Assembly (NCBI RefSeq): GCF_004010195.1
Contig: NC_057718.1
Location: 98,625,646-98,689,645, forward strand
DNA: 64,000 nt
Reading direction: 5' to 3'
From: Chiloscyllium plagiosum
Lineage: Eukaryota
Part shown: in pieces, positions 1-64,000 of the stretch
How positions within the stretch are numbered: position 1 is the first letter of the stretch
Layout: each line of letters starts with the position of its first letter
The notes under the pieces: model-generated
Told to the model about the DNA's origin: nothing
Databases searched by the model: none
Seen by the model: the letters and a program-made list of their open reading frames with translations, nothing else
Program-made: the position numbers and the translations under genes

Positions 1-305
1 TAGATTAGATTTAGATTACATTACAGTGTGGAAACAGGCCCTTCGGCCCAACAAGTCCACACCGACCCGCCGAAGCGTAACCCACCCACCACATTTACCC
101 CTTACCTAACACTACGGGCAATTTAGCATGGCCAATTCACTTGACCTGCACATCTTTGGACTGTGGGAGGAAACCGGAGCAACCGGAGGAAACCCACGCA
201 GACACAGGGAGAACGTGCAAACTCCACACAGTCAGTCACCTGAGGCGGGAATTGAACCCAGGTCTCTGGTGCTGTGAGGCAGCAGTGCTAACCACCGTGC
301 CGCCC
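1..305 (-). mobile_element. HE1-like tRNA-derived SINE
   Basis: Pol III A/B box head at the right end; (AATCT)n tail at the left; many similar copies in the window. Confidence 0.88.
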
Positions 306-454
306 GGAACATTCGGAACATTTCAGAGAACATCTCTGGTACACATGCTTCACACAATCCCACCGTCCTGTGGCTGAACATTTCAACTCTACCTCCCACT
401 CCGCCAAGGGCATGCAAGTCCTGGGCCTCCTCCACTTATTGGATTGTAATGTGA

Positions 455-670
455 CAGCTGGTTAACTCAGTTGGCTGCATAGCAGGTTTGCAATGTAGAG
501 TAATGGCAATGGTGTGGCTTCAATTCCTGTACCAGCTGAGGTCACCATGAAGATCCTGCCTTTTTAACCTCGCCTCTCACCTGAGGCTGTCAGGTTAAAT
601 TCATCACCAGTTGTTTCTCTCCAATGAGACAGCACCCCAATGCCTCTTTGTGATCATGGTGATTTTACCA
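455..670 (+). mobile_element. Second tRNA-derived SINE family
   Basis: ctcagttgg...ttcaattcctgtaccagctgaggtcaccatgaag; related copies near 29190-29360 (-) and 62140-62420 (+). Confidence 0.65.
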
Positions 671-1959
671 TGTGGGTCAATCAGCTAAGATGTGAAAAGT
701 GAGCAGGATGTAGTGGAAGCTAAGAAATGGGTAGCAGAGTCTTAGAGGATTAAGGAGTTTAGAGCTTGCAATTTACACGAGCATCAGTTTGACTCTAGCT
801 ATATATCAAAGCAGTATGATCATAATGATGTTTTCTCCAAAAATATACTTCATTAACAGAATTTGTATAAGTACATTCCAAAACATTTCAGATTGGACAT
901 TACAGGAAGTGCGATTCAACTTTTCTCATGGACTCTGAGGCACTTAAATACAATTGGAATTCATGCTATATCGACCAAATATGTTCAATGATAAATATAT
1001 GCATGGAGGGGTTTTGTATGCTTTCCAGCCTTACAGTGCACTGTGTCTGAAAGATTTTGAACAGCAGCCTTTCCCCAGTGCACATTTGTGGTTGCTGCAC
1101 CATATTTTGCTGTGATTCTCAGCATCTAGTGCTTGACTTTAGAATGTGCCAGTCTGCAACACTCTTGTAAAGTGGTATCCCTCTTTACAATATTTTGCAA
1201 TTACTTCATATGGAGCATATCTTCAGTGCAACGCAAGTGCTCTGTTGGACATTAGAGGCACCCTGCAATCTTAAAAATAAAAGTTTTAATATTATCAGAA
1301 TGGGAATGCTGACACCCAAGCCCTGTAACATTAATAAAACAGCCCTGAGCCACCCTAGAGTGAAATGCTGCATGTGTGTTTATGCATATGCAGAGATTCT
1401 TCAGATTGGCCGACAGGGACATTCTTATTTTGGGTATGGCCATGAAGTTGGTGGTTGCCAATTAAGTTCCTTGTTACAGAGAGTGGTGGAGACAGATACC
1501 TTGTTTAATGTTAAGAAAGATAGATTCTTGATCAATTGGGGAATCAAGGTTTACAGGGAAAGTGCAGGAAAATGAGGAATGTTGGATTAGCCAGTTGAAT
1601 GGCAGAGCAAATTCAAGGGCTGAATGGCCTGCTCCTGTGTCTGTTTCATGTGGTCTTCTGGCTTTATTCATTGTGCCACTAACTTAGTGTCCTGTTATTG
1701 ATGAGATAGGACTATAATGAAGATGGGTGATCCCAATATTAATGTCTAATATTAAGTGGACATGTATATTATGTAATTAGACCATGTGATGACACTGGCA
1801 ATATAAAGTTCATTGCAAGTGCCAGGTATTCCGTCCATTTCCAAACTTGAAGTTGTCTCTGATAATTCCCAGCCAGCAGTCACTTGCAATGAACTTTATA
1901 TTTCCAGTGACATCACATGCTCTAATTACAGATTTCAAGTTATCAAAAGGCACCATCTA

Positions 1960-2312
1960 CGCTTCTCACTACCTCAGAAAGGCAACTAACATCATCAAAA
2001 ACCCCTCCCTGAATCGTTGTAATCCCTTCCAACCCCTTCCATCAGGCAGAAGATACAAAAGCTTAAAATCACATACCAACAGGTTCAGGAACAGCTTTTA
2101 TTTCTAGACTTCTGAATGGACCTCTAAAATTTCAAATCTAATGTTAATCTTGCTTTTTGTCCACCTGCTTTGCAGCCGTAACTTTGTATTCCTCACTCTG
2201 TTCAATCACCGTATGATTTTTATATGCTATGATCTGACTATTCTGCACGCGAAACAAAACTTTTCGCTGTACCTAGGTACATGAGACAGTAATAAATCAA
2301 ATCAAATCAAAT
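1960..2312 (+). mobile_element. Rex1-like LINE 3' end
   Basis: LPSGRRYKSLKSHTNRFRNSF motif; aataaatcaaatcaaatcaaa tail. Confidence 0.75.
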
Positions 2313-3054
2313 TATCCACAACCTTACATATTTTGCTAACAGTGGCATCCAGTAGATGGTGCTATCTGCATATAACCATGGCAGTTGATTATACTTGTGT
2401 ATCCTTTTCATTAAATACAGAGTAATTTCAAAGTTAAGCCTCAGACCCACAATTCCTTTTTTTTGAGGTTTAGTTGTTGTTGTTCCAAGCGATAGGGTTT
2501 GAGTTTGACTTGCAAATTATCTACACCAGAGTTCCACCAGTTCTCAAGTGAATGTATATTAAATTACTGGGGAACTGGGTACTGGCAGAAAATATGTCTG
2601 TCACCATAGATTTGGCTATTGGCAGGACAGAGAGGTTAACACCTGCAGTCCCAGAAATACAGCCATTTACAGCTGAATTGTAACTGATCTCAGTCTGCAT
2701 AAAATAGAAACTTTTTTCTTTCCTTCCAGTGATGGTTCAGTACTATAATGAAGATGGGTGATCCCAATATTAATGTCTAATATCGAGTGGACTTGTGTAT
2801 TATGTAGGGACACCTCAATTTATGAACATTCAACTTCTGAACACTATTACATATGTACGTGATCCCACACAGAGGTATAACTTTAAAGATATGACATACA
2901 TCATTGCCTGTACTTACAAACAGCTCCTTTACATTGTCCCGCATTATCCTCTAAATTGCTTGTTAATCGACTTGTAAACAAACTCCAGAATGGAACCCGT
3001 TTTCAACCTGGGGACTGCGTGTTTCTATATCTGTGTCCCTTGCCGCCACAAGAC

Positions 3055-3995
3055 ATATAAAACCTGTGCTCATACCTCGCCCCTTCACCTCTGTCCAAGG
3101 CGCCAAAGGATCCTTCCACATCCGGCAGAGATTTTCCTGCACATCCTGCTAATCTACTGTGTCCGTTACTCTCAATGTAGTCTTGTCTACATTGGGGAGA
3201 CAAGATGCAAACGTGTGGAATGTTTCAGGAAATATCCCTGGGACACATGCACCAAACAAGCCCTGTGAGCAGCCACTTCAAACTCCACCCACACTCCCCC
3301 CCACCACCCCCCAATCTTCCGCCTTGGGACCGTCTAACCACATAGCATCAGCGTTGACTTCACCAGTTTCCTTGTCTCCCCTTCCCTCACCTCATCCCAG
3401 ATCCTACCCTCAAACTCGTTACCACCCTCTTGAACTGTCCTACCTGTCCAATTTCCATCTCAGCAAGAGGCCCAGCAATCACTTTGCTAGCTTCCCACAG
3501 AGTTCTAGGGTACACCTGATCAGGTCCTGGGGACTTATCCACTTTTATCTGTGGTTGATCTGTATTTTACTCCATTTCACATTACCCTGTAGCCCTTAAC
3601 CTTTGACCTTGCAAAAACAATGCTTTTTAAATTTTCAATTCACCCAGTTTCAGCAGATGTTCTGAAGAATGTGTTCCAGATTTCCATACTCCTTTGTACG
3701 ATGAGGTACCTGCTGACATTATCCCTGACATTCTGTCAGTCTGATCTGAAGGTTGTTTCCATGCACCTTCCTCCCTGACCTACCACCATCACCCCCCCCC
3801 CCCCCCACCTGCATCACCTTACCGGTTACCTTCCTCTCAGCTCCACCTCCACTCTCCTATTTATCCATCAGCCCCCTTCCACGCCCATCCCCCAATATTC
3901 CTGATGAAGGACTTGTGCCCGAGCCATTGATTCTCCTGCTCCTCAGATGGTGCCTGACTTGCTGTGCTTTTCCAGTGCCGCACGTTTTGGAACTG
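3055..3995 (+). mobile_element. Penelope-like element fragments
   Basis: KTCAHTS...LIYCVRYSQCSLVYIGET (GIY-YIG endonuclease) and a terminal repeat near 3900. Confidence 0.75.
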
Positions 3996-5849
3996 GATCA
4001 ATGTCATGGAATGTCCACACGTAAATAAAGGGTGATTTGGTGGACGAGATACCAGCCTCTGTGGAGTTATTTCAATCTGTGCTCATGAGACAATCTCTCC
4101 AAACCTGGGAACTTTCTCGTGAACCATTTCTGAACTGGTTTTGATGAAATGACTTTCTGACTTTGAAAAGAACAAATCAATTTTCAAAGGACTGATAAAC
4201 TAAAATTCATTTCTCCTCCACTTTATAGCCTAAGTTCTCAAATAATAAGAATACTATTATAATGTGATGTAGTATAGTAAAGGCCATGTTCATCTTCAGG
4301 GCAAGGAATATGTTTGACTTCTTACAAATTTCTCATCCAGTGTATGTAGAGGCATGTGAATTAATCACCTCATAATCAATTACTTCTTATGGGAGCCATT
4401 TAATTCTTAAAAAGGTTCTTGTTAGTGCTAGAAATGTTAAATACCTGTACTATGCAGATATTTCTTTCTTCCAAACTTGTGAATCAGCAATGCTGAAAAA
4501 GGTGGCATAGAATATTAATTAATCATTACTGCCTTATTTAATAAACACAAACCTGTTTTGAAACATGCTATGGCATTTGATTGATACTGTAATGTATTGC
4601 AAATTACATTTTGCATTCACTTGAAGCTACTGTACTCACATAGTGTCATACAGCATGGAAACAGACCCTTCGGCCAACTTGTCCATGCCGGCCAAGTTTC
4701 CAGTCTCATTTGCCTGCATTTGGCCCATATCCCTCTGAACCTTTCTTATCCATGTGCCTATCCAAATATGCGAGAAATAATGAATACTTCAAGTTTTAAC
4801 ATCACATGTTGCAGTCCTGGTTAATAGTGAATATTGCTGGATCATATTGTTTCCTCTCAGGAACTTCACAAATACAGACCAAGACTTCTTCATGACCAGA
4901 TTTTCTCCCATACCCACAATTGGCCATATAATATCTTCAATATTTAGGCTATGTTTTCCATGAATGAAAGCAATGGATTATGTCCTAGGTTATAGGGCAT
5001 AGGTTTAACATGAGAGAGGAAAGATTTAAAAGGGACCTGAGGGGCAACCTTTTCATGCAGAGGCTGATGCGTGTATGGAATGAGCTGCCAGAGGAAGCAG
5101 TGGAAACGGTACAATTACAACATTAAAAAGGCATCTAGATAGGCAAATGAATAGAAAGGGTTTAGAAGAATATGGGCTAAATGCTGGCAAATCAAACTAG
5201 ATTAATTTAGGATATCTGGTTGTCATGGACAAATTGGACTGAGTGGTCTGTTTCCATGCTGTAGAGGTCTATGACTCTATGACCAAGACTACCCTGCTTT
5301 CCTCCAAGGCCTTTCTAAAGGTGTAATGCCTATAACTGCTCATAGTACTCCAGGTGTGATTTAACTAGGGCTTTGTATCGCTGAAACATGACTTCTGCCC
5401 CATGTATTTTAGTTCCCTAGATATAAAGGAGAGGATTCCATTGATCCTTTTGGTCATTTTCTGTACTCATCCATGACATTTAATGATTTTTAACACGTCC
5501 CCCCACACAGTCTCATTGGTCCGTAATTGTTTCAAGCTCTTTAGGAGCTTTAATTTTTTTTTTGTTTTTATTTTACTTTCAGCTTTAAAGTGGGTGATCT
5601 CACATTTCTGTAAACTGAAATCCATTTGGCACAATTTTTCCCATTCTGCTAATCCATTAACTATCATCATCCAAAAAGCTTAAGTGTCACCTACCTTTGT
5701 GTTGTCAGCAAGTATGTATATTTAGTTTTCTTTCCCATCATCTAAGTCATTAATTAATTCAATACATAATTGAGGCCACATTGGAAGTGTGCACAGAAGA
5801 CATACAGATTTTGTTTCCAAAGAACACCTGGAGTTCACTCATCAGAACC

Positions 5850-6155
5850 CCTACAATCTGGAAACAGACCACTCAGTCCAATTTGGCCCAACAAATCCCT
5901 ATTGACCCTCTGAAGAGCATTCCACCCAAATCTAATGCAAACATCCCTGAACACTATGGGTAATTTGGCATGGCTAATCCACCTAGCTTGCACATCCTTG
6001 GACTGTGCAAAGAAACCAGCGCACTTGATGGAAACACAAGCAAATGTGGGGAGAACACACAAATTCCATACAGAGATTCATCCGAGGCGAGGCTGGGATC
6101 GAACCCAGGTTCCTAGCACTATGAGGCAGCAGTGCTAATCACAGAACCACCATGC
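5850..6155 (-). mobile_element. HE1-like SINE (diverged)
   Basis: Similar to 1-305. Confidence 0.8.
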
Positions 6156-6295
6156 CATTCGCAGTGGTATGATGGAGCCAAACGTCACAACCTTGCAATC
6201 TTTTAAATCATTTACAACCATTTACCAACCAGAGGATGGCTTCTTCTCAAAACTGGCAACTGTGAAGGCACAATACCACTTCGTAACTGACTATT

Positions 6296-7910
6296 TGAAT
6301 TTGAATTGAATTCATTGTCACATGTACTGAGGCACAGTGAAAAGCTTTGTCTTGCGAGCAATACAGGCAGATCACAGAGTTAAGTAGCATAGGTAAGTAA
6401 ATAATAGATAAACAGCAGCAAAAACACAGGTACAGGCGAATGCTTGTGAGTCCATTCAGTATTCTAACAACAGCAGGGTAGAATCTGTTTCGAAACTGGC
6501 TTGTGCGTGGGTGTTCAGGCTTCTGTACCTTCTCCGCGATGGTAGAAGTTGTAGATAAACACTGCCAGAGTGGGATGGATCTTTGAGAATGCTGACGATC
6601 TTTCCTTGACAGGGGGCCTGGTAGATGGTTACTATAGATGGAAGGTTGGCCTTTGTGATTGTCCGGGCCGAGTTCACCACACTCTCTGATCTTGAGTGGT
6701 ACAGTTGCCATACCAGGTAGTAATGCATCCACACAGAAGGCTCTCGATGGCACACCTATAAAAGTTGGCAAGGGTATTCGCCATCATGTCAAATTTCCTC
6801 AGCTGCCTGAGGAAGAAGAGACATTGTTGGATCTTTGTAACCAGTGCGTCCACATGAAGAGTCCAAGAAAGCTTTTTGTGGATGACCACTCCCAGAAGCT
6901 TGACACTCTCCACTTATTCCACCTGTGTGCTGTTAATGTGCAGGGGGCATGAGTAACATCCCGCCGAAAGTCAGTAATGAGTTCCTTGGTTTTGCTGGCA
7001 TTAAAAGCTAGGTTGTTCTCAGTGCACCATTTTTACAGATCGTCCACCTCCCGTCTGAGATTCAACCAACTATGGTGGTTTCATCAGCAAACTTGTAAAT
7101 GGCATTAGTCTGGTATTCGCCAATGCAGTCATGGGCATACAGTGAGTACAGTAGGGAGCTGAGTATGCACTCCTGGGGGGCTCCAATGTTGAGTGTTAGT
7201 GAGGATGAAATATTGTCCCCAGTCTTCACTGATTGTGGCCTGTGTGTCAAGAAACTGAGGATCCATTGCAGAGAGTGGGCCGAAGTCCGAGATCGCTAAG
7301 TTCAGTAATCAGTCTCGAGGGGATAACAGTGGTGAAGGCTGAACTGTAGTCAATGAGTAGGATTCTTACGTGGCTGTTCTTGATGTCAAGATGTTCTGGG
7401 GAGGAGTGAAGGGCAAGTGATATGGCATCTGACATGGATCTGTTGGTCTGATAGGCAAATTGGAGTGAGTCAAGAGTAGTGGGGAGGCTGGAGTTGATTA
7501 ATGCCACAACCAGCCTTTCAAAGCACTTCATGACCACTGAAGTTTTGGCCACTGGGCGGTAGTCATTGAGACATGCTGCATGAGCCTTCTTAGACACACG
7601 GATGATGTTGGCCTGTTGAAACAGGCAGGGACAGCGGCCTGCTGCAGGGAGAGGTTGAAGATGTCTGAGAAGACCTCTGCCAATTGTTCTGCACATTCTC
7701 TGAGTGCACGGCCTGGTACTCTGTCTGGTCCCATTGCTTTCCTTGGATTCACACAAAGGAAAACTGATCTGATATCTGGTGCAGTGACTGTTGGGATAGG
7801 TTTGTCAGGACTTGTTGGAATCGATGTTACCTCTCTGCCGAAATTCTGCTCAAAGCGAGCATTGAAGGTGTTGAGACGATTGGGAGGGATGTGTCATCGT
7901 CTGCTATCTT
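6296..7910 (-). mobile_element. Rex1/Babar-clade LINE, 5'-truncated (RT)
   Basis: PRKAMGPDRVPGRALRECAEQLA...LNDYRPVA...LIDYSSAF...GAPQ...KFADETT...; (ATTCAA)n tail. Confidence 0.88.
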
Positions 7911-9339
7911 GCACTGTCTCAGACTATTGCCTGAAAGTCAGAATATCCACCATAAATTATTCCAAAGCTGTCACAAATGTCTTTGATTCTGTAATACCTT
8001 TTAGGTCGCATTGTTTTCCTATGCTTGCATCTCATGACTTTCCATGGGGCAGCCAGTATTTTTATTTCAAAGAGAGGATTAGAAACATTTGCAGATCACT
8101 TAAGGATTGAAATGAAGAAATTAGAAGTGAAGGTGCGTGATGATTTTGATGCCTACAAATTCTGTATGTTTTATTTTTGAGAAAGTGAAGCTGAATTGCA
8201 TACTGTAAATGCAATTGCTTCCTGTAAGTCAACGTCATCAAGCCTGGCAACTATTCAACTTCAACAAGCATTGTATCTGTACAAACAGCTGATGAGGTCA
8301 ATCTGGGACAGATTGAGTGATGCTGCAAAAGGCTGCCTACAGCAAAGAGTATGTGAAAGCATTGATGCACAGCAGGAATACTTCAGCATTGCATAGGAAA
8401 ATGCTCATGAAGTTACTAATATAATCGAGGATTCCCTATGATCAAAAAAAACCTCAGAAACATTACATTATTGGTGGTTTGGCTGTTCTTTTCATTCTTA
8501 AACTCATGTCTGCTTGCCTCTTTGACGCTGCCTCGAATGCAATTTTTTAATGTAAAATGTGGCATAAACATTCAAAACAACAGACTTTGTAACAATGAGG
8601 TTCTGCTAGAACTATGTTCTATTGGCTTTTTGCCAATGAGGCATGGGCAGCAAATGTTGGCCTTCCTCCAGATGTACATTGCAAATGAAAGTACAGTGAA
8701 AAATATTGCACGTTATTCCCCCATTGTTAAAAACTCACAAATTATTGCATGATGTTTTCTTCTAATGATCTGTACCATTATAAGGGTTATTCCTGATGAA
8801 GGGCTTATGCCCGAAAGGTCAACTCTCCTGCTCCTCGGATGCTGTGCTTTTCCAGCGCCACACTTTTCAACTCTTATTCATTGAAAGTAGGAAGAAGAAT
8901 AGTATGCTATTACTGGACAAGTAATCCGAAGGCCAGAACGAGTGTTTTTGTAATGTGAGTTCAAATCCCGTCAGAATAGCAGAGGTAATTTGAATCCAAG
9001 GAATTGATAGCTAATCTCAAATTGTGTAAAAACCATCAGATTTGCTAATAATCTGAAGGAAGAAAATCTGCCATCCTTACCTGGTGTGGCCCACACGTGA
9101 CTTGAATCCACAGCAATGTAGTTGACTCTTAACTGCCCCCCGACATAACTTGGAAAGCCACTCAGTTCATGGCCAATGAGGCATGGGCAGCAAATGCTGG
9201 CCTTCCCCCAGATGTACACTCCAAATGAAAGTACAGTGAAAAAAATTGCACATTATTCCCCCATTGTTAAAAACTCATATATTATTGCATGATGTTTTCT
9301 TCTAATAGATGGATGGCTTCTTTAGAATAGTGGACAGAG

Positions 9340-11316
9340 GCTTATACACAAAAGTGTAAAGACATGGATGATATAGAATGTAGGGAAATACATGGTGACA
9401 TCTTGAAAAATGTCCATATTATAGAGAAGTAAGTGCTGGATGTCTTGATACACACAAAAGTGGATAAATCCCCAGGACCTCATCAGGTGTACCCTAGAAC
9501 TCTATGGGAAACCAAGGAAGTGATTGCTGGGCCTCTTACTGAGATATTTGTATCATTGATAGTCACAGGTGAGGTCCGGAATATTGGAAGTTGGCAATCT
9601 GGTGTCACTGTTTAAGAAAGGTGGTAAGGACAAGACAGGGGACTATAGACCAGTGAGCCTGACATCGGTGGTGGGCATGTTATTGGAGGGAATCGTGAAG
9701 GACAGGGTGTACATGTATTTGGAAAGGAAAGGACTGATTAGGGATAGTCAACATGGCTTTGTGCATGGGAAGTCATGTCTCGTTTTTTGAAGAAGTAACA
9801 AAGAGAATTGATGAGGGCAGAACGGTGGGCGTGATCAATATGGACTTCAGTAAGGCGTTTGACAAGGTTCCCCATGGGAGACTGGTTAGCAAGGTTAGAT
9901 CTCATGGAATACAAAGAGAACTAGCCACTTGAATATAGCATTGGCTCAAAAGTAGAAGACAGAGAGTGGTGGTGGAGGGTTGTTTTTAAGACTGGAGGCC
10001 TGTGACCAGTGGAGTGCCACAAGGATCGGTGCTGGATCCACTACTTTTTGTCATTTATATAAATGATTTGGATTTGAACATAGGAGGTATAGTTAGTAAG
10101 TTTGCAGATGACACCAAAATTGGATATGTAGTGGACAGCGAAGAAGGTTACTTCAGTTTACAACAGGATATAGATCAGATGGGCCAATGGGCTGAGAAGT
10201 GGCATATGAAATTTAAATTAGATAAATGTGAGGTGCTGCATTTTGGGAAAGCAAAACTTAGCAAGACTTATACACTTAATTCCTGATGAAGGGCTTTTGC
10301 CTGAAATGTCAATTTTTCTGCTCCTCGGTTGCTGCCTGACCTGCTGTGCTTTTCAAGCATCACTCTAATCTTGACTTAATGGTAAGGTCTTAGGGAATGT
10401 TGCTGAACAAAGAGACCTTGGAGTGCAGGTTCATCTCTCCTTGAAAGTTGAGTCGCAGGTAGATAGGATAGTGAAGAAGGTGTTTGGTATGCTTTCCTTT
10501 ATTGCAAGTTTTGTGACCTTTATTGGTTAGAGTATTGAGTACAGGAGTTGAGAGGTCATATTGCGGCTATACGGGACATTGGTTAGGCCACTTTTGGAAT
10601 ATTGTGTGCAGTTCTGGTCTCCTTCTATCAGAAAGATGTTGTGAAACTTGTAAGGGTTCAGAAAAGATTTACAAGGATGGTTGCCAGTGCTTGGAGGACT
10701 AGAGGTTGAATAGGCTGGGGCTGTTTTCCCTGTAGCGTTGGAGGCTGAGGGGTGACCTTATAGAGGTTTACAAAATCATGAGGGGCATGGATAGGATAAA
10801 AAGTCTCTTCACTGGGGTGGGGGACTCAAGAACTAGAGGGCATAGGTTTAGGGTGAAAAGGGAGAGATATAAAAGAGACCTCAGGGGCAACTTTTTCATG
10901 TAGAGGATGGTACATGTGTGGAATGAGCTGCCAGAGGAAGTGGTGGAGGCTGGTACAATTGCAACATTTAAAAGGCATCTAGATGGGTGTATGAATAGGA
11001 AGTGTTTGGAGGGATACAGACTGGGTGCTGGCAGGTGGGACTAGATTGGGTTGGCATGGACGTGTTGGACCGAGCGGTCTGTTTCCATGCTGTGCATCTC
11101 TATGACTCTAGGATGGTACATGTGTGGAATGAGCTGCCAGAGGAAGTGGTGGAGGCTGGTACAATTGCAACATTTAAAAGGCATCTAGATGGGTGTGTGA
11201 ATAGGAAGTGTTTGGAGGGATACAGACTGGGTGCTGGCAGGTGGGACTAGATTGCGTTGGCATGGACGTGTTGGACCGAACGGTCTGTTTCCATGCTGTG
11301 CATCTCTATGACTCTA
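9340..11316 (+). mobile_element. CR1 LINE (RT to 3' end) with a short Penelope insert at 10281-10380 and a tandemly duplicated 3' end
   Basis: [29 protein letters not shown] motifs; ctatgactcta tail; insert flanked by acttaat repeats. Confidence 0.92.
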
Positions 11317-13545
11317 TTCATTTGCTAATGTAATACGATTAGCTTTAATTTGGCATTAACCAGTTCTTAAAAGCGTGTTTGCCCCATTGAATTGCTCTGT
11401 TGTTACAGGACACAAGATCAGATCACATTTTTAGTTGAGTCATTACATTTGCATTAACGGGAGCTGGCTTTTTACACTGGCCTTCTCGAATCTATTAAGT
11501 TCCTCCATCATGGAAAGTAGTATAAAACGATTGAATGTGCAGATATTTCAGTAAAATATCACACATATCATACAAACAATGATAGTTTGACATCTGTAAT
11601 TCTATGTGGGTATGGAATTGATTGATTTACACTTGACAAAAGCTGAGTTGATGGCTACAGGTGTTTATTGGAGCAGGAGAATCGACGTTTATGCCCGAAA
11701 AGTCGATTCTCCTGCTCCTTGGATGCTGCCTGATCTGCTGCACTTTTCCAGCAACACATTTTTCAGCTCTGATCTCCAGCATCTGCAGTCCTAACTTTCT
11801 TCACGGGTGTTTATTGACAAGTAATGTATATGGTGTGAATAGAAGAACGAACATTGAGGGGATGTAAGGCTATTTTGATCTTTAGTACCTTTTAACACAG
11901 CTAGGATGGTACAGACCATTGGTCTGAAGTAATAACACAGAAGTTTCTATCATGTACCTACCTTTTAAATAAAATTAGGTGATATTCAAAATAATAGGGA
12001 AGGTATTATTGGTTTACTGCATTCAGCAGGAGACTCTAATTCTAGCTTAATATCTCCTGCCTCTCTTCTGATTTTCTTTTCTTTTGTGATACACAAATTC
12101 CCTGCAGAATGAGGGCTAGTAAAGGTATTAATCTTTCGTGCCAATAAGTTGTGGTGCGTGACAGCCAGTTACTGTAAATTAGATCTTTTTCACCATTCCC
12201 TTTGCCAAGCTGTGCTCTTACTTAGAGCATGTGTCTTATATTTCACTTTCCATATGCAATACCTTATGTAGTATATATTGGACTTAATTTCCCATTGATT
12301 AGCTTGTTGCAAACTCTGTCATGCTTTCTTTATGCCAACTTTGCTCCTTTGGACCCTCAATTTCCTTGGCTTGGTGTCATGCATAACGAGATGAGCAGCA
12401 GATAATTTTGTGGGGGAGCTCGATGAACCTCATAGAGAGAAACCCTCAGTGAAACTCACTGAAACTCCCAAAGTCTGGGGAGAATTCCGCTCCATTTAAC
12501 AGAAAAAACTTGGCTGTTCTTTTTTTTGGACCCCTTACTCGTTACACCGTTGGTGAAGGCAGCTGCAGTGCCATGAATGGTTTCTGAATCTAGATAAAGG
12601 ACATGGTTTGATGAAGTTCCAGTGAGTCACAAGCCTTGAGAGCAGATTGGAATTGGACGAGACGTGAAGGAAGTTAATAGAGGAAGGAAAATTTTTTAAA
12701 TAATTATTAAAACCAAATGTGGCACTTTGTATGTTAAATCAAATTGTGAATTTAAGCCATTTGAACAAGAAACTATCTTGTTATTTGAACAGCTCAATTG
12801 GTCATAATATCTTATATGTTGCTTACTGTATGCCCATGTGAGGGAGAATTTTAACAGATTTCAGTATTTTCAAATGCCAGCAATAATTTTAACCTTGTCT
12901 GCTTGGTTAAAATTATCATGGGACTTGTCGGACAAGGTCCTATTGAAATCTGTCATGGAGCCATAGAGATATACTGCACGGAAACAGACCCTTTGGTCCA
13001 ACTCGTCCATGCCAACCAGATATCCTAACCTAATCTAGACTTATTTTCCAGGACTTAGCCCATATCCCTCCAAACCCTTCTTATTGATATACCCATCCAG
13101 ATGCCTTTCAAATGTTGTAACTGTACCAGCCTCCAATGCTTCCTCTGGCAGTGATCCATTTTTAAAAAATTCTCTCATGGGATGAGGGCGTCACTAACTA
13201 GGCTAGCGGGCATCCAGCAGACATCCAGTTGCCCATTTCAGAGGGCAATTGAGAGTCAACCACATTGCTGTGGATATGGAGTCACATATATTCCAGACCG
13301 GGTAAGGATGGCAGTTTCCTTTCCAAAGTGGAGGTACCAGGTGTGTTGGACTGGAGTGGACAAGGTCAAAAGTCACATGACATCAGGTTATAGTCAAACA
13401 GGTGTATTTGAAATCAGAAGCATTCGGAGTGCTGCCCCTTTGTCAGGGGGTGAATAGAGCACCCAGGCACAGACTTTACAATCAGAGAGATCAAAAGATC
13501 ATGCAAATGGTATGAGTGGAATGTCGAAAGGCCAAATAATAGGTC

Positions 13546-14265
13546 TGCTAGTGTGGATGAAATGATATCAGTCCTAGCCCAGAGTGCGGTTCAACAATCG
13601 GTAACGTTTATTGCTACAGTAACGCCGGCAGAGACCAACCGAGGTCCGAATCTCAGCTGCTCTCCTGTTCCCGCGCGCTGCTACATATTATATACTTTTA
13701 ATTGTCAGGATGTGTGGAATTTGAGGATGAATGGGATGATAGTTCCCTATCATCACTGGAGTAGGTGCAAATAGAATGTTTCCTGCCGTCCCAGGAGAGT
13801 TGCAGGGCACGCACAATAGCGTGCTAATTGGTTTATGTAAAACGGGTCCATGTATTATCTGCTTGTCTCTCTCTGTGAGGGCAGGGGCTAGCACCCCCCT
13901 TTGTTCCCTTGGGGTGTTGGTGTGTATTGGCCTATCCGTTCCTGTCTGGTGGATGCCTGTCCTTTGTGTCAGGGTGGTTCCATATCGATGGATATGGGTG
14001 TGTTTCAGTCAGTCTCTTGATGTGATTAGGAGATGGGTTTCCATATTAATTAATTGGTCTATGAGTCATGGGTAGTGTTGGTATAGTGTGGATTTTATCT
14101 GTCCTCTGTCTCCTATCTCCCGGTCACGTGGGCGGACCGGCAGCTGCTGAGTTCTGTGGGCTTAAAGCTGCGACTGTTGTTTAAAACACAAAATGAATTC
14201 CTATAGTTTCCTGATGTAGGCATAGCCCCGTGGCAAAAGCAGGGCGGCTCTGATGCCCGCTTGCA
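13546..14265 (-). repeat. 3' LTR (720 bp)
   Basis: Starts with TG right after PPT+AC; TATA-like tatataa near 13690; AATAAA at 13607-13612; ends CA next to the TSD. Confidence 0.88.
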
Positions 14266-14267
14266 GT

Positions 14268-14277
14268 CCCCCCTTTT
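14268..14277 (-). promoter_or_regulatory. Polypurine tract
   Basis: AAAAGGGGGG followed by AC|TG at the LTR start, the canonical retroviral arrangement. Confidence 0.88.
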
Positions 14278-14401
14278 AGGCAAGGGGTTGGACACGTGGA
14301 CACCCCCGATGCCGATATTTTAAAAGTCGGCTCCTCACCTGGTACATTCCGCCAGCCGTCATGCTGCAGTCATGGGGCCTTTGGATAGTCCTGGGAGATG
14401 G

Positions 14402-16521
14402 TCACATTAACTTAAGCCCTGTGAGCTCACGGTGCCTGATCGCCCGCCAGGAGTCGATGGCGTGGAGCATGGTCTTCCTGGCTTTTCGTTTTTTGTGCTG
14501 GCAGCATGAATGACACGCCAGCAGGAGACAGGCCAGAGCCAGTAGTACCTGCATGCCTACAATGGTGTGCGAGATGATTCGGATCCAGGGATGGATGTTT
14601 ACGTTCAAGCCCCAATCCCACACCCTCTGTGCCCACCCCTGCGACTGCAGAGCTGTGTCTGTGTCCTCCTCTAGGTCCTTTACATGCGACTGCAACTAAT
14701 GATACAATTTCACTGAGTGTCCTATCCGGGTCCTAAGCTCCCATAAGACCTCAGCCAAATGTGGGATGAGGGCTTGTTCAGGCTCCTGATATTCCCTGAG
14801 GGCGTCCCTGAATTTATCAGTGGTTTGTAGGACTCGGGGTTCCGTCGTCAGACCTCTGAGATGTGAACTTGCCCAACCGTGACTGGGCGCCTGGGGGTGA
14901 AGCAGAACTTGTGCTGGGGAATCGGGCACTGCAGTCCATTATACCAAAATGAGGTTTCAAGAGTGGAGACACAATATCGTCCCGCCCCCCACCATACCCC
15001 ACCCTAGTGAAGTGGGGGCCCGTGGGTTCGATTTCAAGGGTGCAGCCCTGTGTCCGGTTGAACCCGCAGTCCGCTGTTTCACTCCTTCGTAAGGGGTGAG
15101 GGCAGATGGTAATTGCCCCCTGCTGCTTGCAGCCTGTAAGCGGCACCCCGTACACAGCGCCGTTTCGAGATATGGCTGTGTGGTGAGTTAATCGATATTT
15201 GAGGGAAGTGTTTTCCCGTATGACTCCGATGTTCTCATGTGAAACAGGGGAAATGGCCCCGACTTTAGGGTGACCACGGGGATCAGGACAATCCCGACTC
15301 CTGTCGCCTCACTGACCTCAAAGTCGGGCATCACTGTGTATACTCTGGTCATACCCTTCAGAGTCCAGCTGTCGAGCGGCCCGGAGCGCCCCGCGAGTGA
15401 AGCCAGTTTGGCACTGTCGATCCAGTCGGGCACCTCCCCCCTTTGGACCTGGTCAAGATTATGCCGGACCTGGGCTACCATCCACAGGCCATACGCATGG
15501 CACAGCTGTCCCTCGTGGATATGGGCCGTGTTTTCCCTTTCCCGGTCTATAAGGCGGTTAATGGTGTGGGCGTGTGTCTCCGGGACTGCAATGCCGTCGA
15601 GCTGGGTGTATGCTCCCTCTTCCCCCAGGCTTGCCTGGTCTGCCTGATTTGTGAGAGACCTCTGTATCAGGTCCCTCATTACTCCTTTTAGTTGCTCGAC
15701 CTTTTCGTTAAGGCCCTGGATGTCTAGGGAGTTTACTAGGGATGTCCCCGTGTTGAGTCCTGTGAGAGCATCATTGACTATGTCCCGTCTGTGTCATTGT
15801 TTGTGCGTGTTATGTATATCATTTCAGTAGTGGGTTGCCCCCATGGCGTCTATGGCCCTCTCTATAATCTCCTTCCTCATCATGGCGTATAGGTTGCGTA
15901 CCTGTGCTGTGCAATAGTCCAGTACCCGGATGCCCAATATATTGACCAGCACAGGCACGACCTCGTGTCGGACATTGTCATAAAGGGTCTCTGCCTCATC
16001 CCACAATACCAGTCCCCCCGCGGGCCCCGGTCCAAGAGAGGGGCATGGCAATATCTCGGGAGCCGTGGTCGGGGGCGGTGTGGTCGGGGCGGGTGGAAAG
16101 CACAACTACAAAGAGACTACTGCAGCATTAGTAGGCTCGTAATATCCGCAAACAGACAGATCCCGTACAGTAAAGGCATCAAAGGCCGGGGCAGAGGAGA
16201 GGTCCTCTGGGATGGCACACATTGTCCCGAACATGCAACCCCCAAGTCCATTGCCTCAGCACGCCGGAGGCAGGTCGGCCGCGGGTTGCGCTCCGACGTG
16301 CAGAATAAACAGAGTGTCTATACGCCCGGGAGAACTTCCAGCCAGGCGTTGTAGAACGCGTCGATCACATCGGGCTTGTCCTTTGCAGGAATACAGATGG
16401 CGTCGGACGCGTTGAAGGCAATACCGTGGTGGTAGAAGTTGTCATATATTTCGGGGAAGGAAGGCACTAGTCGTAGGGCGAAGAGGAGAGCAGGGAGGAG
16501 AGCGGTACACCGGTGAAGCAT
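14402..16521 (-). pseudogene. env: env (class I fusion protein), with several stops and frameshifts
   Basis: Signal peptide MLHRCTALLPALLFALRLVPS; Pro/Thr stalk; furin-like site [*]HRR|DIVNDALTGLNTGTSLVNSL; heptad repeat; Cys-rich ectodomain; Trp-rich juxtamembrane segment; TM IISHTIVGMQVLLALACLLLAC; basic tail KKRKARK. Confidence 0.88.
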
Positions 16522-16690
16522 GATCTGTGGGAAGAGAGGGAGAGAGGCACCCTTACCAAGTGTGTAGGGTTAGTGTATGTAGGAGCAGGTCTCCCTGGAA
16601 CCGGTCCACCCGTTGCACTGTAAGGAGAAAGAGGGGCGGTTAGAGTCAAGTCAAAAGGGGGGGGGGAGGTGGAGTCTGTCCGGTCGGGAC

Positions 16691-17341
16691 TTAAGGGTAG
16701 GGCTTAAGCTGGGACCAATGTTTCCACCTGCCCTTTCCCTTCATGTCGACACAGGCGCACGTGTCGCTGGTGAGGATGATTTCGTGCGGTCCCAGCCACC
16801 GGGGGGGGCGAAGCCAGGCCGGTCGGGGGCGGCCCTGACCAGGACTTTGTCCCCAACGCCGGGAAGGGGTGGGGCGGGCAGATGCGGCTGCAGTTTTGCC
16901 TGGTCCCTAATGTCCTGCTGGTCGCGCGCGGTTTGTCTAAGGGCCCGCAGCTGCGTGTCCAGCTGCCTGATATAGCGCATCACGGGCGGCACGGTGGCAC
17001 AGTGGTTAGCACTGCTGCCTCACAGCGCCAGAGACACGGGTTCATTTCCCGCCTCAGGCGACTGACCGGCCCTCCCTGTCATGAGCTCGAAGGGAGTGAG
17101 GCCAGTGGAGCGGCCTGGGTGGCCCTTAAGCGCATCAGTATGCAGGGCAGAACGTCTACCCAGCCCTGCCCTGTTTCGGCGATCGCCTTTGCGATCGCTG
17201 CTATGAGGTCCGGTTCATGCACTCGACCATCCCGGAGCTCTGGGGATGGAACGGGACGTGGAAGCGCTGTCTGATGCCTAGGAGGCGGCAGGCCAGTTTC
17301 ATTGCGCGTCCGGTGAAGTGCGTGCCCTGGTCTGAATCTAA
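16691..17341 (-). pseudogene. pol: pol: integrase core and C-terminal domain (frameshifted, interrupted by a SINE head)
   Basis: Manual translation DSDQGTHFTG...HVPFHPQSSGMVE (D-35-E spacing), W-x-x-x-LP...RATPGRSTGLTPFELMTGR, VGDKVLV...RWLGPHEI...WKHWSQLKPYP*. Confidence 0.92.
16984..17065 (+). mobile_element. tRNA-derived SINE 5' head only, inside the integrase
   Basis: gggcggcacggtggcacagtggttagcactgctgcctcacagcgcc...cgcctcaggcgactgac matches the heads of the SINEs at 1-305 and 25516-25811. Confidence 0.9.
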
Positions 17342-17344
17342 ACA

Positions 17345-18070
17345 TTTTGAATTGACCTGCAGGGTCCAAGGCTTTTTATAAAGTGAAAGGTTAGGGTTTC
17401 TTCTACTCTTTGTGTGAAGAAATGATTTCTGACATTATCCTTTTGTTGTCTGGCTTTAATTTTACACAGTCTTTCTCTTGATTCTCCTGCCAGAGGAAAT
17501 CGTTTCTCTCTGTCTGCCCTTTCAACTCTTTTAGTTATCTTAAACAATCCAATTAAATCACCCTTCATCACCTTCATTGTATGGAGTATTTGGGTCTAAT
17601 CAATGTGGAATTCATGCTCAAATTCTAATTGTTCTGTCATATTTTTGCCAATAGTCTTCCTTTCCAGCAGTTTCCTGGACATTATCTCCCCAGTTGAAAC
17701 TTTATTGCTGGAACAGCACAGCAGGTCAGGCAGCATCCAGGGAACAGGAGATTCGATGTTTCGGGCACAGGCCCTTCTTCAGGCCCTTCTTCAGGCACAG
17801 GCTTCTCCCCAGCTCAAGTTAAGCAAATCTTGCAGCCTCATTTTAAATCCTTAAAAATTTGGCCTTTCCAATTTGAGCATGAGGTTCCATCTGCATTCCC
17901 GCAAGGTAAACATAGAAATTTGTTCTTGTTAACTTTGCTATTTGGCTTCCTCTTCGATTCTGGCAGATTAACTTGCGAACTTTCTGGGATGTCTTTTGGA
18001 AAGCCAATAACCTAGTCCTACAAATGGCTTTGTCAAGGTCAATCTCCATGGCAGCATGAATCATATGAGT
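17345..18070 (-). mobile_element. Highly decayed CR1 ORF2 relics inside the provirus
   Basis: KGDLIGLFKITKRVER...NHFFTQRV motif, plus a degenerate (D)FQKAFDKV-like stretch near 17980; short Penelope-type piece at 17705-17800. Confidence 0.65.
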
Positions 18071-18469
18071 CTTCTTGTATCCAGCCAGATAGAAATGTTC
18101 ATTAGCTAACCTTTAGTTTCCAACTATTGGACTCAAGTATCTAATTTAAAGCAAAAAAAAAATCATAGTCTGGCATTCTCAATACCTGAGACTTGTCGAC
18201 TAACAGTCTATTCACTTTGAACACAATCTACCATTGTCTACAAGTGTGAATACCTTCCCATGAAAACAACTAAGGAACACCTTTAATCTTAACAATCCAG
18301 TTTGCTGTCAGTGAAATTCAGATCTGCCTCTATGTTACCCTAATTTACTGACAGCCCCAAAATGTAACCATCTTGTAAAAATAATTGTTTGGTTGTACTG
18401 AACTTAAAACATGTCTAAAAAGAGACATAAGGTTGAAACTTTTTGGCTTGCACTCATCAGGATTGAAAT

Positions 18470-18569
18470 GAAGCATAGCCTTAATAAGTTTCTTATTCTT
18501 GTCGGCTATAAAACGGGTAAGGGAACCCTCTGGCCCCCAATCTAAGTCTTCGGCCGTGCTCCCACCCAT
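18470..18569 (-). pseudogene. gag: Probable gag N-terminus (truncated after ~30 codons)
   Basis: ATG-Gly start MGGSTAEDLDWGPEGSLTRFIADKNKKLIKA at the end of a GC-rich leader, downstream of a splice-donor-like GCG|GTGAGA (18797). Confidence 0.5.
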
Positions 18570-18878
18570 GGTAGGGGCGCAGCGGGTGTAACTTAACAGA
18601 AGCTAATTTAAAGTAAAGCTAGCAGGCGTGCTAAGGGATGTTGCTGGCACTGGCTTATTAATCTCCCAGTCGGGGAGCCCACTCCCTGTAAGTTGAACCC
18701 TAGCCCCGCGGGTCAACCTGGGCAGGGGGGGGATAGTTACAGGCGCGTGTCGATTCCTGAGCGCGCAACCCCGGGTTTCCGTGAGTCTCTCTCTCACCGC
18801 TTGACATTCAGCGGCCGTGTGTACCCCACAAACACTGGGCGTGAACCAGGGGCCCGAGTGCAAGGGGAGGGGGCGTGA

Positions 18879-19002
18879 AGCTGCTGAGTTCTGTGGGTTT
18901 AAAGCTGCGACTGCTGTTTAAAACACAAAATGAATTCCTATAGTTTCCTGATGTAGGCATAGTCCCGTGGCAAAAGCAGGGCGGCTCTGATGCCCACTTG
19001 CA
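18879..19002 (-). repeat. 5' LTR remnant (first 124 bp of U3; rest of LTR and PBS deleted)
   Basis: Matches 14142-14265 with 4 substitutions. Confidence 0.9.
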
Positions 19003-19712
19003 GGTCTCTGCAGTTTCAACTAAACGTGATGGACTATAACCTAGTGTCGAGTGACTTTGACCTCATCCTTCCCTAAAGGACATTAGTGAATCAGATGGGT
19101 TTTCTTTTCGCAGCAATCAAAAATGAATTCATGGTTATCATTTGACTCTTAATTCCACATTTTTCTTTTATATTTTAAACTGCTTCTCTGAGACTGACTC
19201 TGGTTGGAGTTCTTAAATAAGTAGATATGTCCATTGGCACCAATGGGCCCTGATTGCTATTTTATCCTGTGGATTGTGGATATGGTGGGGCTGTTCTGAT
19301 TTTCGCAAGCAGCCTGCCCAGCAAAAAGAGTAGTCAAGGCTATAAAAAGCTTAAGAACATTTCAAGTGGTTTTTTAAACCATTCGTTATGCATTCAGGAG
19401 AGCTCAGGAACACAATACACAGAGGAACCGCCATTATCCTGCATTTGATTATCCGAATTTCAGATTATCCAAACAAGATCGCAGGATCCAAATGCTTGGC
19501 TAAACTACGTTATCCCGCATTCGATCATCCGGCATTCGATTAACTGAACAAAATACTCCCCTTTGAATAATCGAGGTTCCTCTATATAAGTCTCACCTGT
19601 CGCGTGCTTCTCCTTTCCCCCGTTGCAAGGCATCTCTGAACTCCTCACAGTCACTAATTTGTTGGACTCTGCAAGTCAGGCATAGGATTATACTGGCATC
19701 AAACATAAAAAT

Positions 19713-20476
19713 AGGAGAAAGTGAGGACTGCAGATGCTGGAGATCAGAGCTGAAAAATGTGTTGCTGGAAAAGCGCAGCAGGTCAGGCAGCATCCAAGTA
19801 ACAGGAGAATCGACGTTTCGGGCATAAGCCCTTCTTCAGGAATGAGGAAGGTGTGCCAAGCAGGCCAAGATAAAAAGTAGGAAGGAGGGACTTGGGGAAG
19901 GGGCGTTGGGAATTCGATAGGTGGAAGGAGGTTAAGGTGAGGATGATAAGCCAGAGAGGGGGTAGGGGCGGAGAGGTCGGGAAGAAGATTGAAGGTCAAA
20001 AAGGCGGTGCTGAATCCGAGGGTTGGGACTGAGATAAGATGGGGTGAGGGGAAATGAGGAAGCTGGAGAAATCTGCATTCATGCCTTGTGGTTGGAGGTT
20101 TCTAGGTGGAAGATGAGGCGCTCTTCCTCCAGGCGTCGTGTTGCCATGGTCTGGCGATAGAGGAGTCCTTGGCGGAGTGGGAGGGGGAGTTAAAGTGTTC
20201 TGCCACGGGGCGGTTGGTTTGGTTGGTGCAGGTGTCCCAGAGGTGTTCTCTGAAACATTCCGCAAGTCTCCCCAATGTAGAAGAGGCCACATCGGGTGCA
20301 GCGGATGCAGTAAATGATGTGTGTGGTGGTGCAGGTGAATTTGTGATGGATATGGAAGGATCCCTTGGGGCCTTGGAGGGAAGTGAGGGAGGAGGTGTGG
20401 GCGCAAGTTTTGCATTTTTGCAGTTGCAAGGGAAGGTGCCGGGAGTGGAGGTTGGGTTAGTGGGGGGTGTGGACCT
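19713..20476 (-). mobile_element. Penelope-like element 3' part (GIY-YIG endonuclease plus terminal repeat)
   Basis: CKTCAHTSSLTSLQGPKGSFHIHHKFTCTTTHIIYCIRCTRCGLFYIGET. Confidence 0.88.
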
Positions 20477-20596
20477 TAACTCCTTCTCCTCATATCCTTT
20501 GATCCCTTTCATCCTAAGAACTATCTCCTTCTTGAAAACATGTAATGTTTTAGCCTCAACTGCTCTCTGTGGCAGAGAATTTCACAGTCTCACCAC

Positions 20597-21255
20597 TGTG
20601 ACAATGCTGCTCCTTTAACAAGGTTATATTGTCCTTGGTCTTTTATCAGAGGGGTCAGAAATGCAAATACTCTGGGAGCTCTAGTTTTGATGAATTTTAG
20701 GGTCAATTTGATTATAGCTAACAGATACCACATCAGGCAAAAAGCTTTCAAATTTCAAAAAATAACTTGTACAATGAAAGGGAAGTGGCCAGTTCTCCCA
20801 GCTCAGCTTTTCTCTTATTTTGTTTGGTTTTAGCAATCTGGCTGTTCAGAGCAAGCAGTCAGGCAGTTGTGAAGCTGCTGGATCCAAAGAAGCAGGTCCG
20901 TGCTGATCCTCCCTCTCTCTAACATCTCTCTCTCTAAGACCCTGTGTTTCATTTTACATTTTTTTGCCAAGGGGTGTTTATGGGGATTGTTGCAAGAATT
21001 TGTAACAGCAATGTTAAATTGAGATAATCAGTTGGGTTTTCGGATAGTTTAAGTTATTCGGTATTCTGTTGTCTTTTGTTTGTGTTTCATTCGGTAATCT
21101 TGCACATAAATTCTGTTCTGTTTAAAATGAAGTAGTTAGGCTAGCTGCATCACTCCTGGAATATCCACTGTACACCTGCTTAAAACAACTAGCAAAGTTA
21201 GGGTCCGGACAATTTTCTTGAAATGTTTTGAGGGGGTCTGGCCTGATCCATAACA
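20597..21255 (+). mobile_element. Solo LTR inserted in a CR1 fragment
   Basis: TGTGA...TAACA termini; 4-bp TSD ccac; homologous to 49237-49855. Confidence 0.85.
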
Positions 21256-22419
21256 CCACATTCTTAGTGAAAATGTTCCTCCTCATCTCAGTCCGAAATG
21301 GTCCTTAGACTTTATCCTTAGACTGTGATCCTGGTTCTGGAGTCCTTGGTGATTGGAACACTTAACCAATCTAGTCCTGTTAGAATTTGATAGGTTTTTA
21401 TGAGATCCTTATCAAAGAACATCAAAAAGCTTACATTCACAAAAAGAGAAAATCAAGTGAGTTCTGAAGAAGCGTCAGACTGGATTCAAAACATGAGGTT
21501 CGCATTACATCATCATAACCATCTCCAAAATGACAGAAAATGCCCTGGGTATGGAGGTCAGTTGCCACTGCCATTTTGAGAGGACTAATGAACTTGTGCT
21601 TATTAATGACCTTGTTGTCAGAAATTCTCTGCTGCATTTCATAGAACATAGAACATAGAACAGTACAGCACAGAATAGGCCTGTGCATTAGCACCTGTAG
21701 TGAACAGCTATAGTGATACGAGAGCAGAGGAGCAGGTCCTGTCACTGGGACCTTGGCCGGGAGTAGTAGAGGATTCTGTGAGGCAAGGTTGCAGCATTGT
21801 GTGTTTCATTTGGAATTTATCTTTAAGCTTCTATTTTTAAGTCCTTGATTAAATTTACAGAGACATTCTGAGAGCAGGGTGTCATTAAGCCTGTTGCAAT
21901 GGTGTTTTGTGGCACTAACCTCCCCTTTAAATCAGTCACAATCCCCCATCAGATAGTCACTGACTGGCCATCTGATGCTTGATTGTGTGAGCTGGCATGT
22001 GAGTGGGAGTGAGTTGTCCTCTCCATTTCCATCTCACCTCCCACACTTCATTCACAATCACAAAATCCAATGTAATGTTTGTGGAACAATGATGTTACTA
22101 AACCCATCTATGTTTCGCAGCTTCAGCTGAACATATTGTGGGGAAGTACTGGGTGCAATGAAAGCCCCTGATCAGTAACTTGCCCATTAGTGGGTTAGAA
22201 GTCTAAATCTCAAGGAATATTGCTGACGTTGGCAGTGGCTTTAGCAATCGGTCACTAATGTGTGCGTTAGTCCACCTAGGAAATTCCATGTCACTGGTCC
22301 TGGATTCTGTGGGCCTATTAAAGAATAACAAAAAGATGGGGTACTGGGCTAATGGTCGGATACTTGTTCTATGTTCTATGTTCTATCCTAGAACCACATC
22401 GCCAACCACACGGGGATTC

Positions 22420-22700
22420 TGGGAAGTGGAATTGGTCCTTGGCCTTGAGATCACTGGCATTACTTTTTCTGATTTCTTTCCCATACTTCTTCTTGCCGAC
22501 GGGTGATCTCAAAGAATTGTATCAGGAGGTTCCTCCAAATCAGTTTCTTCTGAATGAGGGCCTCCCATGCATTGACATCTATGTTGTCTTTCCTGCAGGA
22601 AACCTTCATGGGGTCTTTGAAAGGCTTCCTTTGTCCTCCTCTCATTCGAGTGCCATCCTTGAGTGTTGCCAATGAACATTAATGTGCTGCTGTAAACCAT
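22420..22700 (-). mobile_element. RTE-clade LINE 3' fragment
   Basis: GTRMRGGQRKPFKDPMKVS...IDVNAWEAL motif typical of the RTE C-terminus. Confidence 0.6.
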
Positions 22701-23344
22701 CAAGAATGCCCATGGATAATTCTGGAGATTATTGTATACATGGGTTTCTCCAGTGTGGCAGAGGAGGAAGCTTCTACCTTTCCCAACTGTTTATCTTTTG
22801 AGTGACATTAATGTAGCAAGAGGTAGCAGGAAGCAATAGGTTTGGGGTGAGAAATAGACTGTGTATACTTTCTGCAATCACAAGTGTGTACTGCAGCTAA
22901 GAGACTTGGACATGAAATGACATGGTTGGATAATTTAACCAAGTATATTAGTTTGAATATGATTGGATAATATAATCATGTATCTTAGCTTGGATTTTTA
23001 ACTATACAAACACGGTTGGGTAGAGATAAGGGTGAGTAAATGTGTAACCTTCTGATTGGAAATTGCTATTTGTAAGAATAGTCAAATGGAAGCATTCTAT
23101 CTGCAGAATGTTATAAAATCTTTGTTCCTGCAATAATAATTTGAACTGTAGACCATTTTCTTGATGTTTACACATGCTTGTTTAAGCAAAGAAACCTATG
23201 TCTCATCTGGTCTATGAGGAAATAAAATGATAAAATCACCTTTTCACTGCTGTAGCAAGATAAAGACCTAACTATTCCATTCTATTTAAGAGTGTATTGG
23301 TTGAATGGTGTAAGTTCTTGTCTCACGTTTTAAAAAATTTATTT

Positions 23345-23940
23345 GTGGTATTTGGGCATTGCTGCCTGGCCAGCATTTATTGCCTGTCCCTAGTTACCCT
23401 TGAGAAGGAGGTGATGAGCTGCCTTCTTGAAGTGATTGAGTCCACCTGCTGTGGGTTGACCCACAATGCCATTAGGGAGGGAATTCCGGGATTTTGACCC
23501 AGTGACATTGAAAGAATGGTGATATATTTCCAAGTCAGGATGATAAGTGGCTTGGAGGGGAATTTGGAGGTCGTGGTGTTCCCATGTATTTGCTGCTTAA
23601 TTCCCTCTAGATGGAAGTCATCGTGGATTTAGGATGTGCTGTCTGAGGACCTTTGGTGAATTTCTGCAGTGCATCTGGTAGATAATAAACATTTCTGCTA
23701 CGGAGCATCGGTGGTGGAAGGAGTGGATGCTTGTGGATGTGATACTAATCCAGTGGGTTGCTTTGTCCTGGATGGTGTCAATCTTCTTGAGTGCCTTTGG
23801 AGCTGCACTCATCCAGGTAAGTGGGGAGTATTTCATCACAGTCCTGACTTGTGCCTTGTTGATCGTGGGACAAGCTTGGGTGAGTCAGATGAGTGTTCTT
23901 AGCCTCTGACCTGCTCTAATGGCCTCTGTGTTTATGTGGT
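23345..23940 (-). mobile_element. CR1/L2-type LINE 3' fragment
   Basis: MKYSPLTWMSAAPKALKKIDTIQDKA...SFHHRCSVA motif. Confidence 0.7.
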
Positions 23941-25515
23941 GAGTCCTATTGTGCTACAGGGTATGTTTCATGTCTGTTCCTTTCTCCACTTTTCTGTAGC
24001 ATCTTCAACTGCTGTCCATGTACAGAAATCGTTCCATGTACCATACCTGCATGCTTCTAGCATCAGATTTCATTGTGCACTGATCCCTACGAATTTGTAT
24101 GTGTCTTCCCATCAATGTTATGTATGGGTTCAACAGGATCTGGAGGACCTCTAATTTCTTCTTCATGAATAAAAAGCAGGACAAGGCAGAAATGCTGTAA
24201 GAGAATAAGCAAGGAATGCTGAAGTTTGATGGCACACTCTCATCCAGTGTGTTGTGCCATTCTTATTTCACTCCCTGCATAATGGTTTAAGTGTAGTTTA
24301 TATCTTCTTTTCCTTTAACTTTCTACATTGTAACCTGATGGGTTGAAGAGCTTTGCTTGCTGCTTTACCTGCTTGCAGTACCAAGGATCCACTGTAGAGG
24401 ATGCCATACTGGATTAGATGCTGACAGCAAATTTGGAATCTTTGCTTCCAGATAGCTCGTGGTTAGTCTCAAGATAATCTGTTTCTTTCCCATTCTTGGT
24501 CATTCACTCACTACAACCAAAAATAAACAGTAGGGGGCACTCAACTGCCACCAATGTAATATGATGTAATCTCAGCTTGAGATATCAAAAGATTCTGGTT
24601 TATCTAAGTAAGCAGCAGCAAGAATAAAGCCTATGGCCCAGATTTTGTTGTGTCATAGATAGTCTTTCAATGCTCACTGTTATTTCAGGGAAAATCTGAC
24701 ATCAATGCCTGACTTCTATAGTTCCATAAACAAAAATCTGAGCATCTGAGCAAGATTGGCTGGAATCTATACAAATACCTCTATAATTGCATGAATATGT
24801 GGTGATCACCCACCTGTATTGCCTGCAGGCTGATGACAATTTTAGGGTCTGTGCAATAAGGAGTATCTGAGCTGTCAACAGCATAATAAGTGAAAATAAT
24901 TTCTGACTAACCATTTTATAAGTTTGCACTCTCATTCACTCAGAAGCATCATTGTAATAGTGGCTGCTTGGTTTTGCCAATGTCCCATACCTGACCTGAG
25001 GTGTCACCTTTATTCTGATGAAACCTGAAGTAATCTTGGGGCAGTGAGTAATCTTGGCACCTCCATTCTAACTGAATAAAGACTTAATAGCCATCTAGGT
25101 TTGTCCAATATATTTGCATAAGTTGTATGACCCTCTGATCTTTTACTTATCAATACTGTTTCCGATGTATTCTCTCTCTCATTAAATGCCTGAGGATGGA
25201 GCAGGGGTCTGAAAGCTTGTGGCTCCAAATAAACCTGCTGGACTATAATCTGGTGTCATGTAATTTTTGACTTTGTCCACTCCAGTCCAACCCCAGCGGC
25301 TCCACATCATGACTCAGAAGAAAATCAATGCTGCAAAGTTGTACTCTCTTTTATTCACTCTAATCCAGCGTGTTGTGGCATTCTCATTTCACTCTTTGTC
25401 TAATGGCTTAAATGTAGTTTGTATTTCCTTTTTCTTTAACTTTCTATATTGTAGTCTGATAGATTGAAGAGTTTTGCTTGCTTCTTTACCTGCTTGCAGT
25501 GCTAAAGATCTCCTG

Positions 25516-25811
25516 TAGTGGTTAGCACTGCTGCCTCACAGCGCCTGAGACCCGGGTTCAAATCCCGCCTCAGGCGACTGACTGTGTGGAGTTTGCACAT
25601 TCTCCCCGTGTCTGCGTGGGTTTCCTCCGGGTACTCCGGTTTCCTCCCACAATCCAAAGATGTGCAGGTCAGGTGAATTGCCCATGCTAAATTGCCCATA
25701 GTGTTAGGTAAGGGGTAAATGTAGGGGTATGGGTGGGTTGTGCTTCGGTGGGAGGGTGTGGACTTGTTGGGCCGAAGGGCCTGTTTCCACACTGTAATGT
25801 AATCTAATCTA
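25516..25811 (+). mobile_element. HE1-like SINE (young)
   Basis: Nearly identical in structure to 1-305; taatctaatct tail. Confidence 0.9.
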
Positions 25812-27055
25812 AAGATACCACACTGGATTAGATCCTCATAGCAAATTTGGAATCACTGCTTCCAGACTCCAAAGTTAACTCATTTGATTCAAAATCATCT
25901 CCATTGCAGTCTCTGATTCCAAATCTTAAGCGAGCCTGTTTTCATGTTCAACCTGGGCTGATCTTTCATCACAAAGTTTGGCTACTTTTATCTTTGGAGT
26001 ATTAATTTTCCAATCTCGCCACCACTACCACGAAGAGACATAAACATGTTGTTCCTACCATTTTAAACACAATTTCTTTGGCTTCTCTGGCAGCTACTCC
26101 ATCTCTTGCCTGGCCAGCACCACCCACCAATCTTGATGTCTCTCCCCCAGGTTTGCTCGGCTTCACCTTTGAAACTCCCCTCCAGCTGAGGTTCCATCCT
26201 GAGCCCTGATGATTCTGACCAGCTTCCATCCACTACCATCCTCACAGCATTTACATATGCGTTGCCATTGGGGGAAGAATCTTCAACTTTGCTTAGGTTT
26301 CCCTATACCCTCGAGGAAGGTGAAAAACAACCTCATATGTTAATGCAAATTTCAAAGATTACACACTGTTGATAATTATTAATCACTTCAGTTCTAAAGA
26401 AGTTCAGAAATTTTGTGTCACTTTCTTCCTGTCTACTTCTCTCTCCACCCTTAAGAACCTTGGGAAAAATTCAACTTTTTGACGAACCTTTTAGCTTTTG
26501 AAAATGCTACACATGAAGATGAAAATTGGTGGGGCTGCCATCTCTGTTGGGGAATGGGGATGTGTTATTTCACCTTCAGAGGCAGAAGCAAGGTGAGGTC
26601 AACATTCAAGGCTAGATTGGATCAATGTAATGATTGGGAGTGAGATGGGTGAATGTGATTAGGATTATGTCTTTTTATAGGGAGCAGCTAATAGTAGTTG
26701 GCTGGATGATTCGTCAGTTTCTGTGTTCTGACTTCTATGTAATTCTATGTTTTTCTGTGTCTATTTCTATGTGTCTCACCAGTCTATTGCTAAAAAATGA
26801 ATTAAGCAAAACATTTCCTCATACTTCAAGAAACATGATGCCCACAGTGCATTTTAAGAAAAATCAAAATAGAGAAATAAAGAAGTTTTGTGTTTAATTA
26901 ATGTATATATATCATTAACCAAAGCAGGATCACTTTTGATAAAACTGCTTACATCTTGCAGCCTTTCCCAATGAGACATTAAGAGTTACACAAGCCTATG
27001 TATAATAAGTATGTGAAAGCCATGGTAACAAAGAGCCATTCTGTTGTGTGTGTCT

Positions 27056-27061
27056 TTTATT
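27056..27061 (-). terminator. Candidate polyadenylation signal of ANKEF1
   Basis: AATAAA on the minus strand ~60 nt after the stop codon. Confidence 0.5.
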
Positions 27062-27121
27062 CCTTCACATTCCTCTGCTCAATGCAAGCATCCCAAATGT
27101 CTGCAGTGGCAAACGTCCTGC

Positions 27122-27280
27122 CTATTTGGAAGAGGAGTTATTTATTTCTTCCAATTTCTTTTTGATATTTCTCTTGAAAGGCATTAGGTAAGCATTAAAA
27201 TCCACTTCATAGGTGAATTTCTCCCGGTTTTGTACTCTTCTTTGAATTAGCTCTTCAGTTGTTGGTGGGGTGGTCCATAT
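27122..27280 (-). CDS. ANKEF1: ANKEF1-like last coding exon
   Basis: ttgcag|IWTTPPTTEELIQRRVQNREKFTYEVDFNAYLMPFKRNIKKKLEEINNSSK*. Confidence 0.92.
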   Translation of the reverse strand: MWTTPPTTEELIQRRVQNREKFTYEVDFNAYLMPFKRNIKKKLEEINNSSSK

Positions 27281-27549
27281 CTGCAATGAAATGTAAAACT
27301 CTCTCAAACCATCAAAATTCAGATAGTATAGTGAAAATTGGCTATTTCCGTGCAGAGAAAAGTCACATTTGTGACCTTCTTACTCTTTATAGAAAGGAGA
27401 AACAAAAAGTACAATTGTGTTGAATTTACTTGTTTCTCTGATAAAGATCCATTATCGGGGACTTCGTACGCAACATTTTGGTGGGGGGATGTTGTGGAGT
27501 GTGTCTTCATTTCGGTGAACTTCCTAACTCCCTGAATTCCTAACTCCCT

Positions 27550-28216
27550 AGAGTCATAGGGTCATAGAAATGTACATCATGGAAAGAGACCCTTCAGTCC
27601 AACTTGTCCATGCTAACCAGATATCCCAACCTAATCTAGTTCCACTTGCCAGCACCCAGCCCATATCCCTCCAAACCCTTCCTATTCAAATACTCACCCA
27701 GATGCCTTTTAAATGTTGCAATTGTACCAGCCTGCACCACTTCCTCTAGCAGCTCATTCCATACATGTACCACCCTCTATCCCTTAGGTCTCTTTTATAT
27801 CTTTCCCCTCTCACCCTAAACCTAAGTCCTGTCGTTCAGGACTCTCCTACCCTAGGGAAACGACTTTGTCTATTTATCCTATCCATGCCCCTCATGATCT
27901 TATAAACCTCTATAGGGTCAGACCTCATCCTCTGACACTCCAGGGAAAACATCCCCAGGCTATTCAACCTCTCCCTGTAGCTCAAATCCTCCAGCCCTGG
28001 AAACATCCTTGTAAATCTTTTCTGAACCCTTTCAAGTTTCACAACATCCTTCCAATAGGAAGGAGACCAGAATTGCATGCAATATTCCAAAAGTGGCCAA
28101 ACCAATGTCCTGTACAGCCATAACATGACCTTCCAACTCCTGTATTCAATACTCTGACCAATAAAGGAAAGCATACCAAATGCCTTCTTCACTATCCTAT
28201 CTCTCTGCAACTCCAT
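27550..28216 (-). mobile_element. CR1 LINE 3' end
   Basis: LYRTLVWPLLEYCMQFWSP...LERVQKRFTRM. Confidence 0.9.
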
Positions 28217-28471
28217 TTGTTACATTCAGTTTAAATTACAGAACCACTTTGACTGAGTAGGTTTTCAAGGCACATGATTCCGTTCCCATGATCTGTTTAT
28301 GTTGTGGTACTGTTTGTACTACACTGCAATCCCGAATATGCAAGATCCGTGCATGTAACACACAAAAATTGTGAATGTGACCTCAAACAACTTGCATTTG
28401 CACCATCGTTGTGGAAGTGTAGATATCAGAAAGTGATACTATATCTCTAACTCACATGATGTTGGGAAAGG

Positions 28472-28675
28472 GGTGGCATGGTGGCTCAGTGGTCAGTACT
28501 GCTGCCTCACCGTGCCAGGCACCTGTGTTTGATTCCAGCCTTTGGTAACTGTCTGCATAGAGTTTGCATATTCTCTTTGTGCCTGCGTGGGTTTCCTCCC
28601 GTTGCTCCAGTTTCTTCCCAAAGTGCAAAGATGTGCAAGTTAGGGGGATTGGCCATGCTAAATTTATCATAGTGA
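28472..28675 (+). mobile_element. HE1-like SINE (partial)
   Basis: tRNA-like head plus conserved body. Confidence 0.8.
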
Positions 28676-29730
28676 CCAGGGTGAGGTCGAGGTGAACAAT
28701 ATTCAGGGAGTTTAATGCTGGAGTGAAAGGAATGATCAAACATTAAAAAAACACATGAAAATTTACTTTGATATTGAATTAGTTTTGGATCATTAGAATA
28801 TGTCCAGAATGTGGAGTATTGGTGAATGCAGCAGTTGTGTGGCGATCAGGCTACTGATAGAAGTGAAATTAAGTGGTGTCCAACTCCAAGCTGAAGGAGA
28901 GCCAAGTTTATCAATTGGACAGGACATCAGGGAAGGGAGGTCAGTAGAAGGATATTGGAGGTTGAGGTTCAGGTGGGAGGTTCAGTGGATCAGGATGTTG
29001 GAAGGTTGAAGATCAGTGGGGAGCTGGATGGGGTGTTATTACCCAGGAGTTGGACACAGTTTTTAACCTACTAACATTTCCTAGGTAACAATCCTGGTAA
29101 ATAAGTCATATCTCTCCCAAGTTTTAAATATAAAGGGAAGTCGCAGTCCTGCTGCAGTTGCAGTCCGACTATAAGGGTGCTCTTTTATTAGAGGGACAAA
29201 GAGAGATGCTGGCTGTATAACCTGAGGGTCACCACGCCCCAGGCAAATGAGGAGGTTGTGAAGGAGAGCCCTACATGGTAACCTCAGCTGGTGCAGGAAT
29301 TGAACCTATACTGTTGGTTTTACTCTGTCTGTATCACAAACCAACTGTTCAGCCAGCTGACGCTTAATAGATTTGAAAATATTTGTGCAGAGTCCCAGGA
29401 GGCTGGGGAATTGCTCATTACATGTCTGAGCTTCCCGAACAATTCCAAGGATTCAGTGCTCTGGGACTTCCGAAGACTCTTAATGCATATCCTTAAACAT
29501 GAATCTGAACGTCTGGAAAATGGACGATCTGGGCCATTGAGTTACCATAGAACAGAATTTGACTTTACTTTTATTATGCCATTTCCATGCAATCTTCCTC
29601 TAGAATTCAGGCACCATGGCATGCTGACCTATTCTTTGGAAATTCTTAGGAACCTTGCAAACTTTCAGACCTTTAGGTTATTTACAATTTGTTGCAGAGA
29701 AAATGCTTTTGCAGAGCATTCTGTACTTAC

Positions 29731-29865
29731 AGTCTTTGGTACAAATGTAATGTCAACTTTCTTGGCAATACCACTGTTGAGCATTTCACTTTTCCTTGCT
29801 ATGCTATCCTTGGGAAACTCTCTCTTTGGTGATTTCAATGCGCGAGGCTGAGTTGAAAACGGTGT
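29731..29865 (-). CDS. ANKEF1: ANKEF1-like coding exon (135 nt; not in the ORF track)
   Basis: Manual translation: tttaacag|TPFSTQPRALKSPKREFPKDSIARKSEMLNSGIAKKVDITFVPKT|gtaagt; phase 0/0; KKVDITF motif as recalled for vertebrate ANKEF1. Confidence 0.88.
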
Positions 29866-31366
29866 CTGTTAAAATATAAATGCATGAGAGTAAAAAGTGA
29901 GTATTTATTTCAAGTGGAATTTTATCAATCAAACTGCATCAAAGAGAATATGCATGCTCCAGAATTCACTTAAACATTAGTTTTGCAACAATAAATCCAC
30001 AGAATTAAAAAATGGATGTTTTATATCAATCTTTTCGGTTAACATCTTGGAACAAATGGGACTTGACCTAGATCTTCTGACTCAGAGGTCAGGACACTAC
30101 CATTGTCCCAGAAGACCGCCTCCTTGTCCTAGAATTTCTGGATCACTGCAGTCCATGTGGTGTGGTTGCATCCCAATCATGAGGGGAAAGCCCCTGAAAA
30201 TACACTCCCAAGGCCAGGTGATAGAATATAGTGCTGACCTCAATGAATTCAACACATGCAATTCATTCGCATGACCTTTTGCCAAATTACTTTCCCTGAC
30301 ACTAAGAAAGAAATGTACCCTTGGATTATAGTTCAGTTTTTGATGGTGTCAATGGGTTCTATATTGGCAGGCATCTGGTGAAATGGCCACAAGGTTTTCT
30401 AGGCCAGTCTGTCCTAATGACGTTGAATAGTGGACAGCATGACATTTGAGCTGTGTAGGAATGTGTTCCTATGCGGCCCTGATGCTGGAGTACAGGAGAT
30501 AGGCCTGCTACTGGATCACCAACCCAAAACAGTCCCACTTTGGCATCTTCCTGGAGGTGCCCCTTGAGAAGGCACAAAACAGAATCCCCGACCCCTTGAG
30601 AGTGGCAAACTGGACTTTCAGAAGCTGGAAGGCCAGTCAGAAGCCTTCCTGCTTGCAAAGACCAGCAACTTGAAATGGATGGCAAATAATTGAGAGGGTG
30701 CTTTTCTCTGTAAAGGCACCCTCTCACCAACTTTCTTGATATCATAGACTTTAAAAGTTCCAACTGTGAGGCTTCAAGTGTTGATGGTGATGATGGTTGA
30801 TATAGAAGTGGTTGAGGGGGATGGGTGGTAGGGTGTTTCCTCTGCTGAGTGATCTTTAGTTACTGTTCAGGCAGGCAACGCTCCTGGGCTTGCCTAGAAT
30901 GCTGGCCCCTTCTCTCTGGAAAGTTTCAGGCTTCTTTTTAGTTTTTCCTTTTATTTCTTAAACAAATCTCTTTCTCTTAATGAATCTGAATGAACCTGCA
31001 AAAGGTGGCAGGCTAAAATTCATTTCTCTTACATTTTTTTCATCACTGCACCCTCTTTCCAAATTTGGAATCTACTTCTATCCTACCTCTGACTAAGTAG
31101 GAGAGTTAGATTTCCTATGAGGTGTTGGGGGTGGGAGCGTCAGGAAAGGTGTCTGACAATTGCCCCACAGTGATGTCACTGATGACCTGTCTATGTCAGT
31201 GCTGGAAAGCCGGGATGAGCTCATGTTCCACTCTCAGGCAAGGAATGGAAATCTAGCTCCACGGATGTCTGCACCCCATATTCACCAGCTCATAGAGTAG
31301 GCTACATCTTCAAAGTAAATTTATCAATACACCCACAAGAACAAGAGACAGGAGGTGCTGGTTTAC

Positions 31367-31545
31367 CATCATGTCAGTTCCAGCTAGAGTTGCCTGAAGC
31401 TTTGAAGAAGCCGAAGTGCCTCCTTTTGCACCTTTCCCACCTTTTTTGGGTTTCTCTTTCTTTGGAAGGCTATCCAGTTTCTCCTTGACCACTTGAGTTA
31501 TCCTTACGTCTGCATAGGCATTTGCAATATCCAAAGCATTTTGCC
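31367..31545 (-). CDS. ANKEF1: ANKEF1-like coding exon (179 nt)
   Basis: attag|GG QNALDIANAYADVRITQVVKEKLDSLPKKEK...TDMM|gtaaac. Confidence 0.9.
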
Positions 31546-33009
31546 CTAATTTAAATGGAACAAATAAAAATGGCTTTGGTGTCATGTTGTAAAATATACC
31601 ACACAAAAGTAATAGTGTCATCTGCCAGTGTCAAACCAATTTCTCCATCAGTCTCAAACATAATTGAGCAAAAAAAGGTCCAGTCCATAGAAACATCTGA
31701 GAGATAGAACAAAAAAATGCATATGTCTCTAATTTCTCAAGAAATCACAAATAATTTCACAGCCAAGCACTTTTGAAATGTATCTACTGTTGTACAGTAG
31801 GCAAACACAGCAGTTGAATTGTATACAAGGTGATACAAATAGGCATTGGATAAACTGCTCACCAGTTTTTATTGGTGTTCGTTGAGGGTGTAAATATTGA
31901 CTGGAACATTGTAAGAACTCCCTTGTTTCTCTTCAAATTTTGGCATGGGACGTCTTTTGTGTCCATTTGAGACTGCAGAAGTTTTAATAATTTTTTCAAA
32001 AGCATCAACTCTGAAAGTGCAGAGTATCTGAGAAATTCCTACATATGGCAACATGGTGTGGTAGATGTGGTGAGCAGGAGCATCAAAAGATTGTGGTGAA
32101 CAGGATTATTTGACTTTAATTTTACACTAAATGTTGCTTTAGAGAACCTAAAGAGAACTGAATTAAACACTGATGACATTCTTAAATGTATGGCTATGCT
32201 ATAGGTGTTCCATTAAAAATGTACTGCACCAAAGAAACAGCTTCATTAGTCAATGCCAATCAAATTTCTCCAACGTAATTGAGCAAAAATACTGCAAACT
32301 TTAGAAACTTAAAAAAGATTGGATAAAAAAATGCATGAATATGCATAGCATTCACAAGGACATAAACACGACAAAAATGAAAAAGTTAAACCTTTTGAAT
32401 ATCTTGACTCTCCCAGCTTACTCATTGACTCTCCATTTTTCAAATCTTCCAATTATGTCCTCTATATGTGTTTAAATAAACTATTACATTTGCATTACAG
32501 CCACCTTCCCAATTCTCCTGACCCATGCTCTTCATTTAAAACATATTAAATTCTCCTGTAAATCCTATAATTTGGAATTCAGGATTTTTTAAACAAAATT
32601 TTAACAATGCTGAAGCACTGAAATATTGACCCCTGGGATAAACAGGTTGCTGCACAGAAGCTAAAATGTGAAAACCCCACCCAGATCCACCAGTTTGCTG
32701 CCGTGTTTAAAATCAGTGGCCTATTTTAGTCTGGGGGAATGAGGACATTTTCTGCCTAGCTCCCTATGTCTTGGGGCAGAGTTTTAAACAATTAACTATC
32801 ATAGATCCATTGGAGTCTATGGTTTGTTGATAAGGATTTGGGGATTTCCGCTATAATGACATAAATGCAAAATGTAGGAAGGTTAAAAATGGATTGTTAA
32901 AAATTGAGTAACTGATGCGACTACAGCAAAGACTGGATTGTTATGTTAATATGTTTACCAGGGCATTATGAGCCAACCATCATGAGACCTGGACAGTATA
33001 TGATTTCAA

Positions 33010-33228
33010 GAGCTGAAAATGTGTTGCTGGAAAAGCGCAGCAGGTCAGGCAGCATCCAGGTAACAGGAGAATCGACGTTTCGGGCATAAGCCCTTCTTCA
33101 GGAAATGTCGGGCTTATGCCCGAAACGTCGATTCTCCTGTTCCCTGGATGCTGCCTGACCTGCTGCGCTTTTCCAGCAACACATTTTCAGCTCTGATCTC
33201 CAGCATCTGCAGACCTCACTTTCTCCTC
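33010..33228. mobile_element. Short palindromic Penelope-derived element (inverted terminal repeats)
   Basis: ~84-bp arms that are near-perfect reverse complements around ttcttcaggaaatgtc; same family at 11665-11800 and 47915-48057. Confidence 0.85.
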
Positions 33229-33687
33229 TATGATTTCAAGACCATAACTAAAACTGTAAGTAAAAGGAACAGAAGTAGGCCATTTGGCTCCTTGGACATG
33301 TTTGCCATTTATTTCAGACCCAATAATATTTATTTGTACTGCAATTGGGTTGGAACAGATTTCTGATTGGAGGACAGGTCGTGCCCAGCAGTTTGTAGCT
33401 GGGATTTAAAAATTATAGTGTTTTCTTAAAAAATTGAATCAAACTATAGTTTGGTCCTGTCTGTTGTGTAGTAACTCCATGTCACTGCATGGTGCAATCG
33501 AATACAGGCATGGTCAGACAGGCATAGGCATTTACAACACCAACACGACTGCTTCCAGAAAATAGGCAGGGCTCAAACTCCCATCAGGTCAATACTTTTT
33601 ATAACACTGACTCACACCCATGGGTTTAGGTTATGCATGACACTGATGATTCTGAATTCAGGTTGGATGTGGGTGAGGAATGGAAGA

Positions 33688-33867
33688 TCCGGTTTCCTCC
33701 CACAATCCAAAGATGTGCAGGTCAGGTGAATTGCCCATGCTAAATTGCCAGTAGTGTTAGGTAAGGGGTAAATGTAGGGGTATTGGTGGGTTGCGCTTTG
33801 GCGAGTCGATGTGGACTTGTTGGGCCGAAGGGCCTGTTTCCACACTGTAATGTAATCTAATCTAATC
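33688..33867 (+). mobile_element. HE1-like SINE 3' half
   Basis: Matches 25635-25811. Confidence 0.85.
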
Positions 33868-33994
33868 TCCAACTTAAAGAGGAAGACTTTAATGTTGAGA
33901 CATTATTGGACCAGGAACCAGGTCAGTGAGTACTGGGGTGAGAGGCAAATGGGGCTTACTGCAAACTAAGATATGCATAACCAAGTTTTAGGGT

Positions 33995-36600
33995 TGCATT
34001 CCTTCTGCCATTCTTTGGCCCATTGGCCCATCTGATCAAGATCCCATTGTATTCTGAGGTAAACTTCGTCGCTGTCCATTATACCCCCAATTTTGGTATC
34101 ATCTGCAAACTGACTAACTATACCTCCGATGTTCACACCCAATTATTTATATAAATGATGAAAAGCAGTGGACCCAGCACCAATCCTTGTAGTACACCAC
34201 TGGTCACAGGCCTCCAGTCTGAAAAGCAACCCTCCAACTTCTACCTTTGAGCCAGTTTCTGTATCCAAGTGGCTAGTTCTCCCTGCATTCTATGTGATCT
34301 AACTTTGCTAACCAGTCTACCATGAGGAACCTTGTTGAACGCCTTTCTGAAGCTCATATTGATCACATCCACAGCTCAGCTCTCATTATATTCTATTCAG
34401 TCCTCGCCTTTCCAAATACATGTATATTCTCAGGATTCCCTCCAACAACTTACCCACCACCAATGTCAGTATTACCTGTCTATAGTTCCCTGGCTTTTCC
34501 TTACCACCTTTCTTAAATAGTGGCACCACGTTAGCCATCGTCCAGTCTTCCGACACCAGACCTGTGGTTATCGTTGATACAAATAACTCAGCAAGGGGTC
34601 AGCAATCACTTCCCTAGCTTCCCACAGATTTCAAGAGTACACCTGATCAGGTCCTGGGGATTTACCCACTTTAATACGTTTAAAGCAGACCAGCACCTCC
34701 TCTTCTGTAATTTGGACAGTTTTCAAGATGTCGCTATTTATTTCCCCATATTTTTCCATTTCCACAGTAAACACTGATGCAAAATACTATTTAAGTATCT
34801 CCCCCATCTCCTGCAGTTCCACACAAAGGCTGTCTTGCTGATCCTTGAGGGGCCCCATTCTCTCCCTCGTTAACTTTTTGTCCTTGATGTATTTGTAAAA
34901 ACCCTTTAGATTCTTCTTAACCCTATTTGCTCAAGCTATCCCATGTCCCCTTTTGCCCTCCTGATCTCCCTCTTATGTATACTCCCCTACTGCCTTTATA
35001 CTCTTCTAAGGATTCACTTGATCTCTGCTATCTATACCTGACCAATGCTTCCTTCCTTTTCTTGACCAAAACCTCAGTTTCTCTAGTTACCTACCATTGT
35101 CTCTGGACTCTCATTATCTCATTTTTGAAGGCTTCCAATTTTCCGGCTGTCCCTTTACCTACAAACATCTGCCCCCAATCAATTTTTGAGAGTTCTTGCC
35201 TAATACCGTCAAAGTTGGCCGTCCTCCAATTTAGAACATTAACTTTTAGATCAGGTCTATCCTTTTCCATCACTATCTTAAAATTAATAGAATTATGGTC
35301 ACTGGCCCTAAAGAGCTTCCCCACTGACACCTCAGTCACTTACTCAGCCTTATTTCCCAAGAGTAGGCCAAGTTTTGCACCTTCTCTAGTAGGTACATCT
35401 ACATGTTGAATCAGAAGATTTTCTTGTACATACTTAACAAATTCCTCTCCATCCAAGCACTTAACACTATGCCAGTCAATGTTTGGACAATCCCCAACCA
35501 TAACCAACCAATTATTCTTACAAATATCTGAGATCGCCTTACAAATTTGTTTCTCAGTTTCCTGCTCACTATAGTACCTCGCACCAGTTCCTCAGCCATG
35601 CATTCATCTGCTCTATTCTCTTATACCTACCCTCACTAGCTCGCTCCAGGAGTAATTACTGCCCTTGTGGACTTCCTTTTTAAATTCCTGCCTAACTTCC
35701 CATATTCTGTCCTCAGAATCTCATCCTTTTCTCTTCCTATGCATTAGTTCCGATGTGTACAGCAACCTCCTGCTGGTCCCTCTCCCCTTTGAAAATATTC
35801 TGCATCCTCTCCAGGGAGGCAGCACACCATTCTGCTATCTCACTGTCGGCCACAGAATCATCTGTCTGTGCCTCTAACTAGAGAGTTCCCTATCGCAATC
35901 AATCACTTGGAATCTGACGTTACCCTCATTACATTAGAGCCAGTCCTGGAATCAGAAAACTGGTTGTCAGTGCTGAATTCCCCTGGAGGCCATCACCCCC
36001 TACATTTTCCAAAACTTGTTTAAGATGGGGATAGCCACAGGAGACTCCTGCATGACCTGCCCTCCTCTCCTACCTTTCCTGGAGGTCCCCTATCTACCTG
36101 ACAGTATCTTCAGTTTATCTTCCTTCCTGCAATGCCCCTAGCTCCTGTAAATTCCTCATTGCCTCTAAATGCCTCTCCAACTGATCCATATGATCTGATA
36201 GAATTCGCAATCAAGCATACTTACTGCAAACATAATCATCAGTAACATTGAAACTCTTTGTAATTTCCCACATCTGACAGGAAGAGCACCTCACTCTACT
36301 AAAGGCCATTTTTGCACCTTAATAACGTACAGACCTAGAAAATAGCACAGTGATACTGGTCTAAAAATACTGCTCCAGGTTAACTTAATATCTACGTTTT
36401 ATATTTTTAAAGTTACACATATCGATAAAGCATATAAACAAAAGGGAACCCACTCTACTCAATGATTGGAGATTTACACAAAAAAAAGTCGGGTTTCATT
36501 TAAAAAAGCGACTTAACTGCTCCCCTCTGTGAGTTCGCCCACATAGGCTTCTCCAAGGTCAACTTTGAATTGCACTGTTTGTTAATTTTTCTTAGATGAC
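33995..36600 (-). mobile_element. Long, internally deleted CR1 LINE (endonuclease/RT remnants and upstream region)
   Basis: SDHNSINFKIVMEKDRPDLKVNVLNWRTANFDGIRQEL; KFADDTK near 34090. Confidence 0.8.
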
Positions 36601-36619
36601 TCCAATGTCCAGAGATACT

Positions 36620-36890
36620 TCAGTAAGGTGTAGGATAAACCCTGTCAGTAAGTTGTAGGAGAGACCCTGTCAGTAAGGTGGAGGAGAGACCCTGCTGACA
36701 ATTTGTAAGAGAGACCCTGCTCACAAGATATAGGGTAAACCCTGTCAGTAAGGTGTAGGAGAGACTTTTCCATTCGGGTATAGGACAAACCCTTCTAACG
36801 TTACACAGGAAATACATTGCCTATAAGATGTAGGTGAGACCCTGCTAGTGAGATGCAGGAGAGAACTTCCCGGTAAGGTGCAGGAGAGAT
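36620..36890. repeat. Degenerate ~26-bp minisatellite
   Basis: Repeated unit taaggtgtaggagagaccctgtcag. Confidence 0.8.
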
Positions 36891-37430
36891 CACAGGATAT
36901 CAGCAAGTAGAACAGTAATTTTAATACAGACCATCACTGATGCACAGGCACACCATCTATGGAACTTGTCAATAATATACATGCATGGTGATGTTAGCAG
37001 GGACCCTACACTTACAGGTACTGTACTGGTTGGAAAGAGCTTTAGGGCACCTTAAGCTTTTGAGGACATTATGTAAGAACAAGCTTTTTTTTTGTCTTTA
37101 TTTAATGTGCACAGATGAAGCTTGGGAATCACATCACTTGCAGCTGAGCCCATGATGCTGCAGGCACCACAAGACAGCATTGCTAGCTAACCACGTGCAA
37201 ACAAACCTTCTATCTTTTTGAAATATTAAGCATGTTCTCTTCTTTTACTCATTTCCCTCTTGGATTCTTTTTAACATTCCGAAAGTATTAACTGGAAAAT
37301 GTGGATCCACTGAGTCAAATCTTTGATTTATTGTCATGGACATGGTGGAACTAAAGAAAGTGCTGAGATGCAAAGCTGGCCGCTGATTCACAATCAGTCA
37401 CCTTACCCTTTCAAGTCAAGTCAAAATTCA

Positions 37431-37769
<339 letters not shown>

Positions 37770-39119
37770 CTAGCAGAGCTGTTCACTACTTGTACGTGCT
37801 TAGTCTAAGTGGTCATATTTAACTCAGTTAAAATGCTGGTTTAGGAAGATAATGTACAATATGACACCTACTGAGAAGACCCTTGCTGTAGTAATTTACA
37901 AGGGGTTTCCTGATAAACCTTTGTAAAGGATGTGATGTAACCTTATATCTTATGTCTTACTACAACACAAATATTTCATCAGTCCTGAATTGTTTGACAT
38001 TATTAAACAACCAAAATATATCAATGGCAAATAATACAAATCACTTAAGGAAATAATCAAAAACAAGTCCATATCAAATTGAATCTCAAACTAATTCTGG
38101 CAACCAATGACAAGACTGAACATAAAAATTGATAAAACCTAAGTGAATTAACAAAATAGTACTGGGAGACATTAAGCCCCAACTCTTCCTTGGCAAAGGA
38201 ACCTGCCAAACTTCAGTCGTATTTATTTTGAGGCATTTCACTTGCAGTATGCTAATAGCCTGTCATGAAATGGGGAGCTCTGAGGAGGTTTTGATGCATG
38301 ACAGTGTTACTCGAGGGGGCTGAAGTAGGATTAAGGCTCCTGATTTGCCTATGTTAATGGGCTAGGCCCTTTATCCAATATGGATAAAGAATGTCTTTCT
38401 CTTTGGCCCTTAACTCTATGGTCTCCAACATAGACTGCAGTGGAATTGTACATGAATAATATGGACGCTATGATATATATCTGTAGCACTTAAAGTACAG
38501 GTGCTACGGAGCTCAATTTATTGTTCCTCATCTCTTCCCTACTTGTCAGAAAGGATGCAAAGTGTATCCACAATTATCTGCATCACATCCAGATACTGTA
38601 GTCGTATTAAGATTCATACAGAAAGAGCAATCAAGGATACAGATAATGCTCCTTGCTGCCCTACTTGATGCAAGTAACAGCAAACATTTATCATCTTTGC
38701 TTTTTCAAGAAATTTCAATGACTAAAATCAAAAGAACAACATTGACACAAAATGAATACTTGCTTTCAACATACTTTACCTGATTTCTGGTCCCCAGCTC
38801 AGGGTAAACGATAAAAGATAAAAATTAGGAGGCCTCGCTATCATAGACAGATCATGGGGAATTTAAAGGAAAGTTAAGTCATCTGATTTCCTGGTGCCAG
38901 GTTCATGAACATGCTGTTGGTGGGCTCCCAGTATCGTTTCCACCGCTGGTGGCTCACTTGTCTTACTTTGCAATGGGGAAGGAAAGTTACTGGGACTGTT
39001 TGCCTCGCACACTTTGACTGGTGTTCCCAGTACAAGAGGAAACAAAAGATCTAAATAAAAAACATCAGCTATGGATTCAACTGTACATATTGCAATTAAT
39101 GAATAGTTTTATATATGAT

Positions 39120-39470
39120 AGTCATTGAGTTATAGAGATGTACAGCATGGAAACAGACCGTTTGGTCCAACTCATCCATACTGACCAGATATCCCTAAAC
39201 TGATCCAGTCCCATTTGCTAGCATTTGGCCCATATCCCTCTAAATCTTTCTTATTCATGTCCCCATGTAGGTATTTTCTAAATATTGTAATTGTACCAGC
39301 CTCCATCACTTTCTCTAGCAGCTCTTTCCATACATGCATCACCCTCTGCAAGAAAAAGTTGTCCCTTAGGTCCCTTTTAAATCTTTCCCCTCTCACCTTA
39401 AGCCTATGCCCTCTAGTTTTGAACTCCTCTACCCTGGAAAAGAGACCTTGACTGTTCACCCTATTCATTG
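39120..39470 (-). mobile_element. CR1 3' end
   Basis: KTRGHRLKVRGERFKRDLRDNFFLQRV. Confidence 0.88.
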
Positions 39471-40197
39471 GATACATCTGTATTTTTCATATCTTTTCAC
39501 AAATATTCTTTCTGTACGTGTGTGCATGGTAGTCCCTAGGAAGGAGGTGACTCTTGGTCTTGGAAAGACCCAGTGCGAGGAGTCTTAATATGTGTGTCAG
39601 TGTGTGTGAGCTGATCACCCAATCCACAGCATACCCATCTGGAATGCATTTGTAGGAACATTGCATAGGAAGTATTTGGATAAGTGCGTGAATAGGGAAG
39701 GTTTGGAGGGATATGGGCCAAGCGCAGTAAGGTGGGACTAATTCATTTTGGGATTATGGTCAGCATGGATTGGTTGGACCGAAGGGTCCGATTCAATGCT
39801 GTATGACTCTATCGCTACAAGTAGGCCATCTCGCCCTTCGAGCCTACTCAGCCACTCAGTCAGATCAAACCTGATCCATAATCTAACTCCACATGCCTGG
39901 CTTTGCCCTCATCACTCTAATACCATTGGCGAACAAAAGTCTATCAATCTCAGATACAAAATTAACAAATTGACAGACCAATTGTCATTTGGGGAAGGAT
40001 GTTCCAAATTTTTACAATCTCCTACTTGAACGTTGCTACAATTTGTGGACCACAATCTAGTTTCTCTCAATTTGCCCATCTGTTCCCCTCAAAGTCTTGG
40101 TGAAATTAACCATCAAATCAAGTGTGCAGAAATACTGCTTCAATAAAATCAATGCCAGATTACTTTTAACAGCAGCTAGAAAAGGAGTCAGGCATAC

Positions 40198-41020
40198 TTT
40201 GATTCGATGAGGTATTTGGCAAGTGTATAATTCCCATCCGCACAGGCTGCCATAAGTGGAGTGGTAAAAAATTTGTCCTGCACATCAACTGGCACTCCCT
40301 GGATAAATGCTTTCTTTAATGATTGCATATCCTCTGCTCTCGCTGCATAGTTAATATTTGTGTAGACCTTTTCTGGTTTGTCCAAGTACCATGCAGAGTC
40401 ATCTTGCAGAGGATGCTGGGGTGGGTTATCACGGCTGAATCGATTTCTATCCGTGAATGTCTTGTGGCTTTCGATCATAAACTCTGGTGGGCCCCCATCC
40501 TCCCGCCGAATCATATGTTCTTCAGGAAGGGTGCAAATCGGTATGGGTATCGCGACTTTTCCCTTTTTCCCACGCTTTCCCTTCTTTCCCTTTTTCTTCT
40601 TGGGCTCATATGAAGACATAAGGAAAACCTTTTCGAGGTACTTCGTGCCTTTGAAGAACTCGTTGATATCGATGACTCCGGTCCGGCCCTTGTCATGGGC
40701 GGATATTAGTGCAGCTATTTCTTCTTCTGCCATTGGCGCGTTTTTCTCCATAAGGATGGCAGCAAAATCCTCCCTCGTCAAGGTGCCATCGCCTCTGTCC
40801 ATGGTGGCAAATAGATTCCGAAGTGCGAGCTCGTGATACATCGACCAGTCATAGAGCCGGATAGCCCAGGGTGCATTGGGATTTTTCACGTCGGGCTTGG
40901 CGTACTTGGTGATGAGGCGCTCGACCTTGCGGAGTTCCTTCGATACAGCTTTATGACCGTTGGCTTTTGCGGCAGCCGCTGGGGTCTTTTGCTGCAGGTT
41001 TTTCGTTTTGGTGTTGCTCC
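40198..41020 (-). CDS. ANKEF1: ANKEF1-like large exon (823 nt; EF-hand-like region, Lys-rich stretch, ankyrin repeat)
   Basis: cctcag|GG SNTKTKNLQQKTP...WAIRLYDWS...DRGDGTLTREDF...KKKKGKKGKRGKKGK...DDSAWY...TTPLMAAC...IES AA|gtatg. Confidence 0.95.
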
Positions 41021-41501
41021 CTGAGGGGAAAGAGAGCCGAGAGATTGAATGAGAAAGGAATTGCAAGCTGTGCCCTGCTAAAAACTTAACAGCGTTTTAT
41101 TTTCAGTCAGTAAAGTAGGCTGAGCGGACCATTTTCCATCTTACAGGAGAAGATTATGACGCTACTACTCCACCCCTGTGCACTTGGCTAACATACTGAG
41201 GGTCAATAAGCTGCATGTTCCTTCTTGACAATTCAGTCAGATGTGTTTGAGGAATTCACACCTGATGACACATATTGGAAACTCTGGTTTGTAAATTTAA
41301 GGGCCCCTGCAGGATTTTCTAACCATCCTTAGCTGTGGCTGTATCAAAACCACTTTACTGCTGAGTGCCATCATCTGGCAGACATTTTATCCTGCTCTAA
41401 AGGAGTCCTGTTGAAATCGAGATAGAGGGTCAATTTTAACCTTGATCATCAGGAACAGAGCGTGGGAGATGTTATGATAGGTGACTTACTGATCTGAAAT
41501 T

Positions 41502-42001
41502 NNNNNNNNNNNNNNNNNNNNNNNNNNNNNNNNNNNNNNNNNNNNNNNNNNNNNNNNNNNNNNNNNNNNNNNNNNNNNNNNNNNNNNNNNNNNNNNNNNN
41601 NNNNNNNNNNNNNNNNNNNNNNNNNNNNNNNNNNNNNNNNNNNNNNNNNNNNNNNNNNNNNNNNNNNNNNNNNNNNNNNNNNNNNNNNNNNNNNNNNNNN
41701 NNNNNNNNNNNNNNNNNNNNNNNNNNNNNNNNNNNNNNNNNNNNNNNNNNNNNNNNNNNNNNNNNNNNNNNNNNNNNNNNNNNNNNNNNNNNNNNNNNNN
41801 NNNNNNNNNNNNNNNNNNNNNNNNNNNNNNNNNNNNNNNNNNNNNNNNNNNNNNNNNNNNNNNNNNNNNNNNNNNNNNNNNNNNNNNNNNNNNNNNNNNN
41901 NNNNNNNNNNNNNNNNNNNNNNNNNNNNNNNNNNNNNNNNNNNNNNNNNNNNNNNNNNNNNNNNNNNNNNNNNNNNNNNNNNNNNNNNNNNNNNNNNNNN
42001 N
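41502..42001. other. Assembly gap (500 N)
   Basis: Run of N. Confidence 1.
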
Positions 42002-42145
42002 TTCTGATGGCTTATTTTGTAATCTTATACATCCATGTCATGTTACCCAAAATATCTAAGTTGAATTTCTTATGTCACTTTCTTGTTCATCTCAATGCTG
42101 TTGAATAGGTGATACACTCAGGTCGATTGGTTAGCATGTCCTTAC

Positions 42146-42345
42146 CTCAAACTTGGAATTTGGGTCAGCACCTTTCTCTAATATCTGCAGACACATTTCG
42201 GTGCAGGCTGCGGCCTGTTCACAGGCCAACAAGAAGACTGGCTTTCCATCATGTGAGCAATTGTTAACATCAGCTCCGTGCGCAAGAGAAATCTCTAAGC
42301 AATGAAGGTGACGGATAGTGGGAGCAATACAGTAATATAGAATGC
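42146..42345 (-). CDS. ANKEF1: ANKEF1-like coding exon (200 nt)
   Basis: tgcag|GC ILYYCIAPTIRHLHCLEISLAHGADVNN...ILEKGADPNSKFE|gtaag; phase fits the preceding exon. Confidence 0.92.
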
Positions 42346-44639
42346 CTGCAAAATGGTTTGAAAAAGAATGCATCAGAGACAACGAAAAAAACACATAGGC
42401 CAAAAACAGTTCTGTTGCTGTTATAATATGATAGCTTAAAACCTGCTTGCTTCAGCTTCATGACAGCGGAGGTAAGCCAATGGAGAGTGACCTGGTAAAT
42501 CTTTTACAACTGGTTCCCTGAAAAGGGAATGCCTATTTAATATGTCAAAAGAATAAGGTTGATTTTTCAGTTTCATGACAAAGCCACTGTTTCACTGTGT
42601 CAGTAAAGTTGTCGTTGCCATGGGCAATTCATTGAAACTGCAAACTTCTATACATCATTTGCAAACACAGGTCCATTCACCCAACACACCAAGACCTGCC
42701 TGCAGTGGTGTTTAGCATCCTCAGTAATTCAAAGGTGCAAACATAACTTGGTGTTGATTGCACATTTGCAGATAATTCTTTCAAAATCTACTTGCTGAAA
42801 TTAGTGAAGCGTTCTACCAGTTGGACAGGACTATGTAATTTCAATACTAATAAATAATCTTGTCTCTCAGTAATACAGAATTAAATAACTAAATTAATAT
42901 GTTTGATTTTTCAGCTAGTCAATACATGACAAAGTCATTGTTTCATGAAGTTGTCATTGACATGGTCAAACCCGTAAGTAACATGCAAACAAAGAAAAAT
43001 AATAATAAATTTCACAAATTTCTGACAGAGTTTATTTTGCTGCTTTAAATGCAATCAAAATGACTTCCAGCAAGGCACGTTATGATCTTCAGAAGTTTCT
43101 ATTTATAAACGAGTTCTTTAGATGATTATCATCACCACAAGCTAAGGCATGTCTACTCTTTGTGGCAGTGAAACATTCAGGAGCTAGGTTGTCGTTATAG
43201 TAGCTACAACATGATCAAAAGATTATATTGCCATTTGAATTACAGTCTATTATGTTATGGTCAGATTACTACCTTGGTGGCTGTCACTATAAATGCAATT
43301 ACTTTAATTACAGTTTTCACAGGTGCACATTCCTCTTGCTGTGTTTATATTACAAAATAATTGTACCTGCAATAATGCCTTGGAGTATGGGCTGTTGTGA
43401 AAACTGTACTTTATGCTGCTGGCTTTGTAGACTAGGTCCTATCTGTCTCAGAGCTGGGGCCAATGTCCCAAGCATCTGAAGTTTTCCCTCTTGTACTATG
43501 CATTTATCCACATAACCTGCCATATTCTCCTATTGCTCCTCTATGCTATTTTAACATCCTTATCCTGGCTTTGAAATTCTTCCATGTTTTTGCTGCTCCC
43601 CAAAATCTCCATCTCAACAACCTGTAGCTTTGAAGGCAGGAGCTTACCAAACAGGTTTTCTCTGTGACCCGATTTAGAGGCTTGAAAATTGTCCCGATCC
43701 CTCCGTGAGGACTGTTAGAGATGGAGCACAGTTGTATAGCTGTTATCACTTGGTCACAACTCCACTGTAGCTTTTGTAGCCTCAGAGCTCACGATCCTAA
43801 ACTTTCAGCTTGTGATCCTTCACCCAATCCCCACTTTGGGAAGGCCCATTCACAGAGCTTGAGAGAGATGAGGACTGAACACAAGGCCAAAGCAAGTTGT
43901 TGACATTTGTTGTTTATGAGATATATAAGGACACAAGGTACAGCAGGTGCATTGCTCATGCTTTCTTTCATCAGGACTCAGCCCCATGTGATCCAATAAC
44001 ATCAAAAGATCTGAAGAAGAGTCATACCAGACTTAATTTTCTCTCCACCGAATGCTGCCAGACCCGCTGAGTTCCTCCAGTACTTTCTGAATTTGTCCCA
44101 TATTTCCAGCATCTGCAGTATTTTGCTTTGTCATCAAAACATAGCTCTTTATGCACATGCTCAGTAGCCCTTGACAGAGTATTGGTACAGTAAACTCATT
44201 CTTCCACATGACTCTCTGTGATCTTTGCTCCCTCCACTCCAATACTAGCCCTCTGCATTTCTCAGAGCTTTGCTTCTCCAGCACTGATGGCTAAACCTTC
44301 AGTTGCCTGCGTCTTAAGCTCTGGAATTCCTTTCCTGAACCTCCTGACTTATCTACTTTTCTCTTTCCTCCTGCCGAGGTGCTTCATAAGATGTACTGAA
44401 TGTCCTAAAACCTCCTTACGCATCTTGGTTTAATCTATGGACCTTGGGTTTTTTCTTTACTACATTAAAATGTGTGATAGATGAAAAGGAACCTAAAAGT
44501 TTTCTAATGGTATTTGAACTGTTAAAGCATTGTTGAAGAGCAGGGCCAAATAGCAACAATAACATGCATTTATATAGCATTGCAACATAGGGAATGTCTT
44601 AAGGTGCTTCATGGCAGCAATAACCAAATAAAATTTAAC

Positions 44640-45212
44640 AAGGCGAAAGTGAGGACTGCAGATGCTGGAGATCAAAGTCTAGATTAGAGTGGTGCTGGAA
44701 AAACACAGCAGGTCAGGCAGCATCCGAAGAGTAGGAAAATCGACGTTTTGGGCAAAAGTCCTTCAACAGGAATGAGGCAAGGAGCCTCTGGGGTGGAGAG
44801 ATAAATGGGAGTGGGGGGTGGGGCTGGGGAGAAGGTAGCCAAGAGTGCAATAGGTGGATGGAGGTGCGGAGGAAGGTGATAGGTCAGAGAGGAGGGTGGA
44901 GCGGATAGGTGGGAAAGAAGATAGGCAGGTACGACAGGTCATGAGGATGGACCTTACCCCAGTTCCAACCTTCCAGCTCAGCACCATCCTCATGACCTGT
45001 CCTACCTTCCTTCCCACCTATCCACTCCATCCTCCTCTCCGACCTATCATCTTCATCCCCACTTCCATCCACCTATTGTACTCTTGGTTACCTTCTCCCC
45101 AGCCCCACTTCCCTCCCATTTATCTCTCCACCCCGGATGCTCCTTGCCTCATTCCTGATGAAGGGCTTTTGGCCGAAACGTCGATTTTCCTGCTCCTCGG
45201 ATGCTGCCTGAC
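44640..45212. mobile_element. Penelope-like terminal region in inverted (tail-to-tail) arrangement
   Basis: 44645-44950 is an imperfect reverse complement of 44950-45212. Confidence 0.8.
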
Positions 45213-46214
45213 CAAATAAAATTTGGCACCAAGCCTCAAAAGATGGTATCAGCCTCGATAAGCTTTGAGGAGGAAAGAGAGTCAGTGAGGCAGAGAGAGA
45301 TGTGGGAAGGGAATGCCAGAGCTGAGGGCTTTGGCAGCTGAAGACTTGACCACCAACTGTGAAGCAATTAAAATCAGGGAAGCTAAAGAAACCAGAATTG
45401 GAGGTGTGCAAAAATCCCAGAAGGTTATGGGATTGCAGGAGACAGGTAATAGCCATAGGGAGGACAAGATCACAGTAGCACCTATAAATAGGGATGAGAG
45501 CTTTAAAATCAGGTACCTGTCAGAGCAAGTACCAATTCTAGCCAACGAACAGGAGTCTTGGTTGAAGTGAGGATACAGGCAGCTGAGCTTTGGATAAGCT
45601 CAAGATTCATGGTCTGCTTATACTACTGGTGGTTCAATCATTTTCAAACTTAACATTTGCACATTTTATTCAGGAATTTGGGGGGCACCAATGATGAAGA
45701 GGAGTCAGAGAATCAAAACGCCACCATTCTTAAAATATCAAACACATGCTGCAGGTCAGTGCAGCTACAACAAATGGGAATAACTTCAGGAGGAACATCA
45801 TTTAAGCGTAAAGCACTGTGGATGATGAAAATCTGAACTGAGAACAGAAAGTGCTGGAGAAACTCAACAGCTCTGGTAGCACCTGTGGAGAGAGAAACAG
45901 AGTAAACATTTCATGACCGATATGAGTCTTCTTCAGCCCAAACCTAATCCTTCTCACTGAAGAAGAGTCATACCAAACTTGAAATATGAACTTTGCTGCC
46001 TGACCTGTTGAGTTTCTCCAGCACTTTCTGTTCTCAGTTCAGATTTTCATCATCCGCAGTGCTTTACGCTTAAATGATGTTCCTCCTGAAGTTATTCCCA
46101 TTTGTTGTAGCTGCACTGACCTGCAGCAATGCACATTAGGTGAGCAATATTGCCCTCCTTAGTGAGGATGCATGCAGTAGCTTATAACCAAAAGTGAACA
46201 TTGTCCATCATCAG

Positions 46215-47915
46215 AAACCATAGAACATAGAACATTTCAGCGCAGTACAGGCCCTCCAGCCCTCAATGTTGCGCCTACTTGTGCAGCCAATCTGAAGCCC
46301 ATCTAACCTATGCTATTCCATTATCATGTTTATTCAATGTCCCTTTAAATGCCCTGAAAGTTGATGAGCCTACTACTGTTGCAGGCAGGTTGTTCCATGC
46401 CCTTACTAGTCTCGGAGTAAAGAACCTACCTCTGACATCTGTCCTATATCTATCACCCCTCAATTTAAAGCCTTGTCCCCTCGTGCTGGCCATCACCATC
46501 CGAGGGAAAAGGCTCTCACTGTCCACCCTATCTAATCCTCTGATCACCTTATATGTCTCTAATAAGTCACCTCTCAGCCTTGTTCTCTCTAACAAAAACA
46601 TCCTCAGGTCCCTCAGCCTTTCTTCATAAGACCTTCCCTCTATACCAGGCAACATCCTGATAAATCTCCTCCACATCCTTTCCAATGCTTCCACATCCTT
46701 CCTTTAATGCAGTGACCAGGACTGTACACAATACTCCAAGTGCAGCCACAGCAGAGTTTTGTATAGCTGCAACATGACCTCATGGCTTTGAAACTCAATC
46801 CCTCTACCAATAAAAGCTAACACACTTTATGCCTTCTTAACAACCCTATCAACCTTGGTGGCAACTTTCAGGGATCTATGTACATGGACACTGAGATCTC
46901 TCTGCTCATCCACACTACTAAGAATCTTACCAGAGTCCAGTACTCTGTATTCCTGTTACTCCTTCCAAAGTGAATCATGACACACATTTCTGCATTAAAT
47001 GCATTTGCCAACTCTCAGCCCAGCACTGCAGCTTAACTATGACCCTCTATAACCTGTAACATCCTTTCGCACTGTCTACAACTCCACTGATCTTAGTGTC
47101 ATCCGCAAATTTACTAACCCATCCTTCTACGCTCTCACCCAGGTCATTTGTAAAATGACAAACATCAGTGGCCCCAAAACAAATTCTTGCGGTACACAAA
47201 TGTTCCAGGATGAACATTTCCAATCAACCACCACCCTCTGTCTTCTTACAACTAGCCAATTTCTGATCCAAGCTGCTAAATCACCATCAATCCCATGCCT
47301 TCGTATTTTCTGCAATAGCCTAGAGTGGGGAACTTCGCAAACGTTTTACTGAAATCCCTCTGTTTGGTCACCTTCTCAAAGAAGAGGTATGATCTACACT
47401 TCACCAAACAGTGTTGACTATCCTTAATCAAATTATTCCTTTCTAGATGATTATAAATCCTGCCTCTTATAATCCTTTCCAACACTTCACCCACACCTGA
47501 AGTAAGGCTCACTGGTCTATAATTAGCAGGGTTGTCTACTCCCCTTCTTGAACATGGGGCCAATATTTGCTATCCTCCAGTCTGCTGGCACTATCCCAAT
47601 CGACAATGATGATATAAAGATCAAAGCCAAAGGCTCTGCAATTTCCTCCCTAGCTTCCTAGCGAATCCTAGGATAAATCCCATCCAGCCCAGAGGACTTA
47701 TCTATTTTCACACTTTCCAGAATTGCTAACACCTCCTCCTTATGACTTCAATACCATCTAGTCTAGCAGCCTGTATCTCAGTATTCTCCTCAACAACATT
47801 GTCTTTTTCCTGTGTGAATACTGACAAATAATATTTATTTAGCGCCTCCCCTATCTCCTCTGATTCCACGCACAACTACCCAATACTGTCCTTGACTGGT
47901 CCTCATCTTACTCTA
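46215..47915 (-). mobile_element. CR1 LINE (RT to 3' end)
   Basis: NYRPVSLTS; LERMWRRFIRMLPG...FFTPRLVRAWNNLP; ctatgtt tail. Confidence 0.9.
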
Positions 47916-49236
47916 GCTGAAAATGTGTTGCTGGAAAAGCGCAGCAGGTCAGGCAGCATCCAGGGAACAGGAGAATCGACGTTTCGGGCATAAGCCCTTC
48001 TTCAGGAAATCCTTTTCAGCTCTGATCTCCAGCATCTGCAGACCTCACTTTCTCCTCCCTGATCTTACTCTAGTCTGGTATAACTTCACAACAGTCTCCC
48101 ATGTGAAGTATAATCTCTGACGGTCTGTTTATTAAATTTAAGTGGTTTAAAAACTGAAACTTGACTGCAGTAAATAAAATGACAAGCCGCCTGGGAGGTT
48201 AGGTCAGTGGTTGGATGGTAGATTAGTGATGCCAACAGCAAGGGTTCAATTCCCCTCTGTGGGTTTCCTCCTGGTACTCCAGTTTCCTCCCATACTCGAA
48301 AGATGGAAGGTTAGGTGGATTGGCCATGCTAAATTGCCCTGTATTGTCCAGGAATGTGTATGTTAGGTAGGTTAGCCATGGGAAATGCAAGGTTATGGGG
48401 ATAGGGTGGATCTGGGGTGGGATGCTCTTCAGAGTGTTGGTGCAGACTTGATGGGCTGAATGGCCTCCTTCACACTGTAGGGGTTCTATGACTGTGTGCC
48501 GTTTACACATTCTCCTCGTATCTATGTGTATTTCCTCCGGATGCTCCAGTTTTCTCCCATAATCCAAAGATGTGCAGGTTAGATGGATTGGCCATGGGAA
48601 ATGCGTGGTTACGAGGTTGGGGGAGTGTCAGTGGTTCTTAGTTGTAAGCTCTTCAGAAGGTTGGTGCAGATTCGATAGGCTGAATGGCTTCTATCTGTAC
48701 CGTAGGGATTCTATTGTTCTAGAATCTTGGTGTCTAAATGCTACAGATGCAATTATAATCGCCTTTTTTCTCCCTCAGGTAAATCTGCTTCTTCCTTTGA
48801 ATGTAATACAGCCACAAGAACACAAAAATGGAGTTCCCTGATTTAATGCTGCAGTCACTGATAAATGTTGAACAAAAAAATGAAAGAACTCTCATTTATG
48901 CACTAACTTTCATGATATTACAATATCCAAACACAATTTGCAACCAATTAATTAATTACTATTGGTTACTTACCAAAACTGCATGAGACTGACAGCAGAG
49001 CTTTTGCTTTGTTAATTAATGAGCCACATGCTGGTTTTGAAAGAACTACATGCAGGTTTTCTGTGTGTGTTACTGGTCTTTGGACTGCAATGGATGCTTA
49101 CCTACTGCAAGCTCAATGAGTTGGGTATTTGGGCTTACTTTTGGCAAGATTTTATATCGTCATTGAGATCTAAAGCACAGCAAAACGCCCTTCAGCCCAT
49201 AATTTCTGTGCCAGTCAAAAACGATCACCTAACCAT

Positions 49237-49855
49237 TGTGACGAAGTTGCTTCTTTAACAAAATTATGGTGCCCTTGTTTTTTTTCAGAGAGATCGTAAA
49301 AGACACAGACTCCAAAAAGTCTAAGTTGAAAGGTTTTAGGGCCAATTTGATTATAGCTAACAGATACTGCCTCAGAACAATGAAAGGGGAGTGGCCAGTT
49401 CTTCCAGCTCAGCTTTTCTCTGGTTTGATTTGGTTTTTGGCAGTCTGGCTATTAAGCGATCAGGCAGCTGTAAAAGCTGCTAGACCCAAAGAAGGAAATC
49501 CAGGCTGACCCCCCTTTCTCTCTGACATCTTTCCTGTAAGACCCTATGTTTGATTTTACCTTTTGTGTCAAAGGGTGTTTATGGGGATTGTTGCAAGTAT
49601 TTGCAACATCATCATTAAGTTGGGATGATCTGTTGGGTGTTCGGACAGGTTACGTTATTCAGTATTCTATTCTCTTTTGTTTGTGTTTCATTAGGTAATC
49701 TTGTAAATAAACTCTGTTTTGTTTAAAACTGTGTGGTTTGACCATCCGCATCCCTCCTGGAATATCCACATTAACCTGCTTAAAATAACTAGCAAAGTTA
49801 GGGTCTGGGCTACTTACCTGAAATGTTTTGAGGGGGTCTGGCCTGGTCCATAACA
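49237..49855 (+). mobile_element. Solo LTR, same family as 20597-21255
   Basis: TGTGA...TAACA termini; internal AATAAA; TSD degenerate. Confidence 0.82.
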
Positions 49856-51354
49856 ATATTCTAATCCCATTTTCCAGCATTTGGCCCATAACCTGGTACA
49901 CCTTGGTATGGCAAGTGCACATCTGAATAGTTCTTAAATGTTATGTGAGCTTCTGCCTCCACCATGCTAACAGGCAGTGAGTTCCAGATTCACACCATCC
50001 TCTTGGTGAAAAAGCTTTTCTTCACATCCCTTCTAACTGTGTTGTTGTGATTTTGGTAAATGCAGAAGCTGAAATGAGCACAGCAAGATCCTACAAACAG
50101 CATGTGGTGTGATCCAGGTGAAGCGAATACTCTGCAAGAGCAGGGCCGCAGGAAATTTGACAGAAAGCAAAGTTGCTGATTTTAAAACTGGGCTACATTC
50201 ATTGCCACTCTAACTGCAGGGGCTGCTTTCACCACCCATGCAATTGCAATGTCATCAATGCAGCAGCGAAGAGCAGCAAAAAAGCTGATTTACTTGAGGG
50301 AGAGCAAGGCACAAGGCCAATTTACAGGGGTCCACAGCAGGAATACAGGCTGCCATGTGCCTTTATCTGTGGAACAGGCCCTAGCTGCAACACTGCAAAC
50401 AGATGACACTGTGTAAATAAATCTCATTCAATTTTGTACAATACTATTTTTGGCTGTTGTGGAAGTGATGCTATCTTTGAAACATTAGTTAACAGACAGA
50501 TTATTTTTGTTCCTTGTTAATCTTCTTGACAATCTGTCAATTAACAAAAAAAAAAAATCCCTAGATGGGAAGCATTAGCCAGAAATTTCCCAGGGCTTCT
50601 TTGACAGAACTTTCCAAACCGACAAACTCTACCATTTAGGAAGGACAAGGACAGCATATGCATGGAAACATAACCACCCGCAAGATCCCCTTCAAACTGT
50701 ACACTGTCCTGACTTAGAAATATGCTCCTCACTATTCCAGGGTCAAATTCAGAAACATCCTCGCAAACAGCACTGTGGATTCACCTACATCACATGGATT
50801 GTAGCAGCTCAAGAAGGTGACTCACCACCACTCCCTCAAAGGCCATTAGGGGACATGGGCAATACAGTATATGCTGGCTGTGCCAGTGAAGTGCACATCC
50901 CAACAATAAATCAAAAAGGACTTGTTATTAAGGTGTTAACTTGTTAAGTTTTAACACATGTTGCCTAACATTTATGTTTATTTTTAACAGAGTGCATCAG
51001 TTCATGTGGCATTTGTGACAGTGTTTGTCTGTATATGGCTTTGCTAGTTGGCATTTGTTCATGACTTTGTGTATGTGTGTCTGTAACCGTGTCTATCTCT
51101 GGCTTGTGCATGCCTTTGTCCAGCTTTGAATGTGTCCATCTCCATCCATTCCAATGTCTGGTTACGCAATAATAGGTCAATAGACATTTACTTGCTGTGT
51201 TGGCCATAACTTGTATTCATATAGTGCCTTTGTCTGTTTTTTAAAGTAATGAGTTTGAACGGGTTCATCGACAAGCTAAGCTGAAGCTCCACCCATACAG
51301 AACACAGGCACTCTGGTGCAACAAGCTTTTGGTAGCTGCAGTTAGGCAGCTACA

Positions 51355-51945
51355 ACTGAAGGAAGGTGCCAGGGTTGAGGAGTTTGATCTAAATAAACTG
51401 GGGCTGTTTTCCCTGGAGTGTCAGAGGCTGAGCGGAGACGTCATAGACGTTTATAAAATCATGAGAGGCATGGATGAGATGAATAGCCAACCTCTTTTTC
51501 CCAGGGTTGGGGAGTCCAAAACTAGAGGGCATTGGTTAGGTTGAGAGGGGAAAGATTAAAAGGGACATAAGTGACAACTCTTTCACACAGAGGGTGGTGC
51601 ATATATGGATTGTGTTGCTAGAGGAGTTGTGGAGGCTGGTCTAGGCTTCCGTTCTAGTACCGAGGGAGACCTGCACTGACTGAAGTGCTGCTTTTGTGCA
51701 AGAAGTTCTAATTAAGATACTACTTGCTTACCTGCTCACCAATGTCAATTTAAAAATTGGATGGTACCATTATGATGAAAGTGGGGAGATCATTTCTAAT
51801 CTTTGCAACATTTAAAAGGGGTATAGAGGAGTTTAGAGGGATATGGCCAAATGCTGGCAAATGGGACGAGATTAATGGGACGAGATATCTGGTCAGCATG
51901 GACGAGTTGGACCAAAGGGTCTGCTTCCGTACTGTACATTTCTAA
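51355..51945 (+). mobile_element. CR1 3' end with a 160-bp foreign insert
   Basis: LNKLGLFSLECQRLSGDVIDVYKIMRG. Confidence 0.8.
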
Positions 51946-53339
51946 TTGCATCTGTTTGCTTGCCTAAATATCTATTAAAAAAAATTATTATAGATGGAAC
52001 TACATAGAGAATGAAAAATGCATAGAGATTTAAGAAAAGAATTAAGTAGAAATGTCCAGATATATAGGTAACTGGATCTTATATATAGTAACAAGTTAAC
52101 CGAGTAGCCATTGGGCGCATGTCCAATTTATTGTGAAAAATAGATTATAAATTATTACATTTTTGGAGAGAAAAGGAATTGGATCTAAAACAGTAAGGTT
52201 CTTTACTATGTGAAAAAAGTGCGTATAAGTAGACTTTCAAAGGTGGCAGTACAGCGAGAGAACTCTATGAAAATGCATTCACTATTTTAAACATACAAGC
52301 ATTGCATATTAAAGAAAAGGCACTGAATATGTATTGTATATTGATTAGATCATAGTTAAGTATTGAAGGCAGCTTTGTAGACTACGGTAACACTACCAGT
52401 TGTGATTCAGTTGGTATTGTTCCTGTCTCTCAGTCAGAATGGTATGGGAATTAAATCCCTCTTCAAAGGCTTCAGCTGAAAAATCTAGGCTTCTGTTCTA
52501 GTACTGAGGGAGACCCGCACACTGACTGAGGTTATGCTTTAGTGCAAGAAGTTCTAATTAAGAGACTATCTGCTTACTTGCTCATCAGTGTCAATTAAAA
52601 GAGTGCTTAGTACCATTTTGATGAAAGTGGGGAGATTACTCCTAATGTTCCAATGAATATATGCCCTTCAATAAATATCACCATTAACATTAAATCAGAT
52701 AATATGATCATTATCACATTGTTGTTTATGGGAGCTTACTGTGTGAAATCTGGCTGCTGTGTTTCCTATATTGCAACAGGGACCACACTTCAAAAAATCA
52801 CTTAATGGACCTATAAAGCACTTTGGGGCATCCTGAGATTGCAAACAATCGCATAAAAATCCATGTCTTTTATAGGGAGGGTATCGGGCTACAGATAGGA
52901 TACATGACAATTCACTAGGTTGACAGCAGAAATGGGAGATTGTGGCAGTGCAGTGATAAACACAGACCAAGCAGAGGCTTTCAAGACTGTGAAAAAACAT
53001 CCATTGATACATAATCAAATATTGTTTCCCTTTCTTGTCAAGTTGGTAACAAGAGAGCATACACTAAAGATTATCATTAGAATAGCACAATAAATTTCAA
53101 CACACTTCGAGACCTGAGAATATCAATCACAAGTAGTAGTCTGTCTTTACATCATCAACAATAAATACATTTCAATAGAAAATCAGAAGACTAGGTGACA
53201 TACTGCATAATCACTGTATAACTGCCATATGATAAGCATAAATGTGTACTGCTGAAAAAAATCATTTTGTCACAGCTTTTCATTCTGTACTCATCAGGGC
53301 ATTTTCAGGAGAGCCCAATGGCTCTTGGTGCTGCGCTGA

Positions 53340-56300
53340 CCTCTTATCCTACTCTAAGATCAAACTAACCTACATACCCTAAATTTTACTATCTTCCATG
53401 TGCCTATCCAAGAGTTGCTTAAATGTCCCTAATGTATCTGACTCTACTAACACTGCTAGCAGTGCATTCCACACATTCACCACTCTCTGTGTAAAGAACC
53501 TATCTCTGACATGTGCCCTAGACCTTCTTCCAATCACCTTAAACTTATACCTCCTCGTGATAGCCATTTCTACCCTGGGAAAAACTCTCTGACTATCCAC
53601 TCTGTCTTTGCCTTTCAATATCTTGTACACCTCTATCAAGTCACCTCTCAACCTTCTTCGCTCCAATGAGAAAAGGCCTAGCTCCCTCAACCTTTCGTCA
53701 TAAGACATGCCCTCTAGTCCAGGCAGCATCCTGGTAAATTTCCTCTGCACTCTCTCAAAAGCTTCCACATCCTTCCTATGATGAGTGACCAGAACTGAAC
53801 ACAATATTCCAAGTGTGGTCTAACCAGAGCTCTATAGAATTGCAGCATAACCTCGTGGCTTTTCAACTCAAATCCCAAGGCTAATGAAAGCCAACACACC
53901 ATATGCCTTCTTAACAATCTTATCAACTTGGGTGGCAACTTTGATGGATTTATGGACATGGACCCCAAGATCCCTCTATTTCTCACAGTGCCAAGAATCC
54001 TGCTTTTAACCTTGTAATCTGCGTTCAAATTCAACCTTCCAAAATGAATCACTTCATACTTTTCCAGGTTGAACTCCATCTGCCACTTCTCAGCCCAGCT
54101 CTGTATCCTGTCGATGTCCCGTTGCAACTTACAACAGCCTCCACACCATCCAAAACTTCGCCACCTTCGTATCATCAGCAAACTTATTTCTAATCAAGCT
54201 ATGCTTGTCCAAACTATCATAAAGCCTATCTCTCAGAATCCTTTCCAATAATTTGCCCACCACTGATGTAAGTCTGACTGGTCTGAAATTCCCATGGTTA
54301 TCCCTATTCCCTTTCTTGAAAAGAGAATGATATTTGCCACTCTCCAATCATCTGGTACTACTCCAGTGGACAGTGAGGACGCAAAGATCATCACTAAAGG
54401 CACAGAACTCTCTTCCATCACTTCCCACAGTAACTGTGAGTATATCGCGTCTGGTCCAGGGGACTTATCTATTCTCATGTTTTTCAAACTTTCCAGCACA
54501 TGCTCCTTCTTAACATCAACCTGTTCCAGTGTTTCACACCGTCCTCAGAAATGACAAGGTCCCTCTCACTATTGAATACTAAAGCAAAGTATTCATTAAG
54601 CACTTCTCCTACCTCCTCCGACTCCAAGCAAACGTTCCCTCCACTATCCCTGATAAGCCCCACCCTCACTCTGGCCAGCTTCTTGTTCCTCACATAGGTG
54701 TAGGAAGCCTTAGGGTTTTCCTTAATCCTAGTGGTCATGCCCCCTTCTAGCTCTCTTAAGTCCATTCTTTAGTTCCTTCCTGGCTACCTTGTAACCTTCG
54801 AGAGCCCAGTCTGATCTTTGCTTCCTCACCTTAAGTATGTTTCCTTCTTCCTCTTGACTTGAATTTCCACATCTCTTGTCATCCAAGGTTCCTTCACCCT
54901 ACCATCCTTTCCTTGCCTCAGTGGGACAAATCTATTCAGCACTTGCAGCAAGTGCTCCCTAAATAACCTCCACATTTCTGTCATACATTTCCCTGAGAAT
55001 ATCTGCTCTCTATTTATGCTCCACAGTTCCTGCCTAACAGTACTGTTATTCCCCCTCCCAAAATTAAAACCTGTGCCCACACCCCCTCCCTCACCTCCAT
55101 CCAAGGCCCCAAAGGAGCCTTCCACATCCATCAAAGTTTCACCTGCACTTCCAAACATGTCATTTATTGTATCTGTTGCTCCCGATGTGGTCTCCAATTA
55201 TTTGGGGAGACCGGACGCCTTCTCACAGAATGCTTCAGAGAACATCTCTGGGACACCAGCACCAATCAACCCCACTGCCCCATGGCCAAACATTTCAATA
55301 CCACCTCCCACTCTGCCGAGGACATGCAGGTCCTGGGCCTCCTCCACTGCCACTCCCTCACCACCTGATGCCTTGACCAAGAACGCCACATCTTCTGCCT
55401 CAGGACCCTTCAATATGACATCAATGTGGACTTCACTAGTTTCCTCATTTCCCCTCTCCCTCACCTTACCCCAGTTCCAACCTTCCAGCTCAGCACCATC
55501 CTCATGACCTGTCCCACCTGTCAATCTTCCTTCCCACCTATCTGCTCTACCCTCCTCTCTGACTTATCACCTTTATCCTCACCTCCATCCACCTATTGCA
55601 CTCTCAGCTACCTTCTCCCCAGCCCCACCCCCTCCCATTTATCTCTCCAACCCCGAGGCTCCTGATGAAGGGTTTTTGCCCAAAACAAAAATTTTCCTGC
55701 TCCTCAGATGCTTCCTGACCTCTGTGCTTTTCCAGCACCACTTTAATCTTGACTCTAATCTCCAGCACCTGCTGTATCCACCTCTGCCTAGCTTCCCATT
55801 CCATCTGCTCCTATCCCTCTCAATGACTATAGTAAAGGTCAGGGAGTTGTGATCACTATCACTGAAATGCTCTCCCACTGAGAGATCTGACACTTTGCCT
55901 GGTACATTGCCAAGCACCAAATCCAATATGGCCTTCCCTCTCGTCATTCGATCTGCATATTGAGGAGGGCAAAGAGTGTGGTGCTGGTAAGGCACAGCAG
56001 GTCAGGCAGCATCCGAGAAACAGGAGAATCGACATTTCTGGCATAAGCCCTTCATCAGGAATGAGGCTTGTGGGCTGGCAGATGCTGGAGATCAGAGTTG
56101 AGAGTGTGGTGCTGGAAAGGCACAGCAGGTCTATATCTACATATTGTGTCAGGAATCCTTCCTGGACACACCTTACAAACTCTGCTCCATCCAAACTATT
56201 TGCACTATGGAGTGTCCAATCATTATCAGGGAAATTAAAGTCACCCATGGCAACAACCCTGCTCCTTTTGCACCTTTCCAAAATCTGTCTCCCAATCTGC

Positions 56301-56960
56301 TCCTCCGAGTCTCTGTTGCTATTGGGGGGTCCATAGAAACTCCCAAAAAGGGACTGCTCCTTTCCTGTTTCTGACTTCCACCTGTACTGACTCAGTAGAT
56401 AAACCTTCCTCGATGCCCTCTCCTTTCTGCAGCTGTGATATAATCCATGATTAGCAATGCCACTCCCCTACCTCTTTTACCTCCCTCCCTATCCCTTTTG
56501 AAACATCTAAACCCCAAAACATCCAACAACCATTTTGTGATCTCCAAGTCTCCATAATGGCCATGACATTGTAACTCCAAGTACTGACTCCTTGCTCTAA
56601 GTTCCATCACCCTTATTCCTGACACTTATTGCATTAAAATAGACACACTTCAACCCATCACACTGACTGCATCTTTGCCCTATCAATTATCTATCCTTCT
56701 TCACAGACTCTCCGCACACTGTTCACCAGCTACCCCATTCTCTGATCCACAGCTCTGGTTCCCAGCCCCCTGCCAAACTAGTTTAAACCCTCCTGAAGAG
56801 CTTTAGCAAACCTCCCGCTCACGATATTGGTATCCCTTCAGTTCAGGTGCAACCTGTTCTCCTTGTACAGACCACACTTTCCCAGAAGGTATCCCAATGA
56901 TCCACATGTCTGAAGTCCTCCCTCCTACACCAGCTCTGCAGCCATGTGTTCAGCTGCCCT
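53340..56960 (-). mobile_element. Long CR1 LINE with Penelope insertions (55064-55790 and 55965-56130)
   Basis: Endonuclease GDFNFP / LDLVL / SDHN, DKSPGPD, FRPVRLTS, FFTQRVVNVWN motifs. Confidence 0.88.
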
Positions 56961-58203
56961 CGGTCTCTGTTCCTAGCCTCACTTCAGGGAAAAAAATTGC
57001 CATCCTTACCTTGTTTGGCCTACATATGATTCTAGACCCACAGAAACATGGTTGACTATTAAATGCCCTCCAGGCAATTATAGATGAGCAATAAATGCTG
57101 GCATAGCTAGTGACATCCACATCCTGCAAATTCATAAAAAAAACTCTGTCCTTACAGAATAATAAATGTTATTCCCTCTTAGAGTCATACAGTCATACAA
57201 CATGGAAACAGACCCTTCTGTCCAACGAGTCCATGCTGAACATAATCCCAAACTGAACTAGTCCCTGTAGTACAAAACAACTTTAAGTTTTGTTCTGTAG
57301 TACAAAACAACTTTAAGTATAAACATAAGATGACTGAAGCTTAGAAAATAAAGTAAAACTACTTAACTCTCATTGCAAAAAACGGAACATGAAATACATC
57401 CCAGTTTGATTCCACTTTAAGCACTTCATGGTCCAGAGACAGTTTGAGCTCAAATCTGAGAACCTTTTGTGATGCAGGCTGTGATTTACATATACTTTAA
57501 TGTCATTTATTTTGGAGTTTGAACAAATGGCATGTGGGTTAGTCTGTGAGTATGAAAGGGTTTCATAATTAATTTATAAGTATTTCTGTAGTTATGGTTA
57601 TTTTTGTTAAAATCACAGTATAAGAGACTTGCTTGAAAGTAAAAGGGGATTTTGTTTTCATTGGGGGAGTTTTACAGGCAAACAAAGTAACCTGTTGGAT
57701 GCTTCCAGAATTTTTTTTTGACTCAGGAAAATATTCATAGCTTAGAAAGTTTTTTAGTTTCAGGTTTGCAGAAGTTTTGGCTAAGACTCAATGTGTAAGA
57801 TAGTAGCTCATGAAGGTACAAGATAATTTAGAACACTTAAGACAGTGTAAGGGGTTTAGTTTGAAAGTTCCGGACCTGAAGTGATTGGTTAAAACCCTGA
57901 AGACGGTGTCTGAAGCTGTGAAATTCTGAGCTCATTTGCATGAAGACTCAAAGAAGAGGCTATTGGCTTCAAAGGCTGTAAATTGAAGTACTATTAAACT
58001 AATCTGTACAGATGTGAATGAAAAGGGAATGTGAGTACTATAAAGGCGTTCTGTTGGGATTATGGGGACTGTATTTTACTATATGTTTTGACATTTTAAA
58101 AACTTGTATGTCATTCTATTTTATCTTCATTTGTTTTAGGTAATAATTTTCAGTTTTATTGCAACCAATGAATTTGCAGCATTGTGTGTCAGTAAAGACC
58201 ACT

Positions 58204-58465
58204 TTAGATTAGATTACTTAGAGTGTGGAAACATGCCCTTCAGCCTAACAAGTCCACACTGACCCTCCAAAGAGCAACCCACCCAGACCCATTCCCCTGC
58301 TTTTACCCCTTCACCTAACCTGCACATTTTTTTTTGGACTGTGAGAGGAAACCCACACAGACACAGGGAGAACGTGAAAACACCACACAGACAGTTGCCT
58401 GAGGTGGGAATTGAACCCGGGTCTCTGGCACTATGAGGCAGTAGTGCTAACCACTGCACCACATG
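58204..58465 (-). mobile_element. HE1-like SINE
   Basis: Similar to 1-305. Confidence 0.85.
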
Positions 58466-58639
58466 TTAAGGGGGAATAAAGTAAACATGACCTATCAAGC
58501 CAAATTTCAGACTGGGATCAGACTTATCTAATGATAACATCAGCTGGGATCATAACGCATTTTATATTTTCACCTCTCATCTGACAGAAACATTATCTGT
58601 CCAGTGTTATGCACCACAACCTCCACACATTCAAAATGG

Positions 58640-58918
58640 TTAGATTGGATTCCTTATTGTGTGGAAACAGGCCCTTTGGCCCAACAAGTCCACACCGACC
58701 ATCTAAAGAGCAACCCATCCTGACTAATGCACCTAACATTACAGGCAATTTAGTATGGTCAATTCACCTAACCAGTACACCTTTGGACTGTGAGAGGAAA
58801 CCAGAGCAAATACACGCAAACACAGGGAGGATGTGCAAATGCCACAAGGTGGGGAATTGAACCTGGGTCCCAGGTGCTGTGACGCAGCAGTGCTAATCAC
58901 TGAGCCACTGTGCCACCC
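58640..58918 (-). mobile_element. HE1-like SINE
   Basis: Similar to 1-305. Confidence 0.82.
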
Positions 58919-59854
58919 CTTGTTCTTTGTGTATCGTAGAGTTCAATGGGGTCCATTTGTGCTAAATGTAGTATCACACCAGGACTCTTACCTCATCTAG
59001 ATAGCCTACAGACTCATAATACCCTCATATTGTGACTTCAGAGTTTGCAATGCTGGTGAGGAAGTGAGTACACTGGAAAACTGTCAACGCAGTTACATCA
59101 TTCTCCATCCATTAAGCAAGTTTTATGCTGATGGCCTGAAGGTAGCAAATGAGGAACTAAGAGGCCAAAATTCCACAGATGATTCTTCCAGTGATCCGCT
59201 GTAATATTGACAGGAAAGCCAGAAAATAAACCACTATACACAGAAAAAATAAAACTTTGCTAACACTTTTGCAGATTTGGATATAGGGTTGGAAATTTCG
59301 ATGGAATTCCTATTCTCCATAGAGAGGTGATGCTGTGTAGGAAGAGAGTCTTATCCTAGGGTAGACATATTGACACTTGGAAGCTAGAAGGGAGGCTCTT
59401 TCTGATTCTGGAAGTTGGGCAGAACTGGTTTATGATAAGGAAACTTGGGTTAAGAGAAGTGCTTACCTCTTCCAAGCAACAGCATCTACATTTCCCGGAG
59501 AAATGACCTGCTTCAAAGCTAACACGGGAGCACAGGCAAGATTGAGATATGCAGCCTTTAATAATATTAAAATTATCAAGCGCCATCAAGGGAGGCAATA
59601 GCCTAGTGGTATTGTCACTGGACTCTTAATCCAGAGATCCCTGATAATGATCTGGGAACCTTGGCTCAAATCCTGCTACAGCAGATGGTGGAATTTGGAT
59701 TCAATTCACAATCTGGAATTAAGAGTCTGTTAACAGGGAAAAAAAACCTATCTGGTTCACTTATGGCCTTCAGGGAAAATCTGCCATCATTACGTGGTCT
59801 GGCCAGCTTGTGACCCCAGACCAACAGCAATGTGATTGACTCTTAATTACCCTT

Positions 59855-60197
59855 GGCTTGGAGAGGGTGGATGCTAGGAACTTGTTTCCGTTAGGCGAGG
59901 AGATTAGGACCCGTGGACACAGCCTTAGAATTAGAGAGGGTAAATTCAGAACAGAAATGCGGAGACATTTCTTCAGCCAGAGAGTGGTGGGCCTGTGGAA
60001 TTCATTGCCACAGAGTGCAGTGGAGGCTGGGACGCTAAATGTCTTCAAGAATTGATAAATTCTTGATGTCACAAGGAATTAAGGGCTACGGGGAGAATGC
60101 GGGTAAGTGGAGTTGAAATGCCCATCAGCCATGATCGAATGGCGGAGTGGACTGGATGGGCCGAATGGCCTTACTTCCGCTCCTATGTCTTATGGTC
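59855..60197 (+). mobile_element. CR1 3' end (young subfamily)
   Basis: RTRGHSLRIREGKFRTEMRRHFFSQRVVGLWNSLP. Confidence 0.88.
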
Positions 60198-60479
60198 TAT
60201 CCTCTTGCCAATTATGAATGGGCAATAAATGTGGGCCTGGCCAGTGATGCCCATATCTTGTGAATGAATACTAAAAAAAATGTGAATCCTTAGAGCAGGC
60301 TGACTTCCTGCCTCCTTTGTCCCAGGTTTGTTAAAATTGGAAATGAGTGAGGTGGAGTCAAATTTGAGCTTTATTTTATATTTTCACATCTCATCTGATA
60401 TGGAAATTACTTTGGGGGTTCCAATTCACCCAGCGGTATGGGCCAGAATTTGCACATTGGAATCTTACCCTTTGCCTCC

Positions 60480-61307
60480 AAATTGTTCGACAAGGTTCCC
60501 CATGGGAGACTGATTAGCAAGGTTAAGTCTCATGGAATACAGGGAGAACTAGTCAATTGGTTACAGAACTGGCTCAAAGGTAGAAGACAGAGGGTGGTGG
60601 TTCAGGGTTGTTTTTCAGACTGGAGGCCTGTGACCAGTGGAGTGCCACAAGGATCAGTGCTGGGTCCTCTACCTTTTGTCATTTACATAAATGATCCTAA
60701 CTAAAAATGGATAGGGTATGAGCTTAGTTTACATGAAGCATTAGACACGAGCATAAGATGTGCAGTTAGTAAGTTTGCAGATGACACCAAAATTGGAGGT
60801 GTAGTGGACAGCAGAGAGGGTTACCTCAGATTACAGCAGGATCTGGACCAGATGGGCCAATGGACTGAGAAGTGGCAGATGGAGTTTAATTCAGGTATTG
60901 AGTACAGGAGTTGGGAGGTCATGTTGCGGCTGTACAGGAAATTGGTTAGGCAACTGTTGGAATATTGCTTGCAATTCTGGTCTCCTTCCTGTTGGAAAGA
61001 TGTTGTGAAACTTGAAAGGGTTCAGAAAAGATTTACAAGGATGTTGCCAGGGTTGGAGGATTTGAGCTACAGGGAGAGGCTGAACAGGCTGGGACTGTTT
61101 TCCCTGGAGCGTCGGAGGCTGAGTGGTGGAGGCTGGTACAATTGCAACATTTAAGAGGCATTTGGATGGGTATATGAATAGGAAGGGTTTGGAGGGATAT
61201 GGGTCGGGTGCTGGCAGGTGGGACTAGATTGGATTGGGGTATCTAGTCGGCATGGACGGGTTGGACCTAAGGGTCTGTTTTCATGCTGTACATCTCTATG
61301 ACTCTAT
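60480..61307 (+). mobile_element. CR1 LINE, internally deleted
   Basis: FDKVPHGRL...[10 protein letters not shown]...KFADDTK...LERVQKRFTRMLPG. Confidence 0.9.
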
Positions 61308-62011
61308 GGCTCTACTTTTAAGATCTTGCTAGTTTGGTACATTTGTTAATCAGTAATCTTGTTGTGGAAAGTCATGTTTATTAAGTAGCTTCTTTACGAC
61401 ATGATAATTGTCAATGAAATGCTAATCAGTCCTGAAATATTAATAGGAAGTGCTACACGAAGTCAGCATGTGCTCATATTCTCAGTGTGTTTCCTAGTTC
61501 TAGTCTCCCCTACAAAGGGGAGCATCTTTGTGATATCCACACCGTCCACTCCCCTCAGAATCTAACATGTTTCAATAAGACCACCTCTCATTCTTCCAAA
61601 TACCAATGGATATAGGTCCAATCTGTCCAAAATTTCTTTGCAAGATAAGCCATTCATCTGCCACCCATTTGTCTGTACTCAACTGCATTTTGTGCTTACA
61701 TGTCTGGAGTCAGACTTGAACCCCGAGTTTCCTGACTCAGAGAGGGAACAGCTACTATGGCACCAGCAGCAATAGAAAAAAATGATCCTAACTAAAAATG
61801 GATAGGGTATGAGCTTAGTTTACATGAAGTCCTCTATATGCATGAGGAACCAAATAATTTGTGCATCCCATAAACTTCTGTTAGGCAGCTTGCTATCTAA
61901 AGTTGTTACTGTAGAAATGGCAACACACCAATTTAATATAATAGGGCAGATGACCATATGGCTTATTCCAGACCTTCAATAAGTATAGATAAGGCTGCTG
62001 TGGTGTTTTTG

Positions 62012-62013
<2 letters not shown>

Positions 62014-62042
<29 letters not shown>
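62014..62042. repeat. (CT)n microsatellite
   Basis: Directly visible. Confidence 0.95.
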
Positions 62043-62046
<4 letters not shown>

Positions 62047-62649
62047 GATATAGTTATACAGTAGACATTAGAACTAAAGTGTTATCAATATGTTTTAGAA
62101 GGGAACACTTCAAAGCTGTACCTCAGAACCAGAAAGCCATGCAGAGTGATGCCAACAGTGTGGGTTCAATTCCTACACCAGATGAGGTTACCATGAAGAT
62201 CCTGCCTTCTCAACACCTCCTTTATTGGTGGAAGGTGGAATTAGTGTAGACTTAGTGTAGCTTATACAGTGTGAACTTGATGGGCTGAGAGGTCTCTTCT
62301 GCAATCTATGATTCTATGATTCCCCTTGCTTTGAGGTGCGGGGTGACCCTGAGATTAAATTCACCTCCAGTCCTTTGTCTCGCTCTCTCCCTAGTGAGAG
62401 AGTGGGACTATGGCGACTTGGTTTTTTGTTCAGCCATGTACAGTACTTATACACTGAAGACCCACTAAGTTCAGGTTTGCTATCAGACAAGTATGATAGC
62501 CATGATAAGGAGGTTCCAGTGCTGGACTGGGCTGGACAAAGTCAGAAGTCACACAACACCAGGTTATAGTCCAACAGGTTTATTTAAAATCACAAGCTCT
62601 CGGAGCGCTGCTCCTTTGTCACCTGATATATAGCACTTAATTTTAAATA

Positions 62650-63130
62650 CTGCAAGATATACAGGTACAGTTATGTGTGTGTAATATATATGTATATATA
62701 CATTGCATGTAATTATATGCAATGCAAGATGTACACACAGGGATGTTTATGTCTATATAAACATATATAGGTGATATATATATATACACATAGAGCACCT
62801 ATTTATACTATAATGCACACACAGATATTTATATAAAGATATGTGTGTGATTTCTATGCTGCAAGAGATATACACACATATGTATATATATATAAACATC
62901 TTGCATCTAATTATATATACTGCAAGGTATATACACGGGTATGGATATATATAAACATACATATGTGTAATACGTATAGCATCTAATTATATATGCTGCA
63001 CCATATACACAGAGATATATGTATATATAAATTATGTGATCTGTATATTGCCCCTAATTATGTATACTGCAAGATATACACAGACAGATATGTATATATA
63101 AACATATATATGTGTGAGATATATACATAG
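62650..63130. repeat. AT-rich low-complexity tandem repeat
   Basis: Recurring tgcaagatatacac and (TA)n units. Confidence 0.85.
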
Positions 63131-63230
63131 AGAGAGAACCTAATTGGACCAAAACCTGCTGGTTTTCATTTTATAAATGCATGCTTTGTGTTTTAACAGA
63201 GGCATAAGGGCATTAGCAGCCACACTTTAC

Positions 63231-63579
63231 CTTTGCCCTTCTTGTCTACGATGGACATGTCCGTGTTGGCGTCAGCCAGTACCTCCAGGACATTGTCGTG
63301 GCCGGCTTCAGCGGCGATCATCGCGGCGGTGCGGCCATCCTTATCCACCACGTTCGGCTCAGCCCCCAGAGAGAGCAGCAGCCTACAGATCTCCACATCG
63401 TTGGCCAGCGCGGCCAAGTGCAGGGCATATTCCCCCTGGCTGGGCTCACTCAGATTCACCAAGTGCGGCACCCCCACGGTCAGCAGCTTCTCGATCTCGG
63501 CTTTGTTCCGCTGCCGGACGTACTGGATGAGTTTGTAAACCTGCAGGATCTGGAGGCGTCCTTCTGCAATGTTTGTCAT
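63231..63579 (-). CDS. ANKEF1: ANKEF1-like, first coding exon (ankyrin repeats)
   Basis: MTNIAEGRLQILQVYKLIQYV...ALHLAALANDVEICRLLLSLGAEPNVVDKDGRTAAMIAAEAGH...DKKGK; acceptor gtccag before 63607; donor AAG|gtaaag at 63230; phase 1. Confidence 0.92.
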
Positions 63580-64000
63580 CTCGCCATTGCAACGTCAAAC
63601 TTCCCTCCTGGACACAAACTTAAAATGAAACAATGAAACATTGAGAGGTTACAATGAAACTGTATCCCTTTCCACTACCAAAAGAAAAGTCTTTGCATGT
63701 TGCTTTTGACTTTAAACAACTTGCTACATACTTTCCTAATGCTTTCGCCTCCGCTCAGGGAGAATTTGCCCTCATCCCGAGTCTCTCAACTGTCTTCAGA
63801 ACACAACATACCCGGTCGGCAGAGAAACTCTTCAGTGAGAGAGACGGTGGTGGAAACTGGAGATTGAAACGCTTACTGGTGTCCCGCAGTTGCCAGAGAC
63901 ACAGGAGGATGTGGGGGTTGGGATGCCGGAATCCTGAAAGGGGCACTCGTTGGGGAATGTGCCCCGGAGCTGCAGCACCGAGCTGGAGGCAGCACTCAGG

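Follow-up and report, generated by a model that had tools for sequence, protein, structure and literature searches.

An inactivated shark retroviral env whose intact relatives very probably encode an F-type fusion glycoprotein with a stalked N-terminal module

How retroviruses acquired an envelope gene is an open question, for which the authors who described lokiretroviruses offer four scenarios (PMC7947760). As described there, lokiretroviruses occur in fishes and amphibians, and their Env is of F type, with a signal peptide, an RXKR site, a coiled coil and an anchor, and matches the F family PF00523 at 2.2e-7. Foamy virus Env carries a receptor-binding domain of ~330 aa between its F2-like and F1-like parts, and the structure paper stresses that it is unlike orthoretroviral Env (PMC11468914). 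Shark endogenous retroviruses (ERVs) related to snakehead retrovirus have previously been described from Pol (PMC4422223). Here, we analyzed a 64,000-nt stretch of the Chiloscyllium plagiosum genome (the window; contig NC_057718.1), which holds an env remnant whose family bears on the envelope question. Our best explanation, held with considerable confidence, is that this remnant is the dead env of an internally deleted ERV and that its intact relatives encode an F-type ("class Ib") class I fusion glycoprotein with an N-terminal module on a stalk.

An internally deleted provirus and its env remnant

The host provirus runs on the minus strand from 19002 to 13546, is internally deleted and is flanked by a 4-bp target duplication (Table 1). 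Paired LTRs with TG..CA ends, this duplication, a polypurine tract and the order gag-pol-env identify it as an endogenous provirus. Compared with 14142-14266, the 5' LTR remnant shows 4 differences over 125 positions, too few to date the insertion; the window copy has lost the remainder of this LTR together with the primer-binding site and ~0.6 kb of leader, and similarity to the full-length copies L011 and L014 restarts exactly at 18879. The gag ATG at 18569 opens a reading MGGS..., a myristoylation-type start. Within the segment that replaces most of gag-pol, we found a LINE-like 3' end at about 17400-17600 and a SINE piece at 17693-17803 that is missing from other copies, contigs of two runs joining 17684 to 17804. 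Another SINE fragment (16984-17066) lies within the integrase remnant, and SINE copies also occur elsewhere in the window; raw reads of run X16 (~2% of the run) mapped to SINE pieces only, and none mapped from run X17. The deleted env-bearing variant without most of gag-pol is present at three or more separate sites, and full-length relatives therefore probably supplied the proteins for its copying.

The env remnant extends over ~700 codons from an ATG at 16521 to a terminal TGA at 14404-14402, interrupted by six in-frame stops and four frameshifts. A reading of this length, joined across stops and frameshifts, had been proposed in the preliminary description, and every motif named there was located. 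The ~120-aa N-terminal Cys-containing domain proposed with it is also present as a module, but the reading given for it spans two frames, the true one, judged by relatives, switching frame after EAMDLG. At the aligned place of the interrupted cleavage motif, relatives carry an intact R-X-K/R-R (position 249 in the relative P0006). The F1-like subunit that follows comprises, in order, a post-cleavage segment, a long heptad helix, beta-rich domains carrying ENIG, CKQQGAITICP, DCGFNRTQGC and CPIP..FCF, a second helix, a Trp-rich stretch, a TM helix and a tail.

Table 1. Features of the provirus and its env remnant (window coordinates).
Feature	Position	Strand	Remarks
Target-site duplication, 5' copy	19003..19006	-	GACC on element strand; identical bases just past 3' LTR
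5' LTR remnant	18879..19002	-	TG start; first ~124 bases only
Leader and gag 5' end	18069..18878	-	matches L014 4262-4677, L011 6533-6948, L010 7524-8320
~0.7 kb in place of most gag-pol	17400..18068	-	unlike full-length copies; common to other deleted copies
Integrase 3' part	16700..17380	-	core-domain end and C-terminal domain with WLGPHEIILTSDT; rve E 4.4e-4; frameshifted
Signal peptide	16459..16521	-	MLHRCTALLPALLFALRLVPS; aligns with P0006 signal region
N-terminal Cys-containing module, ~120 aa	16097..16458	-	one frameshift and two stops within
Pro/Thr-rich stalk	16058..16096	-	PPAPTTPPPTTAP
CPSLGPGPAGGLVLWDEAETLYDNVRHEVVPVLVN segment	16045-15941	-	start of the ~80-aa piece of the preliminary description
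F2-like subunit	15797..16045	-	CPSLGPGPAGGLVLW... up to cleavage motif; alignment of model with F and hhalign with L015 Env both begin here
Furin-type cleavage motif, stop+HRR	15785..15796	-	interrupted by in-frame TGA
F1-like / TM subunit, 460 codons	14405..15784	-	fold of intact relative; foamy-Env profile match ENIG-to-Cys
GEVPDWI	15439-15419	-	
ENIG	15236-15225	-	
CKQQGAITICP	15131-15099	-	
DCGFNRTQGC	15071-15042	-	
CPIP..FCF	14928-14899	-	
Trp-rich stretch	14635-14585	-	
TM helix	14578-14513	-	
Cys/basic tail	from 14515	-	
In-frame stops in env	TAG 16320-16318, TAG 16108-16106, TGA 15826-15824, TGA 15796-15794, TGA 14850-14848, TAG 14698-14696	-	
Frameshifts in env	near 16240/16237, 15236, 14988, 14822	-	
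Polypurine tract	14266..14277	-	AAAAGGGGGGAC; adjoins 3' LTR
3' LTR, 720 bp	13546..14265	-	TG...CA; similarity to other copies stops at 13546-13555 in 7 loci
Target-site duplication, 3' copy	13542..13545	-	GACC

At the protein level, the env stretch shares 86% identity with an entry from Chiloscyllium punctatum and 67% with a 714-aa protein of Mustelus asterias that is intact, and at the DNA level the host genome yielded at least 54 matches at 85-100% identity, so that the remnant lies far beyond chance. In this genome, 986 first-look candidates were obtained, and the 62 candidates that were scored gave 83 matches; the family to which the element belongs has hundreds of members in the host shark. 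A Pfam scan of seven env pieces from the window returned no viral family. The copy in the window is unable to make protein and is an ordinary dead ERV fragment. An exhaustive phmmer search of 1.84 billion proteins returned 58 at E<=0.001, with sharks, a skate and frogs as their sources, and an alignment-based word search returned 17, all close shark relatives, with distant relatives absent from its results. Naturally intact copies exist in Mustelus and frogs.

Structure and sequence links of the Env family

The fold was tested on P0006, the 714-aa Mustelus asterias relative, rather than on the broken window copy. Its AlphaFold2 model had a mean pLDDT of 65, with a core at 80-90, and a pTM of 0.41. 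Searching the PDB with this model in Foldseek gave 243 matches at E<=0.001, headed by 3rki_B (3.2e-10), and the best 49 of the 243 were all paramyxo-/pneumovirus F; foamy Env structures were not among the ~50 matches listed, which carries no weight either way. VIA-align gave Z 11.8 with 1ztm_B and Z 11.4 with 8dmj_A (rmsd 4.5 A over 278 residues), and TM-scores stayed low, at ~0.3, the model being a monomer with a post-fusion-like shape. The alignment pairs model residues 174-570 with residues ~26-430 of F in solved structures, so the part earlier called a short 80-aa segment corresponds to the F2 subunit and the part called TM to F1. The modeled core has the three-domain head of F, with beta-rich domains I and II and an alpha/beta domain III, and its long central heptad helix. 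The precursor also follows the F order: the signal peptide is followed by a small F2, a basic cleavage site and a large F1, in which a second heptad helix precedes the C-terminal anchor. The first 20 residues past the cleavage site, unlike a classical F fusion peptide, are weakly hydrophobic (mean Kyte-Doolittle 0.39, versus 1.79 for the anchor). Among predicted viral structures in BFVD, the model matched the Envs of WEHV-1 (6.7e-13), WDSV (9.9e-11) and feline foamy virus (1.5e-4), together with baculovirus F and mononegaviral F-like glycoproteins. The walleye epsilonretrovirus Envs (WDSV, WEHV-1) are thus among the best structural matches, in a comparison of predicted models on both sides, although they are much longer (1159-1317 aa). 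These comparisons support a paramyxo-/pneumovirus F fold for the modeled Env core of the intact relative, in agreement with the F-protein-like Env first proposed for this locus.

The shark Env shares with paramyxo-/pneumovirus F (PF00523) both the fold and the order of F2, cleavage site, long helix, domains I/II, second helix and anchor, whereas no match was found at the sequence level. With P0001 and P0006 as queries, phmmer gave 0 matches to solved structures at E<=10, and the A1 profile gave three unrelated ones, all at E>0.9. PF00523 was matched neither by P0006, P0005 and P0004 (E<=10) nor by 19 proteins at E<=1, nor was it among the first 25 of 48 families listed for 55 members (E<=1). 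The shark Env further differs from these F proteins in an extra N-terminal module on a stalk, and since this module is fused to F2, a separate attachment protein is not evident.

Sequence profiles gave links to two retroviral Envs. With the family HMMs, the Env of the viral contig L015 reached 28.6 bits and the top-scoring of 16 foamy Env ORFs 24.5 bits, with 11 of the 16 above 14 bits under HMM A3; gamma- and delta-type (PF00429-type) Env ORFs stayed below 3.5 bits and 2288 reversed or shuffled decoys at or below 6.2 bits. In hhalign, the family aligned with L015 Env across F2 plus F1 (93.1%, E 3.2e-7, 352 columns) and with a 16-sequence foamy Env alignment over 100 columns (86%). The foamy similarity sits in the beta-rich region of TM around ENIG / C...C / CG...C, exactly at the motifs for which a resemblance to foamy TM had been suspected, and is real at the profile level. 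By these profile comparisons, the shark family Env is homologous to the Env of L015, a snakehead-retrovirus-like virus, and more weakly to foamy Env. L015 (IMG/VR UViG 638276818, 10,688 nt) is apparently snakehead retrovirus itself, an identification based solely on its length and gene order, which equal those quoted for GenBank U26458 (PMC12193657). Neither PF00429 nor PF03408 was matched by P0006, P0005 and P0004, and neither was among the first 25 of 48 families listed for 55 members; as controls, five Env ORFs matched PF00429 at 1e-11 to 1e-176, and L017, L033 and L045 matched PF03408 at 1507-1631 bits. No epsilonretrovirus Env was found among the named phmmer relatives, most of the 58 carrying no name.

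Retroviral backbone and origin of the Env

The full-length copy L014 has a gag with MGGS and CCHC, an in-frame TGA separating gag from pro-pol, and a pol encoding RT (with YVDDLL), RNase H and integrase; it also keeps the Pro-like primer site that is deleted in the window copy. This backbone is orthoretrovirus-like in its Gag, which bears a myristoylation signal and a zinc knuckle, in its gag-stop-pol read-through and in its Pro-like primer site. In phmmer searches with the shark RT, L015 was the best reference (176.9 bits, others at most 121.6). For the trees, viral-contig references were 42 loci obtained with an alignment query, 0 of 42 showing epsilonretrovirus features; a scan of viral contigs with the single shark RT protein found no relative. 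In the best tree, the shark RT was placed above L015 and not outside all retroviruses, on a weak backbone (supports 37-70), and a clade made up of only the shark RT group and L015 was narrowly rejected (AU p 0.045). All 17 foamy RTs formed one clade with 100/100 support, with the shark RT outside it. Neighboring Pol sequences come from frogs and a coelacanth, and on these data the shark RT appears to belong, close to the snakehead-like virus, to a basal grade that is poorly resolved. We also considered a class I (gamma/epsilon-like) backbone, which MLV-best PDB matches and the read-through had suggested, and rejected it, as the trees give no support for placing the RT inside that clade.

The element resembles L015 in its gag-stop-pol read-through and in an Env with homologous F2 and F1 and a basic cleavage motif in the same place. 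L015 Env, however, has 1134 aa, with ~510 residues ahead of the F2-like part compared with ~170 in the shark family, and L015 has a 3' ORF overlapping the end of env, instead of which the shark element has only a 136-nt spacer between env and LTR.

An unlikely but serious alternative is that the element is a recombinant, in which an orthoretrovirus-like gag-pol took its F-type env from a snakehead-retrovirus-like, foamy-like or non-retroviral donor, so that Env would be uninformative on the ancestry of the lineage. Env swapping is described as common in ERVs of fishes and amphibians in two sources (PMC12690878; bioRxiv 10.1101/2024.07.05.601823), the closest structural matches include arthropod-virus F-like glycoproteins, and the exclusive RT clade with L015 was rejected, if barely, though the Envs are homologous. 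However, L015 is the nearest reference for RT (176.9 bits versus at most 121.6) and for Env (28.6 bits) alike, and the Mustelus genome gives both the nearest Pol (the P0081 cluster) and an intact Env, which fits co-inheritance; the tree backbone is moreover too weak for showing conflict.

It is quite improbable that the element is a lokiretrovirus, a lineage already described, and hence nothing new. The F-like Env of that group and its fish and amphibian hosts would agree with this, as would the position of the shark RT in a poorly resolved basal grade, with frog and coelacanth Pol sequences as neighbors. Going by the published description, the PF00523 match of lokiretrovirus Env has no counterpart among the shark-family proteins scanned, sharks are not among the reported hosts, and the words "shark" and "cartilaginous" occur 0 times in the available text (PMC7947760). 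The top RT score with L015 and a best tree in which the shark RT is not outside all retroviruses also speak against it.

Still less probable is a foamy-like (spumaretroviral) ERV whose Env has lost the receptor-binding insert, to which the profile similarity of the TM part (24.5 bits; hhalign 86%) had pointed. Foamy Env gp130 (PF03408) and the shark Env do share an F-type scaffold (as described for foamy Env in PMC11468914) and a furin-type site between subunits. As the preliminary description had stated, the shark Env lacks the foamy receptor-binding region and carries a separate N-terminal domain on a Pro/Thr stalk: the ~330-aa insert is absent, the ~80 residues from stalk to cleavage site align to F2 itself, and the extra domain is N-terminal to F2 rather than between the F2-like and F1-like parts. 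An ordinary signal peptide stands in place of the foamy leader-peptide subunit, and PF03408 was unmatched among the proteins scanned and families listed. The shark Gag combines a myristoylation-type start with a CCHC knuckle, whereas foamy-type Gag is without a Cys-His box; an in-frame stop joins gag to pol; and the shark RT falls outside the Spumaretrovirinae clade formed, at 100/100, by the 17 foamy RTs.

A gamma-type TM of a gamma- or epsilon-ERV, diverged beyond recognition, is ruled out for all practical purposes, as had been proposed from the first: although gamma-type Env is reported to be ubiquitous in fish and amphibian ERVs in two sources (bioRxiv 10.1101/2021.11.23.469661; PMC12690878), PF00429 was unmatched among the proteins scanned and families listed while five control Env ORFs matched it at 1e-11 to 1e-176, all three frames of the env stretch, ectodomain included, are free of CX6CC, the F1-like subunit is 460 residues long and contains beta-rich domains, and the structural matches listed are all F-type.

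Layout and distribution of F-type Env

Under our preferred reading, the intact gene product would be a type I membrane glycoprotein with an F-type core, laid out as signal peptide, ~120-aa Cys module, Pro/Thr stalk, ~80-aa F2-like part, furin-type site and ~460-aa F1-like part. The precursor would trimerise and then be cleaved by furin, and the N-terminal module would bind the cell; by analogy with F proteins, the long helix would then extend and the second helix pack back onto it, with fusion of the membranes. The N-terminal module was not confidently folded in the model of P0006 or in a second model, of P0019, where residues 1-180 were unfolded (pLDDT under 40); it had no Pfam match, and an atlas search gave no usable match. 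Calling it a candidate attachment domain is a guess. A receptor-binding module N-terminal to an F-type scaffold, not inserted into it, is also found in coronavirus spike (PMC11468914), but the shark module is tiny (~120 aa) and has a Pro/Thr linker, and no homology is claimed. If the module does act in attachment, the shark family represents a third way of adding a receptor-binding part to an F scaffold, besides the internal insert of foamy viruses and the separate protein of paramyxoviruses.

Sequence comparison connects the shark Env both with that of foamy viruses and with that of an orthoretrovirus-like fish virus, and structure connects it with walleye epsilonretrovirus Env. Together with the orthoretrovirus-like backbone, these links mean that F-type Env is more widespread in retroviruses of lower vertebrates than the literature searched says; in that literature, we found no statement that the Env of snakehead retrovirus or walleye virus is F-like, and in the Viro3D source table the row for walleye dermal sarcoma virus has 0 under "Class I glycoprotein hit". 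Several broader claims of the preliminary description were accordingly too strong. The Env is not "non-orthoretroviral", since the same type occurs in L015 (hhalign 93%) and, by structure, in walleye epsilonretrovirus models, and since the Gag, the gag-stop-pol read-through and the Pro-like primer site are those of an orthoretrovirus-like backbone; the "own design" proposed for it is overstated, an F-type Env being common to L015, foamy viruses and walleye virus models. The lineage is not confined to cartilaginous fishes, as frogs carry the family too, and snakehead-retrovirus-related shark ERVs were already known from Pol.

We tentatively raise the possibility, doubtful as it is, that F-type (class Ib) Env was the original retroviral envelope and that the gamma type of most orthoretroviruses is a later replacement; F-type Env would then, just as tentatively, have been retained in lokiretroviruses, foamy viruses, snakehead-retrovirus-like viruses, walleye epsilonretroviruses and the shark/frog ERVs. 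If this is true, the shark/frog family would be the most compact retroviral form, an F0 to which a mucin-like stalk adds a small, exchangeable attachment module at the N-terminus. The question is open to testing with the natural, intact copies present in Mustelus and frogs.

Two further observations concern individual members of the family. One chimeric relative, P0035, has a sub-threshold match to PF12259 (E 0.0011). Other members may carry an Ig-like N-terminal module, to judge by a source's name for P0019 and a weak V-set match in P0043 (E 0.045).

Reading frame of the env remnant and its provirus

By comparison with an intact relative and a codon-by-codon scan, we found that the minus strand from 16521 to 14402 holds the remains of a single long reading frame, now five in-frame segments with frameshift joins near 16240/16237, 15236, 14988 and 14822 and with six internal stops. 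All env motifs quoted in the preliminary description were located in the window sequence, and its reading of the N-terminal domain stood up to EAMDLG but not beyond, where relatives show a shift to another frame.

Features of the env-bearing provirus (window positions)
Feature	Position	Strand	Remark
GACC flanking repeat	19006-19003		one provirus end
5' LTR remnant, 124 bp	19002-18879	minus	
gag start, MGGS...	ATG at 18569	minus	retained piece
Foreign sequence, about 0.7 kb, LINE-like end	between gag start and integrase tail		retained piece
SINE piece	17693-17803		private to window copy
Integrase tail	17380-16700	minus	contains SINE fragment 16984-17066
env internal stop TAG	16320-16318	minus	
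env internal stop TAG	16108-16106	minus	
env internal stop TGA	15826-15824	minus	
env internal stop TGA	15796-15794	minus	
env internal stop TGA	14850-14848	minus	
env internal stop TAG	14698-14696	minus	
env terminal TGA	14404-14402	minus	
Polypurine tract	14277-14266	minus	downstream of env
3' LTR, 720 bp, TG...CA	14265-13546	minus	downstream of env
GACC flanking repeat	13545-13542		other provirus end

Since GACC is present at both ends, the provirus is bounded and has a length of 5,457 bp. Likeness to other genomic copies ends at the outer edge of the 3' LTR (13546-13555, seven loci), and 4 of 125 aligned positions distinguish the 5' LTR remnant from the 3' LTR. Nearly all of gag-pol has been deleted, as have the primer-binding site, a stretch of the leader and everything in the 5' LTR beyond the remnant; the locus is an ordinary dead ERV fragment.

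F-type fold of the Env family

The fold was predicted, from a 55-row alignment, for P0006, an intact 714-aa Env of Mustelus asterias, in place of the broken window copy. The model had a mean pLDDT of 65 and a pTM of 0.41, with residues 160-230 and 340-560 in blocks at 80-93. The AlphaFold/Foldseek comparison proposed in the preliminary description, run on this relative, found an F fold: at least 500 matches were returned from the PDB, 243 of them at E ≤ 0.001, and ranks 1-49 were all paramyxo- or pneumovirus F, headed by post-fusion RSV F (3.2e-10) and hPIV3 F (3.4e-10) and followed by Langya, NDV, Nipah and Hendra. Of 997 chains compared by VIA-align, 108 reached Z ≥ 8, and the best 50 entries were all F proteins (1ztm_B, Z 11.8; 8dmj_A, Z 11.4, rmsd 4.5 Å over 278 residues). 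Model residues 174-570 aligned to F residues about 26-430, so that the F-like part starts directly after the Pro/Thr stalk. The pieces earlier called a short ~80-aa segment and a ~460-aa TM are both present, and this model alignment identifies them as F2 and F1, with the basic motif as the predicted F2/F1 cleavage site.

Among predicted viral structures (BFVD), 56 matched the model at E ≤ 0.001, including WEHV-1 Env (6.7e-13), WDSV Env (9.9e-11), feline foamy virus Env (1.5e-4), mononegaviral F-like glycoproteins, baculovirus F and paramyxovirus F0. Rank 1 was A0A384ZVF2, a 928-aa protein nameless in the tables used, which could likewise be an F-type glycoprotein of a retrovirus or fish virus.

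Pfam models PF00523, PF03408 and PF00429 had no match in P0006 and two other family proteins, P0005 and P0004 (E ≤ 10), or in 19 proteins at E ≤ 1, and were absent for 55 members among the families listed (first 25 of 48). PF12259 gave the sole weak Pfam pointer, a chimeric gene model matching it below threshold (E 0.0011). A language-model look-alike search returned Baculo_F, Fusion_gly and gypsy-env clusters (0.91-0.93), which we treat as a lead only.

Our results show the gene order, cleavage motif, fold and anchor. By analogy with F proteins and with foamy Env (PMC11468914), the protein would form a trimer and be cleaved by furin, and the long helix would extend and the second helix pack; the post-cleavage segment is only weakly hydrophobic. 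The N-terminal ~120-aa module had no recognisable relatives in Pfam or atlas searches and was not confidently folded in the P0006 model; from its position alone, our guess is that it binds the receptor. The shark/frog family would use an N-terminal option for the receptor-binding part of an F-type scaffold, with a very small module; the same option in the Env of the reference retrovirus L015 is a ~510-aa region.

Links to other retroviruses

Pol protein alignment against a viral-contig collection gave 42 loci, sorted by ORF layout and Pfam into 16 foamy viruses (PF03408 at 1507-1631 bits in three tested), 12 with a gammaretrovirus-like layout of ~8 kb and eight with a deltaretrovirus-like one (PF00429 in one Env tested from each), two ~10-kb elements with PF00429 Env, and L015. 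This last element, of 10,688 nt, carries gag, TAG and pol in one frame, together with a 3' ORF that overlaps env at its end; its 1134-aa env had no Pfam match of any kind. Snakehead retrovirus has exactly 10,688 nt and the same organisation (PMC12193657, accessible text), and because both agree, L015 is taken to be snakehead retrovirus.

When the 208 ORFs of these loci were all scored with HMMs built from the family alignments, L015 Env reached 28.6 bits and PF00429-type Envs fell below 3.5, the top score among 2288 reversed or shuffled decoys being 6.2; with one HMM, A3, 11 of the 16 foamy Envs exceeded 14 bits. In hhalign, the family matched L015 Env with 93.1% probability (E 3.2e-7, 352 columns), pairing P0006 residues 160-566 with L015 residues 512-908. 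The previously noted likeness to foamy TM was borne out, but it is weak: the best foamy Env reached 24.5 bits, and hhalign against a 16-row foamy Env alignment gave 86% over 100 columns, spanning ENIG, the paired cysteines, CG...C and G.Y. On these sequence scores, the link to L015 Env is stronger than that to foamy Env.

Among references, the shark RT found L015 first by phmmer (176.9 bits) and L016, another viral-contig locus, next (121.6), with gamma-like references at 82-120 bits (11 of 12 at 103-120) and foamy ones at 100-115. A maximum-likelihood RT tree (86 rows, 298 columns) used 44 of 99 eligible Pol proteins as hand-chosen representatives. The shark RT joined a Pol from a cluster with a Mustelus member (99/92), then two further Pol proteins (98/75, 86/47), one from a cluster including an eel protein. 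The phylogeny called for earlier, built on references without lokiretrovirus and epsilonretrovirus RT, gave a distinct lineage outside the foamy clade (100/100), but placed it between L015 and a large clade of foamy, gamma-like and delta-like references with backbone supports of 37-70. A clade of L015 and the shark group alone was just rejected (AU p 0.045). We conclude from RT sequence that the backbone is a distinct lineage, close to the snakehead-like virus in a basal grade of poor resolution. It is not foamy, and the tree gives no support for a place inside the gamma/epsilon-like clade.

F-like Envs have been published for lokiretroviruses (PMC7947760) and foamy viruses (PMC11468914), in the accessible text of both, and kinship of shark ERVs to snakehead retrovirus by Pol has also been reported (PMC4422223; accessible parts of PMC6001957 and PMC8922424). 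As far as their accessible text goes, a fish and amphibian survey screened gamma- and beta-type Env only (bioRxiv 10.1101/2021.11.23.469661), and all non-foamy amphibian retroviruses found in PMC12690878 have gamma-type Env. Reviews call walleye-virus Env "distinct" and assign no fold (PMC9967133), epsilonretrovirus SU models failed in one modelling study, and the Viro3D source table has 0 for walleye dermal sarcoma virus under "Class I glycoprotein hit". We found no published statement that snakehead-retrovirus or walleye-virus Env is F-like and no published description of the shark/frog family, both provisionally, because subscription journals and most supplements lay outside the search. The family is a variant of F-type retroviral Env, itself already known, and carries some weight for the question of retroviral envelope origin.

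Family members, deleted copies and neighbouring repeats

Searched exhaustively with phmmer, 1.84 billion representatives yielded 58 matches at E ≤ 0.001 (39 at ≤ 1e-10, 15 at ≤ 1e-30), with named hosts among sharks (Chiloscyllium, Mustelus, Heterodontus, Pristiophorus, Heptranchias), a skate (Rhinoraja) and frogs (Pelodytes, Bombina, Mantella); 13 of the 16 Mantella cluster members have 677 aa. By word-based search, the env remnant was 86% identical to a 553-aa Chiloscyllium punctatum entry and 67% identical to two proteins of Mustelus asterias, of which P0006 belongs to a cluster of 7 sequences. Annotated gene models in Pristiophorus and Heterodontus (P0034, P0035, P0048) join Env pieces to host proteins (Niban-like, an F-box fbxo15 isoform, cadherin-related); either the annotation is at fault here or ERV fragments have been exonised.

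In the window's own genome (3.56 Gb), DNA search gave at least 54 matches at 85-100% identity (40 scored of 166 candidates), and the intact protein query at least 83 (62 scored of 986 first-look candidates), none of those listed being a stop-free single-frame match spanning the whole protein. In the full-length copy L014, gag carries MGGS and a CCHC knuckle, an in-frame TGA stands between it and pro-pol, and pol comprises protease, RT (LLQYVDDLL), RNase H and integrase; the primer site 3' of its 5' LTR is one we take to be tRNA-Pro-like.

The deleted layout of the window provirus was repeated at two other loci (L002/L009, L003/L010) with flanks unlike the window's. Given this common layout and the different flanks, the deleted, env-bearing form seems to have been copied; it looks like a mobilised non-autonomous env-carrying derivative, presumably copied with proteins of full-length relatives. 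At three or more loci with differing flanks (window 17400-18865 among them), the gag start is followed by ~0.7 kb of foreign, LINE-like sequence and then by the integrase tail and env. Upstream of the L009 copy, a ~7.7-kb array (L009 1-7767), open in several frames on both strands, has a minisatellite unit that reads like …TGKQTHTLYRETGPHTVQGNRPTHC….

Elsewhere in the window, a tRNA-like SINE head recurs at 231-301, 25517-25582, 28471-28553, 58392-58456 and 58852-58918, besides the copy within the integrase remnant (16984-17066); single-cell RNA reads map there, and their loose ends point to many other loci. Another short interspersed repeat, ~90 bp long, lies on both strands at 17692-17783 and about 10 further places (for example 10282-10359, 19754-19840, 33011-33102, 47915-48006 and 55982-56059), with very deep coverage in two runs. 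A 206-bp unit forms two tandem copies of 99% identity (10904-11315), frameshifted LINE-type reverse transcriptase pieces (…FVIYINDLD…) lie at 9433-10286 (+), and 500 N fill an assembly gap (41502-42001). GC skew is strongly negative (-0.27 to -0.41) in the 2-kb bins 2001-4000, 34001-36000, 46001-48000 and 54001-56000, a pattern suggestive of simple or interspersed repeats with a strand bias.
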